64,000 nt of DNA from Bdellovibrionota bacterium (lineage in GTDB: Bacteria > Bdellovibrionota_C > UBA2361 > JAAYZI01), in NCBI GenBank assembly GCA_050950765.1, contig JBMNIF010000002.1, positions 529,454 through 593,453 of the forward strand, in the 5' to 3' direction. Made by a program: the position numbers and the translations under genes. Each line of letters opens with the position of its first letter. Positions within the stretch are counted from its first letter, which is position 1. This document shows positions 1 through 64,000 of the stretch, piece after piece. The notes under the pieces are model-generated. The model was given only the letters and a program-made list of their open reading frames with translations, had not been told where the DNA came from and ran no database searches.

Positions 1-444
1 TCAATAAAGCGTCTCTGCCCTTCTGCAAAAACGGTATCAAACGCCAGTGATGATTTGCCTGATCCGGAAAGCCCCGTTACAACGGTTAAGGTATCGTGCT
101 CAATCTCAAGGTTTAGGTGTTTGAGGTTGTTTTCATGCGCATTTATGATCTTAAGAGAGTGTGTATCCAAGCTTTTATCACCACTTAGAAAAGAACTAAT
201 TAGATTAGAAAGTAATCGTCTTTTAAAATAAATTTGAAGCCTCGATCATAATCAATAAAAATAAGGCTGTCGAGAGAAGGTGATATCGTTTAACATAAGT
301 AAAACGGATTTTTTTTATAGCCGTTTGCAGCGATCTTAAAAATTGATAAAAACCATCTGACTTTTATCATTACTTTTCTAATTTAAAACATTTTAAAAGT
401 ATAACTAGCTGCTCATTTTTAATAAATTATCACAGGTAGTTCAG

Positions 445-1656
445 ATGCTTCGTATCTTAAAAATTTTATTTAGCACCATCCTTATTTCAGCTCTACCTAT
501 CACCCCTGTAAAAGCTGAAGAATCTCCCTGCGATATCGCACAGAGCGCTCTTATGAACGCAGCCAAGTTGCGTCACTTGCAGACAAAACAGGAGGTTCCC
601 TGCGCTGTTTGGAGTAGAGAAAAGATTAGGGAGCACCTCTTGCAAAGAATAGCAGAAGAGATGCCGGGGGATCAGCCTAAGCAGGAAGGAACAATTTTTC
701 GCGCCATCGGCATGATACCTGAAGACTACAACTATGAACGTGAGATTGTTGAACTCTACACCAGCCAAATTAGTGGATTTTACAATCAAAAAGATAAATA
801 TTTTATTATGGTTGATAATGGCGTACAGCAGATGCAGGTCGCTATCCACGAACAAACACACGCCATTCAAGATCAGAACTTCGACCTTGAAAAGTTACTA
901 GACCATAAAAAGTTTTCAGGAGATGAGCTTGCCGCTCGTCTGGCTTTAGTGGAAGGGGATGCTACTGCCGTGATGCTTGACTTTGCAATGCTCTTTAGTT
1001 TTACCAGCCTCAGCAAAACTCCAAATGTAACCGGTATTATCTTACAAAACATTATCGGCACATACTTTATCCCTGCACTACAAGAAGTTCCGCAAAGCAT
1101 CATCTTAACTATGCTTTTCCCGTACACAAGTGGATTACGTTTTGTTCATCATTTTTTATACAACAAGGACTATTCTGAAATTGATAAACTCTATGCAGCA
1201 CCTCCGAGGTCTACTGAAGAGATCCTGCATCCTGAAAAATACGGCACTGCCGCACCTGATTTTAAAGTTTTTTCTGACGCAGATGTTTTAAAGGCTTTTA
1301 AGGTATCTGATCAGAAAGCCCTTTATAGCGATGTGATGGGAGAGTTAGGGATCTCCGCACTATTGCAAAACCTTAAAGCTCCTAACAGCGCCGCTGCTGC
1401 CGCAGGTTGGGGTGGAGATAAAGCCGTTCTTTTAGATTCTGATAATACAAAAGACACCGTCTTATGGCTTACTGCTTGGGATACGGAAAGAGATGCTGAG
1501 GAGTTTTTATCTGCTTATCTAAAAGGACTTGCCAAAACATATCCGAATACCTCACCACAACTCGGAAAAAATAAACTTAGTAAACTTAAAACATTGGAAC
1601 TTAGTAAAGACGGTAAAAATGTGCTGATTACGGTAGAGCTAGAGAGATCTTTTTAA
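445..1656 (+). CDS. Secreted protein with HExxH zinc-metalloprotease-like motif
   Basis: N-terminal signal peptide (MLRILKILFSTILISALPITPVKA). An HEQTH motif sits in a region that could form a zinc-binding helix. No family is recognised beyond the motif. Confidence 0.4.
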   Translation: MLRILKILFSTILISALPITPVKAEESPCDIAQSALMNAAKLRHLQTKQEVPCAVWSREKIREHLLQRIAEEMPGDQPKQEGTIFRAIGMIPEDYNYEREIVELYTSQISGFYNQKDKYFIMVDNGVQQMQVAIHEQTHAIQDQNFDLEKLLDHKKFSGDELAARLALVEGDATAVMLDFAMLFSFTSLSKTPNVTGIILQNIIGTYFIPALQEVPQSIILTMLFPYTSGLRFVHHFLYNKDYSEIDKLYAAPPRSTEEILHPEKYGTAAPDFKVFSDADVLKAFKVSDQKALYSDVMGELGISALLQNLKAPNSAAAAAGWGGDKAVLLDSDNTKDTVLWLTAWDTERDAEEFLSAYLKGLAKTYPNTSPQLGKNKLSKLKTLELSKDGKNVLITVELERSF

Positions 1657-1760
1657 TACTTTTTACTAAAACGCAGCTCGGTAGTAACATTCGATAAAGT
1701 GATGGATATTTTATTAGTAGTAAAAAGATCTTTTTAATACTTTTTACTAAAACACAGCCG
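1646..1760. repeat. Direct repeat of about 35 bp in 2 copies; first copy overlaps the stop codon of the upstream gene
   Basis: agatctttttaatactttttactaaaacgcagc at about 1646-1680 recurs at about 1724-1758 with 2 mismatches. Confidence 0.6.
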
Positions 1761-1779
1761 CACTAAAAAAATCGTCTCA

Positions 1780-2505
1780 CTAAACTTTTAAGATCTGTTT
1801 TATATAATCAAGGTCGATCTTACTAAAATCGGGGGCAGTTGCTACGGTCGGTTGTAACATCTCGGCAGTGTGAGATGTCGTAATTCCGATAGCGACCATT
1901 CCTGCTGCCTGTGCTGCTTTTAAGCCGAGTAGACTATCTTCAAAAACAAGGCAGCACTTTGGAGGAACTTGCAACATTTCAGCTGCTCGTAAAAATATAT
2001 CAGGAGCAGGCTTTCCGTGTTTAACCTGATCGGCATCAACAACAACATTGAAGAGCTCTCTAATCTGCAACCCATCTAAGACCAGATTTACATTTTCTGT
2101 CGGCGCTGCAGTTGCCACCGCCATAGGAACTTGGTGCTGCTTTAGATCTAAGATCAATTCTTTCAAACCGTTCACAAGAGAGAGGTGCGGCGTATAGATC
2201 TCTCTATACAGAACCTCCTTTTCTTCACTCAGTTTTTTCGCTTCTTCTACCGAAACATCTGGTGAGACGATGTATTGAATTGTCTCCAGATTGGTGCGTC
2301 CTGCCAACATTTTATCAAACTCTTCTGCGGAAATGACCTTTTTACGACGCAGAGCGAACTCTTGCCACGCTTCTAAGTGATAGCGCATGTCATCTACAAT
2401 AACGCCATTCATATCAAACAGAACTGCGAATTCTCTATTCATAAGACCCTCCTTTTGAGGTAATATCGTAGAAACGTTATTAACTCTCTCTGATAAAGGT
2501 AACAC
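1780..2505 (-). CDS. HAD-superfamily hydrolase, subfamily IA (beta-phosphoglucomutase/phosphatase-like)
   Basis: N-terminal LFDMNGVIVDD (HAD motif I DxD). Overall length and layout fit HAD-IA with a cap domain. Confidence 0.6.
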   Translation of the reverse strand: MLPLSERVNNVSTILPQKEGLMNREFAVLFDMNGVIVDDMRYHLEAWQEFALRRKKVISAEEFDKMLAGRTNLETIQYIVSPDVSVEEAKKLSEEKEVLYREIYTPHLSLVNGLKELILDLKQHQVPMAVATAAPTENVNLVLDGLQIRELFNVVVDADQVKHGKPAPDIFLRAAEMLQVPPKCCLVFEDSLLGLKAAQAAGMVAIGITTSHTAEMLQPTVATAPDFSKIDLDYIKQILKV

Positions 2506-2509
2506 ACTT

Positions 2510-2962
2510 ATGGTTCAAAGAAGAAAAACAATCCGTCCAAAGGAAAATTATAACGAACTTCTCTACTACGGAGACCATTTCTCCCTCCCGATCTTCAGTA
2601 TCTTTATCTTAGCGCTGGTATCCGTTTCGTTACACGCCTACCTTAACGGTTTTGATATCGTTTTACACACTCTACTTTTCGGCGTGGTTATTATACTTTT
2701 TTTAGCTTTTTTTAAACTAAAAGTTTTAGTTGATAGAAACTCTATCTCTCTAATTTACGGGATAGGTTTTTTTGAAGATACTATATTTTTAGGTGAGATC
2801 GAAAGTTACGCTATTAAACCTAACCGCTTTATCAGAACTTGGTTCTATCTTCCGAATAGCACTTACGTTTTACAGATCCGTTTTAGAGGTGGCGGAAGAG
2901 CTTTAATTCCCGCAGAAGAGCCGAAGAAGTTGGCGGCGATGCTTAGACTACGTAGCGAATGA
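2510..2962 (+). CDS. Small integral membrane protein, unknown function
   Basis: Two to three hydrophobic helices. No recognisable motif. Confidence 0.35.
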   Translation: MVQRRKTIRPKENYNELLYYGDHFSLPIFSIFILALVSVSLHAYLNGFDIVLHTLLFGVVIILFLAFFKLKVLVDRNSISLIYGIGFFEDTIFLGEIESYAIKPNRFIRTWFYLPNSTYVLQIRFRGGGRALIPAEEPKKLAAMLRLRSE

Positions 2963-2994
2963 TATTCTTGAATCACTTCTGTTTTTAATAGACC

Positions 2995-3846
2995 TTGCAG
3001 ATGTTTAATACTGTTTCAAAAAAATTGAAGTTATTATCTACCACCCCTCCTTGGGAATGGCCGATGGATGTAGATAAAATTTTACTTTCAATTATTACAG
3101 ATAAAAACACCCCTTTTTCAGACCGTCTGCGTGGAGTAGACCTTGCAGGAGAGTTATCTGTTATAAATTTAGAACTCGTTCAAGCGCTACAAGATATTAT
3201 AAGCTCAAAAGATGAATCTTATGAATTGCGTGGTGCTGCCATCTCCTCCATAGGTGCTATCCTTGAAGAAGTTAGTAGTGCCAATTACCTTAATGAGATA
3301 ACGTTCATAGACTCTGAAGAAGATCTTATTAAGATTGAAGATCTGCTAGAGATTAGGGATCTTTTACATAACATCTTTAACGATACTTCTGAATTTGATG
3401 AAACTAGACGAAGAGCTTTAGAGAGCGCTGTTCGCACACCAGAGGAGTGGACTAAAGCCGCAGTAGAAGATGCCTATAAAAGCTCAGACGTTGCTTGGAA
3501 AGTAACAGCTCTCTATTGCATGCGTTATTTACCGAACTTTAAAGAGGAGGTCTTAGCAGAACTAACTTCAATAAATCCCGAGATGAAACGTTACGCTGTT
3601 GAAGCCGTAGCGGCACATAAGTTTCAAGAAGCTTGGCCTAAATTAAAAAGTATTATTTTAAGTGAATACTCAGATAAAGATCTACTTGATAGTGCTATCT
3701 ATGCAGCCGTTAAAATTAAAGGGTCAACAGATCTCCTTACTGAACTACCTGAATTAAACGCTCCTGAACTAAAAGAGATCGTCTTAAGTAGTGCGGCGTT
3801 AGAAGACTTTAGTGATACAACAACTTCTGATGCAGATAAGACTTAA
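2995..3846 (+). CDS. Hypothetical acidic protein
   Basis: Long ORF with coding-like composition, directly downstream of the membrane-protein ORF. No recognisable family. Confidence 0.35.
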   Translation: MQMFNTVSKKLKLLSTTPPWEWPMDVDKILLSIITDKNTPFSDRLRGVDLAGELSVINLELVQALQDIISSKDESYELRGAAISSIGAILEEVSSANYLNEITFIDSEEDLIKIEDLLEIRDLLHNIFNDTSEFDETRRRALESAVRTPEEWTKAAVEDAYKSSDVAWKVTALYCMRYLPNFKEEVLAELTSINPEMKRYAVEAVAAHKFQEAWPKLKSIILSEYSDKDLLDSAIYAAVKIKGSTDLLTELPELNAPELKEIVLSSAALEDFSDTTTSDADKT

Positions 3847-3970
3847 TCTTTTTCCCTCACCTCCAAGCCTAGACGCTTTTAACCTCCGTTAAGATCTAGC
3901 CGATTCGTTCCGCAAGTATCAGCCACCTCCAATTTTTTAAGCACTCTTATCGTCAATTTTAGGTGGCTAG

Positions 3971-4735
3971 TTAGAGAGAGATCTCCAAGCCGTCAAAAGC
4001 TGCTCTTGTATTTTCAAAGTCCTGTTTAGCAACTGTTTCCGCTACTTTTCTTGAAGCAGCATCAGGATAGTGAGTAGGATTAAAGTGCATCAACACCAAC
4101 TGTTTTGCTCCTGCTTCCTTAGCGATTTTAGCACCATTTTCAGGGCTAAGGTGTGGCCAATCTCCCACCTCCGGTTGTCCGATAGGGTGTGCGCATTCGG
4201 TAAAGAGGAGGTCTGCTCCCTTAGCTAACTTTACACAGTTCTGGCAATAGCCTGTATCTGCGACATAAGAGATAACCTTACCTTCCAATTCAATACGGAT
4301 CCCGATAGTTGGCACTGCATGGCGCAGCGGCTCTACCGTAAAACGAAAGGGGAAGTCTTCTGTCTTAAACGGTGCTTCAAACACCTTTACATCATAAGGG
4401 TATTTTTCAAACTCAACTGAAAAGGGGTATTTAAAGATCTGTTGCAATTCGCTTTTTATCCCGCTCTGCCCGAAGATGGTTAACCCTGCCGAAAAATTAA
4501 ACTTCATTAAAACATTAATGCCGTATATATGATCAAGGTGGGGGTGGCTGATAAAAAGATAGGTGGGAAGGCTCTGATCGCAATACTTTTCCAAGCGTGA
4601 GATGCCGAGTCCAGCATCAAGAACGATAGAAAAACGATCAGTTTTAATAAGAAGAGATGTTGTATTACCAGCAGGAGTATCGTACCAACCGTTAGACCCT
4701 AATACTAAGGCTTGCACCTGAGCCATATTTCTCAC
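3971..4735 (-). CDS. MBL-fold metallo-hydrolase
   Basis: ISHPHLDH (HxHxDH) metallo-beta-lactamase signature, with downstream His/Asp ligand residues. Confidence 0.65.
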   Translation of the reverse strand: MRNMAQVQALVLGSNGWYDTPAGNTTSLLIKTDRFSIVLDAGLGISRLEKYCDQSLPTYLFISHPHLDHIYGINVLMKFNFSAGLTIFGQSGIKSELQQIFKYPFSVEFEKYPYDVKVFEAPFKTEDFPFRFTVEPLRHAVPTIGIRIELEGKVISYVADTGYCQNCVKLAKGADLLFTECAHPIGQPEVGDWPHLSPENGAKIAKEAGAKQLVLMHFNPTHYPDAASRKVAETVAKQDFENTRAAFDGLEISL

Positions 4736-4845
4736 CCTTATATTTTATTTAAACAACCATATCTTTTACCGTATTTTTTCATAAGAGCAACACTAAAAAA
4801 TGCTCCTAAAAAAATACGGCGTTATCCAAATTAAAAATCACCGTA

Positions 4846-5340
4846 TTATCGATCAGGATACCGTTGAGATCTACTCTTATATTTACTACCGTTTCCGAAG
4901 CGTCCACCGGAACTTTTTGCAGGACGTGCTGGATGTTTTTTCTGCGGCTGCGCCAACTGTTCATGCGACGTTAAAACTGCGCTCTGCCTTGATTCATCAA
5001 TAGGGAAGGGTAAGTTACGGGGTTGGGACTCATTCCAGAGGTCTTCTTCAAGTGCAAATTCAATAATTGAAGCGACGTGATCAAGTGGTACAAGTGTAAC
5101 CTTACCTTCCATGCGATGTCCTTCCTTACCCGTGATCTGTTTTCCCCTGACGAACTTAGTATCTGCGATAGTAACGATCTCCGGCTCTGTCATGCCGTAC
5201 CAATGAGAAGATGATTTTGTGTAAAGCATAATAACGGAACCAAGCTTTACTTCACCTTCTTCCGGAGCTGCCTTTGCAACCTTAGCGGCTGTTTTTGTAG
5301 CGGTTTTAGTACCTGTTTTTGCTGTCTTTGCGGCTACCAT
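4846..5340 (-). CDS. Histone H1-like / lysine-alanine-threonine-rich nucleoid-associated protein (putative)
   Basis: N-terminus is AKTAKTGTKTATKTAAKVAKAA (KTA-type basic repeats, as in Hc1/AlgP-like tails). The C-terminus is basic, preceded by a small beta-rich domain. Confidence 0.4.
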   Translation of the reverse strand: MVAAKTAKTGTKTATKTAAKVAKAAPEEGEVKLGSVIMLYTKSSSHWYGMTEPEIVTIADTKFVRGKQITGKEGHRMEGKVTLVPLDHVASIIEFALEEDLWNESQPRNLPFPIDESRQSAVLTSHEQLAQPQKKHPARPAKSSGGRFGNGSKYKSRSQRYPDR

Positions 5341-5479
5341 AATATCTGCCTTATTAAATTATTACTAAATTATCACTATTATTTTTATCATTAAATTTAT
5401 TTCCTCAAGTAGGTAGTGAGGAGTATCAAGATAGGTTTATCGTATAAGAAGTTATTGAAAATTGAAAGATCTTTGAATT

Positions 5480-5605
5480 ATGCTTTTAATCTAATCAATC
5501 TACACCACCTCTTAACGTTTTTTTACAAGGAAAAACATTCCTTTGCTCTGATTATAAGATATCTACTTATAATCGATAAGGTATAGCAGGGAAGGCTCAA
5601 ACTTT
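5480..5605. repeat. Conserved 3'-flank repeat (copy 1) of the tandem paralog cassette; contains a 9-bp perfect palindrome
   Basis: About 105 bp nearly identical to 6793..6925. Palindrome gattataag-N7-cttataatc lies at 5550..5574. Confidence 0.7.
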
Positions 5606-5607
5606 AG

Positions 5608-5640
5608 ATGCGACAGCTGCACTAAGTACAGCCGTCGCAT
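5608..5640 (-). terminator. GC-rich hairpin downstream of paralog gene 1, with no U-tract
   Basis: atgcgacagctg..cagccgtcgcat imperfect inverted repeat, 44 bp past the stop codon. Confidence 0.25.
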
Positions 5641-5683
5641 TTCACATGGTGTAAGAACTTATCTTCCCTGCTACCGTTCCTTG

Positions 5684-6340
5684 TTAGGATTCGCATTCCT
5701 GCTCGAAGTTAGCACACTCCTTTAAGAGAGTTGCAAGCTCCTTAACTACGGAAGGCTTAAGTTTCTTAAGCACTTCTGCATCAATAGTGCGTAGAGCTTT
5801 TAAGATCTTTACAAAAGGCTGCAGTACATCTTCTGCCACCTCTTCCGCAAACTTATTCGCAGAAGTATCTTTGTTGCCGTCTTTAGGAAAAGCTGACGAT
5901 AGCTTTTTTCCGCAATCCATCAAGGATTCGATTTCAGCCGCGAAGCATTCCCCCATATTTAAAGAGGAAAGCTTTTTAAGCAACATAACGAAGTGGCGAA
6001 TACACTCCAGCAAAGCATCTACAACTTTCCTAGTTGAACTATTTGTAGGCGCTGAGAGAGCGTCTAAAATCGTCCCTCTAAAACCTTGTAGTGCTTCTGC
6101 CCACTTCTCAAAAAGTCCATTCAGAAGAACTCCGCCGTCCTTCTCCTTTTTCCCTTTTTTGAGAAAATCGAGTATACCTTGAAGAGCGCTATTCAGCTCT
6201 TTCTGTGTCACGTTCGGATCTTTCGCTTGTTCAATGATCATTGCGATAGAGACTTTGAACCAACAATCACGTTTGGCAATACGTGCAGCTTTGCGCGCAT
6301 CATCATATGCGCTTTGCCAAGGGGGGGTAGTGATGCTCAT
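5684..6340 (-). CDS. Paralog-family protein (copy 1), unknown function
   Basis: Shares NGLFEKW / VNGLFKAM blocks and the C-terminal ...ES stop context with ORF 6990..7733. Strong AGGAGG RBS. Confidence 0.5.
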   Translation of the reverse strand: MSITTPPWQSAYDDARKAARIAKRDCWFKVSIAMIIEQAKDPNVTQKELNSALQGILDFLKKGKKEKDGGVLLNGLFEKWAEALQGFRGTILDALSAPTNSSTRKVVDALLECIRHFVMLLKKLSSLNMGECFAAEIESLMDCGKKLSSAFPKDGNKDTSANKFAEEVAEDVLQPFVKILKALRTIDAEVLKKLKPSVVKELATLLKECANFEQECES

Positions 6341-6439
6341 AAGAGCACCTCCTTTCTATGTTGTAAAACAACCCACAATTTAACTTCGCTCGGTTCGGTA
6401 AACCTAGCAAAGTAGGCAGAAAACCTTCTTTATCAACCT

Positions 6440-6560
6440 TTATCACAACACACGTGAAAAGTTTGATATTCTCCCTGCCTTGATGAGGTTAGGAAAACTC
6501 TAAAACCATCAAGACAGGAGTTATACCCTTTACATCTACCCTTTAAATTGTAAAAAACGG
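6440..6560 (-). promoter_or_regulatory. Conserved structured 5' leader/promoter region of paralog copy 1
   Basis: About 100 bp nearly identical to 7797..7900. Contains the imperfect inverted repeat CCTGTCTTGATGG-N19-CCTCATCAAGGCAGG (gene strand). Confidence 0.5.
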
Positions 6561-6792
6561 ATGCTACTACGTGCTGCTATATGCTATTTACATTAGCAAA
6601 ATAGTACTTTCGTAAATTAGAACACCTTAACGAGATAAGACACTATATTTAAAGCGTCTTTAAACAGTTCCTTATTGTAATCAAGAAAACACCTTTTTTT
6701 CAAGTCAGGAAGGGCTTGAAAGGGCTTACCTTTTATTTTGCCTTAAATATTTTTGATTGCGTAAAAGGGGTATTTTTAAAGGAAAAAAGCAC

Positions 6793-6925
6793 TATGCTTT
6801 TAAGTCATAAGATCTTTTAACGTTTTTTTACAAGGAAAAACATTCCTTTGCTCTGATTATAAGATATCTACTTATAATCGATAAGGTATAGCAGGGAAGG
6901 CTCTCAAACTTTAGTTAGGTGCGGC
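6793..6925. repeat. Conserved 3'-flank repeat (copy 2) of the tandem paralog cassette
   Basis: Matches 5480..5605. Palindrome lies at 6855..6879. Confidence 0.7.
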
Positions 6926-6950
6926 AAGTCACATCTGCAACTTGCCGCAC
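6919..6950 (-). terminator. Perfect 11-bp-stem hairpin downstream of paralog gene 2, with no U-tract
   Basis: gtgcggcaagt-N10-acttgccgcac, located 40 bp past the stop codon. Confidence 0.3.
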
Positions 6951-6989
6951 TTTCCGAAGTGCGAAAACCTCTTCTGCTATCCCTTTTTT

Positions 6990-7733
6990 TTAGGATTCGC
7001 TGGAGTCGTCGTCAGGATCTTCGTAGTCTTCCAATAGATCCTTGAGTCTCGCTTCCGCGTTGCCTGTGGGATCTTCTACCCCATTAGCTTCACGAAGATA
7101 CGCTTCAAGACACAAAACGAAACGAAGCATATCTTCCGAGGCATCTACGAATTTCTTAACTATAGCAGGATCCGCCGTTTTAAACACGCGTTTCTCGCTG
7201 AACAAAGCGCTTAAGAGCCTCTTGAGAGGTTCTACCGTACCTTTTAATTCGGTATCCAGAAGCTTCTTAAGCGAAGTTCCTCCCTGATCGCCTTCGCAGT
7301 TTTCGAAGAAGCTTTTATACAGCTCCCCATGATAATCCAGCAAGCCTTTGATCCTCTTTATTGCACTATTCGTGCAGCCTTCTCTCTCAATTACGATTGA
7401 GAGAGCATAATCGAAGATCTCCAGCACAGCATCTAAGAACTTCTCGACTACTGGAAGAAGGTCAGGCGCATTAAGCGTTTTTTTGTCAGCGAATACAACT
7501 TTCCTGATAATTACGCCGAGCTTCTTCAGCTCTTCCGTCATCGCCTTAAAAAGTCCGTTTACAAGGGCGGTTTCGTTTTCGCTCTTAGCTAACGCTTCGA
7601 GGAAGATTGAAATCAATACTTGCAGAGATTTCGTTAGATCGTACGCAGCTTGAAAAATTCGAGCCTTGTGACACTTACAATTAGGGTCATAAAAACCCTG
7701 CTTTTCGATGCTCATATGAGCACCTCCTTCCAT
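6990..7733 (-). CDS. Paralog-family protein (copy 2), unknown function
   Basis: Paralog of 5684..6340, sharing flanks and internal blocks. Acidic C-terminal tail DPDDDSSES. Confidence 0.5.
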   Translation of the reverse strand: MEGGAHMSIEKQGFYDPNCKCHKARIFQAAYDLTKSLQVLISIFLEALAKSENETALVNGLFKAMTEELKKLGVIIRKVVFADKKTLNAPDLLPVVEKFLDAVLEIFDYALSIVIEREGCTNSAIKRIKGLLDYHGELYKSFFENCEGDQGGTSLKKLLDTELKGTVEPLKRLLSALFSEKRVFKTADPAIVKKFVDASEDMLRFVLCLEAYLREANGVEDPTGNAEARLKDLLEDYEDPDDDSSES

Positions 7734-7796
7734 AAATTACTTCACTCGGTAAACCAAGCAAAGAAGACAGAAAACCTTTCACTTCGGTGAAAGTTT

Positions 7797-7900
7797 AAAG
7801 TTTGATATTCCCTGCCTTGATGAAGTTAGAAAAACTCTAAAGCCATCAAGACAGGAGTTATACCCTTTACATCTACCCTTTAAATTGTAAAAAAACGCAC
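7797..7900 (-). promoter_or_regulatory. Conserved structured 5' leader/promoter region of paralog copy 2
   Basis: Near-identical to 6440..6560. The stem of the inverted repeat is maintained while its loop differs. Confidence 0.5.
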
Positions 7901-8222
7901 ACCCCCTATATATTATCATATCTTAACAAAATAGTGCTTCCGTAAACTAGATAAGTCACCTTATTTGGAACATTTTTTAAAATCTCCTCAACTTATTAAA
8001 TGAGGGAGATCTTTTTTAAGCGCCAAGACCTTGAAAGGATTTACTTTTAAGTGAGTGTTAAATATCTTCTAATTGTGTCAAAATCATACTTTAAAGGAAC
8101 AACGTACGGTCTAAAAACAGACTTTACACCTTCCAGATTGTGATAATTTGAATTATTGAAGAGAGCAAGGCGTGCAGCAACCTACTTCGCTTTTATTTTA
8201 GAGAGATATAAGGATTTTAATT

Positions 8223-9107
8223 ATGGGAACAGAGAGACATATAAAGATCAGGGTCGGCTTAGCTGAAATGTTAAAAGGCGGTGTAATTATGGATGTAGTT
8301 ACTCCGGAACAGGCTAAGATTGCAGAAAATGCCGGTGCTGCTGCCGTGATGGCGTTAGAAAGGGTTCCGGCTGATATTAGGAGAGATGGCGGTGTAGCCA
8401 GAATGGCTTCAATAGACGTTATTGAAGGGATTAAAAGAGTTGTAACTATTCCGGTTATGGCGAAGGTCAGGATCGGTCATTTTGTTGAAGCTCAAGTTTT
8501 GCAAGCCTTAGGGGTGGATTTTATAGATGAAAGCGAGGTGCTAACCCCTGCCGATGATAAATTACACATCGATAAGTTCGCCTTTGATACGCCTTTTGTC
8601 TGCGGCGCTAGAGATTTAGGCGAAGCATTAAGACGTATCAGTGAGGGTGCTGCTATGATTAGAACGAAGGGTGAGGCTGGATCCGGCAACATCGTTGAAG
8701 CAGTGCGACATATGCGTACCGTCATGAGTCAGATTAAAGCGTTAAAAGGCTTAGATGATGCTGAGTTAGTGGTGCGTGCTAAAGAGTTGGGAGCATCATA
8801 CGACCTTCTTAAAATCGTAGCGGATCAGGGGAAACTACCCGTTCCAAACTTTGCAGCGGGAGGAGTGGCAACACCGGCTGACGCCGCTTTGATGATGCAG
8901 CTTGGTGCTGAATCTGTTTTTGTCGGTTCCGGCATCTTTAAATCAGAAGATCCAGAAGCTAGAGCAAAAGCCATTGTAAAAGCCGTAGCACACTATAACG
9001 ATCCGCAAGTATTGTTAGATGTTTCACGTGGATTACGTGATGCTATGCACGGAATTGAGATCTCTACCTTAAAGCCAGAAGAAAAACTTCAAGAGCGAGG
9101 GTGGTAG
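8223..9107 (+). CDS. pdxS: Pyridoxal 5'-phosphate synthase subunit PdxS (Pdx1)
   Basis: Full-length match to the PdxS pattern: [35 protein letters not shown], and a C-terminal GSGIFKS. Confidence 0.9.
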
Positions 9108-9298
9108 AAAGTAAGTTGAAGGGTGTAAGCGGCAACCTTTTTTAAAGTTGCCGCTGATATACTCCCACCCTACCAACCTAGACGCTTTAAAAACGCTTTA
9201 AAAAAACTTCTCTGCTACACAATAAACAAAAATCACCACCACCATGACAGTTTTTTAAAAGCTTCGCTTTAAAAAAACTTCTCCAAACTACTCGAAAG

Positions 9299-10186
9299 CT
9301 AGGGGCACAGTTGCTGATTTAATATATTCAACAAATTTTTATGCAGCGCCCCCTTACCATTTGATGCAACGATATAACCTATCCTTGGTTCTATATTATT
9401 ATAACTAATAGGACGCCCCCTCTCATCAGTCACCTTTCCCCCCGCCTCTTCTACAAGAAGCGTAGCAAATGCTATATCCCAAACCTTATGTCCGCACATT
9501 TTAATAATAGAGCCATCAATATTACCGTTAGCGACAGCAATTAACGACTCTGGAGTTTCATCCAACCCCAACTCTTTTACCTTATCTTCCTCCAAACTTT
9601 TAAAGGGGGAAGAGGGTAATTCACAAAATACAGTTGCAACTTCTGCTTTTTTAATATTGCTGATTTTAGAAACTTTAAGCTTTGCATTATTAGCAAAAGA
9701 TCCACCTCCTTTTATAGCTGTAAAGATAGCCTCAAAAGCAGGTTGCGCCAGTATGGTATGAGTTGCCTCAAAGTTTTCTAATCTAGTGAGTGAAATAAGA
9801 TAATACGGATCCCCCTCCACAAAACGTCTAGTATGGTCTAACGGATCAAGGATCCAAACTGGTTCAGATGGGAACTTTTTACATCTTTTCAGGAAACTAA
9901 GATCTTCTTCACTAATACACCCTTCATGCGGATACCGTTCTGATAAAAAGCGCATAATCTCTTCTGAAGAATATCGATCAGCAACCGTTACACAAGATCC
10001 ATCTTCTTTCTCTTCGATGGGTAAATTTTTGTGATTTCTCCTCATCATCTCTAAGTGTTTAGCAACAACACCGATATGTTCTATCAACTCAGGAAAAGAA
10101 GTAGCTACATAGCGCTGCGTATGAAAACAAGCGTTTACTAACTTAGTAAAAGATGAAGCAGGAATTTGTTTTAAGGAACCCATCAT
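9299..10186 (-). CDS. Inositol monophosphatase / CysQ-family phosphatase
   Basis: LDPLDHT (DPxDGT-like) and WDIAFATLLVEEAGG (WD..A....EAGG) IMPase family motifs. Confidence 0.7.
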   Translation of the reverse strand: MMGSLKQIPASSFTKLVNACFHTQRYVATSFPELIEHIGVVAKHLEMMRRNHKNLPIEEKEDGSCVTVADRYSSEEIMRFLSERYPHEGCISEEDLSFLKRCKKFPSEPVWILDPLDHTRRFVEGDPYYLISLTRLENFEATHTILAQPAFEAIFTAIKGGGSFANNAKLKVSKISNIKKAEVATVFCELPSSPFKSLEEDKVKELGLDETPESLIAVANGNIDGSIIKMCGHKVWDIAFATLLVEEAGGKVTDERGRPISYNNIEPRIGYIVASNGKGALHKNLLNILNQQLCP

Positions 10187-10299
10187 ATCTAAACAAGGTA
10201 TACTAAGGCACAGGCTCTATTATCACCCCTCTTTATAAGTTCATTACATATTTCACGGCAGCTACTTCAAAGGAGTAGCATCTCTTAGAAAAAAAATTA

Positions 10300-12054
10300 T
10301 CATACCGCTTCAGCACCTTGAATCTGAAGTTGAATCTCTAAGAGACCGTTAAAAGAGTTTAGTGTAGGACGACACGCTAAATTAACCACGCCCCCCCGTT
10401 TTATAGCAGGATGTGAAGTTTGATTCCAGAGTAACGCCGGAAGGGTGCGTTTTCCATCCGACACCAGAGCCTTTAAATGTGTGCTTTTTAAGGTAAATGT
10501 CTCCACTATACGTAGATTTTTCAATAAGATCACAGGCGCAGGATTGCCTATGCCGTAAGGGGTAAAGATAGCAAGCTCATCGATAATTTTAGGTGTTAAC
10601 TCTGATAGATCCGCTACGGTATCAACTTCACAGATCGGAAAAAGATCATCGGGGCTAAGTTGTCTTTCTGCTTCATTATTAAAAGCTATACTAAAAGCCG
10701 AGATATTTTTTTCATCTAACGAAAACCCTCCGGCACCGACATGACCGCCGTAACCTAGTAAATAATCCGCACAATTTTTTAAAGCTTCAACAACATTAAA
10801 ACCTTTAATACCACGACAAGATCCTTTAAAAACTCCATTCTCATCAGATCCGATAATAGCAGTCGGACGGTAAAAGGTCTCAGCGATACGTTGTGCTACA
10901 ATCCCGACTACACCTGTATGAAAACTTTTATCACCTACCACGATACCGTACGGCAAACGTGTCATTAGCGAGATACGAAAGGCGACCTCTTTTTTTATTT
11001 TTTTCTCGAGATCTTGACGTTCAGCATTCAAACGATCAAGTTTATTTGCTAAAGAATCAGCTCTTTTTCGATCTGATGTTGTTAGAAGTTCAATCACCAT
11101 CTCGCCGCTCGACATCCTTCCCGCTGCATTGATTCTAGGCCCCACACCGAAAGAGATATCAGTAGCGCTAAGATTTTTTTTAACACCACTTACATTTAAT
11201 AAAGCTCTTAAACCCACCCTCTGTGTAGTGTTTAAACGCTCCATGCCACGCTTTGCGATTACTCGATTTGCTCCTAATAGCGGCACCATATCGCAGATCG
11301 TTCCCAAGCAGGAGAACTCCAGATAATCTCTAACATCAACAGCGGCAGCTTGCGGTAAAAAAGTTCTAAGTGCCGCTATAAAATACCACGTTAAACCTGC
11401 AGCACATAATTGCAGATCTGAAAAACCGCACCCCTCTTGCTCCGGATTTATAAAGCTATCAACCTCAAGTGGCTTTGTCCCGAGGTGATGGTGATCGATA
11501 ACGATAGTTATTAAGTCACGCTCTTTTGCATAAAGAAGTTCGGAATAATTTGTAGAGCCGAAATCAAGAGCTAAAAGGATACCGCAGCCCTCGTCAACTA
11601 CTTCATCTATCATCCTTTTATTTAAGCCGTAACCTTCTGTAAAACGATCAGGCACAAAGACTTTCGCCTCAATCCCGATCTCAGAAAAAAATGTTTTCAA
11701 CATAGCTCCGCTACTTAAGCCGTCAACATCAAAATCGCAGCAGATAGCTATGGTTTTCCCACGCTCCAGCCCTTCCTTTAAGATTAGGCAAGCTTCACTA
11801 AGATTTTTTAATTTATCAGGATGCGGCAGATCGGAACGTAAAGTTGAATCTAAAAATGATCGCAGCTCTTCCCCAGCCTCAAACCCACGTGCTGCCAAAA
11901 CTCGCGCCGTTAACGGAGAGAAATTAAATTCTTTTTGTATTTTTTCAACGGAATCGGTATTTGGTGATTTTACCCTTATTTTTTTTAGAAGGGGCAAAGG
12001 CTTTAATACTTCTACCCCTTCAAACACCATCTCTTCACAACAATTATTCATCAT
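10300..12054 (-). CDS. recJ: Single-stranded-DNA-specific exonuclease RecJ
   Basis: DHH family motifs: CDFDVDG, IDHHH, GGHVGAGG (DHHA1). The 584 aa length is typical. Confidence 0.85.
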   Translation of the reverse strand: MMNNCCEEMVFEGVEVLKPLPLLKKIRVKSPNTDSVEKIQKEFNFSPLTARVLAARGFEAGEELRSFLDSTLRSDLPHPDKLKNLSEACLILKEGLERGKTIAICCDFDVDGLSSGAMLKTFFSEIGIEAKVFVPDRFTEGYGLNKRMIDEVVDEGCGILLALDFGSTNYSELLYAKERDLITIVIDHHHLGTKPLEVDSFINPEQEGCGFSDLQLCAAGLTWYFIAALRTFLPQAAAVDVRDYLEFSCLGTICDMVPLLGANRVIAKRGMERLNTTQRVGLRALLNVSGVKKNLSATDISFGVGPRINAAGRMSSGEMVIELLTTSDRKRADSLANKLDRLNAERQDLEKKIKKEVAFRISLMTRLPYGIVVGDKSFHTGVVGIVAQRIAETFYRPTAIIGSDENGVFKGSCRGIKGFNVVEALKNCADYLLGYGGHVGAGGFSLDEKNISAFSIAFNNEAERQLSPDDLFPICEVDTVADLSELTPKIIDELAIFTPYGIGNPAPVILLKNLRIVETFTLKSTHLKALVSDGKRTLPALLWNQTSHPAIKRGGVVNLACRPTLNSFNGLLEIQLQIQGAEAV

Positions 12055-12199
12055 AAGTTATCTTTTAACACAGAACCTCTCCTCGTTCATCTCCTTTACT
12101 GACTTCTCTTTCAACTAAATTTCTCCAGTGTGAAAAATCTAAGATATTGGAATATAAGAAGAAGTTTTTAAGTATTTTTATCCACTGGGGACAGCAGAA

Positions 12200-12400
12200 C
12201 GGGCTAATACTGAAAACTGAATTGGCTAGTTTTCTACGAAGGTTAAAGTGCCGCCCTTCAGGGACGATTGAGCGGTCTGCTACTAAAAACTGAATTAGCT
12301 AGATCTTTACGAAGGTCAAAAATATTCTTGTACAATCTTGAAAATAGAGCGACATTTTTTGTCGGAGCGACATTTTTTGTCATATTTTCAAGAAAGCTCT
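12200..12400. promoter_or_regulatory. Repeat-rich region upstream of the pilin gene
   Basis: Two roughly 40-bp direct repeats (ctgaattggctagttttctacgaaggt / ctgaattagctagatctttacgaaggt). A tandem gagcgacattttttgtc x2 is flanked by the inverted repeat cttgaaaata..tattttcaag. Confidence 0.35.
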
Positions 12401-12723
12401 TTTTAGGGCTAACCTACTAGAAATACTCATATAAGCAAAAAACACCTCAAGTATTTTCGTATGGCATCCGAATTGCTTTCTCGATAGGACGTTGTGAGGA
12501 GGCATGCTCAAGAGAGAAAAGCGAGAAGCTTTTCTAAGAGTTGCAGCATCATAATTCTCGTTATCTCTTATTATAAAGAGGTTAATATTCTATCACGGAT
12601 GAGAGTGGCTTTGTATCTGTAAATTTTTCTTAAGAAGAACGGTTGAGTCTTCTAGGGGTATGGAGTGTTTTTAAGATTTTTTTGCAGATGCGTTTTTTAT
12701 TGGTTATTTTTTAGGGAGTTATT

Positions 12724-13113
12724 ATGAACGAAAAAGGTTTTACATTGATTGAACTCTTAGTTGTTGTTGGAATTATCGGCATCTTAGCTGCTATGGCTAT
12801 TCCACAATTCGCAGAGTACAGAAAGAACGCTTACAACGCTTCTGCTTCAAGCGACCTCAGAAATGCCGCCACAGCTGAAGAGGCTTATTATGCGTTAAAT
12901 GAAGAATACCTATCTTGTGAAAATGATGCTTGTGTTCGTAGCGCTGATGGCACCACTGGTCTTCCAGGTGTAAAAGCTATCTCCAGCTCAGTTCAATTAG
13001 CTATGGTAGCTGATGGTGATGAGTTTACAGGAACTGCACACTCTGAAAAAGGTAACAAGCAGTATTCATGGGATAGTGCTAACGGCGGTATGCAGGAGCC
13101 TACTGACCTCTAG
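12724..13113 (+). CDS. pilA: Type IVa pilin (prepilin-type N-terminal cleavage/methylation domain)
   Basis: MNEKG/FTLIELLVVVGIIGILAAMAIPQF has Gly-1, Phe+1 and Glu+5. C-terminal Cys pair (C-x5-C). About 129 aa. Confidence 0.8.
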   Translation: MNEKGFTLIELLVVVGIIGILAAMAIPQFAEYRKNAYNASASSDLRNAATAEEAYYALNEEYLSCENDACVRSADGTTGLPGVKAISSSVQLAMVADGDEFTGTAHSEKGNKQYSWDSANGGMQEPTDL

Positions 13114-13184
13114 TAGTATTTAAAAGAAAAGATTTCTTACGGTGAGTCTCCATAAATAAAAGATACATCGTAATAATATCCACA

Positions 13185-13213
13185 GCCGAGACCCGAGAGT
13201 CTCGGCTTTTTTT
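13185..13213 (+). terminator. Rho-independent terminator after the pilin gene
   Basis: gccgagac-ccgaga-gtctcggc 8-bp GC stem, followed by TTTTTTT. Confidence 0.8.
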
Positions 13214-13342
13214 ATCTAACCCAAACTTTTCTGTGATTTACGTAACAATAAAGTAACATATTGTTATAACCTATAGAAATTTTTTAAAAATTAACAAAAA
13301 AGGGGGTTGACTTTTTTGTTGTTTTGACATACGTATTTAGGT

Positions 13343-14758
13343 ATGGGAAAGAAAGCAAAAATACACCCTGATTGGGCAACAAAATATCGAGAGAAAGGAA
13401 AAGAGGTACGTCTTATCAATGGGAGATATTACCTATATAGCTACAGCTATAAGTATGACCCTGAGAGGAAAAGGAGCGTGAAAGTTACTGGTAAATTACT
13501 TGGACGAATTACAGAAGAGGACGGTTTTATACCAAGTGAGAAGAGAAGCCTTGTACCTGCTGTGAATATTAAGTGCAGAGAGTATGGTTTATCTCAATTT
13601 ATCCTCAATCAAAAAACAATTATTGAAAGACTTCGGTGTTATTTTCCAGATAAGTGGAAGGCTATTTTGCTGATGTCATACAGCAGGATCAAACATTGCT
13701 CTCCTATTAAACGCATGAATGATGATTTTGAAAACAGTATGTTGAGTGAAAAACTTAATTTTCTTCTTAATAAGAAAGCTATTCCGAATATTTTGCAATC
13801 GATTGGGAAAGATGAATTTGCTCGTTCTGAATATATGAAGAGTTTTATTCATGGAAAAGATTTTTTGTTAATTGATTCTACATTTCTTAGAACATCTATG
13901 AGAAAGTCGAGTCTTGCTAAAGGAGGATATAATAAAGACCATTTTTGGGAAACGCAGGCGAGTTTGCTTTATATTTACTCTAAAAAATTGCAACAACCAG
14001 TCTATTATAGGTTATTGGCTGGGAATATAAGAGATGTAAAAGCTCTATCTTTAACTATCCAAGAATCAGAAATTGGTGATGCTACTATTATTGCAGATAA
14101 GGGTTTCTATTCAGAGTCTAACGTTAAAGATCTTATAGAGAATAAACTTAGCTTTGTTATTCCATTGCGTAGAAATAGCTCTCTTATAGACTATGATGGA
14201 ATAGAAACAAGCAGGAACGTTATTGAATATAATAAAACGTACTTAAGATATAAAAAATATAAGATTGGGAATGGATTTATATATCTGTTTAGAGACCCGT
14301 TTTTAGCAGGTGAAGAGGAAAATAACTTAGTTTCATTAACAATATCTCATCCAGAAAAATACAATTTAACAGATGTTGATTTAAAAAAAGTGAGGCTAGG
14401 AACTGTTGCATTCTTTTCAAATTTGGACTCATCCGCAGAAGAAATATACACGTTATACAAAATGCGACTATCTATTGAACAATCTTTTGATACGTTAAAA
14501 ACTGTTTTAAAAGCAGATGCTTCATATATGAGTGATGATGATAAATTTCAGGGATGGATGTTCGTGAATCACATAGCAATACAGTGGAGCTATGAAATAT
14601 TAAAAACAATAAAAAAACATAAACTTTCGACTTCAATATCATTAGAAGATGCTATCAGAAGGTTATCTGAAATTAAAAAAGTTAGGCTTGGGGACTCTTG
14701 GTATTTAGCCGAGCAAACTAAAGCAGAGCTAAAAATAGCCGAACTGTTACTTACTTAA
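13343..14758 (+). CDS. IS4/IS1634-like DDE transposase
   Basis: 471 aa. Has an ADKGFYSESN (DDE D2-like) region and the overall N-terminal architecture of IS1634-type transposases. Sits as an isolated gene between pilin and NUDIX genes. Terminal inverted repeats could not be defined by eye. Confidence 0.5.
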   Translation: MGKKAKIHPDWATKYREKGKEVRLINGRYYLYSYSYKYDPERKRSVKVTGKLLGRITEEDGFIPSEKRSLVPAVNIKCREYGLSQFILNQKTIIERLRCYFPDKWKAILLMSYSRIKHCSPIKRMNDDFENSMLSEKLNFLLNKKAIPNILQSIGKDEFARSEYMKSFIHGKDFLLIDSTFLRTSMRKSSLAKGGYNKDHFWETQASLLYIYSKKLQQPVYYRLLAGNIRDVKALSLTIQESEIGDATIIADKGFYSESNVKDLIENKLSFVIPLRRNSSLIDYDGIETSRNVIEYNKTYLRYKKYKIGNGFIYLFRDPFLAGEEENNLVSLTISHPEKYNLTDVDLKKVRLGTVAFFSNLDSSAEEIYTLYKMRLSIEQSFDTLKTVLKADASYMSDDDKFQGWMFVNHIAIQWSYEILKTIKKHKLSTSISLEDAIRRLSEIKKVRLGDSWYLAEQTKAELKIAELLLT

Positions 14759-14917
14759 CATACGTAAAAAGGGGAAAGTTTGGGATCTAAAAAACAGCCC
14801 CCCTCTTTAACTCTAAGATACGTTTTTTTATTTTTACCTTAATTAAATTTTACCTCAAAAAAGGCTTTTTTCATAACCGTTAAAGGCTCTGTTAAAGTGG
14901 TTATCCTTGTGAGTAGG

Positions 14918-15373
14918 TTAAATTCCTAGCTCGGAAAAAGCTTTTTCATAACCGACTAAACGTCGCGGCTCAGCTAACTTTCTAACCTCTGCCACGCTAC
15001 ACCACCGCCAATTCATCAACTCCTGATCGTAACGATTAAGGGTGATCTCTGCGTCAGAACCCAGATATTCAAGAACAAAAAATGTTTGGACTTGACCTCT
15101 CCACTTTCCGAGATAGTGGGCGGGGATAGGGTCTGAGAACTCATATTCATGTTGCGCTAAAAGGTGCTGCAAGATTTTAAAGTTTTTTTTAGGCACCCCT
15201 AGCTCTTCGTGCGCTTCCTTAATAGCAGCCTCTGCGGGGGTCATGCCCTGCTCTATTCCACCTTGTGGAAGTTGCCAAATACCAGGACAGCCGAACCTTT
15301 CAGCGAGAAAGATCTCCCGCTCTTTATTTAAAATAATAAGGCAAACATTGGGACGAAGCGGTATCTCTGACAT
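14918..15373 (-). CDS. NUDIX hydrolase (RppH / Ap4A-hydrolase-like)
   Basis: Nudix box GGIEQGMTPAEAAIKEAHEELGV (GX5EX7REUXEEXGU). Confidence 0.75.
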   Translation of the reverse strand: MSEIPLRPNVCLIILNKEREIFLAERFGCPGIWQLPQGGIEQGMTPAEAAIKEAHEELGVPKKNFKILQHLLAQHEYEFSDPIPAHYLGKWRGQVQTFFVLEYLGSDAEITLNRYDQELMNWRWCSVAEVRKLAEPRRLVGYEKAFSELGI

Positions 15374-15399
15374 CTTAAATCCGTTTTTATATGAAACAT

Positions 15400-16977
15400 C
15401 TATGCCTCTTTTTGGGCTTCTCTCAACAGGAATAGCTCATATGAATCAATCAATGCTGCATAACTAGCATCTATAATATTGTGAGAGACTCCAACTGTTG
15501 ACCACCGTTCTTTTCCCAAAGCAGCTTCAATAGTTACCCTTGTGGTAGCACCCGTAGCTCGATCAGGATCAAGGATACGCACCTTGTAATCAACTAAGCT
15601 AACATCTTTTAAGGTTGGGAAGTGAGAGAGGAGGGCTTTTCTCAAAGCTTGATCAAGAGCATCCACAGGTCCCACCCCTTCACCGACCATATGAATAATC
15701 TCAGCACCTATCTTCAATTTTACCACCGCTTCAACGGTAAACATGGTGTTTCTGCGACATTCAGAAACCACCATCATATCAATCTTTTCAAAGGGTGGCT
15801 TATAATCGGGGCTATCTTTTCTTAGCAACAGTTCGAAGGTGCCTTCAGCATTTTCAAATTGAAATCCTTTATGCTCAAGCTCCTTAATTTTATCCAAAAC
15901 TGCTTTTTCATTTCCTTGCAACTTTAATCCCAACTCAGCTGCACGAATTCTGATATTACCACGTCCTGAAAGCTCAGAGATTATAAAGGTACGTTTATTA
16001 CCGACTAGCGCAGGTGCGATATGTTCATAACTACTACTCTCTTTTTCAACTGCTGCTACATGAATTCCGCCTTTATGTGCAAAAGCAGAGGATCCGACGT
16101 AAGGTGCCTGCTTATCAGGATTAAGATTAGCAATACCACTGACCTTCAACGAAAGGTCTGTCAACGAACTTAATCCCTCCGGCGTTAAGCAATCAAACCC
16201 CATCTTCAATTGCAAGTTCGGAATTATCGAGATGAGATCGGCATTACCGCAACGCTCACCGTATCCGTTAATTGTTCCCTGTACGTGGTCACAACCAGCT
16301 GCTACCGCAGTTAATGAGTTAGCAACAGCCAAACCGGAATCGTTATGAACGTGTACCCCCAAGTGGCAAGAGATATTTTTTTTAGCTTCAGAGACGATAT
16401 CATTTATCCGCCACGGTAGAGATCCGCCGTTTGTATCACATAAGGTGACGGTATCAGCACCTGCTGCACACGCCGTCTTGATCGTTAAAAGAGCGTATTC
16501 AGGATTGGCGATATAGCCGTCAAAGAAGTGTTCGGCATCAAAAACAACCTCCTTACCGTGCTCTTTCATCCACTTAATACTCTCGGAGATCATGTTTAAG
16601 TTTTCTTCTAAAGTTGTCCGCAAAACTTCCTTTACATGAAAATCCCATGTTTTTCCGACGAGTGCTACAACAGGCGTATTGGCTTGTAAAAGCAACTTTA
16701 AATTTTCATCATCTTCTACATCGATAGAGTGTCTACGCGTACTCCCGAAAGCCGCCATCTTGGCGTGTTGTAAGCCTAGCTCTAAAACTCGTTCGAAGAA
16801 TTCACAATCTTTCGGATTAGATCCCGGCCATCCCCCCTCGATATAATCGAAGCAAACACTATCAAGGAGTGTTGCTATCTTTAATTTATCTTCAACAGAG
16901 AAACTGATCCCACGCCGCTGGCTCCCATCTCGCAAGGTCGTATCATATAATTGAATATGTTTTGTTTTTTCCGTCAT
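15400..16977 (-). CDS. cimA: (R)-citramalate synthase, LeuA-like long form (Geobacter-type CimA)
   Basis: LYDTTLRDGSQ, EGGWPGSNPKD, GSTRR and HxH metal-site blocks, with the C-terminal regulatory domain. 525 aa. Confidence 0.8.
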   Translation of the reverse strand: MTEKTKHIQLYDTTLRDGSQRRGISFSVEDKLKIATLLDSVCFDYIEGGWPGSNPKDCEFFERVLELGLQHAKMAAFGSTRRHSIDVEDDENLKLLLQANTPVVALVGKTWDFHVKEVLRTTLEENLNMISESIKWMKEHGKEVVFDAEHFFDGYIANPEYALLTIKTACAAGADTVTLCDTNGGSLPWRINDIVSEAKKNISCHLGVHVHNDSGLAVANSLTAVAAGCDHVQGTINGYGERCGNADLISIIPNLQLKMGFDCLTPEGLSSLTDLSLKVSGIANLNPDKQAPYVGSSAFAHKGGIHVAAVEKESSSYEHIAPALVGNKRTFIISELSGRGNIRIRAAELGLKLQGNEKAVLDKIKELEHKGFQFENAEGTFELLLRKDSPDYKPPFEKIDMMVVSECRRNTMFTVEAVVKLKIGAEIIHMVGEGVGPVDALDQALRKALLSHFPTLKDVSLVDYKVRILDPDRATGATTRVTIEAALGKERWSTVGVSHNIIDASYAALIDSYELFLLREAQKEA

Positions 16978-17190
16978 TCATTACCTTTTCTTTTAACGTT
17001 TATCTTTTATACTGTCTGCTATACTATCCGCTTCGAAAAATTTATTTAAAAAAAACAATACCTCTTATCAAGAGATCTGATTTTCCCTTGCTCTTAGCAA
17101 ATTAGCAATATAACGTACACGTTGGAGTGCCATCTTGTACACCGTTAAGATAATCAGATGGTATAAAGTTTTCAAGATATTGAAAGTATT

Positions 17191-18318
17191 ATGCGCACAC
17201 CATTCCCTTATTTTGTCTATTTTCTTATCTCTTTTGCTCTGTGCGGTTGCAGTGCCAAAGAGGATCTTCCGCCGTCATTTCTCGCCAATATGGATGACTT
17301 TAAGAAGCATGATATAGTTCCCGATTTTTACCTCTTAAAAACGCCGCAAACTCCAACTACAAAATATCATAGTGTAATTATTGAAACTCCGTTACTGTCT
17401 CTAAACAGGGAGCAGAGATATTATTATGCCGATCCTTCATTTTTAAAGTTCGTGACCGATCTTTTACGAGAACAGGTTGCCCTTAGTGTAGGTAATGATT
17501 TCAAGATAACTGAATCCCCTTCTCCGAAAACTTTCAGGCTACGCCTTGCTATCACAAACGTCACCCTCCCCGATCATAAAACACTCCTCACGGCAAGGCA
17601 CGGCGGTTTAGTGCCGATTAGCCTTGATGATACGATTTTAGAGGCGTATTTTGAAGATTCCTTAAGTGGGGATCTTTTAGGTGGGGTAAGAGATTTAAGG
17701 ATAGGAAAGGTACGAAATCCCAAACTTATTCAAGGTTTTTCATCTCCTCTTTATCTTAAAAGCACCTTCGCCGCATGGAGCGGTGAATTAAGAGCGATCC
17801 TTTATGAGATATGCGTTCCCCCTACACATAAAAAAGATAAGGTGCATTCTAATAAAAAAAGAGAGCTTAAAGAGGGAGAGAGAAAATTCACTTCCAGCAC
17901 AACAGGAGATATTAAAGATGGTGAGGAAAAATTTAACTCCAATACAACAGAAGAGCTTAAAGAGGGAGAGAGAAAATTCACTTCCAGCACAACAGAAGAT
18001 CTTAAAGACGGTGAGGAAAGATCGTATTCTAATGCAAAAGGAAAGCTTAAAGATAGAGAGAGGAAATTCACTTCCAGCACAACAGAAGATCTTAAAGATA
18101 GAGAGGAAAAAACTTCTTCTAATGTAACAGGAGGTCTTAGAGAGGAAAGCAACAAGATAATGCCCTCCTTGCCTATCTTTATTGATAACGAACTATTTAT
18201 TGATAACGAACGAAGAGGTTTTAATTCAGGAAGTGCGTTTAAACCTCAATCTAAAGAAGCGCCTCTTTTTAATGGTGTAGAGAAGAACGAGGATAAAGCT
18301 ATAAAGAAGGTGCTTTAG
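17191..18318 (+). CDS. Putative lipoprotein with internal 20-aa tandem repeats
   Basis: Signal peptide ending ..ALCGCS. About 4.5 repeats of KELKEGERKFTSSTTEDLKDGEE, encoded by 60-bp DNA repeats at about 17850-18130. Confidence 0.5.
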   Translation: MRTPFPYFVYFLISFALCGCSAKEDLPPSFLANMDDFKKHDIVPDFYLLKTPQTPTTKYHSVIIETPLLSLNREQRYYYADPSFLKFVTDLLREQVALSVGNDFKITESPSPKTFRLRLAITNVTLPDHKTLLTARHGGLVPISLDDTILEAYFEDSLSGDLLGGVRDLRIGKVRNPKLIQGFSSPLYLKSTFAAWSGELRAILYEICVPPTHKKDKVHSNKKRELKEGERKFTSSTTGDIKDGEEKFNSNTTEELKEGERKFTSSTTEDLKDGEERSYSNAKGKLKDRERKFTSSTTEDLKDREEKTSSNVTGGLREESNKIMPSLPIFIDNELFIDNERRGFNSGSAFKPQSKEAPLFNGVEKNEDKAIKKVL

Positions 18319-18490
18319 TTAGGGTAAGGGAGAACCGAGCTTCTGAAAATGTAGATTTAAAGAGAAGGAAGTAGATAAAACTATAAATAAGGTACCTTAG
18401 GGTAAGGGAGAACTGAGTTTCTGAAAATGTAGATTTAAAGAGAAGGAAGTAGATAAAACCATAAATAAGGTACCTTAGGGTAAGGGTTTA
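18295..18490. repeat. 78-bp tandem repeat (about 2.3 copies) that begins inside the 3' end of the lipoprotein gene
   Basis: Unit ataaataaggtaccttagggtaagggagaac.gag.ttctgaaaatgtagatttaaagagaaggaagtagataaaac. Confidence 0.7.
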
Positions 18491-18614
18491 GACCTTAGTT
18501 TTTTCCTATTCTCTTTTACCGAGTTATAGAAAGTTACACGGCAGATCAGTTTAAACCTTAACTTTATCTCTACCTTCTTTTATCTATGTTACGTTCTCTA
18601 GTGTTGTATCTAGA

Positions 18615-19604
18615 TCAGAGACACTTTCCGTCTTTATTCGGTGCGGATAGCATCTTTCCATCTAAAATTGTACGAGGCACTGCTTTTAAAACCAATTCAG
18701 ATCCGCCGCCGTAATCGTTATATTCCACCGTTATCTTATGTTTCCCAGGAGTGATAACCGTTGTTGCATTTTTCATAAGAAATGAATGCGCTCCCCAGTT
18801 ATTGATAATAATTTTATCATCTATCATTAACCTTGAGCCGTCATCAGAGCCTAATTCAAAATTAACTTTGAGATCTTCCTTCGTTTCAATACAACTTTCA
18901 AAACGCACGGAGAAGGAGGGGGTAACTCCACTTACCCTTCTTAACTTTGAGCGATTTTTTAAAGAAACTATCTTCTCTGTGGATTTAATTTTAGGCTCTC
19001 CTGCTAGATCGGCATTTGAAAAATAAGAGACGCGCCACGGATTAGGTACGCAGAGATTCCAAACGATAGCCACACAGATCATAACGGCACAGATAGAAAC
19101 AAGATAAAGAGCTGCCGTTTTACGTTTATCATCAAAAAAACTTCGATTAAACCTCTTATCAAGATCCGCATTAGCTTTAGCCAATACATTTCTAAGGGTT
19201 AGATAGTGATCTTGCAAACAATTTGAGGGTAAACTTTCTGGGATAAAATCAGAGTGTAGCGCCGTTTGAAAAATTGAAAGGTGCTGATACAGATTTTCCG
19301 ATGTAACCGTTCCAAAAAGCTCCACCTCTTGCAGATCAAGCACGATATTATCGGGGTCTGGTGTATTTTCACCGTTTAAATACGACTGAAAGATCGCAAA
19401 ATTATACCAAGCTTTCAAAAGGAGAAGGGCTTGTTCTTTCTCCGAACCGTAAACCGCTACCGCAATATTATCGATACATTCAAGGCTTTTTTGCAAAGAG
19501 AGTAAGAGATCCTTTGCCTTTTCGTATGTTACCTGCGCTTCAACGGAATCTTTTTTTTTCGCCATTATCTCCCTCGTTATTAAATGCCTCGATCTGTTAT
19601 TCAT
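18615..19604 (-). CDS. Membrane-anchored protein with C-terminal PA14-like domain
   Basis: Internal TM helix (AALYLVSICAVMICVAIVW). C-terminal GSDDGSRLMIDDKIIINNWGAH...ITVEYNDYGGGSELVLKA matches PA14 signature blocks. Confidence 0.5.
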   Translation of the reverse strand: MNNRSRHLITREIMAKKKDSVEAQVTYEKAKDLLLSLQKSLECIDNIAVAVYGSEKEQALLLLKAWYNFAIFQSYLNGENTPDPDNIVLDLQEVELFGTVTSENLYQHLSIFQTALHSDFIPESLPSNCLQDHYLTLRNVLAKANADLDKRFNRSFFDDKRKTAALYLVSICAVMICVAIVWNLCVPNPWRVSYFSNADLAGEPKIKSTEKIVSLKNRSKLRRVSGVTPSFSVRFESCIETKEDLKVNFELGSDDGSRLMIDDKIIINNWGAHSFLMKNATTVITPGKHKITVEYNDYGGGSELVLKAVPRTILDGKMLSAPNKDGKCL

Positions 19605-19787
19605 CCTAACACGATTTTTTTCTCGGCAATACCCGTATTTTACCTATGAAAAGGTGGTATTACTAATAATTATTCGTAGATAGAGAAGAAAAATCTCTTT
19701 ATTTTACACCAAAGATGAAGCAACATCCTTATTTTTACAGATCTGCTATCACAATAATTGAAGGTTTATTTTTAGAGAGGTTGCGCT

Positions 19788-20702
19788 ATGAGTAATATAG
19801 CTTATGCCTATAACGATGACGAAACTGTTAACGAAGAATATAGGAATCACGCCAAAGAATTAAAATTGATGTACGGCTTTAATGACGGGAGCCCAAGTAT
19901 AATTAGTGCCTTCTGCGGCCTTTTAAAGGGAGCACTTTTACTTGTAATGGTACTGGCGATATTTTCAATCGCCATCTTGATTATTTACCTCAGTCAACAT
20001 CAAGAACAGATCCCTGCTTTTAGAGCAAAAGTCACAAGTATTATCTCCACCTACTCCGGCTTATCATTCGGCGAAATAGAAGAGATGCGTCAAAATGTTT
20101 CAAGCTCCTTAGAAAAAACAATTCCTCAGATAAAAGATCTGGCGCTTTCAGAAACGTCACGCAGCGCTGTCTCTGCTTCTGAAGCAGACCTCGCTCTTCT
20201 AAATAGTAAAGTTGATATGAGCGAGCCTATCGTAAGAGCGCTCTACAATTCAGGGGTAACGGAGCCTGCAAAACTGATTAACGCTGGTATCGTTATTAAA
20301 GAGAGTAGATCCCAAAAGGTCGACCCATTACTAGCGCTTGCAATCGCAATGCGTGACAGTAAACTTGATGCTTCATCAAAAAGCTTACGTGGTTTTGGAC
20401 TTTTTAAGATTAGTAGCAGCAAGATCCCCAATTTAACCAAGTCACTCAATATGGCAACACTTACGGAAGAAGCTCTCCTTATTCCCGAGATCAATGCCAA
20501 GATAGGTGTTAAATATATTGCGTTACTCGGTGAAAAATTTCGTAACGCCCAAGAGTCAATAATTTACGGCTACTATCTTGGTGCTAAACCGTACCTTGCA
20601 ACACTACTAGGAAAAGAAACACTCTCAGAAGACGCTATTAATTACGCACACACTGTTTCAGGCAATTACCTCTCCCTATCAAAGAGAGTACGCCCTAACT
20701 AA
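19788..20702 (+). CDS. Membrane-anchored protein, possible degenerate lytic-transglycosylase-like domain
   Basis: One TM helix. LLALAIAMRDSKLDASSKSLRGFGLFKI and IIYGYYLG resemble the SLT ES..GAxGLMQ / YNxG blocks, but without the catalytic Glu. Confidence 0.3.
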   Translation: MSNIAYAYNDDETVNEEYRNHAKELKLMYGFNDGSPSIISAFCGLLKGALLLVMVLAIFSIAILIIYLSQHQEQIPAFRAKVTSIISTYSGLSFGEIEEMRQNVSSSLEKTIPQIKDLALSETSRSAVSASEADLALLNSKVDMSEPIVRALYNSGVTEPAKLINAGIVIKESRSQKVDPLLALAIAMRDSKLDASSKSLRGFGLFKISSSKIPNLTKSLNMATLTEEALLIPEINAKIGVKYIALLGEKFRNAQESIIYGYYLGAKPYLATLLGKETLSEDAINYAHTVSGNYLSLSKRVRPN

Positions 20703-20852
20703 ACAGCTATAATTTTTTGACCCTCATAAAAATCTAGCTGATTCGGTTTTTAGTCGCAGCCCGCTCAATTATCACTAGAGGAAGGGTCGTCCCTAAAAAG
20801 CTCAAAACCGTCTCTGCTAACATCTTGATATTATTAGCTATTACAATTTTAG

Positions 20853-22478
20853 CTAGAGATAGCCTCTTAGGTTTTCCATAACGGAGGTGATGTTTTGGAA
20901 ATCTACATATTCACGCTGCACCTTAAGCTCTTGCGGTAGCACCTCCTGTTTAGAACCTTTATTATCAAGTCTAATAACGAAGAGGGATATTTTATCGGCG
21001 CACTTTTCATATTCATCTATAAGATCCTGTATACCATCCCCCTTTGTGATCGGAGTGTCCGTTATAACGATTACAGAACGGTTAAACTTAGCCTCTACTG
21101 CACAAACTTCCTTTAGCGCTTGAGTGATAGCACGACCTCCGCCGCTTGGCGCTCCTATATCAGCACGATCTGTTTGCAGACCTTTACCTTTACTTTTACT
21201 TTTTACCTTACTTTTTTGCATCAGATGCAGAGCGTCACTTACCTTACTTTTATCTCCGACCTCAATCACACTATTTTTAGGAGACCCACCGTCTGCAACA
21301 ATCAGGTGTAAAACATCTTCATTTTTAGGAGTAAGCCAAAACTTTCCCTCCTCATTTTTCGCAATATCTGCGAAGGCTTCTTTTAATTCAGCACTAAAAC
21401 TATCTCTTAGCCCCATCTCCGCATTTAAAACAAATACTGCATAGCTCGGCTTTCTTAAAAACTCCTGATACCGTCCTAAAAACCTATTTAATTGAAACTT
21501 ATTTAAGCCGCTCCGCGTTGAAGCCTTTTGCAAGGGGCTTAAACCTCGCCAACTTTCAGAATCGTAATACTTACCGAAAGGAGTTCTGAAAAATGCACCT
21601 GCTAACCTTTTTTGTGCAGTCTTTCCCGTTAAGTAACGTTTAATATCTCTCACAAGTTTTTGTCTCTCCTTATCGCCTTTATGGAGATAAACAAGTTGTG
21701 CACTTATCCCATAAGGAGCTTGTGTAAAGTAGAGTACATCTCTCGGGATGAGCCCTTCTTGACGCATCTTTTTATTAAATCTAGCTGCCATGCGTTCTGT
21801 TACAATAACAGCATCATAGTTGGGGTCTTCAAAAACCCCTCTAAAATCAAGGGGATTAGGAGAGATAAAAGCTGCATTAGCTATAAAACGTTTTAAACTT
21901 TTTCTTAATTCTAACGGATTTTTTTCCGTTCCTTTTTTTTCTGCTAGTTTTAGAACTCCCAGATAAGTAGATAACCCGACGGGATGGTGCGTTGGCGTTA
22001 AAAAAGCGTATTTTAAACCCCCTTTTAAAGTTTCCTCAAAAAAAGCTTCCGCCTTTAAGGTACGATGAAATCCGTCTTGAAACGGCTTCCCCTTATCCTT
22101 ATTAAACGCCACAACTATGGGGCTAAACATAATCTGTTTTATCTCAAGAGCAAGTCTTGTCGCTGCGGAAAGTTGTAGCCACTCTATGGAGGGCATCAGC
22201 ACGATATCTGGATTTTGCAAAAGGTCTTCCTGCTGTAACGTTTGTAAGATCTCCGTGCTGGAGAGGTAGCGCACCCTAAAATCGTATTTATGATCCTTAC
22301 GTTGCTTAGCGTAGATAAATTCAGTAATTGTATTTCCCAACTCGTGCAGATCTGGTGTGGCGATTATCTCAAAGGTGGGACGTTTTATTACGTTATCACT
22401 TTGAAGGTGTCTAAAGACAATTCCGAGTGACACGATACAGATTATACATAAGGTTAAAAAAAGGAGCTTCTGTCTCAT
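20853..22478 (-). CDS. Secreted or membrane-anchored protein with possible C-terminal vWA-like region
   Basis: N-terminal signal/anchor. C-terminal SVIVITDTPITKGDG resembles the vWA TDG block. Last gene in the same orientation as the Tad-like operon. Confidence 0.35.
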   Translation of the reverse strand: MRQKLLFLTLCIICIVSLGIVFRHLQSDNVIKRPTFEIIATPDLHELGNTITEFIYAKQRKDHKYDFRVRYLSSTEILQTLQQEDLLQNPDIVLMPSIEWLQLSAATRLALEIKQIMFSPIVVAFNKDKGKPFQDGFHRTLKAEAFFEETLKGGLKYAFLTPTHHPVGLSTYLGVLKLAEKKGTEKNPLELRKSLKRFIANAAFISPNPLDFRGVFEDPNYDAVIVTERMAARFNKKMRQEGLIPRDVLYFTQAPYGISAQLVYLHKGDKERQKLVRDIKRYLTGKTAQKRLAGAFFRTPFGKYYDSESWRGLSPLQKASTRSGLNKFQLNRFLGRYQEFLRKPSYAVFVLNAEMGLRDSFSAELKEAFADIAKNEEGKFWLTPKNEDVLHLIVADGGSPKNSVIEVGDKSKVSDALHLMQKSKVKSKSKGKGLQTDRADIGAPSGGGRAITQALKEVCAVEAKFNRSVIVITDTPITKGDGIQDLIDEYEKCADKISLFVIRLDNKGSKQEVLPQELKVQREYVDFQNITSVMENLRGYL

Positions 22479-22540
22479 AACAGAATGATTCTATTTAAGT
22501 GCCCCTCACGTCAAGAGAGAGAATATCTAACAAAGCATAA

Positions 22541-22650
22541 TCTTCTTTAAGAACTTATAAAGGTGCCCCTACCTGTGTCAATAAGGGAGGCACTACCTGT
22601 ATCAACTGTAAACTTATAAAGGTGCCGCCCGCATAGATTGGTAAAGATAT
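22541..22650. repeat. Intergenic degenerate duplicate of the 3' coding end of the tadG-like gene
   Basis: cctgtgtcaataagggaggcactacctgtatcaactgtaaacttataaaggtgccgc...catagattggta matches 22858..22945 inside the gene at about 85%. Confidence 0.65.
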
Positions 22651-22698
22651 GGTAGAGATAGAGATCGGTAAAAATAGAGGTGGGGTATTTAACTCCCC

Positions 22699-24600
22699 CT
22701 ACTCAATCTCAACTATCTGATACGGATTAACCCCCACTACATAATCATCCATAGCATCTTTAATCTGCTGGGCTTGCGTTCTGCAATCCGTAGTTACCAA
22801 CTGACCGTAACGTGTTCGATCACATTGATTTTTGCGCCATTCAGCTCCATCACAGATCTCCCCCACCTGTGTTAGTAAGGGAGCCCAGACACCACCTGTA
22901 TCAACTGCAAACTTATAAAGGTGCCGCATAGATTGGTAGAAAGGCTTAGAGGCGGTTTTGTTATTAAATACACCTTCACAATCACTACCAAAATCAGAAC
23001 ACCCTGAGCTCCCTCTTACAAAATCATATATACCGGTTTTATTTTTTGAAGACCTAAACTCAGCATCAGTAAAACACGTCCCCGTCTCAGTATTTTCTAA
23101 AGCAACCCAGTGTGGTCCCACATCCTTACCAACAGGAAAGATGTGTAGAGGGATATTGTTGGCTACCATAGTATTAACTACCCTCTGCAATTCATTCATG
23201 CCGTTTACATAGTAATTATAATCGCTTGCATTGCAATGTACTCCTGTAGTATCTCCATCCCAACAAGTTTGTAAACCATCAGTAAAAAGCACCACTGCAT
23301 TAGAAACGTTTTCAGAAGCCCCCTCACTATCAGCAAGTAACCTCTGAACCGCCTCTTCAAGCGCCTGCTTTATATGTGTTTGCCCCCTATTCGCTTGCGG
23401 ACGTTTATTTATATCTACACTATCAAACATAGGGATTAAACCGTACCTAACAGCACGCTCTACACCAGCACTTACATTTGAAAAAGGATCACGCGTATTA
23501 ATATCATCACTATCAAAGATACAGCCCTCTTCATCTGTATCTCCATCAGAGTAATCGGTAAAATTTATTAGTTGATCTAACTTATCGGTTAAGACCGTCA
23601 TCCTTGGCCAGAAGAGACCGTTTGAAAACATTATAACTCCCGCCTTATCTCCCGCTACGCTACGCGCCTTAAAAGCTTTTAAGGCGTTATGAATACCGTC
23701 ATAGATATCAGCTAACGGTTGAGGTCTCCCTTTAGTGCCTACTCCCCTATAAGCATAAACATGGAAAGACTCTCTACTGCCAAAGTTATATCTTTCATCT
23801 CCGATCTCTCTAGTAAATTTATCTTTACACGGATCAGCTGTGCTTGGGCAAGGGTGGAGATCTCGAAGCTCGTTACAAGTAAAATTATTATAATCGTCAT
23901 CACCAAGTACAAACTTCTGTTTGTAGTGCTTTGTATCTTCTCCAAAAGAAGTAAGCCTAAAAGTATAACAAGTATCACTTATCACATAATCAGGGCAATT
24001 ATACTCAAAATTAAAGGTATCTTGTGTAGTAGAGAAAGAGGTATCAACTAAAAAATAGATATGCCTCGGCACCACCATAGCCGTAGCTTTTACATAGGGG
24101 GCGATCTCTTTTATACCGAAGAACCTTCCAAAAGACATCTCCGTATCTCGTACATAGTTACCTGAGATACGTACGGCGTTAGGAGTGGTGCAATCTCCTG
24201 TCTCATCCGGAGTAAAAACCTGCTTTCCTAAGCTCTCGTCTCTCTTCCAACACCCCAACTCTAAACGAAAGAGGCTTTCTTCACCTAAACCAACTGCCCT
24301 TTGAGCAGACGCAGCATCTTCACTTTTAGGATCGTTATCATTTAATAACTTATTTACAGCCTCTACGGCTGCCTCTTTTGCCGCTTCTTTAGTTTCGTTA
24401 AGTGCCCTCGCTGAAACGTACTCTTCTAAAGCTCTTAAAGTTGCAAGTTTGGTATTTTGTCTCGCTTTTTCAGCGTCGTTCATCATACGACTAACATCGA
24501 TAACTATGGCAGCGAGACCAAAAATAACTATCATCGAGATACAGAAAAGAACCATAAAACCGCCGTTTTCTCGCTTCTTCATTAGCACCTTCCTTTTCAC
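22699..24600 (-). CDS. TadG-like pseudopilin with vWA domain
   Basis: N-terminus FMVLFCISMIVIFGLAAIVIDVSRMMNDAEKARQ is a TadE/G-like hydrophobic segment. MIDAS motif FLVDTSFST (DxSxS). Confidence 0.6.
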   Translation of the reverse strand: MKRKVLMKKRENGGFMVLFCISMIVIFGLAAIVIDVSRMMNDAEKARQNTKLATLRALEEYVSARALNETKEAAKEAAVEAVNKLLNDNDPKSEDAASAQRAVGLGEESLFRLELGCWKRDESLGKQVFTPDETGDCTTPNAVRISGNYVRDTEMSFGRFFGIKEIAPYVKATAMVVPRHIYFLVDTSFSTTQDTFNFEYNCPDYVISDTCYTFRLTSFGEDTKHYKQKFVLGDDDYNNFTCNELRDLHPCPSTADPCKDKFTREIGDERYNFGSRESFHVYAYRGVGTKGRPQPLADIYDGIHNALKAFKARSVAGDKAGVIMFSNGLFWPRMTVLTDKLDQLINFTDYSDGDTDEEGCIFDSDDINTRDPFSNVSAGVERAVRYGLIPMFDSVDINKRPQANRGQTHIKQALEEAVQRLLADSEGASENVSNAVVLFTDGLQTCWDGDTTGVHCNASDYNYYVNGMNELQRVVNTMVANNIPLHIFPVGKDVGPHWVALENTETGTCFTDAEFRSSKNKTGIYDFVRGSSGCSDFGSDCEGVFNNKTASKPFYQSMRHLYKFAVDTGGVWAPLLTQVGEICDGAEWRKNQCDRTRYGQLVTTDCRTQAQQIKDAMDDYVVGVNPYQIVEIE

Positions 24601-24786
24601 TATTATTTAATCGATAACATTACTTTTTCTCGAGCTATTAAGATTATAAATTTAACTCTACTATTTAAGTATTACGTAACACTTACTTCTTAAGATATCT
24701 AAAACTTATTACTAATAAGGTAGAGAGAAGGATTATAAAGTTACTCGCTATCATAATCCTTCTCTGCATTTTTTAATTATTCTTCC

Positions 24787-27700
24787 TTAACCTTGCTTGC
24801 TACGCACAACCCACTCACTTGTCGTTTCCATATAGTCACACCCAGCTATCTTTGTAATATCTCCGCAATTTTCGATCTCAGATTCTGTCATACATACTTT
24901 TTTCTCACCTATGGTAACTTCTTTTTTACCACTTTCACAAACGCACACACACTCACCTTTACTATTTCTTGAAGCAACAAGGCTTTGATGCCCACATTGA
25001 ATTTTTGTCTCATCACATCCGCAAGCGCACTCATCGGCGTAATACCTTTCATCTTCTCCACAGCCGATATTTATTTTAGAATTACCCTTAAGATTTCCAT
25101 TATCATCGTACTTACAGACACAAGTATTGTCTTCTACAATCTCGTTCTCGCCGCAACTTACACACTCTTCATTTTGCATTACAAACCCTGAATTGCAGAT
25201 ACAATCACCTACTTCTTCATCCCATACTGAGTTTTCAGTACACGTCTGACATTCACAATAAGAACCATTCATAACGAGGTGTTGGTTCTCTCCTTGACAG
25301 AAATCTCCTAGGTTTGCAGCACCTGCCCCGTCTTTTTTCTTAGCACGTCCTGTTAATGAGTCTCTATCATAGATACAAGCACACTGCGTATATATAGATG
25401 CAGAACTACTTCCACTATGCGGCACAAGTTCTGTCCCATCAGGGCAAAAATCACAACTACAATTAGTCGTATCTATTAAATATTGCCCCTGCTCATGACA
25501 CTTTTCTTCACTAGTTGTTATATCATCATCACCATCAATCCCAGTTGTACAGTCGCAACCAGTACCATCTTCATTTCCAACAAAAACTGTGCCATCTTCT
25601 GCGCAATCAACACATTCACAAGATGCTTCCTTAAATTGTTTACCTTCATGAGCGCACTTTTCCTTTACAAGCGCTTGAACTTCTTCACTACACTCACAAT
25701 TTAGTGACTTGCTATCAGTTGGTGTTTGAGAATCTTCAAGGGTGTTCGGAGTGCCCGCTCTATAATTACCGTCACAGATACACCCCGACCCATCTTCAGA
25801 TAATCTTTGATTGGGATTAGTAGTGCACGTCACACACGCACACTCTGCATAATCAAAGTATTCATCGTCGTTGTCACATTCTTCTTCGAAGTGTTTTCCA
25901 CCTTCTTCACTATACTTACACTCTTCACAGTTTAACTTTGTTATATCTGAAGACTCACCTAACTTATGATAAGAATCGCACGCACAAGCTTCTACTCCGA
26001 CCCCTCCAGTACTTGTAGTATTCTCTCCGCAAGAGAGGCAGTCACACTTTTCATAATCGAAGTATGTACCTTCAGGACATTTAGTACCATCACTACCAAA
26101 TGCAGCGCCGTCTACGTCTGAAGCATATTTACAAACGCAATCTCCTATCTCTTCACCTTCAGTAGATATAGTTTGATATGGAGTACAACAACTGCACTGA
26201 GTTATACTAAAGTTTCTTGAGTCCTTAATACAGGCTTCGTATTTGGTTTTAGTCTCTCCCTCTGTTATATTACAGGAACAGGTGCTACCTTTTACCGCTA
26301 CACTATCTTCACATTTACAATAAGCAGCGTTACCTTCTCTAATAAACGTACCACCTGTTTTTTCGCATAACTCTTCAAGCGTAGCAATATCAACATTATT
26401 AGGTCCAGCACCGGAGCTATTGCCCTTACCGTCGCCACCGCCGCTACCACCTTTTCCGCACTTTGCAGAATCTGTACAGGTACAACTTAAGCCGTCACCT
26501 TTATAGCCGTTAGTAGTATCACAGACACAAGTTGTACCATTAAAAGTTGCTCCCGTAGCAGTACAACACTTCTCCTCCTTGCAGGAACACGATCCCTTTT
26601 CACTGTAATAACCTTGTGAGTTGTCGCAGACGCAAGTATGGTTACCTTGTGCATCAGTACCTGCCGCATAACCTTTCTTAGAATCACAAACACAGTTCCC
26701 ATTAGCATCTTGGAAGGTATTGGCTATACAAATACACCCTGCTTCTGTTGCTTCTCTAAAATCTTGATTTCGACAAACACAGTTATCTGTCCCTGCTTCA
26801 AACTCATTACTGACACAGGTGCAACTACCATTTATCAGTGAACGATTGTTTTCACAGACACAGTTTCCGCCGTATGCCTTAAAGTATTTATTCTCATCAC
26901 AGACACAGATACCGTCTTTCCTTATATAATTATTACGGCAGACGCAGTTAGGCAGCTTAACAGAAACGCCCTCTATTGTCTCAGTTTTATAACTCAATAC
27001 CTCATTATTCGAACAACTTCCTATACCACCACAATCACAAGTATCTTCGCTAAATGGATTATAACCATGATCCTTACACCAAGCAGAGATCTCTCTTTTT
27101 TGAGCTTCTGTATAATTACATTCACACCTTTCAGTAGCAGAATTGTAAGTTTTATTTCTATCCCTACATTCGCAATCGCAGGTAGCTTTATTAAACTTTA
27201 AACCTCGATCACTACACCATTTTTGCACTGCCGTTTCATTACAAGAGCCGCCACCGCCGCCACCTGCTAGATCTCCAGCAGCTACTCCACCTCCTGTAAT
27301 ACCATCAGAGATATCACAGCTACAGATCTCAGTGTAATACGCCACCTTTTTATCGTAGCAGTATTGTTTAGAATTTGGTGTATTAGCCTCCTCATCATCA
27401 CACTCACAGGCACAGGTATCTGTATTTAACTTACCAAGCCCGTTCTTTGTTATACAATCTTCAGGGGTAAGGGGGCACTCACAAACCATACTCCCCTCTT
27501 CCTCTGTAACTACAAAGTTCTCAGGACAGACACACTCATAATACCCTTTTTTAGTCTCTTTTACCGTCCAAGCTCCACTTCCACAAGAATCACAGGAGCA
27601 GGTCTCTGCGTTAAAGATAGAAGCTCCTTGCCTAGTACAATCATCTTGAGAATCCCTATATTTAGGACATTGACATTCACAATAATACTTCGTCTCTTTT

Positions 27701-29475
27701 TTTTCATTTATAGTTATAGTTTTAGATTTTTTACTAGGTACCTTATTCCCCTTACATCCATTAGGATCACAACTAAGCTCACATGTATATTTATCGTTAT
27801 TTTTAATAAGGTGTGCTTGGAGCATTTTATCTCCATCTAATCCACCTAGCTTTGAAACATCACATTCGCACATACAGTTATCTTGATTAACTTTCTGATG
27901 GTCAGGATCGTAGCAGTTACTATTCTCTTTAAAATATTCTTTTAAAGTATATATTTTGTAACAATCACAACTATCACGTGCCGTTCTTCCCTTTTTAGCT
28001 GGATCGCTACAAGCACAATATAAAGATGAAGAGTTAGCACTTCTCTCAGTGCCTTCAGGACAATCGACACAAGTCCAGTGCCCATCGATTACTTGTACAG
28101 TTTGATTATCTTCACAATCACAATCACAAGTTGGAATTTGGCTTGAAGGTGTCAAGCTTTTACAAAGCCCTTTTTCACATTCGCACCATTCATTTCCTGC
28201 CCCATCACTCTTTTTAACAGAGCCTCGATTACATATTTGACAATTACCGCTGGCATTTTTTACATAATTATCATTACAAACACACTCTAAACCATCTTCA
28301 GAGGCGTGCGCATTAGATCCGCACTGTACGCACTGACAGGCACTATTAACTACTGTTTTACACCCTTCAAAAGTTGCCTCATCAGTAGGTTTAAGATCTG
28401 TTGGTGTAGGATTAGCACTATTGTCGCAACAGATACTATCACCAACCTCCTTCCAAACTAGCTTTGAATAATCGCAGACACAACTGTTATCTTCTGCGCT
28501 ATACTCTTGATTCTCCGCACAGTTATTACAGTAACAGCCGCCACCTGTCTCGTAAGTGCCGACTACGCCTGCACACACAAAGCCACTCCCCTCGATATCA
28601 TAGAGGCATCGACATCCACTCCCTTCTTCATCTGTATACAACACCTCATTTGGTCCACAATTTGTTGTATTATTTACACATGCACAGACTCCACGCTCAT
28701 CTCTAATAGCGACCTGATAGGCGGTATTACAATTAATCAGTTCAGGCTTACAAAGACACTTTCCATCTTCATCCTTTTCACACTCTAATAACGGCGGCAT
28801 ATTTGATTTCGTACTAAGCTCTCTATAAGCAGAAGCTTTAGCTGTAAAAACAAAATCAGGTATCCACGGTGAAAGTGTTTTATACTTGGTGTGGACTGTC
28901 ACTTCTATTGGGATTCTAGTTAGACCGTCTCTTAACGATTTCGATTCCTCAGTAGCTTCACCCTCAAGAGCGTACTTAGCTCCTTGAACGGGGAGTTTAA
29001 TCTCTATTATTCCTTTATCTGTTGCTTTTCCTTGCTCGTCATCTCTTACAGCTAATAGCTGCACAACCCCTTTGTCATTAACCTTTCTCTCTTCAATCTC
29101 TTTATCGTTTAGAGTTCCGATTAAAAAACCCTCCATATACTTATAAGCACGGTCTCTAATGCTTATCATCGCAGGTGCATTTTCTTGAATACCAACTTCA
29201 CTACACTCTTCCTGACCAGTATTCATATTCACTACGCAAAGATCTTTGACCACATCTTCAAGATCCGGCACAACAGCTGCCAGTTGTGCAGCCTGTTCTG
29301 CTGCATTTTGGATGGTGGTCTTAGCATAAAGCGCAAATGAAAAGTCTATAATTCCTAAAATTAGGATTAGGAATATCGGTATTCCTATGGCGAACTCAAC
29401 CATCGTTGCACCACAATTTCTTACGTTGTTATTTTTAATAGTAGTCATAATAATTACCTCATTAAATACCAACAC
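24787..29475 (-). CDS. Giant (1562 aa) TadE-like pseudopilin-N-terminus protein made of cysteine-rich CxC repeats
   Basis: N-terminus GATMVEFAIGIPIFLILILGIIDFSFALY (TadE-like). About 1300 aa of repeating C-x-C-x(10-16)-C units (CVCDENKY.., CVCENN.., CTCVSN.., CVCRNQ..). Gly-rich linkers (GGGGGGS). Start overlaps the stop of the upstream tadE-like gene. Confidence 0.6.
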   Translation of the reverse strand: MLVFNEVIIMTTIKNNNVRNCGATMVEFAIGIPIFLILILGIIDFSFALYAKTTIQNAAEQAAQLAAVVPDLEDVVKDLCVVNMNTGQEECSEVGIQENAPAMISIRDRAYKYMEGFLIGTLNDKEIEERKVNDKGVVQLLAVRDDEQGKATDKGIIEIKLPVQGAKYALEGEATEESKSLRDGLTRIPIEVTVHTKYKTLSPWIPDFVFTAKASAYRELSTKSNMPPLLECEKDEDGKCLCKPELINCNTAYQVAIRDERGVCACVNNTTNCGPNEVLYTDEEGSGCRCLYDIEGSGFVCAGVVGTYETGGGCYCNNCAENQEYSAEDNSCVCDYSKLVWKEVGDSICCDNSANPTPTDLKPTDEATFEGCKTVVNSACQCVQCGSNAHASEDGLECVCNDNYVKNASGNCQICNRGSVKKSDGAGNEWCECEKGLCKSLTPSSQIPTCDCDCEDNQTVQVIDGHWTCVDCPEGTERSANSSSLYCACSDPAKKGRTARDSCDCYKIYTLKEYFKENSNCYDPDHQKVNQDNCMCECDVSKLGGLDGDKMLQAHLIKNNDKYTCELSCDPNGCKGNKVPSKKSKTITINEKKETKYYCECQCPKYRDSQDDCTRQGASIFNAETCSCDSCGSGAWTVKETKKGYYECVCPENFVVTEEEGSMVCECPLTPEDCITKNGLGKLNTDTCACECDDEEANTPNSKQYCYDKKVAYYTEICSCDISDGITGGGVAAGDLAGGGGGGSCNETAVQKWCSDRGLKFNKATCDCECRDRNKTYNSATERCECNYTEAQKREISAWCKDHGYNPFSEDTCDCGGIGSCSNNEVLSYKTETIEGVSVKLPNCVCRNNYIRKDGICVCDENKYFKAYGGNCVCENNRSLINGSCTCVSNEFEAGTDNCVCRNQDFREATEAGCICIANTFQDANGNCVCDSKKGYAAGTDAQGNHTCVCDNSQGYYSEKGSCSCKEEKCCTATGATFNGTTCVCDTTNGYKGDGLSCTCTDSAKCGKGGSGGGDGKGNSSGAGPNNVDIATLEELCEKTGGTFIREGNAAYCKCEDSVAVKGSTCSCNITEGETKTKYEACIKDSRNFSITQCSCCTPYQTISTEGEEIGDCVCKYASDVDGAAFGSDGTKCPEGTYFDYEKCDCLSCGENTTSTGGVGVEACACDSYHKLGESSDITKLNCEECKYSEEGGKHFEEECDNDDEYFDYAECACVTCTTNPNQRLSEDGSGCICDGNYRAGTPNTLEDSQTPTDSKSLNCECSEEVQALVKEKCAHEGKQFKEASCECVDCAEDGTVFVGNEDGTGCDCTTGIDGDDDITTSEEKCHEQGQYLIDTTNCSCDFCPDGTELVPHSGSSSASIYTQCACIYDRDSLTGRAKKKDGAGAANLGDFCQGENQHLVMNGSYCECQTCTENSVWDEEVGDCICNSGFVMQNEECVSCGENEIVEDNTCVCKYDDNGNLKGNSKINIGCGEDERYYADECACGCDETKIQCGHQSLVASRNSKGECVCVCESGKKEVTIGEKKVCMTESEIENCGDITKIAGCDYMETTSEWVVRSKQG

Positions 29476-29478
29476 TTC

Positions 29479-30147
29479 CTAGTTTCTAATCAGATATGGA
29501 GTAGTCTCCGTTATAGTAACGTCAGCCTTACCTCCTATAAACACCGCGAAATTAAAGATACTTTTATACGGCACCGAGACCTCTACCTTCACACGAGTGA
29601 CTGAGGAAACTGAATAAACAACATCCTCTGTATTATCATTTTTTTCAGCACACGGTTTGTACTCATCGCCACACAAGGTTTCAACTTTTCTAATAGATCC
29701 CTCTGGCTCAATATAATTCGAATATCCCGCCCATCTAGGCGGTTTTTGTCTTCTTAAAAGTGAATTAACCCTATCTAATACAGCGTACTGCGCAACGTTA
29801 CTGCCATCTATAACAGAAGAACGCTCTCCATTCCCCACCTCCGTAGCATACCCCTTTCCGATACTCGGTCTCGAAGCAGCAAACCTAGCACCTTCATAAG
29901 CGATACTTTTTAATTTGAAGTATTCGTTCAAATAACAGGAGACTTCAAAGATGCCGACCAATATCAGTAGCATCACAGGAGCAACCAGCGCTAACTCTAC
30001 TAAAACCAATCCACGCTCTTTTATATTTTTCCTGCTCGTGCTTTTAGAAGAGGGGAAAAGGTGAGATAACCCTCTGTAAAATTTTGTCCTTTCTGTTTTT
30101 TCTGAAGCACTAAGCATAATTAAACCGAAAAAACTTATAACAACCAC
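29479..30147 (-). CDS. TadE-like pseudopilin
   Basis: ERGLVLVELALVAPVMLLILVGIFEVSCYL matches the TadE N-terminal consensus. First gene of the operon. Has an extra hydrophobic N-terminal extension. Confidence 0.6.
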   Translation of the reverse strand: MVVISFFGLIMLSASEKTERTKFYRGLSHLFPSSKSTSRKNIKERGLVLVELALVAPVMLLILVGIFEVSCYLNEYFKLKSIAYEGARFAASRPSIGKGYATEVGNGERSSVIDGSNVAQYAVLDRVNSLLRRQKPPRWAGYSNYIEPEGSIRKVETLCGDEYKPCAEKNDNTEDVVYSVSSVTRVKVEVSVPYKSIFNFAVFIGGKADVTITETTPYLIRN

Positions 30148-30621
30148 ATAAAAACTGCCGCCTTTCTCTTAAGAAAGGTCACTACCGAACAGACAAGAGA
30201 GAACGTGGTACCTAAAAAACGGTACTCACAACTCACGCAAAAAAACGTACTTAGGGAGTCTGCAAGAAACGATCCTTATTTATATTTAAAAAAACTCCCT
30301 TTGTTACCGTTTATTCAATAACTAGCAATTTCTTGTAGATGCAGATCACTTCAAAAAAGATCTTTTTATTTTATTATGAATAGAGCACCCCTATGCTCCT
30401 CCAACGCTCTATTCTAGGCAAGAGTAAAAGATTACGGGATAAAGCGCTGAATATCATTCATAAAAAGGGGAATTACTCAACACAAAGAACGTTAGGCGCC
30501 CCCTTTCACTTAACCTTAAAGGTAAAAAGAATCACTATTTTCTGAATCCTCACCACCAAACCTCTAATCTATGAAAGGTGCTGTCTTTTCATTTTAATAT
30601 TTTTAAGGATGCTTTTTTAAG

Positions 30622-31203
30622 GTGCTAAGCATGTTTAACATTACTAATCTTTTTCAAGATTTTTCCCTCGAACTCTTCTTCTGGATCTGCGCCATAATAG
30701 GTACATTGATCTTTTCCATCCGCCTTTTTATGACGATTTCAGGGCTCGGTGGTGATGATTTAATCTCAGAAGGTGTAGATGATATCGATGCAGATAGCGG
30801 ATTAAACCTCATCTCTCTTACAACTGTTGTCGCCTTTATAATGATGTTCGGCTGGGTCGGTATCGCCAGTCTAAAAGCAGATAATGTCGGCGCTGGATTT
30901 TCAATATTATTTGCCACCGTCGCCGGTCTCTTGACTATGGTTCTTATCGCTTACCTTTTTAAGTGGATCTTCTCTCTGACAGAGCAAGGTGATGTTTTTC
31001 AACCTTCCGACGCTCTAGGAAAAACTGCTGAAGTTTTTGAAAAGATCTCAGCAGGGGGTAAGGGTATGGTCTTTTTAAATATGCAAGGTCATAGAAGAGA
31101 GTTTACAGCCACTTCCGAAGATGGCGAGGAGATCCCCTCTTTTACTAAAGTAGTTATTCAAAAGATCGTTGATCAATCTTCAGTTGTAGTAAAAAAACTT
31201 TAA
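30622..31203 (+). CDS. NfeD-like membrane protein (flotillin partner)
   Basis: Multiple TM helices plus a C-terminal OB-fold-like soluble domain. Directly upstream of the flotillin gene, the classic nfeD-floT pairing. Confidence 0.6.
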   Translation: MLSMFNITNLFQDFSLELFFWICAIIGTLIFSIRLFMTISGLGGDDLISEGVDDIDADSGLNLISLTTVVAFIMMFGWVGIASLKADNVGAGFSILFATVAGLLTMVLIAYLFKWIFSLTEQGDVFQPSDALGKTAEVFEKISAGGKGMVFLNMQGHRREFTATSEDGEEIPSFTKVVIQKIVDQSSVVVKKL

Positions 31204-31223
31204 CCCTATTTAAGGAGCATACT

Positions 31224-32777
31224 ATGCCAACAGCTTTTGCAATTATCCTAATTATCCTATTTTTAATAGGCTTTTCAGTGATGCTGACGATCCCGCGCAT
31301 CTATGTGCGCTGCCCCTCTAATAAAGTATTGGTAGTTTGGGGTAAAGTGAAGGGAGGAAGCGCAAAGTGTCATTTAGGCGGAGCACATCTTATTATTCCT
31401 ATTTTTCAGGATGCAGCTTTTCTGGACTTAACTCCGATGACGATCAATATTCCACTGCGAGGGGCACTCTCAAAGGAAAATATCCGTGTAAATGTACCCA
31501 GCACATTTACCATTAAGATCGATGCTCGTCCTGATTCTGTAGGTAACGCCGCTACCTCACTACTCGGTTTAGCACGCCATGAAATAGAATCTATGGCGAC
31601 AGAGATCTTAACAGGACAACTTCGTTTGACGGTAGCATCTTTAACTATTGAAGAGATCAATCAGAACAGAGAACGGTTCTTAGAAGTTATCCGTGACAAT
31701 ATCCAGCCGGAGCTGCAAAAGATCGGCTTAAGTCTAATTAACGTTAATATTACAGATATCACCGATGAATCAGGTTACATCGAAAGCATCGGTAAAAAGG
31801 CGGCTTCAACAGCTCTTAACCAAGCTAAAATTGATGTTGCTCAACAAGAAAAACTTGGAGAGGTCGGTAAGGCTCAAGCTGATAGAGACCGTCGTATGCA
31901 AGTTGCACAACTTAACGCAGAAGCGGTTGAAGGTGAAAATGTTGCAGCAGCTAAGATCGCTTCCTTTAATGCAGATTTAGCAGAAAAAAATGCAGAAGCG
32001 CAGCGTCGTTCTGAAATTGCAGCACAGATTGCAGATGCTAAGATCCAAGAAGAGCGCGCTAACGCTGAAAAAGCCAGACTCCTCGCCGACGAAGTTGTTC
32101 CGAGAGAGATCGCAAAACGTAAACTTGAGATCGATTCTGCTGCTCGAGCAGCACAGATGAAGATCGAAGCCGAAGGTCGCTCTTCTCAATTACAGATCGA
32201 CTCCTCAGCACGCGCTGCACAGATGAAGATCGAGGCTGAAGGTAGAGCGGCACAGATGGAGATCGAGGCTGGTGGTAAATCAGCGCAGATGAAGATCGAG
32301 GCTGAAGGTAGAGCGGAGCAACTTCGGGCGGAAGCAGCAGGTCAAGCTGATGCTATCATCTCCGTACAAAGTGCAGAAGCTGAAGGTCAATACAAGGTGC
32401 TTGTTTCAAAAGCACGCGGTTATCAAGACCTCGTAAAGTCCTGCACCACCGCACAAGATGCCACAACTATCTTATTAGTTGAAAAGATGGAAGACCTTGT
32501 AAAACTTCAAACAGAAGCTATCAAAAACATCAAGATTGATAAGATCACAGTTTGGGATAGTGGCAACAACGAAAAAGGTAGCTCAACTGCTAACTTTATG
32601 AGTAGTATGGTTAAAAGCTTACCAACATTGCACGATGTAGCAGGTATGGCGGGAGTTAATTTACCTGCTTACTTAGGTGATATAAAACCTATCGCCAAGC
32701 CTCTGCCAAGCGCTCAAGGTGGTATCCCAACTCAATCAACAGAGAAAAGCACTCCACCAAGTGCACCTGCTAAATAA
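31224..32777 (+). CDS. floT: Flotillin-like SPFH/band-7 protein
   Basis: N-terminal anchor, SPFH domain, long A/E/Q-rich coiled coil with repeated AAQMKIEAEGR units (flotillin EA repeats). Confidence 0.8.
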   Translation: MPTAFAIILIILFLIGFSVMLTIPRIYVRCPSNKVLVVWGKVKGGSAKCHLGGAHLIIPIFQDAAFLDLTPMTINIPLRGALSKENIRVNVPSTFTIKIDARPDSVGNAATSLLGLARHEIESMATEILTGQLRLTVASLTIEEINQNRERFLEVIRDNIQPELQKIGLSLINVNITDITDESGYIESIGKKAASTALNQAKIDVAQQEKLGEVGKAQADRDRRMQVAQLNAEAVEGENVAAAKIASFNADLAEKNAEAQRRSEIAAQIADAKIQEERANAEKARLLADEVVPREIAKRKLEIDSAARAAQMKIEAEGRSSQLQIDSSARAAQMKIEAEGRAAQMEIEAGGKSAQMKIEAEGRAEQLRAEAAGQADAIISVQSAEAEGQYKVLVSKARGYQDLVKSCTTAQDATTILLVEKMEDLVKLQTEAIKNIKIDKITVWDSGNNEKGSSTANFMSSMVKSLPTLHDVAGMAGVNLPAYLGDIKPIAKPLPSAQGGIPTQSTEKSTPPSAPAK

Positions 32778-32813
32778 CCTACTAGGTAATGCTTTAAATA
32801 ACATTACTACCTA

Positions 32814-32851
32814 AGAGCGGGCTGTTTAAAAAACAGAACCCGCTCTTTTTT
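32814..32851 (+). terminator. Rho-independent terminator after the flotillin gene
   Basis: agagcgggctgtt-taaaaa-aacagaacccgctct followed by TTTTTT. Confidence 0.7.
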
Positions 32852-32874
32852 AATCCTTATACACTACAATTTTT

Positions 32875-35800
32875 CTACATCGCTGCTAATTTCTGATAGT
32901 AAGCAAAACGATCCGTTACATTCTTCTGTAACTTCTCCAGTAGAAGTGCAGCACGCTCAGGATTCTTAGTCCTTAAAATATTAAAGCGATTTTCGCCGTA
33001 GATATAATCTGTAAGGGGCAAAGTCGGCTCTTTAGAATCAAAGATAAGTGGATTCTTACCCTCTTTTGCCAAATCAGGATTATACCGATACAACAACCAA
33101 GAACCGCTATTAACTGCTTTCTTCTGCTCTTCCAGCCCCTTCTTAAGATCAATGCCGTGCGCAATACAGTGCGAATAGCAGATAATCAGAGATGGGCCAT
33201 CATAAGCTTCGGCTTCCTTAATCGCCTTCACAGCGTGCTGGTCATTAGCACCAAGCGAGATACTAGCAACATAAACGTGCTTATAACTCATCGCCTGTAA
33301 GCCGATATCTTTCTTGTTCATTGTTTTACCAGCAGCAGCAAAGAGCGCGACAGCTCCTGTCGGTGTAGATTTTGACATCTGTCCACCTGTATTTGAATAC
33401 ACTTCAGTATCCAGCAATAACACATTAATGTTCTCACCTGATGCTAAAGCGTGATCCAATCCGCCGTAACCGATATCATACGCCCAGCCGTCACCACCGA
33501 TAATCCAGACACTCTTCTTAGAGAGGTAATCAGCCAAAGAAAGTAAAGACTGCGCCTCAAAGGATTTGTTATTAGCTATGGCAGCCTTTAGTTGTGCAAT
33601 CCTCTCTCGTTGAGCTTTAATCTCTGACTCATCATGCTCTGTGGCGTTTAAGATATCGTTAGCTAAACTCTCACCGATTTCAGCCTTCAACGCACTTACT
33701 AACTCTCTAGCCTGTTCAGCTTTTTTATTCACTGTTAAACGGAAGCCTAAACCGTATTCGGCATTGTCTTCGAAAAGTGAATTTGACCAAGCAGGACCAC
33801 GCCCCTCTGCATTCTTACAATACGGAGTGGTCGGTAAATTACCGCTATAAATTGAAGAGCACCCCGTTGCATTAGCCACAAGCATTCTGTCGCCAAAAAG
33901 TTGTGTTACGAGTTTAATGTACGGAGTTTCTCCACAACCGGCGCAAGCACCTGAGAACTCAAAAAGAGGTCTAAGCAACTGAGAGCCTTTAACGGTTGCT
34001 TGGTTAACAGCCGAACGGTCAGTATAATCAAGCGTCTCAAAGAACTCCCAATTCTTAACTTCACGCTCTCTAATCGGTACAAACGGTACCATGTTAATAG
34101 CTTTCTGCCCTTCAACCTTTTTGCTCTTAACAGGACAAGCATCGATACAGATTCCGCAACCGGTACAATCTTCCGTAGAGATCTGTAAGATGAATTGTGT
34201 TCCTTCCGGAAAATCTTTGCCCTTTGTTGGAGCTGACTTAAAGCCTTGCGGTGCAGATTTTAACTTTGCACCTTCACAAGTTTTCATCCTGATAACTGCG
34301 TGCGGACAAACAATGGAGCACTTACCACACTGAATACACGCTTCAGGATCCCACTCCGGAACTGTTAATGAGATAGCACGTTTTTCCCACTGCGTGGTGG
34401 CAGTCGGATAAGCACCATCGGCAGGCATCTGACTTACCTTCAAAGCTTCGCCCTCATCAATCATCATCGGAGCTAAAACTTCCTTAACGAACTTAGGCGC
34501 ATGCTCAGGCACAGCACTCTTACGACGGATTGTGCTAGTTGGTGTTGCCGGAACAGGGATCTCATGCAAATTACTCAGAGACTCATCAACAGCCTTGAAG
34601 TTTTTCTGAACGACATCTTCACCCTTACTACTGTAAGATTTTTTAATAGCACCTTTAATCTTCTCAATCGCCTCTTCTCGCGGAAGGATATTAGCGATAG
34701 CAAAGAAACAGGCTTGCAGGATGGTATTTATTCTGCTGCCCATACCGGTCTTCTTAGCTACTTCATAAGCATTGATTGAATAGAACTTGATCTTCTTTTC
34801 GATAATTGTTTGTTGAATCTCATAAGGTAACTTGTCCCAAACTTCATCCTTAGAATACGGTGCATTCAAAAGGAAGGTTGCTCCAGAACACGCTTCTTTT
34901 AAGACATCTAATTTTTCCAATAAGCTGAACTGATGACACGCTACAAAGTTGGCGTGGTCGATCAGATAGATTGAACGGATCGGATCTTTACCAAACCTTA
35001 AGTGCGATTTTGTTAAACCACCCGATTTTTTAGAGTCATAAACAAAGTAGCCTTGTGCATGGTTATCAGTCTCTGTACCGATGATCTTAATGGAGTTTTT
35101 ATTAGCACCAACTGTGCCATCAGAGCCGAGTCCGATAAAAACACCGCGGAAGGAGTTCTCGTTTTCAGTTCTAAAGTCTACATCATAAGTAAGGCTGGTA
35201 TGAGAAACATCATCATTAATACCAACAGTAAAGTGATTCTTCGGATCATCTTTTTTAAGTTCATCAAAAACCGCCTTGATCATAGCCGGTGTAAACTCTT
35301 TGGAAGATAAGCCATAACGTCCGCCGATAATCTTGGCATGTCGTCCTGCTTCTGCAAAGGCAGCAACAACATCAAGATAGAGCGGCTCACCAACACAACC
35401 TGACTCTTTAGTTCTATCCAAAACTGCTACGCTCTTTACAGTAGTTGGGATAGCAGCCATAAGATCTTTTATTGAGAAAGGACGGTATAAACGCACCTTC
35501 AAGACACCGACCTTCTCACCCATCTTCTTAGTCATATAATCTACAACTTCAGAAGAGGTTTCAGCGCCGGAGCCCATCAAGATCAGTAAACGCTCGGCAT
35601 CAGGAGCGCCATAATAATCAAAGAGGTGATACTCACGTCCCGTTACCTTAGCAAACTCTTTCATAGCAGTTTTAACGATCTCAGGAGTAGCTGCATAATA
35701 CGGATTACAAGCTTCTCTAGACTGGAAGAAGGTGTCTGGATTTTGTGCGGTACCTCCGATCCTCGGTTGTTCAGGACGCAAGCCGCGCTCTCTATGAGCG

Positions 35801-36402
35801 ATCACATCTTTAATATCGATCAAACTCTTCATCTGATCTTGCGTTAACTTTTCAATCTTCATCAACTCGTGCGAAGTTCTAAAACCATCAAAGAAGTGAA
35901 GGAATGGAACTCTAGCTTTTAACGTTGACATATAAGCTATCATCGCTAAGTCCATCGCCTCTTGCACTGAATTAGAAGCAAGCATGGCGAACCCTGTCTG
36001 ACGACAAGCATAAACATCGCTATGGTCGCCAAAGATTGAGAGGGCGTGAGTCGCTAAAGTACGCGCTGCTACATGGAAAACAGTTGAGGTCAACTCACCT
36101 GCAATCTTATACATATTAGGGATCATTAAGAGCAGACCTTGAGAGGCAGTAAAAGTCGTACTTAAAGCACCTGCTTGTAAGGCTCCGTGTACAGCACCTG
36201 CAGCACCTGCTTCACTCTGCATCTCATAAACTTTAGGAGTAATGCCAAAGATGTTCTTCATATTTTTGGCACTCCAACTATCTGAGTATTCACCCATCGG
36301 AGAAGAAGGGGTGATCGGGTAAATCGCGATAACCTCACTCAAATTAAAACCAACATGCGCCGCAGCTTCATTGGCATCCATAATAACTTTTTCAGTAGTC
36401 AT
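32875..36402 (-). CDS. nifJ: Pyruvate:ferredoxin (flavodoxin) oxidoreductase, single-chain PFOR
   Basis: 1175 aa with an N-terminal PFOR domain I pattern. Two 4Fe-4S ferredoxin motifs (CIQCGKCSIVCP; CTGCGICIDACP). TPP-binding GGDGWAYDIG block. Confidence 0.9.
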   Translation of the reverse strand: MTTEKVIMDANEAAAHVGFNLSEVIAIYPITPSSPMGEYSDSWSAKNMKNIFGITPKVYEMQSEAGAAGAVHGALQAGALSTTFTASQGLLLMIPNMYKIAGELTSTVFHVAARTLATHALSIFGDHSDVYACRQTGFAMLASNSVQEAMDLAMIAYMSTLKARVPFLHFFDGFRTSHELMKIEKLTQDQMKSLIDIKDVIAHRERGLRPEQPRIGGTAQNPDTFFQSREACNPYYAATPEIVKTAMKEFAKVTGREYHLFDYYGAPDAERLLILMGSGAETSSEVVDYMTKKMGEKVGVLKVRLYRPFSIKDLMAAIPTTVKSVAVLDRTKESGCVGEPLYLDVVAAFAEAGRHAKIIGGRYGLSSKEFTPAMIKAVFDELKKDDPKNHFTVGINDDVSHTSLTYDVDFRTENENSFRGVFIGLGSDGTVGANKNSIKIIGTETDNHAQGYFVYDSKKSGGLTKSHLRFGKDPIRSIYLIDHANFVACHQFSLLEKLDVLKEACSGATFLLNAPYSKDEVWDKLPYEIQQTIIEKKIKFYSINAYEVAKKTGMGSRINTILQACFFAIANILPREEAIEKIKGAIKKSYSSKGEDVVQKNFKAVDESLSNLHEIPVPATPTSTIRRKSAVPEHAPKFVKEVLAPMMIDEGEALKVSQMPADGAYPTATTQWEKRAISLTVPEWDPEACIQCGKCSIVCPHAVIRMKTCEGAKLKSAPQGFKSAPTKGKDFPEGTQFILQISTEDCTGCGICIDACPVKSKKVEGQKAINMVPFVPIREREVKNWEFFETLDYTDRSAVNQATVKGSQLLRPLFEFSGACAGCGETPYIKLVTQLFGDRMLVANATGCSSIYSGNLPTTPYCKNAEGRGPAWSNSLFEDNAEYGLGFRLTVNKKAEQARELVSALKAEIGESLANDILNATEHDESEIKAQRERIAQLKAAIANNKSFEAQSLLSLADYLSKKSVWIIGGDGWAYDIGYGGLDHALASGENINVLLLDTEVYSNTGGQMSKSTPTGAVALFAAAGKTMNKKDIGLQAMSYKHVYVASISLGANDQHAVKAIKEAEAYDGPSLIICYSHCIAHGIDLKKGLEEQKKAVNSGSWLLYRYNPDLAKEGKNPLIFDSKEPTLPLTDYIYGENRFNILRTKNPERAALLLEKLQKNVTDRFAYYQKLAAM

Positions 36403-36956
36403 GACCTTTACTTCCCTTATTTAAATTAAGTAGGGGTGTCTGTTCTTCCCCCATCTCTTGCAATTTACTAAAGATTTTAACGTCGAACAGGATAAACGGA
36501 TAAACTTAAAAAAGTAGCGTGGCGAACAGAATAAGCCCCTTCCTTCTTCTCCCCCCTCTTAAAAGTTATACCTTATTATTACGTGTATTATTTTAAGATA
36601 CTCTCAAAAAAGGAACTCCGCTCTAACCCCTCATTAACAATGAAGAATTTACACCGGTTACGACGCCCGTATACTATTACAGACAGACTAAATCCACAAA
36701 TACAAGAATTGCTTCTTATTTGGTAAAAGCTTCGCATTGATAAAGGAGCAGGTTTTGCTGCAATACTCCAAAAATTAGGGTAAGTATCAATAAAGACTAG
36801 ACGATATCTTTTATTTGATCACTTCATTACCGTTTTTTTTACATTTTTTAGATGAAAAAAAGAAAAAAATTATAAAAAACACCTTTATTTAAAAATTTCA
36901 CTAAAGCTTTTCCTAAAAGATACCGACCCACCTTCTAGGGGAATAAGAGGGGTTGT

Positions 36957-39900
36957 ATGCAGAAGTTTACCTTAAGAACCTTGAAATTAGTTGTGCTGTT
37001 TAGCTTTTTCTGTGGCAGTCTGGCAGGTGCGGAAACTTTTTTGCCAACCACTCAAAATTATAACTATAATTTCAACATCCTAAACAACTTATCAACACCG
37101 CCTACTGCACAAAACTTTAATATTAAAAACTTCTCTCTCTTCTCTACCTTAAAAAAATCACTCCCCTTTAGAAGAGAGTTCTTTGGAAATCCTCCCCCTT
37201 ATCTAGCAGCGCAAGTAACCTCCATCTCTATGGGCTACTTTCACGCCTGTGCTATTGTAGGAGGGCGTCTCTATTGTTGGGGGCTTAACTCCTCCGGTCA
37301 ACTCGGGATTAACAGCACTGACACCACAACAACTCCAACTTTAACTTACGACCCTAGCACAACCTCTTTTACAGGTTTATTAGGTGGTCAAGGTGTCTCT
37401 TCTGTTTCTGCTAATGGTTATAACACCTGCGCTATCAACGCAGACGGTAAACTTTACTGTTGGGGAGAAAATGACTCTGGTCAAGTCGGGAATGGAACTC
37501 TAGGATTTGATTGTAAGTATCCAGTATTAATTGAAGATCCAAGTACACTTTCTTGTAGTGGTCTTCTAGGTTCAGAAACAGTTATCGCCGTTTCAGTAGG
37601 TGCTTCGCCCAACGACACTCCTGAAGGAGAGAGCTCCGGTAGAACTCACGTTTGCGCTATAAATGCAGATGATAAACTTTACTGTTGGGGAGATAACACC
37701 TTCGGACAATTAGGCGACGGACAAAGCGGAGGGTCTTTACCGCGTCTTGTAGGGGATAGCGGAACTTTAAATGGAAGAGGTGTTGTTCAAGTTTCAGCAG
37801 GATACAGTTTTACCTGTGCTATCAATACAGAGAGTCTCCTTTTTTGTTGGGGCAAAAACGATTACGGACAGTTGGGGATTTATTCAACAGAAAATACCAC
37901 CTCCCCCACACCTATATATAATGCAGATCCAGAAAAAGTTGGTGGACTTGGAACTGGAAACGATCCAGCGGTTATGTCAGTTTCAGCAGGTACAACTCAC
38001 ACCTGTGCCATAGAGAGCGGATATCTTTTCTGTTGGGGAGATGGTAGTTATGGAGCGCTTGGAAATGGTGATGGAACAGATAGAAGTTTTCCAGTCGCTA
38101 TCAATAAAGGATCTCCACCAGGTCAATTAGACGGAAGTATTGTTCTATCTACCTCTTCAGGATCTGGTTTTACCTGCGCTATCAACGAGATCGGTGAAAT
38201 TTATTGCTGGGGGAAAAATACTGATAAAAAACTACTCGGGATTAGTGGAGTAGATACTAGATTTCCCCAGCTTGTGGCAGGTTCAGATAGTAATCCCAAT
38301 CCTGGCTTACTAGGCACATATACTGTAAATGCCGTTTCTTGTTCAAACTCCGGTCCCTCCTATCAATCGATCTGCGGCATAAACTCACAACATAATCTTT
38401 ATTGCTGGGGAGATAGTAACTTTGGTCAATTAGGACAAAACTCTACCACTACCAATACAACACCGACACAAACACTCTTTAATGAAGACTCCACTTGTAA
38501 CGGTATCGATGATGATGGTGATGGATTAACTGATGAAGATTACGTTTCTGTATCTTGTAACACAGGGCTACACGGTTTATGCGCAGCAGGAACAACATCT
38601 TGTAACGCCGGAAGTGTAGTTTGTAATCAGACAAATTCTCCTACAACTGAGATCGCTTGTAATAATATCGATGATGACTGTGACGGTATAACTGATACTG
38701 ATGCTGCAGGTTACGGAGCTGCTTGTAATAACGGGCTACTCGGTGCGTGTTACAAAACAGGCACGATGTCAGTTTGTGATGGAGGAGTTTTAACGTGCTC
38801 TGCTCCAAACGTTGAACCTACAACTGAAGTCGCTTGTAATAATATCGATGATGACTGTGATGGAGTAACTGATACTGATGCTGCAGGTTACGGAGCTGCT
38901 TGCAATAACGGGTTACTCGGTGCGTGTTATAAAACAGGCACGATGTCAGTTTGTGATGGAGGAGTTTTAACGTGCTCTGCTCCAAACGTTGAACCTACAA
39001 CTGAAGTCGCTTGTAATAATATCGATGATGACTGTGATGGAGTAACTGATACTGATGCTGCAGGTTACGGAGATGCTTGTAATAACGGACTACTCGGTGC
39101 GTGTTATAAAACAGGCACGATGTCAGTTTGTGATGGAGGAGTTTTAACGTGCTCTGCTCCAAACGTTGAACCTACAACTGAAGTCGCTTGTAATAATATC
39201 GATGATGACTGTGATGGAGTAACTGATACTGATGCTGCAGGTTACGGAGCTGCTTGTAACAACGGACTACTCGGTGCGTGTTATAAAACAGGCACGATGA
39301 CTCTTTGTGAAGGAGGGGTTTTAACGTGTTCTGCTCCAGATGCAGATCCAGTAAGTGAAATTTGCGGTAACGGCATTGATGATGATTGTGATGGTGAAAC
39401 TGATGAAGATTGCAATGCAGAAACTCCTACCCCTACCCCTCCAGCGCCTTTTGTAGATGCTTGTCCTACCGACCCGAATAAAACTGAAGCAGGAGTTTGC
39501 GGCTGCGGTATAGCCGATAGCGATCATAACAATAACGGCATAATTGATTGCCTTGACCCGAAGTGGCCGACAACAAAAATAGATAGTATCGTTACACCAA
39601 ACACCAAACCTGTCACTCCACGGGTAGATGTAGTAAAGAAAAAGGTCGTCGTTTATATGCAACGTTTTAAACGTGCCGAGCTACTGAAAAAATTACGTAA
39701 CGTAGTTAACTATGCCAAAAAAAATAAAAGGAAAAAAATTACCTTTAGGTATGAAGTTGTTCTAAGACAGGTCTCTACTAAAACAACGTATAAAAGTATC
39801 ACGAAGAAAAAGATTCAATCTCGGATCTCAAAACGTAATAAAGTAATCTTTAAGAAACAGCGGCAAGGAACTTACAAAATTAAGTACAGAGTTAAGATCT

Positions 39901-39971
39901 ATAAGAACGGTAAACTTGCTAAGAACACGAAGTGGAGCGATTCTAAAACTGTTACAGTTTCGAAAAAGTAG
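36957..39971 (+). CDS. Secreted RCC1-repeat protein with MopE-like cysteine repeats and lysine-rich C-terminal tail
   Basis: Signal peptide. About 7 RCC1 blades (YCWG.N..GQLG). Four near-identical 56-aa repeats CNNIDDDCDGVTDTDAAGYGAACNNGLLGACYKTGTMSVCDGGVLTCSAPNVEPTTEVA (CxxxDDDCDG metal-binding-type motif). Basic K-rich C-terminus. Confidence 0.7.
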   Translation: MQKFTLRTLKLVVLFSFFCGSLAGAETFLPTTQNYNYNFNILNNLSTPPTAQNFNIKNFSLFSTLKKSLPFRREFFGNPPPYLAAQVTSISMGYFHACAIVGGRLYCWGLNSSGQLGINSTDTTTTPTLTYDPSTTSFTGLLGGQGVSSVSANGYNTCAINADGKLYCWGENDSGQVGNGTLGFDCKYPVLIEDPSTLSCSGLLGSETVIAVSVGASPNDTPEGESSGRTHVCAINADDKLYCWGDNTFGQLGDGQSGGSLPRLVGDSGTLNGRGVVQVSAGYSFTCAINTESLLFCWGKNDYGQLGIYSTENTTSPTPIYNADPEKVGGLGTGNDPAVMSVSAGTTHTCAIESGYLFCWGDGSYGALGNGDGTDRSFPVAINKGSPPGQLDGSIVLSTSSGSGFTCAINEIGEIYCWGKNTDKKLLGISGVDTRFPQLVAGSDSNPNPGLLGTYTVNAVSCSNSGPSYQSICGINSQHNLYCWGDSNFGQLGQNSTTTNTTPTQTLFNEDSTCNGIDDDGDGLTDEDYVSVSCNTGLHGLCAAGTTSCNAGSVVCNQTNSPTTEIACNNIDDDCDGITDTDAAGYGAACNNGLLGACYKTGTMSVCDGGVLTCSAPNVEPTTEVACNNIDDDCDGVTDTDAAGYGAACNNGLLGACYKTGTMSVCDGGVLTCSAPNVEPTTEVACNNIDDDCDGVTDTDAAGYGDACNNGLLGACYKTGTMSVCDGGVLTCSAPNVEPTTEVACNNIDDDCDGVTDTDAAGYGAACNNGLLGACYKTGTMTLCEGGVLTCSAPDADPVSEICGNGIDDDCDGETDEDCNAETPTPTPPAPFVDACPTDPNKTEAGVCGCGIADSDHNNNGIIDCLDPKWPTTKIDSIVTPNTKPVTPRVDVVKKKVVVYMQRFKRAELLKKLRNVVNYAKKNKRKKITFRYEVVLRQVSTKTTYKSITKKKIQSRISKRNKVIFKKQRQGTYKIKYRVKIYKNGKLAKNTKWSDSKTVTVSKK
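38630..39300. repeat. Four near-identical 168-bp tandem repeats inside the RCC1 protein gene
   Basis: Copies differ by only a few nucleotides at the DNA level. Confidence 0.8.
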
Positions 39972-40086
39972 GTGTATGTTTTTATACACCCTATTTTTTA
40001 AATGTTGGTAGCCTACCCATTCCACTTTTACAGAAATTTATATTTCTATTGAAGTATCTTTGAAAAATAACGAAAAGAGAGTCCAC

Positions 40087-41052
40087 TTAGGAAAGTTCCA
40101 GCAAGTCAGAACCTCCATTAGAATCTGCCTTATCAAAATCTACTTCATTAAGGCTTCCAGCAGGACCTCCATCGCTGCCTCTCGATTCAAGAAAGTCATC
40201 GAGGGATTGGTCTACACGTTCTCCCATTGTTCTATGAAAGTCTTCTTCAGGAACATGTTCAATAAAATTTTCTATCCTTTCTATCCTTTCTTTTAAAGTG
40301 TCTGCTATTTCAGGACCACACTCTTCTGCTAAGCGCTTAATTTCCTTAAGATAAGAAGAAAGGTTCCTAGGATCTCTATCTTTAACTTGTTCTTCAGAGA
40401 TTTTTAAATAATTGTCAATACACCTCTTCCTTACATTTTGGTAAGAATCTTTAAGTAATTGTGCATCATCTTCAGACAATTTAATATTTGCCTTTTCATA
40501 AGAGAACTTAATATCTTCTATTAAGCTATCGGCAAAAGCTACATCATCTTTATTTACTCCCTGCTTTTCTACTATTTGTTGCAAATGATACTTTAAAGAG
40601 GAAATTGAGTTCTCACAACAACGCTGTAAAAATTCATCGAGCAGCTCACTTTGATATTTTTTAATTTTTTCAATTGCTCCACTTGCAAACGAGACACTAC
40701 CACTTGCAGCGTACTCCTCCAAACATTGCAAATAGTGCTGAATACCGTTTCTTCGTGCTGAGAGTAAACAAGATTGCAGCTCTCCAAGCTCTTCTGCACT
40801 AAACAGATTAGTATTAGAAGAACCAACTTTAGCTTTACGCATCTCATCAAAGACCTTATCTGCTCTAGCAACAGCCCCATACTTGGCATAAAATTTTAAG
40901 CGCCACAGGAAAAAATCTTTGGAGACACTTGGACTGAGAAAAGACGCTTCTTCTAGTGGAGGACTTTCGGAACCCTCTTTAGGATCTATGCCTTGACGAT
41001 CTTGACGAGTTCGTTTTTGATATGACGGATTATCTGATTTTATTGGCGGCAT
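40087..41052 (-). CDS. Paralog-family B protein (copy 1), unknown function
   Basis: Pro/Ser-rich N-terminus. Shares LQSCLLSARRNGIQHYLQC and YLKISEEQVKDRDPRNLSSYLKEIKRLAEECG blocks with 41305..42135. Confidence 0.45.
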   Translation of the reverse strand: MPPIKSDNPSYQKRTRQDRQGIDPKEGSESPPLEEASFLSPSVSKDFFLWRLKFYAKYGAVARADKVFDEMRKAKVGSSNTNLFSAEELGELQSCLLSARRNGIQHYLQCLEEYAASGSVSFASGAIEKIKKYQSELLDEFLQRCCENSISSLKYHLQQIVEKQGVNKDDVAFADSLIEDIKFSYEKANIKLSEDDAQLLKDSYQNVRKRCIDNYLKISEEQVKDRDPRNLSSYLKEIKRLAEECGPEIADTLKERIERIENFIEHVPEEDFHRTMGERVDQSLDDFLESRGSDGGPAGSLNEVDFDKADSNGGSDLLELS

Positions 41053-41089
41053 TAAAAACTTATTTTTACTACTTTACTACAACTATCTG

Positions 41090-41118
41090 ATTTTAGCCCG
41101 CCCCTCCTACCTCGTCAA
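41090..41118 (-). promoter_or_regulatory. Sigma70-like promoter TTGACG-N17-TAAAAT for paralog B copy 1
   Basis: Near-consensus -35/-10 with 17-nt spacer about 40 nt upstream of the ATG. The whole roughly 135-bp upstream block is near-identical to 42140..42270. Confidence 0.55.
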
Positions 41119-41304
41119 TTTTACTAAAAAATAATGCTTTATCAGACAGTTGCGCACAAAAAAGCGCTGTTAAAAACGGTCTCGCCCTCTTTTTCTTAGC
41201 TTCTAAGCCTAAAGCTAGAGGCTGAAGAAAAGCATCAAAGGCACTTTTTAAAACGCTTTGCTTTTAAAAAGTGTATCTCTGTATCTATCCACTCGTCCTA
41301 TCCT

Positions 41305-42135
41305 TTATTTTAAAGTGTCTACTATTTTAAGACCACATTCTTCTGCTAAGCGCTTAATTTCCTCAAGATAAGGGGAAAGGTTCCTAGAATCTCCATCTTT
41401 AACTTGTTCTTCAGAGATTTTTAAATAAATTTCAATACTCTTTTGCCTTACACTTTTGTAAGAATCTTTAAGGAATTGTGCGACCTCTTCAGGCATTTCA
41501 CGCTTTGCATATACATAGTAGAGCTCGAGATCATTTTTAAATTGATCAGCATCAGCGATATACGCTTTTAATACATTAACAACATCTAGATCGATATTTA
41601 GATCTATTTCATACTTTTTTAATTTGGCGGCATAATTTTTTAATATTTCAACATCACTTAGTTTTACTATCTTGTTCAATTTATACTTAGCAGAAGGAAT
41701 CGCTACCGCCAAACATTCCCTAAAAAGTTCATCAACCCACTCCTGAGTAGCAGGAGCCTTTTCAGTACCCAGAACTTTTTCATATTGTGTAATTTTATTA
41801 AGTGTTTTTAGTGCAAGCCCAACATCACCACCTTGAGCGTACTCCTTAAAGCATTGCAGCAAGTGCTGAATACCGTTTTTTCGTGCTGAGAGTAAACAAG
41901 ATTGCAGTTTTTCGAGCTCTTCTGCACTAAGTAGATCGTGCTCACGTAATAAGTCAAAGTACCTATGAGTCCTATCAACATTTCCGATCTTGGCATAAAA
42001 TTTTAAGCGAGCTAATAGATCATCTACATTAGGTAAAGACGCTTCCTCTAATGGAGAACTTTCGGGGGAACTCCCTTGAGAGGGATTAGAACCTTGAGAG
42101 TGGTTAGGAGGTGTGGAGCTTAAGTTTATCGACAT
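41305..42135 (-). CDS. Paralog-family B protein (copy 2), unknown function
   Basis: Paralog of 40087..41052 with the same conserved blocks. Confidence 0.45.
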   Translation of the reverse strand: MSINLSSTPPNHSQGSNPSQGSSPESSPLEEASLPNVDDLLARLKFYAKIGNVDRTHRYFDLLREHDLLSAEELEKLQSCLLSARKNGIQHLLQCFKEYAQGGDVGLALKTLNKITQYEKVLGTEKAPATQEWVDELFRECLAVAIPSAKYKLNKIVKLSDVEILKNYAAKLKKYEIDLNIDLDVVNVLKAYIADADQFKNDLELYYVYAKREMPEEVAQFLKDSYKSVRQKSIEIYLKISEEQVKDGDSRNLSPYLEEIKRLAEECGLKIVDTLK

Positions 42136-42166
42136 TATTAAAACTTCGTTTTACTACAACTATCTG

Positions 42167-42195
42167 ATTTTAGCCCGCCCCTCCTACCTCGTCAA
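42167..42195 (-). promoter_or_regulatory. Sigma70-like promoter TTGACG-N17-TAAAAT for paralog B copy 2
   Basis: Identical to the promoter at 41090..41118. Confidence 0.55.
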
Positions 42196-42274
42196 TTTTA
42201 CTAAAAAATAATGCTTTATCAGACAGTTACGCACAAAAAAGCGCTGTTAAAAACGGTCTCGCCCTCTCTTCCCA

Positions 42275-43375
42275 TTAAACATTAAAGAGGAACTCTACAA
42301 CATCACCGTCTTCCATCACGTAATCTTTTCCCTCTGTGCGTAACACACCCGCTGTGCGACACGCTGCCACACTTTTGTATTGGAGATAATCTTCATACTT
42401 AATGACCTGTGCGCGGATAAAGCCACGTTCGAAATCAGTATGAATCACACCGGCAGCTTGTGGAGCCTTCCACCCTTTTTCTATCGTCCAAGCACGCACC
42501 TCTTTCGGACCTGCTGTAAAAAAACTTTGCAAACCGAGGGTGTCGTATCCGATCCTCGTTAAGCCTTGTAAGGCGCTCTCTTTTAAACCGTATTCCTGTA
42601 AAAGCTCTGCCGCTTCTTGATCTGAAAGTCCGATCATATCCTCTTCGATCTTAGCGCAGATCGTAACACACCCAGCCTTAGACTTTTCAGCGTGTGCCTT
42701 AACAGCCTTAACATAACTGTTCTCTTTATTGATCTCATCCTCTCCGATATTCATAGCGTAAACTACACGTTTATCAGTTAAGAAGGAGGACTGCTTTAAA
42801 AAGAATTCGAAGTCGGCGTCATCGCGCTGTCCAAATGAAGATACGGGATGACCTGTATTTAAGTGTTCAACTAAAGCATTAACAATCTCCACTAGTGGTA
42901 GCAATTTTTTGTCGCCTTTGGCTTGCTTCTGCACCCGCTCAAGTTGTCTTTCGATACTCTGCAGATCAGCTAAGATTAACTCCGTTTCAATCACCTCAAT
43001 ATCTCGTAACGGATCAACACTACCATCAACATGAACTATATTTTCATCATCAAAACACCTGACTACATGCAAAATAGCATTAGCTTCTCTGATATTTGCT
43101 AAAAACTTATTTCCCAAACCTTCACCACGACTAGCACCTTTAACAAGCCCTGCGATATCTACAAAATCAACTGTGGCATAAATAGTTTTTTGTGGTTTTA
43201 CGAACTCACTTATTAGATCAATACGAGGGTCTTTTAGAGGAACCGTTGCTTTATTCGGTTCTATCGTACAAAAAGGATAGTTAGCGCTCTCTGCATTTTG
43301 CGCTCTTGTTAAAGCATTAAAAATCGTTGATTTTCCAACATTCGGCAGTCCAACAATTCCGATATTTAGTCCCAT
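42275..43375 (-). CDS. ychF: Ribosome-binding ATPase YchF
   Basis: [19 protein letters not shown]-loop, C-terminal TGS domain. 366 aa. Confidence 0.9.
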
Positions 43376-43622
43376 AGCACACCGCTCTCAGATAGAAATG
43401 ATAAATTAAGGTGCAGAAGCGCATTCAAAAACAGATCAGCCCGTTAAGCGGCGTCATTTTAGCCCATATCAATAAAATAACAATATCACCTTTTCTATCC
43501 TGACAAATCAATTAATCTCACGTATTGTCAAGAGATACTCACATTGTAGCCGCTCCTTCAAAACCCTTACTGTTATAATCGAGGTTGAGGTCTAAGGATA
43601 ATTTTTATACATTGCTATCACC

Positions 43623-45356
43623 ATGCGCCTTTCTTTTTTTAATAAGTTTAAACAGATACCTTTCTTTAAAATTTTCTTACTAATCTCTGTCTGTTCTTAC
43701 GGATTCCTTGCTTGGAAAACCGTAGCTCCTTTCTGGTTTAATCTCTCTTATTCAACTAACGACGCCTATCAACAGGTTTATCCGTTTCACAAAGTATTAA
43801 ACCCGCTCCTATTTAAAGATGATGTCATTACTGAATATATGCAGCTCTACCTGCCGCCCCTGCACTATCTAATCTGTTCCGTAATAACTTGGCTCTCTTC
43901 TAACGTTATTTTAATGTCTCACATCGTGACGCTGCTTCAGATCTCGTTACTAATACTCTTTATGTTTTTAGGAGTTCGCCGTGCGGCAGGTAGCAGTGCT
44001 GCCCTATTTGCTACACTCTGGCTTTTACACACACGTAGCATCCTCGATCGTGCCACAGGCGGTTTGGCGCGTGGCTGGCTAGCGGTAATCATTGCCTGTT
44101 TTTTATACCTACTTGTCAGTAAACGGCACCGATCTATTATCTTCCTTTTGTTTTTCGGATGTCTTCTAAATCAAGTAGGCACATTTGTTAGCGCTTTCAG
44201 TTATGGTCTTTTCTTGTGTTGTAAAATTTTATCTCGTAAAAGTCGTAAAGAATATCTACCGCACCTTATCAGACTTGGCATTGCTGCACCCTTTATAATT
44301 TTACTTACCTTTATTACCACTCAAAAACCTGCCGAGATAGGAGAGATGGCAACTCTAAAAGAAGCCTCCACTCTAAGCACATTCAGCAAAACAGGACGTT
44401 TTCCACTTCTTCCTTTTAAAAGCATTACAAGTGAAATAACTGATTATGCGCTGTCACCTTTTAACACCAAAAAAGTTTGGTACAAACCACCAGAGATTGT
44501 CCGCAAAGCAACTCTTCCCTTTGTGATACTCCTATTTTTGGGGCTTTACTTAATGGCAGCATTTAAAAAACAGAAGAGCTTAATAGTAGAAGCGCTATCT
44601 TGTTTTTCAGCCTCTTTAATGGCTTATCTTTTAGCAAGACACTTTGCCTTTCGCCTTTTTGTACCGAATAGGTATCTTCTTGTTCCGATGGGACTTTTCT
44701 CTATTTTCTTCGTTTCCGCGATAGGTTTTAACGTATTTAAAAATATAAAAATTAAACCTTTAAACTTAGACGGCTCTGTTATCTTTGCCTGTTTTATGGC
44801 GTGCGCTATCCTTCTATTTTCAGGGCATGGCTTGTACGGTCACGGTAGGTTTGATGTAACAAGTACAAAAAGAGAAAACCTCTGGAAGTGGCTTAAGTTA
44901 AACACTCCCCACGATGCTCTTTTTGCAGGGCACCCTTCTTATATTAATGGTTTGCAATTATGGGCAGAAAGAACAGCTTACATCACAACAGAAACGGCGC
45001 ACCCCTTTTATTCAGAGTATCGTAAAGAATCAGAACGTCGCTTAGCAAACTCCTTCAAAGCGTATTACGCCACAACACCACTCGCCTTTACTGAAGTGCT
45101 AGAGAATGAAGGGATCGATTATTTCATCTTTAATAAAAAAGATTTTTCAGATGCAGCTATCAAGCGAGCAACTTACAGAGACCCTATTAGGGAAGTGGTG
45201 CAAGAATTATGCAAAGATAAAGTTGCAGCGGATTTTCTTTATGCAAAGTTTTCTAATGCCGAATCTCCATTATCGCAAAGTGTAGCTTACGAAGATCAAG
45301 ATTCTCTTGTTGTCGATCTAAAGCACCTCCTTAAAATAAGCCAAGTAACAAATTGA
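43623..45356 (+). CDS. Polytopic membrane protein with C-terminal soluble domain, unknown function
   Basis: About 10 predicted TM helices in the first 400 aa. No confident family assignment. Confidence 0.4.
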   Translation: MRLSFFNKFKQIPFFKIFLLISVCSYGFLAWKTVAPFWFNLSYSTNDAYQQVYPFHKVLNPLLFKDDVITEYMQLYLPPLHYLICSVITWLSSNVILMSHIVTLLQISLLILFMFLGVRRAAGSSAALFATLWLLHTRSILDRATGGLARGWLAVIIACFLYLLVSKRHRSIIFLLFFGCLLNQVGTFVSAFSYGLFLCCKILSRKSRKEYLPHLIRLGIAAPFIILLTFITTQKPAEIGEMATLKEASTLSTFSKTGRFPLLPFKSITSEITDYALSPFNTKKVWYKPPEIVRKATLPFVILLFLGLYLMAAFKKQKSLIVEALSCFSASLMAYLLARHFAFRLFVPNRYLLVPMGLFSIFFVSAIGFNVFKNIKIKPLNLDGSVIFACFMACAILLFSGHGLYGHGRFDVTSTKRENLWKWLKLNTPHDALFAGHPSYINGLQLWAERTAYITTETAHPFYSEYRKESERRLANSFKAYYATTPLAFTEVLENEGIDYFIFNKKDFSDAAIKRATYRDPIREVVQELCKDKVAADFLYAKFSNAESPLSQSVAYEDQDSLVVDLKHLLKISQVTN

Positions 45357-45489
45357 ATATCTTAGTGTTGTAAGTAGATGATCTATAAATTGATTGCACC
45401 GTGCTTAAGCGTTTGTCATAATTTAATACCTTAAATGCGAAATATCCTATCGCCAAAGATAGACTTTAGTTTTTTATGGATCTTAAAAT

Positions 45490-45909
45490 ATGAACCTTCT
45501 TTTATTAGCTATGTCTTCAACTTTTATTTTAGTAGGTAGCGCGCTTTCTCAAAATAACTCGTACGATAAATACGGCAACAAAACAGGTTCTTATCACACG
45601 AACTCAAGTGGTGACATCACTTCCTATAATAAATACGGAAGTAAGATCAAAACTTATAACAAAACTTCCGATGGCTATAATATCTACGATAAGTATGGGA
45701 GTAAAAGCGGAACACTCAGAAAAACAACAAACGGATATAACACTTACGACAAATACGGTAGCAGAACAGGTAGCTTCAAAACAGATTCGAACGGTACTAC
45801 TACACACTATGATAAATATGGAAATAAAACAGGCACTTTTAAAAAAGATTCAACAGGTCGCATAACTCATTACGATAAATACGGACATAAAATTAAAAGC
45901 TATAAGTGA
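45490..45909 (+). CDS. Small secreted protein built of about 20-aa YDKYG tandem repeats
   Basis: Signal peptide, then 6-7 repeats of YDKYGxKxGxxKxxxxGxxTx. Confidence 0.5.
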   Translation: MNLLLLAMSSTFILVGSALSQNNSYDKYGNKTGSYHTNSSGDITSYNKYGSKIKTYNKTSDGYNIYDKYGSKSGTLRKTTNGYNTYDKYGSRTGSFKTDSNGTTTHYDKYGNKTGTFKKDSTGRITHYDKYGHKIKSYK

Positions 45910-46035
45910 ATACCTTACGGCGTAAAGATATGCTTATGATAAAAAAGGGGTGGGTGCTGCTTAGGCTTTTTTTGAATAATTTTTTAGATAAGAATCCTGC
46001 ACAATTGATTGATGCTAAATTTATGGAGTTTTATT

Positions 46036-47070
46036 ATGCATAAAAAAATCGTTAGTTTATTTTCAGGAGCAGGTGGCTTGGATAAAGGCTTTGAAAAAGC
46101 CGGATTTGATATTGTATGGGCAAATGAATTTGATCCTACAATTTGGGAAACTTTTGAACACAACTTCCCTAACACCTATCTAGACAAAAGAAGCATACGG
46201 GATGTTCCGTCAAATGATATTCCGGAGTGTATTGGTATTATTGGTGGACCTCCGTGTCAAAGTTGGTCGGAAGCCGGTTCATTACGAGGCATCAACGACT
46301 CAAGGGGACAACTCTTTTATGAATTCATAAGAACCTTAAGAGATAAAAAACCACTATTCTTTTTAGCTGAAAATGTTGAGGGGATGCTTGCACAAAGACA
46401 TGCGCAAGCTTTAGCCAAGATAAAGTATCTGTTTAAAGAGTCAGGCTATAATCTAAGTTTTAAATTGATTAATGCAAATAATTACAACGTCCCTCAAGAT
46501 AGGAAGCGTGTAATTTTTATAGGATATAGAGATGATTTAAATTTAACTTTTGAATTTCCAAAAGAATCTAACTACAAACCTGTTCTGCAAGATGCCATTT
46601 GGGATTTAAAAGATTCAGCGATACCAGCGAAAGAAAAGAATTACACGAATGGAACAAAATGTATTGTTCCTAATCATGAATATATGATCGGTGGATTTTC
46701 AACGATATATATGTCAAGAAACCGAGTTAGGGCTTGGGATGAACCGTCTTTTACAATTCAAGCAGGCGGCAGGCACGCCCCCATACATCCACAAGCACCA
46801 AAGATGACATTCATTGAACAAAATAAACGTGAATTTGTAAAAGGAAAAGAGGACTTGTATCGTAGGCTATCGTTACGTGAATGTGCGAGAATTCAAACTT
46901 TCCCAGATGATTTTATCTTTAAATATGACAATCTGATAAATGGTTACAAGATGGTTGGAAATGCTGTGCCTGTAAACATGGCGTACATTCTCGCAACTAA
47001 AATAATGCAAGATCTGTCAGCAATCTTAAATTTTGAAGATATACAGGAAAAGAGATCGGTTAATTTTTAA
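46036..47070 (+). CDS. DNA (cytosine-5)-methyltransferase
   Basis: [13 protein letters not shown] (motif I), GGPPCQSWS (motif IV PCQ), ENVEG (motif VI), C-terminal QTFPDDF. The ORF track start at 46009 probably over-extends. ATG at 46036 has a GGAG RBS. Confidence 0.8.
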
Positions 47071-47785
47071 TGGCTAAAACCTCTGCTCTTTGAGCGCCTT
47101 TTAGATCTCTAATGGCATAGAGGGTGATTGTTGAACTTACGCCCCGCTTTCTCAAATCCTTAACATATTGCAGAACCTTTTCTTGGTCGCCACGCAGCAC
47201 ATCCTTAAGACACCAACCTACCCCTTTTCGTACGAGATCCTCCTTGTCTTTAAGTAAGTTTTCACATAACGCCAAGGCAGGCTTAGTGAACTTACCACTC
47301 TCGCCACATTTACGAGTAAAAGCTACTACACTTGCTCGACGCTTCCACATATTTTTAGACCTGTTCCAGTTGCTAATCAATTTCAAGACCTCTTGGGGAT
47401 ACCTATTAAGAAGGGGTTGTAATACATCGATGCAAAAATCATCAATAGTAGACCAACTATTAAAATAGTTTAAAGCTCTATCTAAAAAAGCTAAGTGATC
47501 TACGCCGAGAGAATCGATATTAGTTTGTAAGATAAAATTTCCTGCTAGAACTGTTTCCTCTACTCTATCACGATAAAAAAGAAGTGCTAACGCCACACTG
47601 TCTTTGCAAGAAAGCGCACTAATGCGGCGTTTGTATGATTTAAGAATCCGGTCACGCACGGAGGTCTTCACACCGTAAGAACGATACCCGTCGTACTTAT
47701 GATACCTTGCGCTATCTTGAGCTACTTTTTTATCAGCAGCACAAAGCAACTCATTCTTAATCTCTTGATATAAACTTTTTATCAC
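47060..47785 (-). CDS. AlkD-like DNA alkylation repair (HEAT-like repeat) protein, putative
   Basis: About 240 aa helical-repeat protein. [18 protein letters not shown] resembles AlkC/AlkD family tryptophan motifs. Confidence 0.4.
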
Positions 47786-47837
47786 TTTAGTTCCTTAGTG
47801 AGTCGGATAGTTGAATATCTTAGTCTGATCTAATGAT

Positions 47838-47960
47838 AGCAACGGAGTGATTATAACAGAACTTTTTTATCACCACCCTTGTAGCAACGGAGTGGTTACA
47901 ACAGATCTTTTTTATCACCACCCTTGTAGCAACGGAGTGATTATAACAGAACTTGTCTTA
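47838..47960. repeat. 45-bp tandem repeat, about 2.7 copies
   Basis: Unit agcaacggagtgattataacagaacttttttatcaccacccttgt. Confidence 0.75.
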
Positions 47961-47996
47961 CCGACACCTACTTAATATCGATGCCAAAATAAAAGT

Positions 47997-48085
47997 TGGC
48001 GGAGAGAGGGGGATTCGAACCCCCGGTAGGGGTAACCTACACACGCTTTCCAAGCGTGCGCCTTCAGCCACTCGGCCATCTCTCC
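47997..48085 (-). tRNA. tRNA-Ser (anticodon GGA)
   Basis: Reverse complement gives GGAGAGATGGCCGAGTGG..., a long variable arm, anticodon loop TTGGAAA and an encoded CCA. Confidence 0.8.
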
Positions 48086-48169
48086 ATTAAGACGGTAACG
48101 GTGCAACTCTATCGACGAGCACCTTTTTTAAAAACAGATAAAAAACCATCTTTCAAGGTGTAAAGAGAA

Positions 48170-48256
48170 CGGAGAGGAAGAGATTCGAACTCTCGGTACA
48201 GTTTCCCGTACACACACTTAGCAGGCGTGCGCCTTCAGCCACTCGGCCACCTCTCC
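48170..48256 (-). tRNA. tRNA-Ser (anticodon GCT)
   Basis: Reverse complement gives GGAGAGGTGGCCGAGTGG..., anticodon loop CTGCTAA and a long variable arm. Confidence 0.8.
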
Positions 48257-48360
48257 AAATCAGAATACCTTTCTCTCAAAAAAGGCTCTTCTTGGTTTTT
48301 ATCACTTTTTTATAGCATAAAAAATAATATGTTTAATAATATCAATTGATAAACAACAAT

Positions 48361-48447
48361 CGGTGGGAAAGGGATTCGAACCCCCGGACCCCTTTCGAGA
48401 TCTCTGGTTTTCAAGACCAGCGCCTTCAACCACTCGGCCATCCCACC
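48361..48447 (-). tRNA. tRNA-Ser (anticodon TGA)
   Basis: Reverse complement gives GGTGGGATGGCCGAGTGG..., anticodon loop CTTGAAA and a long variable arm. Confidence 0.8.
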
Positions 48448-48728
48448 ATATTTTAAACGCTATAAGGTGCGTAGAGTAGGCAGAAACGGTAAAAATGGCA
48501 AGTCTCTAAACGCTTTTTCCTAATATAGTTATAAGTTTTAGTTAAAGCTTTTAATTCACTAGCTAGAATAAAAATCGCACGCGGCTCTAAACGCTTTTTC
48601 CTAATACTCCTAACTACTTTTCAAAAGAGATCACCTTTAAAGCATCTACTTTGTAACGTTTTTTATGCTCTAAAATATTTCTTCAAAAGACTCCCAAAAA
48701 ATCTTCCTTTGTGTAAAAATGCGCTTGT

Positions 48729-48805
<77 letters not shown>

Positions 48806-48851
48806 CTTCTTACACCTCTTTCTTTTTCTTTTCATCTTGAGTTAACTCATT

Positions 48852-49322
48852 GTGATAACTAAAAAAACTCCTGATTTTTTAGATATGCTTATGCAGGAAG
48901 CTCTGCAGGAGGCTCGTATGGCCATGCAAGCAGGGGATGTTCCGATAGGGGCTGTCATAGCGCTAAAAGGAGAGATTATTGCGCGCGCGCATAATGAGAT
49001 AGAGCGTTTAAAAGATGCTACAAAACACGCCGAGCTAACAGCTATTCAACGTGCTTCGCAAGTTTTAGGAGATTGGCGGCTTTCTGAAACAACTCTGTGC
49101 GTTACCTTAGAGCCGTGTCCGATGTGTGCCGGAGCTATTAGACAGGCACGGATCGGAACAGTTGTTTTTGCTGCTCACGATGAAAAACGGGGAGCGCTGG
49201 GATCTCTCTTTGATCTCTCTCTGGATAAACGCTTAGGAGCACTTCCCCGTGTTATTAGTGGCATCAGAAGTGCTGAAGCAATAACGTTGTTACAAGATTT
49301 TTTTAAAAATCACAGATCTTAA
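48852..49322 (+). CDS. tadA: tRNA-specific adenosine deaminase TadA
   Basis: HAELTAIQ (HAE) and TLEPCPMCAGAI (PCxxC) CDA-fold zinc motifs. 156 aa. Confidence 0.85.
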   Translation: MITKKTPDFLDMLMQEALQEARMAMQAGDVPIGAVIALKGEIIARAHNEIERLKDATKHAELTAIQRASQVLGDWRLSETTLCVTLEPCPMCAGAIRQARIGTVVFAAHDEKRGALGSLFDLSLDKRLGALPRVISGIRSAEAITLLQDFFKNHRS

Positions 49323-49324
49323 CT

Positions 49325-49612
49325 TTAAATGCCGAGCTCTTTAATAAAGGCGACTGAGATCTCTTCAGAGGTCGGGCGATACGCTCCGCTTTCAATCTGA
49401 GACGAGATGCGCTCTATCTTAGCTCGACGTTGAGCCTGCTCGCTTTCTTCGGCTTTACTATTATAAAGTGAAGAGTCTACCGTGACAGCATCATCATTAG
49501 CAAAAGATGCTACCTTGTTTGTATCTGTCTGAATTTTTTTTGGTCCTGAATATAATTGATGGGCAGGATTTCCCAATGCTGTAATAAGTCTGTCTAATTT
49601 TTCTGTTCGCAT
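49325..49612 (-). CDS. flgM: Anti-sigma-28 factor FlgM (putative)
   Basis: 95 aa. The C-terminal RRAKIERISSQIESGAYRPTSEEISVAFIKE resembles the FlgM sigma-28-binding helix (..IESGTY.VD...IA..). Confidence 0.55.
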   Translation of the reverse strand: MRTEKLDRLITALGNPAHQLYSGPKKIQTDTNKVASFANDDAVTVDSSLYNSKAEESEQAQRRAKIERISSQIESGAYRPTSEEISVAFIKELGI

Positions 49613-49880
49613 GATTTTACCTCATCCATGAATAGATAACTCCGAGTGGTACTGCATCAAAGAAACTGCGCTTCACAACTAGCCCCGTCCTTAGGCATTA
49701 TAAAAATGCGTCTATACAATCCTGACGCAGAGAATCCATTCTAAGTTTAATTGTCGTCCAAGCTACAAATATCCTTTAGTGGTTTTTTTAAATTTGTAAG
49801 AAAATTCCTAAAAAATATAAAATAGGTAACAAAATCAGGGTGTTGCACTACGCATTTTTTACACTTTTTGCTATGGAGCG

Positions 49881-50075
49881 CCCTCTCTAAGAAGGTAAAA
49901 GGTAGTGACTGTGTGATTGATATTAGTGAGAATGTTTTTACCCCCTTTACTACAAAGCACTTCCTCTAAAAAAGTAAAAAGTAGTTACTGTGCGATTGAT
50001 ATTAGTGAGAATGTTTTTACTCCCTTTGTCACAAAGCACTTCCTCTAAAAAAGTAAAAAGGCATTTACTGTAATT
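49881..50075. repeat. Tandem repeat of about 83 bp, about 2.3 copies
   Basis: Unit ..ctctaa.aa.gtaaaa.gtagt.actgtg.gattgatattagtgagaatgtttttac.ccctt..cacaaagcacttcct. Confidence 0.75.
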
Positions 50076-50252
50076 GGTGTCAAAGAAAAATATTTTTAAA
50101 AAGTGTAAGAGATCTTACAGCAAATTAGAAAAAAATTTGAACGTAACTTAAGAGCTAGCTATGGTTTATCACACTTATTAAAATTATCACCTTTACAAAG
50201 GTAAAAGATTTATTACGAACGTTGAGATTATCAGAGTAAGGTAAAATTTATT

Positions 50253-50711
50253 ATGAACATTGAGATCTTTAGCTTTACAAAGGTAAAAGATTTAGTAGAG
50301 GCAGAGCTTCAATATCTTAAACGGCTACAAGGAGACCTATCGCTAAAGGTGACTGTACTTTCTCAATCAAAGATAAAAGCTACTCCTACTCTTATTCTTG
50401 CTGATGAAGCGAAAGAGCTACTCTCTCACTTAAGGCCGACGCAGTACCTTATTATTCTGGATGAATACGGATCGCAGATGACTTCAAAAGGTTTTGCGGA
50501 GTTGTTGCAAAAGCATCGTAATCAATCAACAGGAGAGTTAGTGTTTGCTATCGGAGGACCTTACGGCTGGGATGATTCTATTAGAAAAAGGGCGAATGCT
50601 ACCTTTTCACTATCGAAACTAACCTTCCCTGCGCACGTCGCTAAGTTTTTATTGATTGAACAACTTTATCGAGCGATGACTATTATTAACGGACATCCGT
50701 ATCATAAATAA
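50253..50711 (+). CDS. rlmH: 23S rRNA (pseudouridine1915-N3)-methyltransferase RlmH
   Basis: SPOUT family. GGPYGW, SLSKLTFPAH, EQLYRAMTIINGHPYHK match the RlmH C-terminus. Confidence 0.85.
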   Translation: MNIEIFSFTKVKDLVEAELQYLKRLQGDLSLKVTVLSQSKIKATPTLILADEAKELLSHLRPTQYLIILDEYGSQMTSKGFAELLQKHRNQSTGELVFAIGGPYGWDDSIRKRANATFSLSKLTFPAHVAKFLLIEQLYRAMTIINGHPYHK

Positions 50712-50798
50712 GTCGCACTCTTTTTCAGTTGTCCTAAATTGACAACAGATAATAGGCTTTTATACTTTTAGAGACCTTTTATTAAATACTATTTTCTT

Positions 50799-52166
50799 AT
50801 GAAACAACCACAGAAGAGAGGAAAAAATTCTTCATGCTTGGAAGTTAGTACAGCAGCAGAGAGAACTTCTCCTAATAAGATCGCTGAACAGAAGAGGAAA
50901 AAAAATTCTCTCTGTTTGGGAGAACGTGTCCGCGTCCACTTTAAAGCGTTAGCGCACGGCGGCACCTGTATCGGAGACATTACGGAGGGGGCGGCTAAAG
51001 GTGTAAAGGTTTTTGCTGCGGGGGTAATTCCTGGAGAAGATGCAGTTATCACTATTAAAGAGAATAGAGGTAATTTTTGTGAAGGAGAGTTATCTGAACT
51101 TTTAAGCACGGCACCAGCAAGGGTAACTCCCCCTTGCCCTTATTTTACACAACCATTAAATGGGTGTGGTGGTTGCGATCTGCAACACATTGAGGTTAAA
51201 ACTCAACGACAACTAAAACTCGCTTTAGTTCAAAATACGATCTTACATCAAGGAGGAGCTTCGGCAAAGAATGGTGCTTCTGATGCTTCAGATGGACTTC
51301 CTCCTTTTCACTATCGTCACAGAGTTACGTTACACACTGATAGTAACGGTAAGGTTGGCTTCTATAAGAAAAAAAGTGGAGAGTTAATTGAGATTGAACG
51401 GTGCTTACTTGTTACAGATGAGATCAATTTAGTTCTTCCTTTTGTTAAAGAGTTTGTAAAAAAACACCCTGCTTTAATAAGTGGAGTGGTGCTTGAGTTT
51501 CATGAAGGAGAGCACTTTTTATTATTAAAGATTGTAAAAGGTAAGGTGACGGCTTGGGATAGTTGGTTAACGGAGTTAAAACCACATTTTCACAGTATTA
51601 AACTTGAAAGTGATGGCGTTCAACTTTTTCAATATAAAAGAAGGGATAACACCATCCCTTTTGGACATTTTTCTCAAGTTAATGAAGAAGCAAACGTGCG
51701 CTTGGTTAACCTTGTCTGTTCTGAGATAACGGGGAGTGTTATCACGGAGCTCTACGCCGGTGCTGGAAACTTTAGTATTCCGTTAGCTCAGATGGGAAAA
51801 AAGGTTACAGCGGTTGAACTAGATCCTGAATTAACAAAGTATGGCACTCTTTTAGCATCTCAGAAAAATATCGCTCCTGAAGATCTGCACTTTATCAACT
51901 CTTCTGTTGAACGGTATTTAAAGAGAGCGTCACTTGCAGAAAGTGTTTTACTTGACCCACCACGTTCAGGTGCGCGCGTTGTAGCGGAAGTTTGTGACCC
52001 GACAAAGCAGAGAGAGATCGTGTATGTTAGTTGCAATCCAGCTACTTTAGCACGTGATATAAAAATCTTTACAACTAACGGTTTTATCTTACAAAAAATA
52101 ATAACCTTAGATATGTTTTCACAAACTCAACACATTGAGACGGTCGCTTTACTTTCAAATAAATAA
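50799..52166 (+). CDS. rlmD: 23S rRNA (uracil-5)-methyltransferase RlmD/RumA-type (TRAM + Fe-S + SAM MTase)
   Basis: TRAM-like N-terminus, Cys cluster CPYFTQPLNGCGGCDLQH, SAM motif ELYAGAGNFS, catalytic DPPRSG and VSCNP. The true start may be downstream of 50799. Confidence 0.8.
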   Translation: MKQPQKRGKNSSCLEVSTAAERTSPNKIAEQKRKKNSLCLGERVRVHFKALAHGGTCIGDITEGAAKGVKVFAAGVIPGEDAVITIKENRGNFCEGELSELLSTAPARVTPPCPYFTQPLNGCGGCDLQHIEVKTQRQLKLALVQNTILHQGGASAKNGASDASDGLPPFHYRHRVTLHTDSNGKVGFYKKKSGELIEIERCLLVTDEINLVLPFVKEFVKKHPALISGVVLEFHEGEHFLLLKIVKGKVTAWDSWLTELKPHFHSIKLESDGVQLFQYKRRDNTIPFGHFSQVNEEANVRLVNLVCSEITGSVITELYAGAGNFSIPLAQMGKKVTAVELDPELTKYGTLLASQKNIAPEDLHFINSSVERYLKRASLAESVLLDPPRSGARVVAEVCDPTKQREIVYVSCNPATLARDIKIFTTNGFILQKIITLDMFSQTQHIETVALLSNK

Positions 52167-52183
52167 TAACGAGGTGATATAGA

Positions 52184-53302
52184 GTGAACGAAGATCCGTT
52201 TAAGGAATATATCAAAGAATCCGAACCAACAAAAAGAGATAAAGGTTACGCTTGGCATACAGCCATTGGTCTGCAGGCGATAGACGGACTAAAAACATCA
52301 CAATATCTGGCGCATACTGCCGTTCGAAACATTGAAGGTGAGATCTCTTTTGAAGAGGTTAATACACTTTTGCACACCTACTATAAGGAAAACCCTACCC
52401 GTGATGCGACAGACCGCACTGAAGAAGCTGACAAGGTCTCAGCTCGAATCGTTGCACTCCTTTCCGAACGTGCCTTCACCTTTACGCCTAATGAGTACCT
52501 TTCCATTCACAAAAAATTATTTACAGGTATTTATCCCCATGCTGGACACCTTCGGGATTACAACATCACAAAAAAAGAATGGGTCTTAAATGGTGCGACC
52601 GTACTTTACGGCAGCGCTGCAGAGCTGCGGGCAACACTGAATTACGATTTTTCTAAAGAGAAAAAGTTCTCCTACAAGAATCTTTCGATGGATGAGATTA
52701 TCCATCACCTTGCTGTATTTATCTCCAAGTTGTGGCAGATCCATGTCTTCGGTGAGGGCAACACCAGAGCGACAGCGGTCTTCTTCATCAAGTACCTGCG
52801 CACGCTAGGCTTTGATATGACAAATAACACTTTCGCCGAGAACGCATGGTATTTTCGCAATTCACTGGTTAGAGCAAACTATAACGATCTTAAAAACGGC
52901 ATTCATGAAACAACGGAGTACCTTGAATTGTTCCTGCGTAATCTCCTTTTGAATGAGAACCATCCACTGCATAACAGAACATTACATATCAGCGGAAAAT
53001 TCAAAGAAGTAGAAAAAGTGAACATTGGACCTGAAAAAGCGAACATTGAAACACAAAAAGTGAACATTGAAACACAAAAAGTGAACATTGAAACTCTATT
53101 CACTGCAAAGACCGCTTCTCATATTCAGAAATTAAGAGAGACTTTAGGCGATAACAAAACATTTGGGAGGTCCGACCTTCAAAAAATACTTGGGTTAAAG
53201 TCAACAAGGAGTTCTGCACTGCTACGCGAAATGAGAGCACACGGAATTATAGAGCCTGTCTACGGACACGGAAAAGGAAAGTATCGTTTTTCCAACTTCT
53301 AA
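52184..53302 (+). CDS. Fic/Fido-family protein with variant motif and C-terminal KVNIETQ repeats
   Basis: HVFGEGNTRATAV matches HxFx(D/E)GN(G/T)R. C-terminal tandem KVNIETQ x3 and a winged-helix-like tail. Confidence 0.6.
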   Translation: MNEDPFKEYIKESEPTKRDKGYAWHTAIGLQAIDGLKTSQYLAHTAVRNIEGEISFEEVNTLLHTYYKENPTRDATDRTEEADKVSARIVALLSERAFTFTPNEYLSIHKKLFTGIYPHAGHLRDYNITKKEWVLNGATVLYGSAAELRATLNYDFSKEKKFSYKNLSMDEIIHHLAVFISKLWQIHVFGEGNTRATAVFFIKYLRTLGFDMTNNTFAENAWYFRNSLVRANYNDLKNGIHETTEYLELFLRNLLLNENHPLHNRTLHISGKFKEVEKVNIGPEKANIETQKVNIETQKVNIETLFTAKTASHIQKLRETLGDNKTFGRSDLQKILGLKSTRSSALLREMRAHGIIEPVYGHGKGKYRFSNF

Positions 53303-53379
53303 GTTGTTTAGAAGTTTTTTAAAAGCTGCCAAGCTTTTAAAAAAGTGTCTGGGCTTATCTTAGGATAGTGCAACTTTTA

Positions 53380-56010
53380 CTACTCTTTTTTAGCTTTCGA
53401 CTTACGTGTTGTTTTCTTTTTCTCTTCCACTTCCTCACTATCTTCTACTTCCGCAACTTTAGTTGCACGTAACTCCAAAAGATTAACTGCATCATCTAAA
53501 GTCAGAGCTTCAATGTCTGCTCCCTTAGGTATAGAAGCATTGATCTTACCATCAGTCACATAAGGACCAAAACGACCACTACGAAGAGAGATCTCTTTCT
53601 CTGTCGTTGGATGCTTTCCAAGAGCCTTTAATTTTAAAGGACTACTTCCGCCACGTCCACGCCTCTTAGGCTCTGCCAAGATCTCTAAAGCCCTCTCAAG
53701 TGTAATCGTTAAAGGAGAATCGGTTGCTGCCAAACTACGCGTATCACTACCACATTTGATATAGGGACCGTAGCGACCGTTAGCTGCTATAACCTCTTCA
53801 CTGTTTTGCGGATTACTACCTAACGACCTCGGCAAGGCGAGTAATTTTAAAGCAAGCTCAAGGTCAACCTCTTCAAGTGTCATCCCTGCTAATAATGAAG
53901 CTGTTTTATTAGGATTCTTTTTATCGTTCCGACTCTCTCCCAACTGTACATACGGACCGAACGGTCCATTTTTAATAAAGAAAACTGGCTCATTCGTTTC
54001 TGGATCCGTTCCTAAATTTTGAGGCCCCTCACTAGCAGACTTTAAAAGCTCTTCTGCTTTTTCAAGGGTTAACTCATCAGGTGGTAATAACGGCGGCACA
54101 CCAGCTCTATTTGTGCCGTCTGTTAAGAAAGCCCCGTAGCGCCCGACGCGAACTTCTATCTCTGCACCTTCTGCCGTTTTTGCTAACGGCATGCCACAAA
54201 CTAAACGGGGATCAATATTTTTTTCACCGTCTTCAACCATACCCTTTAAGCCAAGATGTCCGTTACCGTAATAAAACGTTTTTAAATACGTTAAATTATC
54301 CGCCTCTCCGCGAGAGATTGAATCTAAATTATCCTCAAACCCCGCCGTAAAACCGTAATCAACAAGGGTAGCAAAGTTTTTTTCCATTAAAGATGTTAAA
54401 ATCATCGCTAAAAAGGTCGGAACTAAAGCCGTCCCTTTTTTAAAAGCGTATTCACGCGATTGAATTACTCCAACTATTGAAGCCCAAGTGCTCGGTCTAC
54501 CGATACCCAACCTTTCCAGCTCTTTAATTAAACTACCTTCAGTATAACGCGCCGCCGGTAGTGTTGTATGTTGTAACGCTTCAAGGTGTTTAATACTTAA
54601 AGGATCGCCCTGCTTTAAAGGTGGAAGGATCTTCTCCTGATCTGCTAACTCGGCATCAGGATCATCAGAGCCTTCTACATAAGCTCTTAAAAATCCCGGA
54701 AAAGTTATGGTTTTACCAGAAGCTCTAAAACGAGCGTCGTCACATAAAATTGATGCTGTGATCCGCGTGCCGTGCGCATCAGTCATCTGCGAAGCGATCG
54801 TTCTCTTCCAGATCATCTCATAAAGTTTAAACGCCTCAATCCCGAAACGTGCTTGCACTTCAGAGAGTGGTACAAAATGCTCTCCAGCGGGACGGATCGC
54901 TTCATGCGCTTCCTGCGCATTTTTTACCTTTGTTTTATAAAGACGTGGGGATGCGGGTAAGTATTCTTTTCCAAAATCACGCTCAATTAAAGTTCTCGAT
55001 GCACGCAGAGCTTCTTCAGAGAGATTGGTTGAGTCAGTTCTCATATAGGTTATTAAACCGTTTTCATAAAGCGTCTGTGCAATCTTCATCGTACGTTGTG
55101 CTGTAAAGCGCAACTTTCTACTAGCTTCCTGTTGCAAAGTGCTTGTTGTAAAAGGTGCCGCTGGTTTATTGGTAAACGGCTTAGACTCTACGGAGCTAAC
55201 TTTTATATCTCCATTTTTTAACTTAGAGCAAAGCTCTTCAGCGCTCTTTTTATTAAGGAACACGACCGCTTCAGGCTTATCAAGCTTTCCTGTTAATGGG
55301 TTAAAATCTTTACCCTCAGCTATCCTTTTTTCTCCAACGTGCGTTAACTCCGCTTCAAAGAGGGCATTATCTTGCGTTTTAAAAACTCCTTTTAATCCCC
55401 AGAAATCAGCACTTTTAAAAGACAAACGCTCTCTTTCTCGTTCAACTAAAAGCCGCATGGCAACGCTCTGCACACGTCCAGCACTTAAGCCACGCTTAAC
55501 TTTTTTCCAAAGAAGTGGACTGACTTCATATCCGAATAAGCGGTCAACGATACGCCGCGTCTCTTGAGCACGCACCAACGCCATATCGATCTCCCTAGAA
55601 GATGAGATCGCTTTCTGAATGGCATCTTTTGTAATTTCATGAAAAACCATCCGACGCACTGGAACTTTCGGTTTTAAAACCTCCACTAAGTGCCAACTGA
55701 TCGACTCCCCTTCGCGGTCACCGTCAGTCGCCAGTAAAAGTTCAGAGGCATCTTTTATCAATTTTTTTAATTCAGTAACGTGTTTCTTCTTTCCGTCAGG
55801 AATGACATAGATCGGTTCAAAATTATTCTCTACATTAACACCGAGACTCGCCCACTTCTCCTTTTTATACTTTAACGGCACCTCTGCTGCATTATTAGGC
55901 AGGTCTCTAACGTGCCCAAAAGAAGATGCAATTGTATAATTATCGCCCAAAAAGCGTTTAATTGTTTTCGCCTTTGTTGGCGACTCCACTATCACAAGTC
56001 GATTAACCAT
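53380..56010 (-). CDS. topA: DNA topoisomerase I
   Basis: Toprim N-terminus (LVIVESPTKAKTI). Active-site region GLITYMRTDS. Multiple C-terminal Topo_C_Rpt-like repeats and a K-rich tail. Confidence 0.9.
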   Translation of the reverse strand: MVNRLVIVESPTKAKTIKRFLGDNYTIASSFGHVRDLPNNAAEVPLKYKKEKWASLGVNVENNFEPIYVIPDGKKKHVTELKKLIKDASELLLATDGDREGESISWHLVEVLKPKVPVRRMVFHEITKDAIQKAISSSREIDMALVRAQETRRIVDRLFGYEVSPLLWKKVKRGLSAGRVQSVAMRLLVERERERLSFKSADFWGLKGVFKTQDNALFEAELTHVGEKRIAEGKDFNPLTGKLDKPEAVVFLNKKSAEELCSKLKNGDIKVSSVESKPFTNKPAAPFTTSTLQQEASRKLRFTAQRTMKIAQTLYENGLITYMRTDSTNLSEEALRASRTLIERDFGKEYLPASPRLYKTKVKNAQEAHEAIRPAGEHFVPLSEVQARFGIEAFKLYEMIWKRTIASQMTDAHGTRITASILCDDARFRASGKTITFPGFLRAYVEGSDDPDAELADQEKILPPLKQGDPLSIKHLEALQHTTLPAARYTEGSLIKELERLGIGRPSTWASIVGVIQSREYAFKKGTALVPTFLAMILTSLMEKNFATLVDYGFTAGFEDNLDSISRGEADNLTYLKTFYYGNGHLGLKGMVEDGEKNIDPRLVCGMPLAKTAEGAEIEVRVGRYGAFLTDGTNRAGVPPLLPPDELTLEKAEELLKSASEGPQNLGTDPETNEPVFFIKNGPFGPYVQLGESRNDKKNPNKTASLLAGMTLEEVDLELALKLLALPRSLGSNPQNSEEVIAANGRYGPYIKCGSDTRSLAATDSPLTITLERALEILAEPKRRGRGGSSPLKLKALGKHPTTEKEISLRSGRFGPYVTDGKINASIPKGADIEALTLDDAVNLLELRATKVAEVEDSEEVEEKKKTTRKSKAKKE

Positions 56011-56289
56011 AATTCACCTGAGTTGTTGAACTTCAATAAAATACCTCCGAAGCATACCTATATTTGCACACGGTGCAAGAAGCAAGGGGAAAAAGCTCCC
56101 CTCTCTTTATTCCCTTGATAAAGATAACTACTTTATTTTTTTAATATATTACTCTCTAAAGGAAAGTTTTTTCTTTTAGGAAAAGTCTTCTCCATTTTTT
56201 AGTTAGGGGTCTAATACTTCTAAGAGACTATCAGGTTGGGCGCAGATATAATTTTTTAAAACGTACCTCCATTAAGGTTTTAATATAAA

Positions 56290-56485
56290 AAACAATGTGC
56301 CGCTTTAACAGGTAAAAAATTCGCCGCAAGGAAAAAGCACGCGGTTTTAGTAGAAAAAAACTTTACCATAAGAAAAAAATCATGCGGTTTTAGGAGGAAA
56401 AAGCTTTACTATAAAAATAATATGCGGCTTTAGTAGGTAAAATTCGCCGTAAGGAAAAAATCATGCGGTTTTAGGAGGTAAAAAA
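56290..56485. repeat. Intergenic tandem repeats of about 40 bp, each carrying an SD-like and ATG-like element
   Basis: atgcgg.tttag.agg(t)aaaaa... recurs 4-5 times, and taggagg recurs twice. Confidence 0.7.
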
Positions 56486-56566
56486 TCTCTATACTTTCAA
56501 GTTGTTCCAAATTAGCTACAATGATTATATATTGAGCAAGCGGGTTTCTCCATAGGAAATATCATT

Positions 56567-57625
56567 ATGAAATACGAATTCGGAAAAGCGGAAGATGCTT
56601 TAGGAGCAGAACGTTTACAATATCAAAAATTAAGGAAAAGACACTCTAGTTTAAAAAAATGGTCTTTTTTTATATCTCTACTCTTACTTGTCGGCGTCGG
56701 CTACTGGTATTTTTATGTTTCTTCTCAACAACGTTTTCCCAAATTACCAGAGGGATCTTATTTAGGTAGGATTTATGAGATCTTTCCTGATGAGCCCTCA
56801 GGGGTACAATTTTTTGTTGAGAGCTTACCGACGGAGGAATTGCTTTTTTCTTTGCAGCACCCAAAATGGAAACAGCAACGGGTAACAATGGTGCTAGGAG
56901 ATAGTCAAGGCAACTGGTTGCATCCGATAGTTATTGTTGGAAGTGATACGAAGTTAAAGTTTATCGGAAAGAGTAACGGGGGTATCTATCAAGGGAGCGT
57001 AGCAACACAAGATGGGAGTAAAAAAGGGCGTTGGGAGCTCACTATGATCTCATCCCCCGATCACAACGCCCTTGAAGACCTGACTAAACTGGAAGAGTGG
57101 TTAACTTTAAAGTTACAATCTGAACGTCTCTCTCAAGAAATTTTAGCCTCTAAAAGATCGGTTTCTGAACAAAATAAAGAGATCACGAAGTTGACTAATT
57201 TCATCACTGATGTTGATAGCCTTAAAGCTCGTGCTGAAAAAAAGTTTCGTGAAGTTACGGAAAAGATCACTGAGGAGGAAAAGGTTTTAAAGCAGAAAGA
57301 GAAGGAGGCGCAAGTAGTAGAAAATCAACTGGTTTTAGCGCAAGTAGTAACAGACATGGGAAAGTTAGTCTCGTTATCAAGACAAACTCTTGAACGTGAA
57401 AATCGATGGATTGATTCTGTCTTAGGTAGCGCCCTACCCCCACTCGGAGAAGATTTTCAATTAGCTGTTGAACAGGCAAAAAAAATCATCGGTGTAAAAA
57501 AAGCCATCGCCGAAGAGGAGGAGTATATCAATCACCTACGTAGTTTAATGCAGGGCGGAGCGCCGCAAGCTACGCCTCCACCACCACCGACTACTTTTGG
57601 ATCTTTGTGGGGGAATGCGCAATGA
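56567..57625 (+). CDS. Membrane-anchored coiled-coil protein
   Basis: N-terminal TM helix (FFISLLLLVGVGYWYFYV). Long heptad-rich region. C-terminal PPPPPTTFGSLWG. Confidence 0.4.
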   Translation: MKYEFGKAEDALGAERLQYQKLRKRHSSLKKWSFFISLLLLVGVGYWYFYVSSQQRFPKLPEGSYLGRIYEIFPDEPSGVQFFVESLPTEELLFSLQHPKWKQQRVTMVLGDSQGNWLHPIVIVGSDTKLKFIGKSNGGIYQGSVATQDGSKKGRWELTMISSPDHNALEDLTKLEEWLTLKLQSERLSQEILASKRSVSEQNKEITKLTNFITDVDSLKARAEKKFREVTEKITEEEKVLKQKEKEAQVVENQLVLAQVVTDMGKLVSLSRQTLERENRWIDSVLGSALPPLGEDFQLAVEQAKKIIGVKKAIAEEEEYINHLRSLMQGGAPQATPPPPPTTFGSLWGNAQ

Positions 57626-58473
57626 AACGAGGTATTATCTTTTTTGCTCTGATTTTTTTAGCACTATTAACTTGTAGCAGTAACGCCTTTACTCAAGAAC
57701 AAGTTATTGAGGTTGTAGTTAGTAGGTTAGTTAAGACCTCCTTTGAGCCGAAGGAAGCTTTTTTTATACTTAATCTTAACGAAGAGGTACAAAAAGTTCC
57801 TGTAAAACTTTGGATTACAGATCCTAATGATACAAAAACGGAAGGGAGTGATCTTTACAGATATTTTGGCACTTTATTTAAACTTCCTGCTACTCAAGAA
57901 AGTTTTCAAGAAGCTCTTCTAATTCTTGGCAACAATGGAGAAGGTGAATTTTTCCCGTTTAAAACTCATCAAACAGCAGATGATGTTGTTTCGAATGAAG
58001 AGCTTTTAAATCTCCTTCAAAAACAGAAAGAAGCTATTGAAAGTTGGCGGGTGCAATTACGAGTGCAATCAGAAAGTTTAGAACGTTTACGTTCTGATGC
58101 TGAAATTATCGGCAACTTAGGAAAGATTGCAGAAAAAACCACAGAGCTACAACGTATGAAGATACAACGCCGCAACCTTGATCGTGATATGGAGAACTTA
58201 AAACGTTTTATCAAGATCGCTGGTAAAACTCCAAAGCCACACAATTTTACACGCCGTCAAAATATGTTGACTGAACAGTTAGAGGAGATCGCTAAAGCTG
58301 CTAAAGCGATGGAGGCGGGAGAGAGAGATCGTAAGAATCAGAGCGAAAGCGAGTTGCAACAACAGCTGCGCATGGTAGAAGAAACTAGAGACGAAGATTA
58401 TGATGCTCTAAGAGAAAGGCTTAAAGCACTTAGACAAGAAAAAGTTGCACTTGAAGATTCTTATATGAGGTAA
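57620..58473 (+). CDS. Secreted coiled-coil protein
   Basis: ATGA start-stop overlap with the upstream ORF. Signal peptide MKRGIIFFALIFLALLTCSS. Coiled-coil C-terminal half. Confidence 0.4.
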
Positions 58474-58483
58474 AAGGTATATT

Positions 58484-58786
58484 ATGACGGAGTCGCTATC
58501 AAACACCGCTGACTATCACCGTTTAGCTCAGTTGGTGTGCGATCGAGGCTTGGCGGCTCCAGCAGTATTTTTTCTTGAAATGTATAAACCTGTTTCTACA
58601 TTAATCGGTTCTGGAGCTCTCCTCTGCGAACCCCTCTTAAAGATCTTCTTTACAGGTGAGGCAACAGCAACAGCTATTGATTTTTTACAATCAAGGGAAA
58701 ACATAGAACGTTTAATCTACGAGATAGAAGAGATAAGTCGCCTTAATAAAGCGCAGAATAGAGAAAAGACTCAAAATTTATCTTAA
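58484..58786 (+). CDS. Small hypothetical protein
   Basis: ORF 10 bp after the preceding gene, same strand. Confidence 0.3.
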   Translation: MTESLSNTADYHRLAQLVCDRGLAAPAVFFLEMYKPVSTLIGSGALLCEPLLKIFFTGEATATAIDFLQSRENIERLIYEIEEISRLNKAQNREKTQNLS

Positions 58787-58943
58787 TAAATTCAATATAT
58801 TACAAATAGGAGATCTCCATCAAAGCCGCATAACATATTAGGTTTATTGTTATTTTTACCTATCTGGACAAATCCAAACTTAAACTTTGACATTGTCGAA
58901 GTTTAAGTTTGACATTGCCAAAGCTGTAAAGTATATTTGTCTT

Positions 58944-60152
58944 ATGTACTACATCCGTGACATTACAGATAGGCTTAAAGAATTAGCAAGCACATTTAAT
59001 GTTGTAATCGTTACAGGTGCAAGACAGACAGGAAAGACCACATTACTTAAAGAGGTATTCCCTAATTATGAATACATCTCCCTTGATCTTCCCAGTGTAG
59101 CTGAACAAGCTGAAAAACAACCGCAGGATTTTTTTTCAAGACACTCTGAATATCTTATTATTGATGAGGTGCAATACGCCCCCTCTTTGTTTAGACACAT
59201 CAAGTATCTTGTCGATGAAGATAGACAAAAAAAAGGAAGATATATCCTTTCCGGATCGCAAAAATTTAATTTAATGAAAGAAGTTTCAGAAAGTTTAGCA
59301 GGACGGTGTGCCGTCCTTAATTTAGAAACATTCTCTTTTTCTGAAATAAAGAGTCATAATCGCTTTAAAAGTGTCTTAGATTACCAAACAATGCTTATGA
59401 AAGGCGGTTTTCCTGAACTTTGGGAGAACAGAGATCTTAAACGACAAGATTTTTTTTACAGCTATTTATCGACATACCTTGAAAGAGATGTCAGACAACT
59501 TCTCGGAATCGCAAGTCTAAGAGATTTTGAAAGATTTATCCGTCTCTGTGCTTCAAGAAATGCACAATTACTGAATAAAACCGAACTCGCAAAAGATGTT
59601 GGCGTCTCTGCTACAACCATTAACAACTGGTTGTCTGTTATGGAGGCTTCAAACCAAATAGTCTTATTGGAGCCGTATTATGAAAACTTGGGAAAAAGAA
59701 TTATTAAGACACCCAAATTGTATTTTTGCGATACGGGATTACTGACATACCTACTCGGCTTACAAAGCCTCTCAAAAACCCCTTTTACTGGAATGATTTG
59801 GGAAACATTTATTTTTTCTGAATTAAGAAAATATCTACATAAGGCTACTTCAGGATCTTCTTTGTGGTTTTATAGAGATAAAAACGGCACAGAGGTGGAT
59901 TTTGTAATCATACAAGGGGCTGAAGTTACCCTCTTTGAATGTAAGTGGTCCGAGCTACCTGTAAAGCAAGATGCCGCAGGACTACTTAAGGTAGGATCTT
60001 ACTTTAAAGAAAAGAAGCCGATCCCTTTCGAAGTTAAACAGAATTTTATCGTTTGCAGAACGGAGACCCCATTCCCTATCGCACACGATGTTACAGCCAT
60101 AAACGGATTTAATTTAGCTGAAGATATGAAAAGACACTTTCAAGATACTTAA
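58944..60152 (+). CDS. AAA+ ATPase (AAA_14 + DUF4143-type)
   Basis: VVIVTGARQTGKTTLLK Walker A about 35 aa from the proposed Met (MYYIRD). IIDEVQ Walker B. C-terminal DUF4143-like region. Confidence 0.6.
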   Translation: MYYIRDITDRLKELASTFNVVIVTGARQTGKTTLLKEVFPNYEYISLDLPSVAEQAEKQPQDFFSRHSEYLIIDEVQYAPSLFRHIKYLVDEDRQKKGRYILSGSQKFNLMKEVSESLAGRCAVLNLETFSFSEIKSHNRFKSVLDYQTMLMKGGFPELWENRDLKRQDFFYSYLSTYLERDVRQLLGIASLRDFERFIRLCASRNAQLLNKTELAKDVGVSATTINNWLSVMEASNQIVLLEPYYENLGKRIIKTPKLYFCDTGLLTYLLGLQSLSKTPFTGMIWETFIFSELRKYLHKATSGSSLWFYRDKNGTEVDFVIIQGAEVTLFECKWSELPVKQDAAGLLKVGSYFKEKKPIPFEVKQNFIVCRTETPFPIAHDVTAINGFNLAEDMKRHFQDT

Positions 60153-60468
60153 ATCAGAGAAAAGACAAGTGTTTTTTCGTTTCGAAGAGATATAAAAGAA
60201 CCTTCTAAAAAAACAATTTTAAATTCGCATAATAACCTAAATTGATTATACTTATTCTTATATTTTAGACTAACTTTAGGATACTTGACCGAATCTGGTG
60301 GCGGCGGCGTCTATTTACGCAGCAGAAACTCACTCCTTACAAAAGGAAGTAAAATTTGCTATAGACTCGTCCCCTTATTACTATCAGTATCTAAGTTTAC
60401 TTTAGTTTTACATTAGAAGTGTAACCTTAACCGTGTATGCAGTTTTATAAATTAACTTAGGAGGATCT

Positions 60469-61977
60469 GTGGCTATTATTATTGATGACATATCTAGAAC
60501 TTTCCAAGAATATCTACTCCTACCTGGGTTAACGAAAAAGGAAAATATCCCATCTAATGTTAATTTAAAGGTTCCCATTCAACGCTTAACTAAAGATAGA
60601 AAGCAGGGGTTATCCGCAAATATACCGATCGTCTCTGCTGCAATGCAGGCAGTAACAGGTTCTGATTTAGCGATCGCTTTAGCCAGAAAGGGTGGTATCG
60701 GATTCGTCTATTGCTCACAATCCGTTGAAGAAGAAGCTAAAATCGTACGCAAAGTTAAGGAACATAAGGCGGGCTTTGTGGAGTCAGATTCAAACCTTGC
60801 ACCTGATGCTACCTTAAGAGATGCACTTAAGTTAAGGGAAAAAACGGGGCACTCCACGATAGCAATTACGCAAGACGGCACCGCTCATTCAAAATTATTA
60901 GGCATTCTAACCGGCAAAGATTTTTGGGAGTTTAAAGACGACCTCTCTAAACCTGTTTCAGAATACTACACCCCACTAGATAAGTTAGTCTACGGCGAAG
61001 AGGGTATCTCGTTGCAGGAGGCAACAGAAAAGTTGTGGTTAAATAAGAAAGAGTGCCTACCGATCGTTGATAAGACAGGGCGGCTTTCTGCTCTCGTTTT
61101 CAGAAAAGATTACTTTGATCATAAATCAAACCCTTATGAATTATCTGACGCAAAGAAGAGACTTATTGTCGGTGCTGCTCTCAACACTCACGATTTTAAA
61201 GTGCGTGGTCCAGCTATGTTTGATGCCGGTGCAGATTGTGTCTGCTTGGACTCTTCTGATGGCTATGGCGAATGGCAAAAAGAGGCTGCGCACTGGTTAC
61301 GTAAAGAGTGTGGCAGTGATGTAGTTATCGGCGGCGGCAATGTGGTAAGTGGCGACGGTTTTCGTTATTTAGCAGAAGAAGCGAAGCTTGATTTTGTTAA
61401 AGTCGGTATCGGCGGTGGTTCGATCTGTATTACACGCGAACAGAAGGGGATCGGGCGTGGACAGGCATCGGCAGTTTTAGATGTGGCGGCAGCACGTGAT
61501 GCTTATTACGCAGAAACTGGGAATTATGTACCGATCTGTTCAGATGGCGGATTATTAAATGATACTCATGTAATCTTGGCACTCGCTATGGGAGCCGATT
61601 TTGTAATGATGGGACGTTATTTTGCTATGACAGAAGAGAGTCCAACTCCGAAGATCACTTATAAAGGAAGGATGTATAAGCCGTACTGGGGAGAGGGTTC
61701 AAACCGTGCTCGCAACTGGCAACGTTATAAACAATCAGAGAGAGAGCAACTTATTTTTGAAGAAGGTGTTGATGCTTACGTACCGTTTAGCGGAACTCTT
61801 TCAGAAAAGATTGATGTTACTATCGCAAAATTAAAATCAACGATGTGCAATATAGGTGTAACAACTATTAAAGAGCTACATCAGAACGCTCGCTTAACGC
61901 GAGTCTCTCCGATGACCTTAGTAGAAGGTGGCACTTCACACGTTGAAAATTTAGATAGAACACAATCTAATCAGTAA
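60469..61977 (+). CDS. guaB: IMP dehydrogenase (IMPDH/GMPR family with CBS pair)
   Basis: IPIVSAAM, GGIGFV, catalytic loop VGIGGGSICITRE, CBS-domain insert. 502 aa. Confidence 0.75.
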   Translation: MAIIIDDISRTFQEYLLLPGLTKKENIPSNVNLKVPIQRLTKDRKQGLSANIPIVSAAMQAVTGSDLAIALARKGGIGFVYCSQSVEEEAKIVRKVKEHKAGFVESDSNLAPDATLRDALKLREKTGHSTIAITQDGTAHSKLLGILTGKDFWEFKDDLSKPVSEYYTPLDKLVYGEEGISLQEATEKLWLNKKECLPIVDKTGRLSALVFRKDYFDHKSNPYELSDAKKRLIVGAALNTHDFKVRGPAMFDAGADCVCLDSSDGYGEWQKEAAHWLRKECGSDVVIGGGNVVSGDGFRYLAEEAKLDFVKVGIGGGSICITREQKGIGRGQASAVLDVAAARDAYYAETGNYVPICSDGGLLNDTHVILALAMGADFVMMGRYFAMTEESPTPKITYKGRMYKPYWGEGSNRARNWQRYKQSEREQLIFEEGVDAYVPFSGTLSEKIDVTIAKLKSTMCNIGVTTIKELHQNARLTRVSPMTLVEGGTSHVENLDRTQSNQ

Positions 61978-61987
61978 TTGTTAAGAG

Positions 61988-62581
61988 ATGGATTGCAAAG
62001 ATAATCAGGTGGTTCGTGAGCTTATCTTAGCCTCTGCTTCAGAGATGCGTAGTGAACTACTTAAGGTGTGCGGTGTTTCCTTTAAAGTCTGCCCTGCCGA
62101 TATAGATGAAACGACTTTCCCTGAAGAAACTCCACTAGATGCCATTAAACGTTTAGCCTTAACAAAGGCCAAAGTTATTAGCGCTAAGTATCCTGACGCT
62201 TACGTTATAGGCGCAGATACAGATGTGGTTATTGATGGTGAGGTCTTAGGGAAACCGTTATGCGCCGAACGTGCAGAGGAGATGTTGCACCGTTTACAGG
62301 GACGAGAGCACTCTGTCATCGGATCTTTTGCCATCGTCTGCAAAACAAAGCCTCTTGAGGTGGTGGAATCAAGCGTTACAAAAGTTAAGTTTTTACCGAT
62401 GACACCTGCGGAGATACGTGGCTATGTTGAAACAGGCGAGCCTCTTAATAAAGCAGGAGCCTGTTCCATTCAAGGTTGCGGCATGCAATTTATAAGTGAA
62501 ATCTGCGGCTCTTACAGCAATGTGATCGGATTAGACGTTGCAGCTTTATTAAAAAAGATGAAAACTCTCTCCATTATATAA
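61988..62581 (+). CDS. maf: Maf-like nucleoside triphosphate pyrophosphatase
   Basis: LILASASEMRSELL N-terminus, the IGADTDVVIDGEVLGKP block, 197 aa. Confidence 0.8.
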   Translation: MDCKDNQVVRELILASASEMRSELLKVCGVSFKVCPADIDETTFPEETPLDAIKRLALTKAKVISAKYPDAYVIGADTDVVIDGEVLGKPLCAERAEEMLHRLQGREHSVIGSFAIVCKTKPLEVVESSVTKVKFLPMTPAEIRGYVETGEPLNKAGACSIQGCGMQFISEICGSYSNVIGLDVAALLKKMKTLSII

Positions 62582-62605
62582 ATAGCATTAAAGCGTTATT
62601 TAAAT

Positions 62606-63301
62606 ATGGAAACTCTTATTTCACGCTATCTAAATATTATTACAAACTTAAACTCAATAGCCTCCCGCAAAGGGCTTTCTGCGCCAACCCTTGTCGCCGT
62701 TTCAAAATACCAAGCGGTGGAGCAGATGCGGATTTTGGCTGATTTTTTAATCTCTAAAGGTGAATTAGCGTTTTTTGGAGAAAGTTACATTCAAGAATAT
62801 CGCGCCAAACAAAAGCTTTTACCTCCGCACCGCTCACACCTAATCGGTCGCTTGCAACGGAATAAAGCGCGTGAAGCAGTGGAGCTTTTTGATGTGATAG
62901 AAAGCGTGCACTCACTCCCCCTAGCGGAAGCGTTACAACGAGAAGCAGAGAGATGTAATAAAATACAGGATATCTTCTTACAAATTAACGTTTCAGAAGA
63001 GGAGGGTAAGGCCGGTTTTTATAAAACTGACCTTCCTGCTGTGCTAAAGGAGGTTTTATCTTTTACAGCATTAAAACTTTGCGGTGTAATGACTATCACA
63101 AGGTATTATAAAAATCGGGAAGAGGTTAGACCTGATTTTGCTAAAATGAAGAACCTAGCCGATATCATACAGGAAAAGCACCCTTCTTTAAGCAAACCTT
63201 TTCAGATCAGTATGGGCATGTCTGCTGATTATGATATCGCCACAGAGGAGGGCGCAACCTTTGTAAGGGTCGGTAGCGCTCTTTTCGGAGAGCGTTACTA
63301 A
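62606..63301 (+). CDS. yggS: YggS-family pyridoxal-phosphate homeostasis protein (PLPBP)
   Basis: LVAVSKYQ (PLP-Lys), GESYIQE, RLQRNKAR, SMGMSADY, VRVGSALFGER. Confidence 0.85.
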   Translation: METLISRYLNIITNLNSIASRKGLSAPTLVAVSKYQAVEQMRILADFLISKGELAFFGESYIQEYRAKQKLLPPHRSHLIGRLQRNKAREAVELFDVIESVHSLPLAEALQREAERCNKIQDIFLQINVSEEEGKAGFYKTDLPAVLKEVLSFTALKLCGVMTITRYYKNREEVRPDFAKMKNLADIIQEKHPSLSKPFQISMGMSADYDIATEEGATFVRVGSALFGERY

Positions 63302-63535
63302 CCACCTCTAAAGCTAATTGTTTTTAAATATTTTAGCGGTATCTTCTAGGTAATTTTTAGGCAGATGTGCCCTTAGTTACAGGTTGGCTAAAGATAAGCT
63401 AAGGATATTTTACTGGTATCTTTTAGCTAATTATTAGGTAAAGGGATCGCTCTTTACAGTATGGTATGTTTTATAAAGTTTTTGTAAACTCCGTAATATC
63501 TATAAACAGTGCACTTTTAAGCAGGCGGTGATATT

Positions 63536-64000
63536 ATGAAACATTTATTTATCCTTACTTTAATACTTATCACTTCTATGACTACTTCTTGTAGTCCCAG
63601 ATGGCCCCACAGATACGATACCTTAGCGCCGCGCGCACCATTTCACGGCTTTGGAAAAGTTGTGGTCTTAGTACGTGATAATCGTGCTGAAGTTTTAAAC
63701 GGCTTAAGGAACCCGCAAGATGTCGGTACTGTCGAATCAATGGGCAAAACATTTCCGATTGAGATAGCAACCGGTCACGCCTTTGCTCAAGATGTAGGAG
63801 TTTCCGTTTGTAATTCTCTGATAGGTAAAGGCTTTGAATGTGTCCCCCTTGTATCCGGCAGATCTGAGATTGCAGAAGAGTTAGATTACATTAAAGAAAC
63901 GCAAGCTCCTGTCAGAACTTTATTTGTCACCGTTGAAGAGTGGAATGTTGAGGTCTTTGTTAAAACCCGTGTTCAATACAACTTTGCATTAAAAGTTTTT
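63536..64000 (+). CDS. Putative lipoprotein, 3'-truncated by the window end
   Basis: MKHLFILTLILITSMTTSCS lipobox-like signal. The ORF runs to the end of the window. Confidence 0.3.
   Translation, partial: MKHLFILTLILITSMTTSCSPRWPHRYDTLAPRAPFHGFGKVVVLVRDNRAEVLNGLRNPQDVGTVESMGKTFPIEIATGHAFAQDVGVSVCNSLIGKGFECVPLVSGRSEIAEELDYIKETQAPVRTLFVTVEEWNVEVFVKTRVQYNFALKVF

Follow-up and report, generated by a model that had tools for sequence, protein, structure and literature searches.

A bacterial RCC1-propeller protein with a Cys/Asp repeat stalk and a basic, predicted FN3-fold C-terminal domain

What kind of protein is encoded at positions 36957..39971 (+) of the window, the whole 64-kb stretch of DNA analysed here, where RCC1 repeats, Cys/Asp repeats and a lysine-rich C-terminus share one reading frame? 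An earlier note had placed an ORF at exactly these coordinates; we verified them, and the ORF is real and encodes 1004 aa. Its product is identical to the NCBI MAG protein 'RCC1 domain-containing protein [Bdellovibrionota bacterium]', so its RCC1 domain content was already known from public annotation. The gene product looks like an ordinary surface or secreted protein of bacteria, built from an RCC1 propeller, a repeat stalk and a basic C-terminal domain (Table 1). The main value of the analysis is as a correction: bacterial RCC1 proteins are commonplace, the 'copper' motif is misnamed, and the 'histone-like' tail was misread.

Table 1. Features of the gene and its flanks, in window coordinates.
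Feature	Position	Strand	Remarks
Shine-Dalgarno-like AAGAGGGG	36945..36952	+	4 nt between its end and the ATG; read from sequence
Probable Sec signal peptide, aa 1-25 (MQKFTLRTLKLVVLFSFFCGSLAGA/E)	36957..37031	+	Basic n-region, 12-residue hydrophobic core, AGA/E
Asn-rich linker, aa 26-85	37032..37211	+	No Pfam match at E <= 10
Seven-bladed RCC1-like beta-propeller, aa 86-508	37212..38480	+	Pfam, seven [YF]CWG motifs, PDB relatives
Degenerate (older) Cys/Asp module 0, aa 509-561, motif CNGIDDDGDGLTDED	38481..38639	+	Unit profile match 1.5e-18; 43% identity to unit 1
59-aa unit 1: MopE-type motif CNNIDDDCDGITDTD and four-Cys segment	38640..38816	+	Eight nt differences from unit 2
59-aa unit 2	38817..38993	+	Four nt differences from unit 3
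59-aa unit 3	38994..39170	+	Tandem-repeat and motif analysis; in assembly L001 a unit 2 copy takes its place
59-aa unit 4, 3' third diverging	39171..39347	+	13 nt differ from unit 3, with 11 of these at offsets 129-176
Truncated terminal module, aa 798-819 (CGNGIDDDCDGETDEDC)	39348..39413	+	Motif-bearing, follows unit 4
Pro/Thr linker, aa 820-834	39414..39458	+	Read from translation; linker type also in paralogue P0123
Motif ACPTDPNKTEAGVCGCGIADSDHNNNGIIDCLDP, aa 835-868; Asp-rich, thrombospondin-type-3-like by eye	39459..39560	+	No Pfam match
Basic, predicted FN3-fold C-terminal domain, aa 877-1004	39585..39968	+	Invariant F904, Y973, Y977, T991, S994
Terminator-like hairpin (39971-39990) and T-run	39971..40000	+	Common to the convergent gene; consensus match only

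The gene stands alone, with a divergent PFOR gene on one side and a convergent gene of no known function on the other. Promoter-like sites around it show no excess over chance, and an Rfam scan returned tRNAs only. In a scan with YchF, the nearest species representatives reached no more than 63% identity. The N-terminus, read by eye from the sequence, has the shape of a signal peptide, in which K3, R7 and K10 are followed by a hydrophobic run from L11 to L22 and then by AGA/E; the signal peptide claimed in the earlier note is thus probable. Export of the protein seems likely, and an oxidising compartment would fit, because the mature protein contains 53 Cys.

The RCC1 propeller described earlier is confirmed by profile searches. 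Pfam RCC1 (PF00415) matches seven stretches with 181 bits against a cut-off of 21.7, and PF13540 scores 172.5 bits (cut-off 22); WD40_RLD (PF25390) gives 219.1 bits (cut-off 150). The [YF]CWG blade motifs begin at aa 106, 167, 242, 296, 358, 416 and 482, spaced by 54-75 aa, and these seven repeats are, to judge from the sequence, enough for a closed seven-bladed propeller. A PDB sequence search gave UVR8 (4e-39), the HERC2 RLD, RCC2, RPGR and RCC1 as the best solved relatives. The eukaryote-like character of the fold had been put forward as its point of interest, and this does not hold. In public genomes and metagenomes, 5885 of 8000 scored candidates were RCC1 homologues at E <= 0.001, and the few source-named entries among the 120 listed matches are bacterial or archaeal. 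Many of the recovered RCC1 proteins carry surface-type partners, such as FN3, IPT/TIG and Big domains and sorting tails. Since RCC1 propellers are abundant in bacteria, the 'eukaryote-like' label carries no weight. The protein shares the seven blades and the [YF]CWG..N..GQLG signature with bacterial RLD proteins (PF00415 / PF25390; solved relatives UVR8, HERC2 RLD, RCC1 and BLIP-II). Unlike RCC1 and UVR8, it shows no sign of GEF activity or UV sensing, and its propeller would form the head of a secreted protein of several modules. A bacterial and apparently exported protein would not be expected to catalyse guanine-nucleotide exchange on Ran-type GTPases.

Six motif-bearing modules follow the propeller: the degenerate module 0, four near-identical units and the truncated terminal module. 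The earlier note had counted four repeats of 168 bp (56 aa). The four near-identical units are there, but the modules total six, with a degenerate one before and a truncated one after, and the period measured is 177 nt, or 59 aa. TRF finds a tandem array at 38640-39338 with 3.9 copies, 96% matches and a score of 1272, in agreement with the near-identity at the nucleotide level that had been reported. The six Cys of each unit are all conserved, in the pattern expected for disulfides. Among the aligned units, at least 90% keep Cys7 and 9 of 10 keep Cys14; module 0 has Gly at Cys14, the second Cys of its motif (CNGIDDDGDG). The four units (aa 562-797) contain 10% Cys and 13% Asp, with neither His nor Trp. 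The MopE-type motif recognised earlier is also found by Cu-binding_MopE (PF11617), which scores 45.7 bits over five stretches of the whole protein against a cut-off of 27, although only through summed motifs, as fragments with one to three motifs reach 20-22 bits. Furthermore, only the second, Asp-rich half of this 30-position model is matched. The further Asp-rich motif at aa 835-868, of the form CPxDPxKxxPGxCGCG...D-x-D...DC, also stands before the C-terminal domain of many relatives, where it is often present more than once.

Which metal would such modules bind? We suggest that each stalk module most likely binds Ca2+ structurally, like thrombospondin type-3 repeats and the teneurin C-rich domain. 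The teneurin C-rich region had been aligned to PF11617 (PMC3278476), and its crystal structure shows three Ca2+ held by Asp residues in a TSP3-like and LDL-A-like fashion (PMC9058538). The units share with these domains the core C-x-D-x-(I/L/V)-D-(N/D)-D-(C/G)-D-G-x-x-D, and module 0 carries the teneurin form, DDDGDGLTD, whereas the Cys pattern after the motif differs. An Asp-rich motif that resembles the D-x-D-x-D-G-x-x-D loop of such Ca2+ sites is present in all six modules. In PDB sequence searches with the units no solved structure was matched: teneurin and TSP chains gave no significant match, an EF-hand-loop match was insignificant (E = 3.3), and no MopE or CorA chain appeared at E <= 10.

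The Pfam name would instead have the repeats bind copper as in MopE and place the protein in copper capture or handling, a function that the earlier note had also attached to the motif. MopE and CorA of methanotrophs, from which the name comes, do share the Asp-rich motif with our protein, and all are secreted or surface proteins. The profile score is above its cut-off, and the carboxylate-rich segments of MopE* have been proposed as possible weak Cu(II) sites (PMC3423442). However, the defined Cu(I) site of MopE and CorA consists of two His and a Trp-derived kynurenine (PMC3423442, PMC3912023), in MopE His132, His203 and kynurenine-130 (PMC3423442). Since the units have no His or Trp, they cannot form this site; both the copper ligands and the beta-sandwich body of MopE are absent from the protein. 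The Pfam motif corresponds to an Asp-rich MopE* segment that is invisible in the MopE* crystal (PMC3423442), the copper site lies elsewhere in MopE, and MopE* is stabilised by Ca2+ (PMC3423442, PMC3912023). With the profile match confined to the Asp-rich half, the PDB searches silent on MopE and CorA, and six conserved Cys per unit in a disulfide-type pattern, we reject MopE-like copper binding and regard a role in copper handling as very improbable. Even less probable, to the point of being hardly credible, is an RCC1 effector of eukaryotic origin that, in the manner of Legionella LegG1/PieG, would enter a eukaryotic host cell and target Ran-type GTPases there. The protein does have RCC1 repeats, with the eukaryotic UVR8 and HERC2 as best solved relatives, and Legionella RCC1 effectors are documented (Swart et al. 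2020, as cited in bioRxiv 10.1101/2023.11.21.568195). Against this, the RCC1 proteins recovered from public sequence data number in the thousands and often have partner domains of surface type, and a Sec-type signal together with 53 Cys in disulfide-type modules points to an extracellular rather than a translocated cytosolic protein. In G+C (0.41-0.42) the gene region does not differ from its surroundings. Acquisition from a eukaryote by horizontal transfer was rejected, given the lack of a compositional anomaly and the abundance of bacterial homologues.

The calcium-type units appear to have multiplied recently, as the earlier note had proposed. Within the protein the units are 86-98% identical. 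Identity is far lower to the one unit of homologue P0125 (64-71%) and to those of P0035 (41-47%), a protein with a near-identical set of its own. Unit number ranges from none in P0123 and one full unit plus a terminal motif in P0125 to four full units with flanking degenerate and truncated modules here and seven motif matches in P0035. The expansion of the units is lineage-specific. The central units are the most alike and the edge units the most diverged, which is the usual signature of unequal crossing-over. The four central modules would have been born by recent tandem duplication and kept alike through unequal recombination or gene conversion; with units so duplicated and homogenised, stalk length could change in 59-aa steps. 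In two JGI assemblies of the same population, the arrays read 1-2-2-4 and 1-3-4 (three units) with otherwise identical flanks, so that the three assemblies differ in the array only. We do not take these arrays as proof of copy-number variation, because the exact repeats in the array (142, 149 and 159 nt) are longer than usual assembler k-mers. Short-read misassembly accounts for the variants equally well, as alternative graph paths. Whole-unit length variation occurs in tandem-repeat surface proteins such as Rib/alpha-C of group B streptococci and SasG/Aap. Like our protein, these have in-frame near-identical units, the central ones most alike, that make up a stalk linking a binding head to an anchoring end. 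The units here differ from theirs in fold, and variation between strains is putative in our protein. The gene shows cleanly how a Ca2+-type Cys/Asp module has been multiplied and homogenised within one lineage and, given long reads, would be a good test case for repeat-length variation.

The C-terminal 128 aa contain 24% K and 33% K+R and carry a net charge of +38; across the ORFs of the window, K+R averages 12.4% and reaches at most 16.6%. The earlier note had called this region a histone-like lysine tail. It is indeed extremely K-rich, but according to the structural model it is a conserved folded FN3-fold domain and not a low-complexity tail. The model of the domain is confident and all-beta, with eight strands; a single-sequence AF2 model of aa 798-1004 is poor (pLDDT 49.6). 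A histone-like or disordered tail is ruled out by this model, the conserved family and its invariant aromatic residues. The domain has the beta-sandwich fold of fibronectin type III (PF00041). It differs from known FN3 domains in falling under every Pfam threshold, in its extreme basicity and in a Lys-rich insertion between strands. Pfam FN3 gave no match at E <= 10 on the domain of our protein and sub-threshold matches in 6 of 25 relatives (best 0.0037), and PDB sequence searches with the domain returned nothing. The domain is new to domain libraries, being absent from Pfam and NCBIfam, and could enter them. About 25 metagenomic proteins with the domain were found among 1.84 billion representatives, and it is always C-terminal in them, behind RCC1, YWTD-type or PD40-type propellers. 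All of these relatives are net basic. Because this basicity is kept, with Arg replacing Lys in some, low G+C is not what causes the C-terminal charge. A paralogue in the same MAG, which lacks MopE units, has a domain 65% identical to this one. The C-terminal protein was looked for in genome and metagenome contig collections, and an exact 44-nt flank pattern in metagenome contigs, and neither search returned anything.

What is the function of this domain? Its invariable place at the extreme C-terminus of unrelated passengers, its presence in two or more proteins of this MAG and the existence of short or stand-alone forms (P0137, 123 aa with a Met start; P0145, 149 aa with no Met start and probably partial) would suit a sorting or secretion signal for a dedicated export or attachment machinery, in place of an anchor. 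The C-terminal beta-sandwich domains of type IX secretion cargo are positional analogues, but there is no T9SS link here: the T9SS sorting domain (PF18962) matches one of the 25 members weakly (E = 0.023) and not the protein here, and NCBIfam gave no match. Furthermore, the 64-kb window contains a single copy, as does each of two other contigs, some 25 relatives are few for so large a search, and a conserved gene neighbourhood was looked for around the relatives and not found. We therefore consider a sorting signal unlikely. Alternatively, the domain might bind nucleic acid, such as the extracellular DNA of a matrix; this would be a folded version of the 'histone-like' idea, and the net charge, kept basic across the family, is compatible with it. 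This is less likely still, as the FN3 fold has no known DNA-binding signature and the charge is equally suited to binding LPS, an acidic polysaccharide or the acidic stalk of the protein itself. A broader proposal, which we entertain tentatively and with some doubt, is that the domain represents an unrecognised module family specific to exported propeller proteins (RCC1, YWTD-type and PD40-type) of poorly sampled bacteria. It would serve as a surface-attachment or sorting device, with the repeat stalk as a length-tunable spacer that truly varies within populations. If so, the domain would mark a small, unseen class of cell-surface display proteins.

As the best explanation, we lean towards a calcium-stabilised extracellular adhesin or binding protein, with a stalk expanded by recent duplication and anchored to an anionic surface by the basic C-terminal domain. 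Such a stand-alone exported protein of adhesin- or binding-protein-like build would start with the Sec signal peptide, followed by the seven-bladed RCC1-like propeller as a putative ligand-binding head. The six modules, each with a C-x-x-(I/V)-D-D-D-C-D-G-x-T-D motif and a four-Cys segment, would form an acidic, disulfide-locked stalk in which Ca2+ is structural. After the stalk come the Pro/Thr linker and one more Asp-rich CGCG motif. The basic FN3-fold domain may then tether the protein electrostatically to an anionic surface, which could be that of a target cell or the producing cell's own outer membrane or matrix. The charge is laid out along the protein as -20 for the propeller, -51 for the Cys/Asp region and +38 for the C-terminal domain.

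The open reading frame called in the earlier note was borne out exactly, and it encodes 1004 aa on the forward strand. It is a stand-alone gene, with a divergent neighbour upstream and a convergent one downstream, and the G+C content of its region (0.41–0.42) is that of the rest of the window. The intergenic region between the divergent PFOR and RCC1 genes is long (36403–36956, 554 nt) and has an A/T-rich run at about 36840–36900; it gave no Rfam match, and promoter-like sites are no commoner in it than expected by chance. The downstream neighbour and the adjacent gene at 41305–42135 (− strand) are paralogues of 321 and 276 aa (46% identity, E = 2e-64), with Ser/Pro-rich N-termini (…SPLEEAS…) and without a Pfam family. 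YchF of the window has at most 63% identity to any species representative among those searched.

Features of the RCC1 gene, its neighbours and its repeat modules
Feature	Position	Strand	Remark
RCC1-protein ORF	36957..39971	+	1004 aa
Shine-Dalgarno-like AAGAGGGG	last base 4 nt upstream of ATG	+	
Terminator-like hairpin	39971-39990		at 3' end of RCC1 gene
PFOR gene	32875..36402	-	upstream, divergent
Downstream neighbour gene	40087..41052	-	convergent
Unit 1 start	38640	+	
Unit 2 start	38817	+	
Unit 3 start	38994	+	
Unit 4 start	39171	+	
Degenerate module (module 0), CNGIDDDGDGLTDED	aa 509-561		precedes unit 1
Truncated module	aa 798-819		follows unit 4

The estimate of about seven RCC1 blades was correct. 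Seven stretches match Pfam RCC1 (181 bits), seven [YF]CWG motifs lie between residues 106 and 482, and RCC1_2 (172.5 bits) and WD40_RLD (219 bits) are likewise far over their cut-offs. The nearest solved chains are UVR8 (4e-39), followed by HERC2 RLD, RCC2, RPGR and RCC1. The eukaryote-like character of the fold, which had been presented as a surprise, is not one: 5885 of 8000 candidates scored reached E ≤ 0.001, and RCC1 propellers are very common in bacteria (compare Stevens & Paoli 2008; Swart et al. 2020; both as cited in bioRxiv 10.1101/2023.11.21.568195). In many matches RCC1 is joined to FN3, IPT/TIG or sorting domains. Among the matches listed, the RCC1 and MopE combination already recurs in P0035, a distant homologue with MopE-type units, and in P0015, another RCC1 relative. 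Public annotation also already names the protein as RCC1: NCBI MGI6524557.1, identical to the window protein and on a 1.25-Mb contig, is 'MAG: RCC1 domain-containing protein [Bdellovibrionota bacterium]', and a JGI copy with one residue different is an 'alpha-tubulin suppressor-like RCC1 family protein'.

Spanning 38640–39338, the tandem array contains 3.9 copies with 96% matches and a score of 1272. Its repeats are near-identical at the nucleotide level, as the earlier note had it, but the period is 177 nt (59 aa) and not 168 nt (56 aa). The count of four repeats describes the near-identical units and is incomplete, since a profile of the unit recovered all six motif-bearing modules, including the degenerate and truncated ones at the edges. 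Successive units differ by 8 nt (units 1–2), 4 nt (2–3) and 13 nt (3–4). Most of the changes among units 1–3 are silent, leaving 2, 1 and 3 amino-acid substitutions; units 3 and 4 differ at 7 amino-acid positions for their 13 nt, and the divergence of unit 4 is chiefly in its 3′ third. Arrays that unequal exchange has homogenised usually look like this one, with nearly identical units at the centre and decayed units at the edges.

Homologues vary in how many motif-bearing modules they have: P0123, the paralogue from the same MAG, has none, P0125 has a single full unit and a terminal motif, the window protein has six (four near-identical) and P0035 has seven. Units are 86–98% identical within the window protein and 84–93% within the core of P0035, whereas window units share only 41–47% with those of P0035 and 64–71% with the P0125 unit. 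These values bear out the proposed recent expansion, and they show that expansion, homogenisation or both occurred separately in each lineage. Two JGI assemblies, L001 and L002, carry the same locus with other arrays. Over 10 kb, the upstream flank of L002 and the downstream flank of L001 match the window exactly; the sole difference in the L001 upstream flank is one 15-nt duplication, and the only other differences of either assembly are in the array interior. The L001 array reads as units 1-2-2-4, with four changes exactly at the four sites that separate unit 3 from unit 2, and that of L002 as units 1-3-4, giving a protein of 945 aa (1004 − 59). Such arrays are expected from recombination and likewise from de Bruijn assembly error, because the exact repeats in the array (142, 149 and 159 nt) exceed usual k-mers; either could be the source. 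The tandem duplication in L001 (CCTTATTTATATTTA; one copy in the window at about 30259–30273, intergenic next to the TadE genes) shows that the sampled populations are not strictly identical or clonal.

Both RCC1 and Cu-binding_MopE exceed their Pfam cut-offs, the latter (45.7 bits, cut-off 27) only when five short matches, all to the second half of a 30-position model, are added together; protein fragments with one to three motifs score 20–22 bits. The copper-binding reading of the repeats did not survive. The high-affinity Cu(I) site of MopE consists of His132, His203 and the Trp-derived kynurenine-130 (PMC3423442), and CorA has a site of this kind plus a structural Ca2+ (PMC3912023), whereas the four units contain no His and no Trp (Cys 10%, Asp 13%). 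In MopE*, the Asp-rich segment similar to the Pfam motif (GLDTLDRDGDGSTADADC) cannot be seen in the crystal structure, and its involvement in Cu(II) binding was put forward as a suggestion (PMC3423442). The same motif has been aligned with the teneurin Cys-rich region (PMC3278476). In the 1.5-Å structure of this region (PMC9058538), which three disulfides lock, Asp residues hold three Ca2+ with a geometry like that of thrombospondin type-3 and LDL-A modules. Because the motif resembles this Ca2+-binding region and MopE-type ligands are absent, we suggest that the units are putative Ca2+-stabilised, disulfide-locked structural modules. A PDB sequence search with the units matched no chain; calmodulin EF-hand loops appeared at an insignificant E = 3.3.

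The C-terminal 128 aa were indeed Lys-rich (Lys 24%, Lys+Arg 33%, net charge +38; mean Lys+Arg of the window ORFs, 12.4%), but the histone-like tail proposed earlier is rejected in favour of a conserved, folded domain. Searching 1.84 billion representatives exhaustively with phmmer gave 25 relatives at E ≤ 0.001, and each of the 25 matches extends to within about 20 residues of the C-terminus. The same-MAG paralogue, with RCC1 and without MopE units, carries the domain at 65% identity; other carriers are further RCC1 proteins and YWTD-type and PD40/TolB-type propellers. One or more CPxDPxKxxPGxCGCG...D-x-D...DC motifs (residues 835–868 here) usually precede it. F904, Y973, Y977, T991 and S994 are invariant in the alignment, with the consensus SKRN..TFK.LKxG.Y...YRV.I...GK....T..SP...F.V. 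All members are net basic, some with Arg in place of Lys, so the basic charge is under selection and does not simply follow from a low G+C content. AlphaFold2 with the alignment predicts an all-beta domain of eight strands (pLDDT 87.8, pTM 0.80) with two low-confidence loops, including the Lys-rich insertion; the single-sequence model is poor. Pfam and NCBIfam hold no model for the domain, and matches of its members to Ig-like/E-set families are all sub-threshold (CopC in 14/25, fn3 in 6/25, T9SS tail in 1/25). This basic FN3-like family is the sole element of the protein not yet catalogued.

Most likely, the protein is an exported head, spacer and anchor. It would leave via Sec and bind through the RCC1 propeller as its head; the acidic Cys/Asp modules would form a stiff, Ca2+-loaded spacer adjustable in 59-aa steps, and the basic FN3 domain would grip an anionic surface. 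The main rival is that the C-terminal domain is a sorting signal rather than an anchor. An anchor role fits both the distribution of net charge (−20 in the propeller, −51 in the stalk and +38 in the C-terminal domain) and the restriction of the domain to the C-terminus; gene neighbourhoods of the relatives, none of them conserved, do not help in the choice.

The gene directly after that of P0035 (GCA_016648615.1, 7.4-kb contig; RCC1, MopE units and basic C-terminal domain) encodes a small protein that matches N_methyl (type IV pilin-like) weakly, and the Tad pilus genes of the window lie 7–14 kb upstream of the RCC1 gene. A loose association of such genes with pili is possible. A giant protein of 1562 aa (24787–29475, −) has a TadE/Tad pilin-like domain at its N-terminus, with a second TadE-like gene on one side (29479–30147) and a VWA-domain protein on the other (22699–24600, −); 22699–30147 (−) resembles a group of Tad/Flp-pilus-associated genes whose pseudopilin-like protein is unusually large. 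Further downstream, a C-5 cytosine DNA methylase gene (46009–47070, +; 308 bits) has an 11-nt convergent overlap with an ORF at 47060–47785 (−), the L001 counterpart of which is marked PF08713 DNA_alkylation. A tRNA cluster at 47997–48805 comprises three tRNA-Ser (GGA, GCT, TGA) on the − strand, then tRNA-Arg(ACG) on the + strand.

Follow-up and report, generated by a model that had tools for sequence, protein, structure and literature searches.

Tandem paralogs with a common promoter-like block and mosaic coding regions in a Bdellovibrionota genome

Two adjacent genes of a Bdellovibrionota genome, ORF1 and ORF2, were found to be paralogs (46% identity, E=2e-64 by BLASTP) with divergent N-termini and divergent middles, each with a copy of the same promoter-like block ahead of it. 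The model that we favor, to which we give a probability of roughly 0.55, is that each copy would be driven by its own promoter, that gene conversion or crossing-over would reshuffle the coding parts, and that the products would be lineage-restricted helical proteins working as binding scaffolds. Judged from its sequence, the locus looks like an ordinary case of a fast-evolving helical-repeat protein whose gene was duplicated in tandem and recombined. If this is true, it provides a small and clean case of tandem paralogs that are co-expressed while their coding parts reshuffle, in a reduced genome of an uncultured Bdellovibrionota bacterium. An earlier sequence-only reading had described a diversifying tandem family of two genes, both preceded by nearly the same promoter-bearing stretch and both with conserved blocks between divergent N-termini and middles; our analysis agreed with this description, and both of the conserved blocks quoted there were present. 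A literature search on tandem paralogs and effectors of Bdellovibrionota returned nothing relevant.

The locus and its repeated upstream block

In the window (the whole 64-kb stretch of DNA that was analysed), ychF, ORF2 and ORF1 lie on one strand with short gaps between them. A tandem repeat unit of ~1.08 kb, consisting of a 120-nt promoter-bearing block and a gene, occurs twice between ychF and an RCC1-repeat gene. The neighbors encode YchF, an RCC1/MopE-repeat protein and a membrane protein; no regulator gene adjoins ORF1 or ORF2, and no secretion genes lie beside them. The locus was found to be identical in two further JGI assemblies; its source samples are JGI 3300062814 and 3300060803. 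Its features are as follows.

40087..41052, minus strand: ORF1, 321 aa (NCBI MAG locus tag ACOX2O_04590)
41305..42135, minus strand: ORF2, 276 aa (ACOX2O_04595)
41073..41193, minus strand: upstream block, copy 1, before ORF1
42150..42270, minus strand: upstream block, copy 2, before ORF2, beginning 5 nt past the ychF stop codon
41090..41118, minus strand: sigma-70-like promoter match before ORF1 (TTGACG at 41118-41113, 17-nt G-rich spacer, TAAAAT at 41095-41090)
42167..42195, minus strand: the same promoter match, TTGACG-N17-TAAAAT, before ORF2
41119..41140, minus strand: 22-nt A/T-rich tract AAAGCATTATTTTTTAGTAAAA immediately 5' of the -35 element; copy 2 at 42196-42217
41141..41152, minus strand: upstream arm CAACTGTCTGAT of an inverted repeat (12 nt, 11/12 complementary); copy 2 at 42218-42229
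41080..41091, minus strand: downstream arm ATCAGATAGTTG of the inverted repeat, overlapping the end of the -10 element and the predicted transcription start site; copy 2 at 42157-42168
41242..41273, minus strand: AU-rich hairpin of 12-14 bp between ORF2 and block copy 1 (z = -1.5, not significant)
39970..39991, both strands: terminator-like hairpin picked up by the terminator scan in the gap that separates ORF1 from the convergent RCC1-repeat gene

The block copies at 41073-41193 and 42150-42270 differ by two mismatches in 121 nt, or by one in 118 (98-99% identity); in the final ~15-20 nt ahead of each ATG, a 9-nt indel and substitutions set the two sequences apart. The value of about 98% over 135 bp in the sequence-only reading therefore holds for 118-121 nt and was slightly generous beyond them. 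A 46-nt core of the block occurred twice in the window versus zero times in 100 shuffles, far beyond chance. Four copies of the block were available, two in the window and two in L001, an allele of the family from another strain in which the block lies on both sides of a family gene. All copies seen have the same orientation, and the block is sharply delimited, with the edge of identity falling where promoter and leader meet.

Sharp boundaries and a 12-nt imperfect inverted repeat around a ~73-bp core would also fit a small mobile or dispersed MITE-like element, with terminal inverted repeats and an outward promoter, that landed before both genes by chance. We consider this highly improbable. 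The 64-kb window has no copies other than these two, which take equal positions relative to the family gene that each precedes, and the other strain again has the block on both sides of such a gene. Terminal inverted repeats and a target-site duplication are the marks of a MITE, but the inverted repeat (11/12) is internal to the block, identity runs ~40 nt past its upstream arm, and no flanking direct duplication was visible beside the arms. Exact-pattern scans of genome, metagenome and viral contig collections gave 0 matches to the block, and neither the window nor these collections showed any sign of a dispersed repeat.

Other explanations of the arrangement were set aside. For an invertible promoter (inverton), the arms lie 49 nt apart, no recombinase is encoded among the neighbors, and the copies all face the same way. 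The GC content is only slightly low here (36-37% vs 40%), and the idea of a genomic island was dropped since this shift is slight. Integron cassettes, in which conserved elements separate unrelated genes, were ruled out because the adjacent genes are paralogous and the two paralog pairs of the window carry different elements. The other pair contains discrete ~90-nt islands of 97-100% identity beside coding sequence that is 25% identical.

Promoter match, leaders and hairpins

Both block copies, and also L001, contain TTGACG-17-TAAAAT, a match to the consensus at 10/12 positions, with the promoter rules for this phylum assumed. The match follows the 22-nt A/T-rich tract, an order known from strong promoters of the sigma-70 class that carry an UP element. 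By its resemblance to the E. coli consensus alone, AAAGCATTATTTTTTAGTAAAA may be UP-element-like. The end of the -10 element is 37 nt from the ATG of ORF1 and 31 nt from that of ORF2. Transcription start sites are predicted near 41083-41086 for ORF1, with a leader of ~30 nt, and near 42160-42163 for ORF2, with a leader of ~25-28 nt. In the favored model, each copy is probably transcribed separately by way of the A/T-rich tract, TTGACG, the 17-nt spacer and TAAAAT, yielding an AU-rich leader of ~25-32 nt that lacks a Shine-Dalgarno (SD) motif, as would be normal for this genome. With the same promoter before each gene, the two genes would be expressed in parallel.

The sequence-only reading had called this a textbook sigma70 promoter close to the start codon. 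The hexamers and their spacing are present before both genes as described, but the match is 10/12, and sites of this quality occur at chance frequency window-wide: 18 sites of at least 10/12 were counted, versus 20 ± 4 in Markov shuffles, indicating no enrichment. Because the match is not enriched, we only infer the start sites and independent transcription. The same absence of enrichment speaks for a fortuitous promoter match, in which case ychF, ORF2 and ORF1 would form a single operon and the block would be duplicated intergenic DNA. The three genes share a strand with short gaps, and the terminator scan reported no terminator-like site between ychF and ORF2 or within the block, so that read-through from ychF is possible. 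We nevertheless judge a fortuitous match to be quite unlikely: its distance to each start codon is reasonable, its 17-nt spacing is optimal and an A/T-rich tract lies ahead of it; the other strain has the same hexamers, around a spacer with two changes; and the chance of a site of at least 10/12 on the right strand of one 135-nt block, derived from the window count, is roughly 2%.

Neither ORF1 nor ORF2 has an SD motif in its leader, as had been noted before. These leaders are not special, because an SD-like motif is found in only a minority of the window's ORFs (~11-17 of 44, about a quarter to a third). A practical point is that leaders without an SD motif and consensus-like promoters should not be over-read in this AT-rich genome.

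The GC hairpin of the block, earlier proposed to terminate the upstream gene, turned out to be GCGC-N8-GCGC, which has the T-run inside its loop and went unreported by the terminator scan. An intrinsic terminator was defined by a G+C-rich stem of at least 5 bp followed by a T-run, and this hairpin was ruled out as one because its stem is 4 bp long and no T-run follows it. The corresponding fold z-scores were -1.1 and -1.3. A structured-RNA leader was also ruled out, with fold z-scores from -1.1 to -1.5 and no Rfam match over 39800-42400 at E<=1. The AU-rich hairpin at 41242..41273, absent from the terminator-scan output, is possibly a weak terminator of ORF2.

Mosaic divergence and recombination between the copies

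Synonymous divergence (pS) between ORF1 and ORF2 was 0.11 over residues 195-254 versus 0.63 over residues 20-90 (Fisher p=3.6e-6), and dN/dS ranged from 0.69 to 0.96. Tracts that are alike at synonymous and non-coding sites lie beside saturated tracts, the pattern by which a gene-conversion mosaic is recognized. The coding tracts that the sequence-only reading had called long conserved blocks are equally conserved at synonymous sites and are therefore young recombination tracts rather than traces of amino-acid or functional constraint.

Alleles from other metagenomes, L001 and L004 of the MUNK22 population (ENA ERZ28614917 and ERZ28614939), recombine the same parts. The L001 allele has an ORF1-type head (94-98% nucleotide identity) and 3' block (98-100%) on either side of a novel middle, followed by a tail of ORF2 type (100%). 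The L004 allele has the novel middle of L001 and an ORF1-type acidic tail, and carries a 13-nt frameshifting deletion. Between L001 and L004, 8 codon differences are nonsynonymous and 1 is synonymous. Indels of the N-terminal region are in frame. ORF2 ends ...DTLK with TAA at 41305-41307, where the L001 homolog has GAA, so that the ORF2 stop is premature and is followed by a remnant.

41248..41304, minus strand: in-frame remnant past the ORF2 stop, reading RIGRVDRYRDTLFKSKAF up to a stop codon and matching the intact short C-terminal "tail Y" of P0002

A simple tandem-duplication junction was rejected, since it predicts that the tail-Y region matches the DNA preceding block copy 2; the homology ends at 42270, inside the 5-nt gap following ychF.

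The mosaic divergence and the chimeric alleles point to segmental gene conversion between the tandem copies, an evolutionary picture drawn from four alleles only, two of them on contigs of <1.2 kb. In the favored model, the sequence statistics trace the near-identity of the block and of two coding tracts to recent exchange between copies and between strains, by segmental gene conversion or unequal crossing-over, and the same recombination shuffles heads, middles and tails. Homogenisation of multigene families has been described in general terms against antigenic variation (PMC8223754). The locus resembles concerted evolution in that near-identity covers synonymous and non-coding sites, alternates with old divergent tracts and includes strain-specific recombination. 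Unlike the programmed variation of pilE/pilS or vlsE, it consists of two full-length copies with their own promoters, and it is not a system of that type because a silent-cassette archive and an expression site are absent. Cassette-type antigenic variation (pilE/pilS, vlsE, msp2) was therefore rejected: both full-length copies have the same promoter block, and tblastn detected no further paralog fragments within the 64-kb window.

The position and the conserved parts of the block suggest another source of its identity. Purifying selection may mainly hold the block identical, with the arms of the inverted repeat as operators for a regulator, the pair tightly co-regulated and gene conversion secondary, in essence the view of the sequence-only reading. 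The arms bracket the promoter around the ~73-bp core, and the repeat overlaps the predicted transcription start site. The -35 element, the A/T-rich tract and the upstream arm are invariant in four of four block copies, and the -10 element and the downstream arm in all three copies that reach that far; strains differ only in the spacer, with two changes, in the leader and in the 40 nt at the distal end. The edge of identity at the leader/coding boundary and the identical islands of the other paralog pair are better explained by selection on a non-coding element than by conversion tracts that fall at random, and thus count against the favored model. Yet the block is no better kept between strains (~96% identical) than the adjoining coding head (~98%), conversion tracts are clearly present inside the coding sequence, an inverted repeat of comparable quality occurs in 3-5% of random background 148-mers, and no regulator gene is found among the neighbors. 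On balance, selection as the main cause is somewhat unlikely.

A helical protein family built on a ~58-residue module

In ORF1, residues 1-41 at the N-terminus are predicted to be disordered, residues 45-265 to form an all-helical core and residues 270-321 to form an acidic, disordered tail ("tail X"). The disordered tails contain short conserved motifs. The dN/dS of tail X has a point estimate of ~1.7, which rests on only ~3.5 synonymous differences and carries no significance test. In the predicted model of ORF1, pLDDT was ~85-90 over residues ~50-220 and <50 at the termini, including residues 1-41, in line with the disordered N-termini proposed earlier; this core prediction was built on only 3 sequences. 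The core contains the following elements.

40828..40908, minus strand: PPR-like helix-turn-helix LKFYAKYGAVARADKVFDEMRKA, ORF1 residues ~49-75
40630..40803, minus strand: helical module 1, ORF1 residues ~84-141 (...LLSARRNGIQHYLQCLEEYAASGSV...); ORF2 equivalent at 41755-41934
40303..40479, minus strand: helical module 2, ORF1 residues ~192-250 (...LKDSYQNVRKRCIDNYLKISEEQVKDRDPRNLSSYLKEIKRLAEECG); ORF2 equivalent at 41320-41496

The two conserved blocks of ORF1 and ORF2 are two copies of one helical module of ~58 aa, a point absent from the sequence-only reading, and among the coding tracts module 2 is the youngest (pS about 0.1). The products are lineage-restricted proteins, all-alpha in the models, with a PPR-like hairpin, at least two ~58-aa modules and disordered termini. 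The module is common to ORF1, ORF2, P0043 (MCS6894339.1, a partial protein from a "Deltaproteobacteria bacterium" MAG) and P0033. Its consensus is L(T/S)xE..L....ARRNGI....(I/L)......A..G.V........(I/L)..YA.E.G; P0043 has 3-5 copies, and ORF1 and ORF2 have two each. The two distant proteins, unannotated and at ~22% identity, have neither disordered tails nor the PPR-like head, unlike ORF1 and ORF2. P0033 adjoins genes for a MoxR-type AAA protein and a VWA protein, a context that the ORF1/ORF2 locus does not have, and the gene contexts of P0033 and P0043 were uninformative on ORF1 and ORF2. If this picture is true, an undescribed helical repeat module joins the orphan repeat proteins.

Members of the family were found in this MAG lineage only, as four alleles: three among 5.8 billion clusters and a fourth among 1.84 billion representatives. 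Scans of genome and metagenome contigs with protein patterns yielded 0 confirmed matches; the 58-aa module alignment as a query matched nothing, and ORF2 as a query retrieved the two window proteins only. Searches of Pfam, NCBIfam and PADLOC gave no significant family assignment, the best match to the PADLOC anti-phage defence models (E=0.0096, 13 bits) being below significance. By these results, ORF1 and ORF2 do not belong to a housekeeping family.

The segment LKFYAKYGAVARADKVFDEMRKA resembles PPR proteins of the PLS class, matching the plant motif xxMYAKCGxxxxAxKVFDEM, and it is the only segment through which a search with the family profile reaches PPR entries, dozens of proteins and two structures. 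The match to PPR is limited to profile positions 48-78, at ~11 bits per PPR unit. Against the Pfam gathering thresholds of PF01535 and PF13041, the ORF1 fragment scored 13.4 bits for PPR (cut-off 25) and 14.6 bits for PPR_2 (cut-off 30), and no Pfam PPR match was found in ORF2. Membership of the PPR family was rejected on these scores and on the single motif: unlike PPR proteins, ORF1 and ORF2 have no array, and the rest of each is built on the ~58-aa module instead of 35-aa repeats. The rare bacterial PPR proteins occur in host-associated bacteria, with Legionella longbeachae Llo1404 and Llo2643 (PMC2824747) and Ralstonia RipL (PMC3878972) as examples.

In the favored model, the products most likely act as modular binding scaffolds that evolve fast under weak or diversifying selection, with the variable middle and tails perhaps setting partner specificity. 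The label effector-like, used in the sequence-only reading, did not gain support: no signal peptide or Sec-type hydrophobic N-terminus was found in the ORF1 and ORF2 sequences, no structural homolog was matched, and the surroundings offer no secretion-system context. A role in modular binding, or one like that of an effector, would be plausible. Disordered termini are compatible with secretion signals and are not diagnostic of them.

The near-neutral dN/dS, the premature TAA of ORF2 upstream of a tail that reads intact and the 13-nt deletion in L004 count against the favored model, since they also fit the decay of dispensable genes. ORF1 and ORF2 might be orphans that evolve neutrally after duplication, under relaxed constraint with occasional recombination and with no effector or binding role. 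The 8:1 ratio of nonsynonymous to synonymous differences between L001 and L004, and a family not found outside its lineage, agree with decay. However, ORFs of 276-321 codons stay open in a genome of 40% GC, in three assemblies and two other samples; the N-terminal indels are in frame; as few as 3 sequences gave a confident prediction of the helical core; the module architecture is common to distant proteins; and short motifs are kept inside the disordered tails. We regard decay as unlikely.

A stronger version of the recombination model is improbable. In it, the locus would be a diversification engine: the constant block and the constant 5' and 3' coding tracts would be recombination handles for swapping modules and tails between the tandem copies and with copies of other strains, generating variants of a new binding protein, with a ~58-aa helical repeat and a PPR-like hairpin, for use against prey or host, and the second paralog pair would reflect the same genome-wide strategy. 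The locus would carry more weight if identical islands beside divergent coding sequence recurred genome-wide, or if the proteins were delivered to prey or host. Among the closest systems are generic alpha-helical repeat or solenoid scaffolds (TPR- and HEAT-like proteins, designed helical repeats and 14-3-3) and helical domains found in effectors, for instance Legionella SdeC.

Tandem paralogs and their duplicated upstream block

We analyzed two tandem paralogs, ORF1 and ORF2, which lie between ychF and a convergent gene encoding RCC1/MopE-type repeats.

Gene pair and its neighbors
36957..39971, plus strand, RCC1/MopE-repeat gene, 1004 aa, convergent with the pair
40087..41052, minus strand, ORF1, 321 aa
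41305..42135, minus strand, ORF2, 276 aa
42275..43375, minus strand, ychF

The proteins share 46% identity (BLASTP, E=2e-64) and diverge at their N-termini and in their middles; the conserved blocks and the shared upstream stretch named in the sequence-only reading were real and accurately described. The RCC1-repeat gene contains four 177-nt MopE-like tandem repeats (38640-39470, ~96% identity), and the only differences between the window and two JGI contigs carrying the same locus were 4 SNPs, all within this gene.

The two copies of the upstream block (41073-41193 and 42150-42270) differ at 2/121 nt, or 1/118 by a second alignment. The window contains two copies of a 46-nt core, versus 0 in 100 shuffles, so the duplication clearly exceeds chance. 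The final 15-20 nt ahead of each ATG are unconserved between copies, owing to a 9-nt indel and substitutions.

Elements of block copy 1, in gene orientation
41193-41153, distal 40 nt with a small GCGC-N8-GCGC hairpin
41152-41141, upstream 12-mer CAACTGTCTGAT
41140-41119, A/T tract AAAGCATTATTTTTTAGTAAAA
41118-41113, TTGACG
17 nt, G-rich spacer between TTGACG and TAAAAT
41095-41090, TAAAAT
41091-41080, ATCAGATAGTTG, inverted partner of the upstream 12-mer

TTGACG-N17-TAAAAT does precede both ATGs, with 37 nt (ORF1) or 31 nt (ORF2) from the end of the -10 element to the ATG, but its description as a textbook promoter was overstated. Sites scoring at least 10/12 numbered 18 in the window versus 20 +/- 4 in Markov shuffles, and 5 versus 5.6 in a local scan; the prior chance of one such match in the block on the correct strand is ~2%. 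By itself, the match is no more than chance. The inverted repeat bracketing it has 12-nt arms, 11/12 complementary and separated by 49 nt; a repeat of this quality occurs in 3-5% of random 148-mers. Every block copy that spans them has the same hexamers, A/T tract and inverted-repeat arms, whereas the spacer and distal part differ, making it plausible that a duplicated sigma-70-like promoter would transcribe each gene independently and in parallel. Transcripts may alternatively arise by read-through from ychF. The GC hairpin, previously taken as a possible terminator, is not one: its stem is 4 bp, the T-run lies inside the loop, and the terminator scan did not report it. As folded RNA, the block gave z-scores of only -1.1 to -1.3, and an Rfam search of it returned no match.

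Both leaders do lack a Shine-Dalgarno (SD) motif, but the weight placed on this was excessive. With start codons assigned mechanically, only ~11-17 of the window's 44 long ORFs (roughly one in four to one in three) have an SD-like motif upstream, indicating that an SD-less leader is ordinary for this genome, in which SD-led initiation seems to play a small part.

Mosaic divergence and chimeric alleles

Identical database entries for both proteins are encoded on a 1.25-Mb contig. The same locus was present in two JGI metagenome assemblies with zero differences across the paralog region, indicating that the ORF2 stop codon is reproducible. One further relative only, P0002, emerged when 5.8 billion clusters were searched by word index, and exhaustive HMMER searching of 1.84 billion representatives contributed P0004. 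The two are encoded on short ENA contigs from a single project. Scans of genome, metagenome and viral collections returned no match to the block or relatives, and the 64-kb window holds no extra copy of block or gene. Across these collections and the window, the block thus gives no sign of being a dispersed repeat such as a MITE. ORF1 and ORF2 matched no family in Pfam, NCBIfam or PADLOC, which together with the few relatives argues against a housekeeping family.

Synonymous divergence between ORF1 and ORF2 was strongly heterogeneous along the gene. pS was ~0.1 in the C-terminal module (ORF1 residues 188-247), ~0.15 in the ARRNGIQ block (residues 88-117), 0.4-0.57 in the middle and 0.5-0.84 in the N-terminal third (C-terminal module versus N-terminal third, Fisher p=3.6e-6). 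In the conserved blocks dN was similar to dS, indicating that their conservation reflects youth rather than amino-acid constraint. The non-coding block is the youngest tract, differing from C-terminal synonymous sites at p=0.025.

The alleles of the other project are chimeras. In L001, the 5' block and head are of the ORF1 type (94-98% nt), the middle is novel, the 3' module is again ORF1-type (98-100%), and the short tail and 3' region are of the ORF2 type (100%). The promoter block flanks this gene on both sides, indicating that the array is tandem in that strain too. L004 carries the same novel middle (96.5% nt to L001), followed by an acidic tail and 3' flank that are both ORF1-type. L001 occupies the position of ORF2, and L004 that of ORF1; such positional pairs across strains are much further apart (54% aa) than the shared tracts (2-8% nt).

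A serious rival explanation is that these are decaying orphan genes. Constraint on the family is weak: overall dN/dS was 0.69-0.96, and codon differences between L001 and L004 comprised 8 nonsynonymous and 1 synonymous. For the acidic C-terminal tail of ORF1, a tentative dN/dS point estimate of ~1.7 derives from ~3.5 synonymous differences. The ORF2 stop TAA (41305-41307) is GAA in L001, and the 18 codons beyond it (41248-41304) still read the P0002 tail RIGRVDRYRDTLFKSKAF*, indicating that ORF2 is a recently truncated copy. L004 (ENA ERZ28614939 contig, 883 nt) has a 13-nt frameshifting deletion relative to L001 around position 419, pointing to a pseudogene or to faulty assembly.

The best-supported explanation, given the mosaic pS and the chimeric alleles, is that promoter block and gene form a tandem duplication unit whose copies would keep exchanging stretches of sequence by gene conversion or unequal crossing-over (for bacterial gene conversion and concerted evolution in general, see PMC8223754). 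The earlier interpretation was right in part, in its view of a diversifying tandem family with a common promoter-like block. Identity ends sharply where leader meets CDS, which suggests that block identity owes something to selection on the non-coding element as well, although four alleles could not separate selection from conversion. The ~90-nt identical islands around another tandem paralog pair suggest the same. That pair (ORFs 5684..6340 and 6990..7733, minus strand; window 5509-7894) has 25% protein identity and no Pfam match. Its flanking islands (5509-5598/6814-6903 and 6472-6557/7809-7894, 97-100% identity) are unrelated in sequence to the ORF1/ORF2 block; here too, identical stretches of non-coding DNA sit next to diverged coding sequence.

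Predicted protein architecture

AlphaFold2, run on a 3-sequence alignment, predicted an all-alpha core (residues 45-265; pLDDT ~85-90 over residues ~50-220) between disordered segments (1-41 and 270-321). A family profile search retrieved ~70 long proteins via profile positions 48-77 only; all six checked in Pfam were multi-repeat PPR proteins, and the PDB matches were synthetic PLS-type PPRs. Each PPR unit contributed only ~11 bits, and Pfam PPR_2 scored 14.6 bits in ORF1 against a cut-off of 30 and did not match ORF2. LKFYAKYGAVARADKVFDEMRKA is thus best read as a single PPR-like hairpin; PPR family membership, considered for both proteins, was not established. PPR-containing proteins in bacteria have been reported from host-associated species (PMC2824747, PMC3878972).

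Distant non-PPR matches, P0043 and P0033, are repeat proteins. A module HMM built from three P0043 units detected two units each in ORF1 (residues 98-137 and 199-249) and ORF2 (82-125 and 222-271), indicating that the two conserved blocks are two copies of one ~58-aa module, composed of a long helix and a short helix. Neither protein has a hydrophobic signal peptide. Short motifs are kept in the disordered tails, namely ES(P/S)PLEEAS near the N-terminus and, where the acidic tail ends, GSLNEVDFDxADxxGGSDLLxL. From this architecture, the products may serve as modular binding scaffolds, possibly effector-like; the effector aspect of the sequence-only reading was overstated. As a newly found orphan, the family falls into familiar kinds: its products are helical-repeat proteins, and its genes are tandem paralogs that evolve in a concerted or mosaic way.

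Other features of the window

The region 47837-48805 holds a tandem repeat of 3 x 45 nt (47837-47971) beside tRNA genes, three for Ser (47997-48448) and one for Arg (48729-48805); genes for a C-5 cytosine methylase (46009..47070) and DNA alkylation repair (47060..47785) adjoin it. Five imperfect ~42-nt tandem copies (…GCGGTTTTAGGAGG…AAAAA) occupy 56273-56483, upstream of ORF 56567..57625. Non-coding tandem duplications were found at 18319-18474 (2 x 78 nt, 96% identity) and 49856-50013 (2 x 79 nt, 80% identity). In a 139-aa ORF (45490-45909) without a Pfam family, YDKYG(N/S)K(T/S)G-type repeats make up nearly the whole sequence. The 20853-29475 cluster encodes a 1562-aa TadE-like protein and two VWA-domain proteins, a Tad-pilus-like context.
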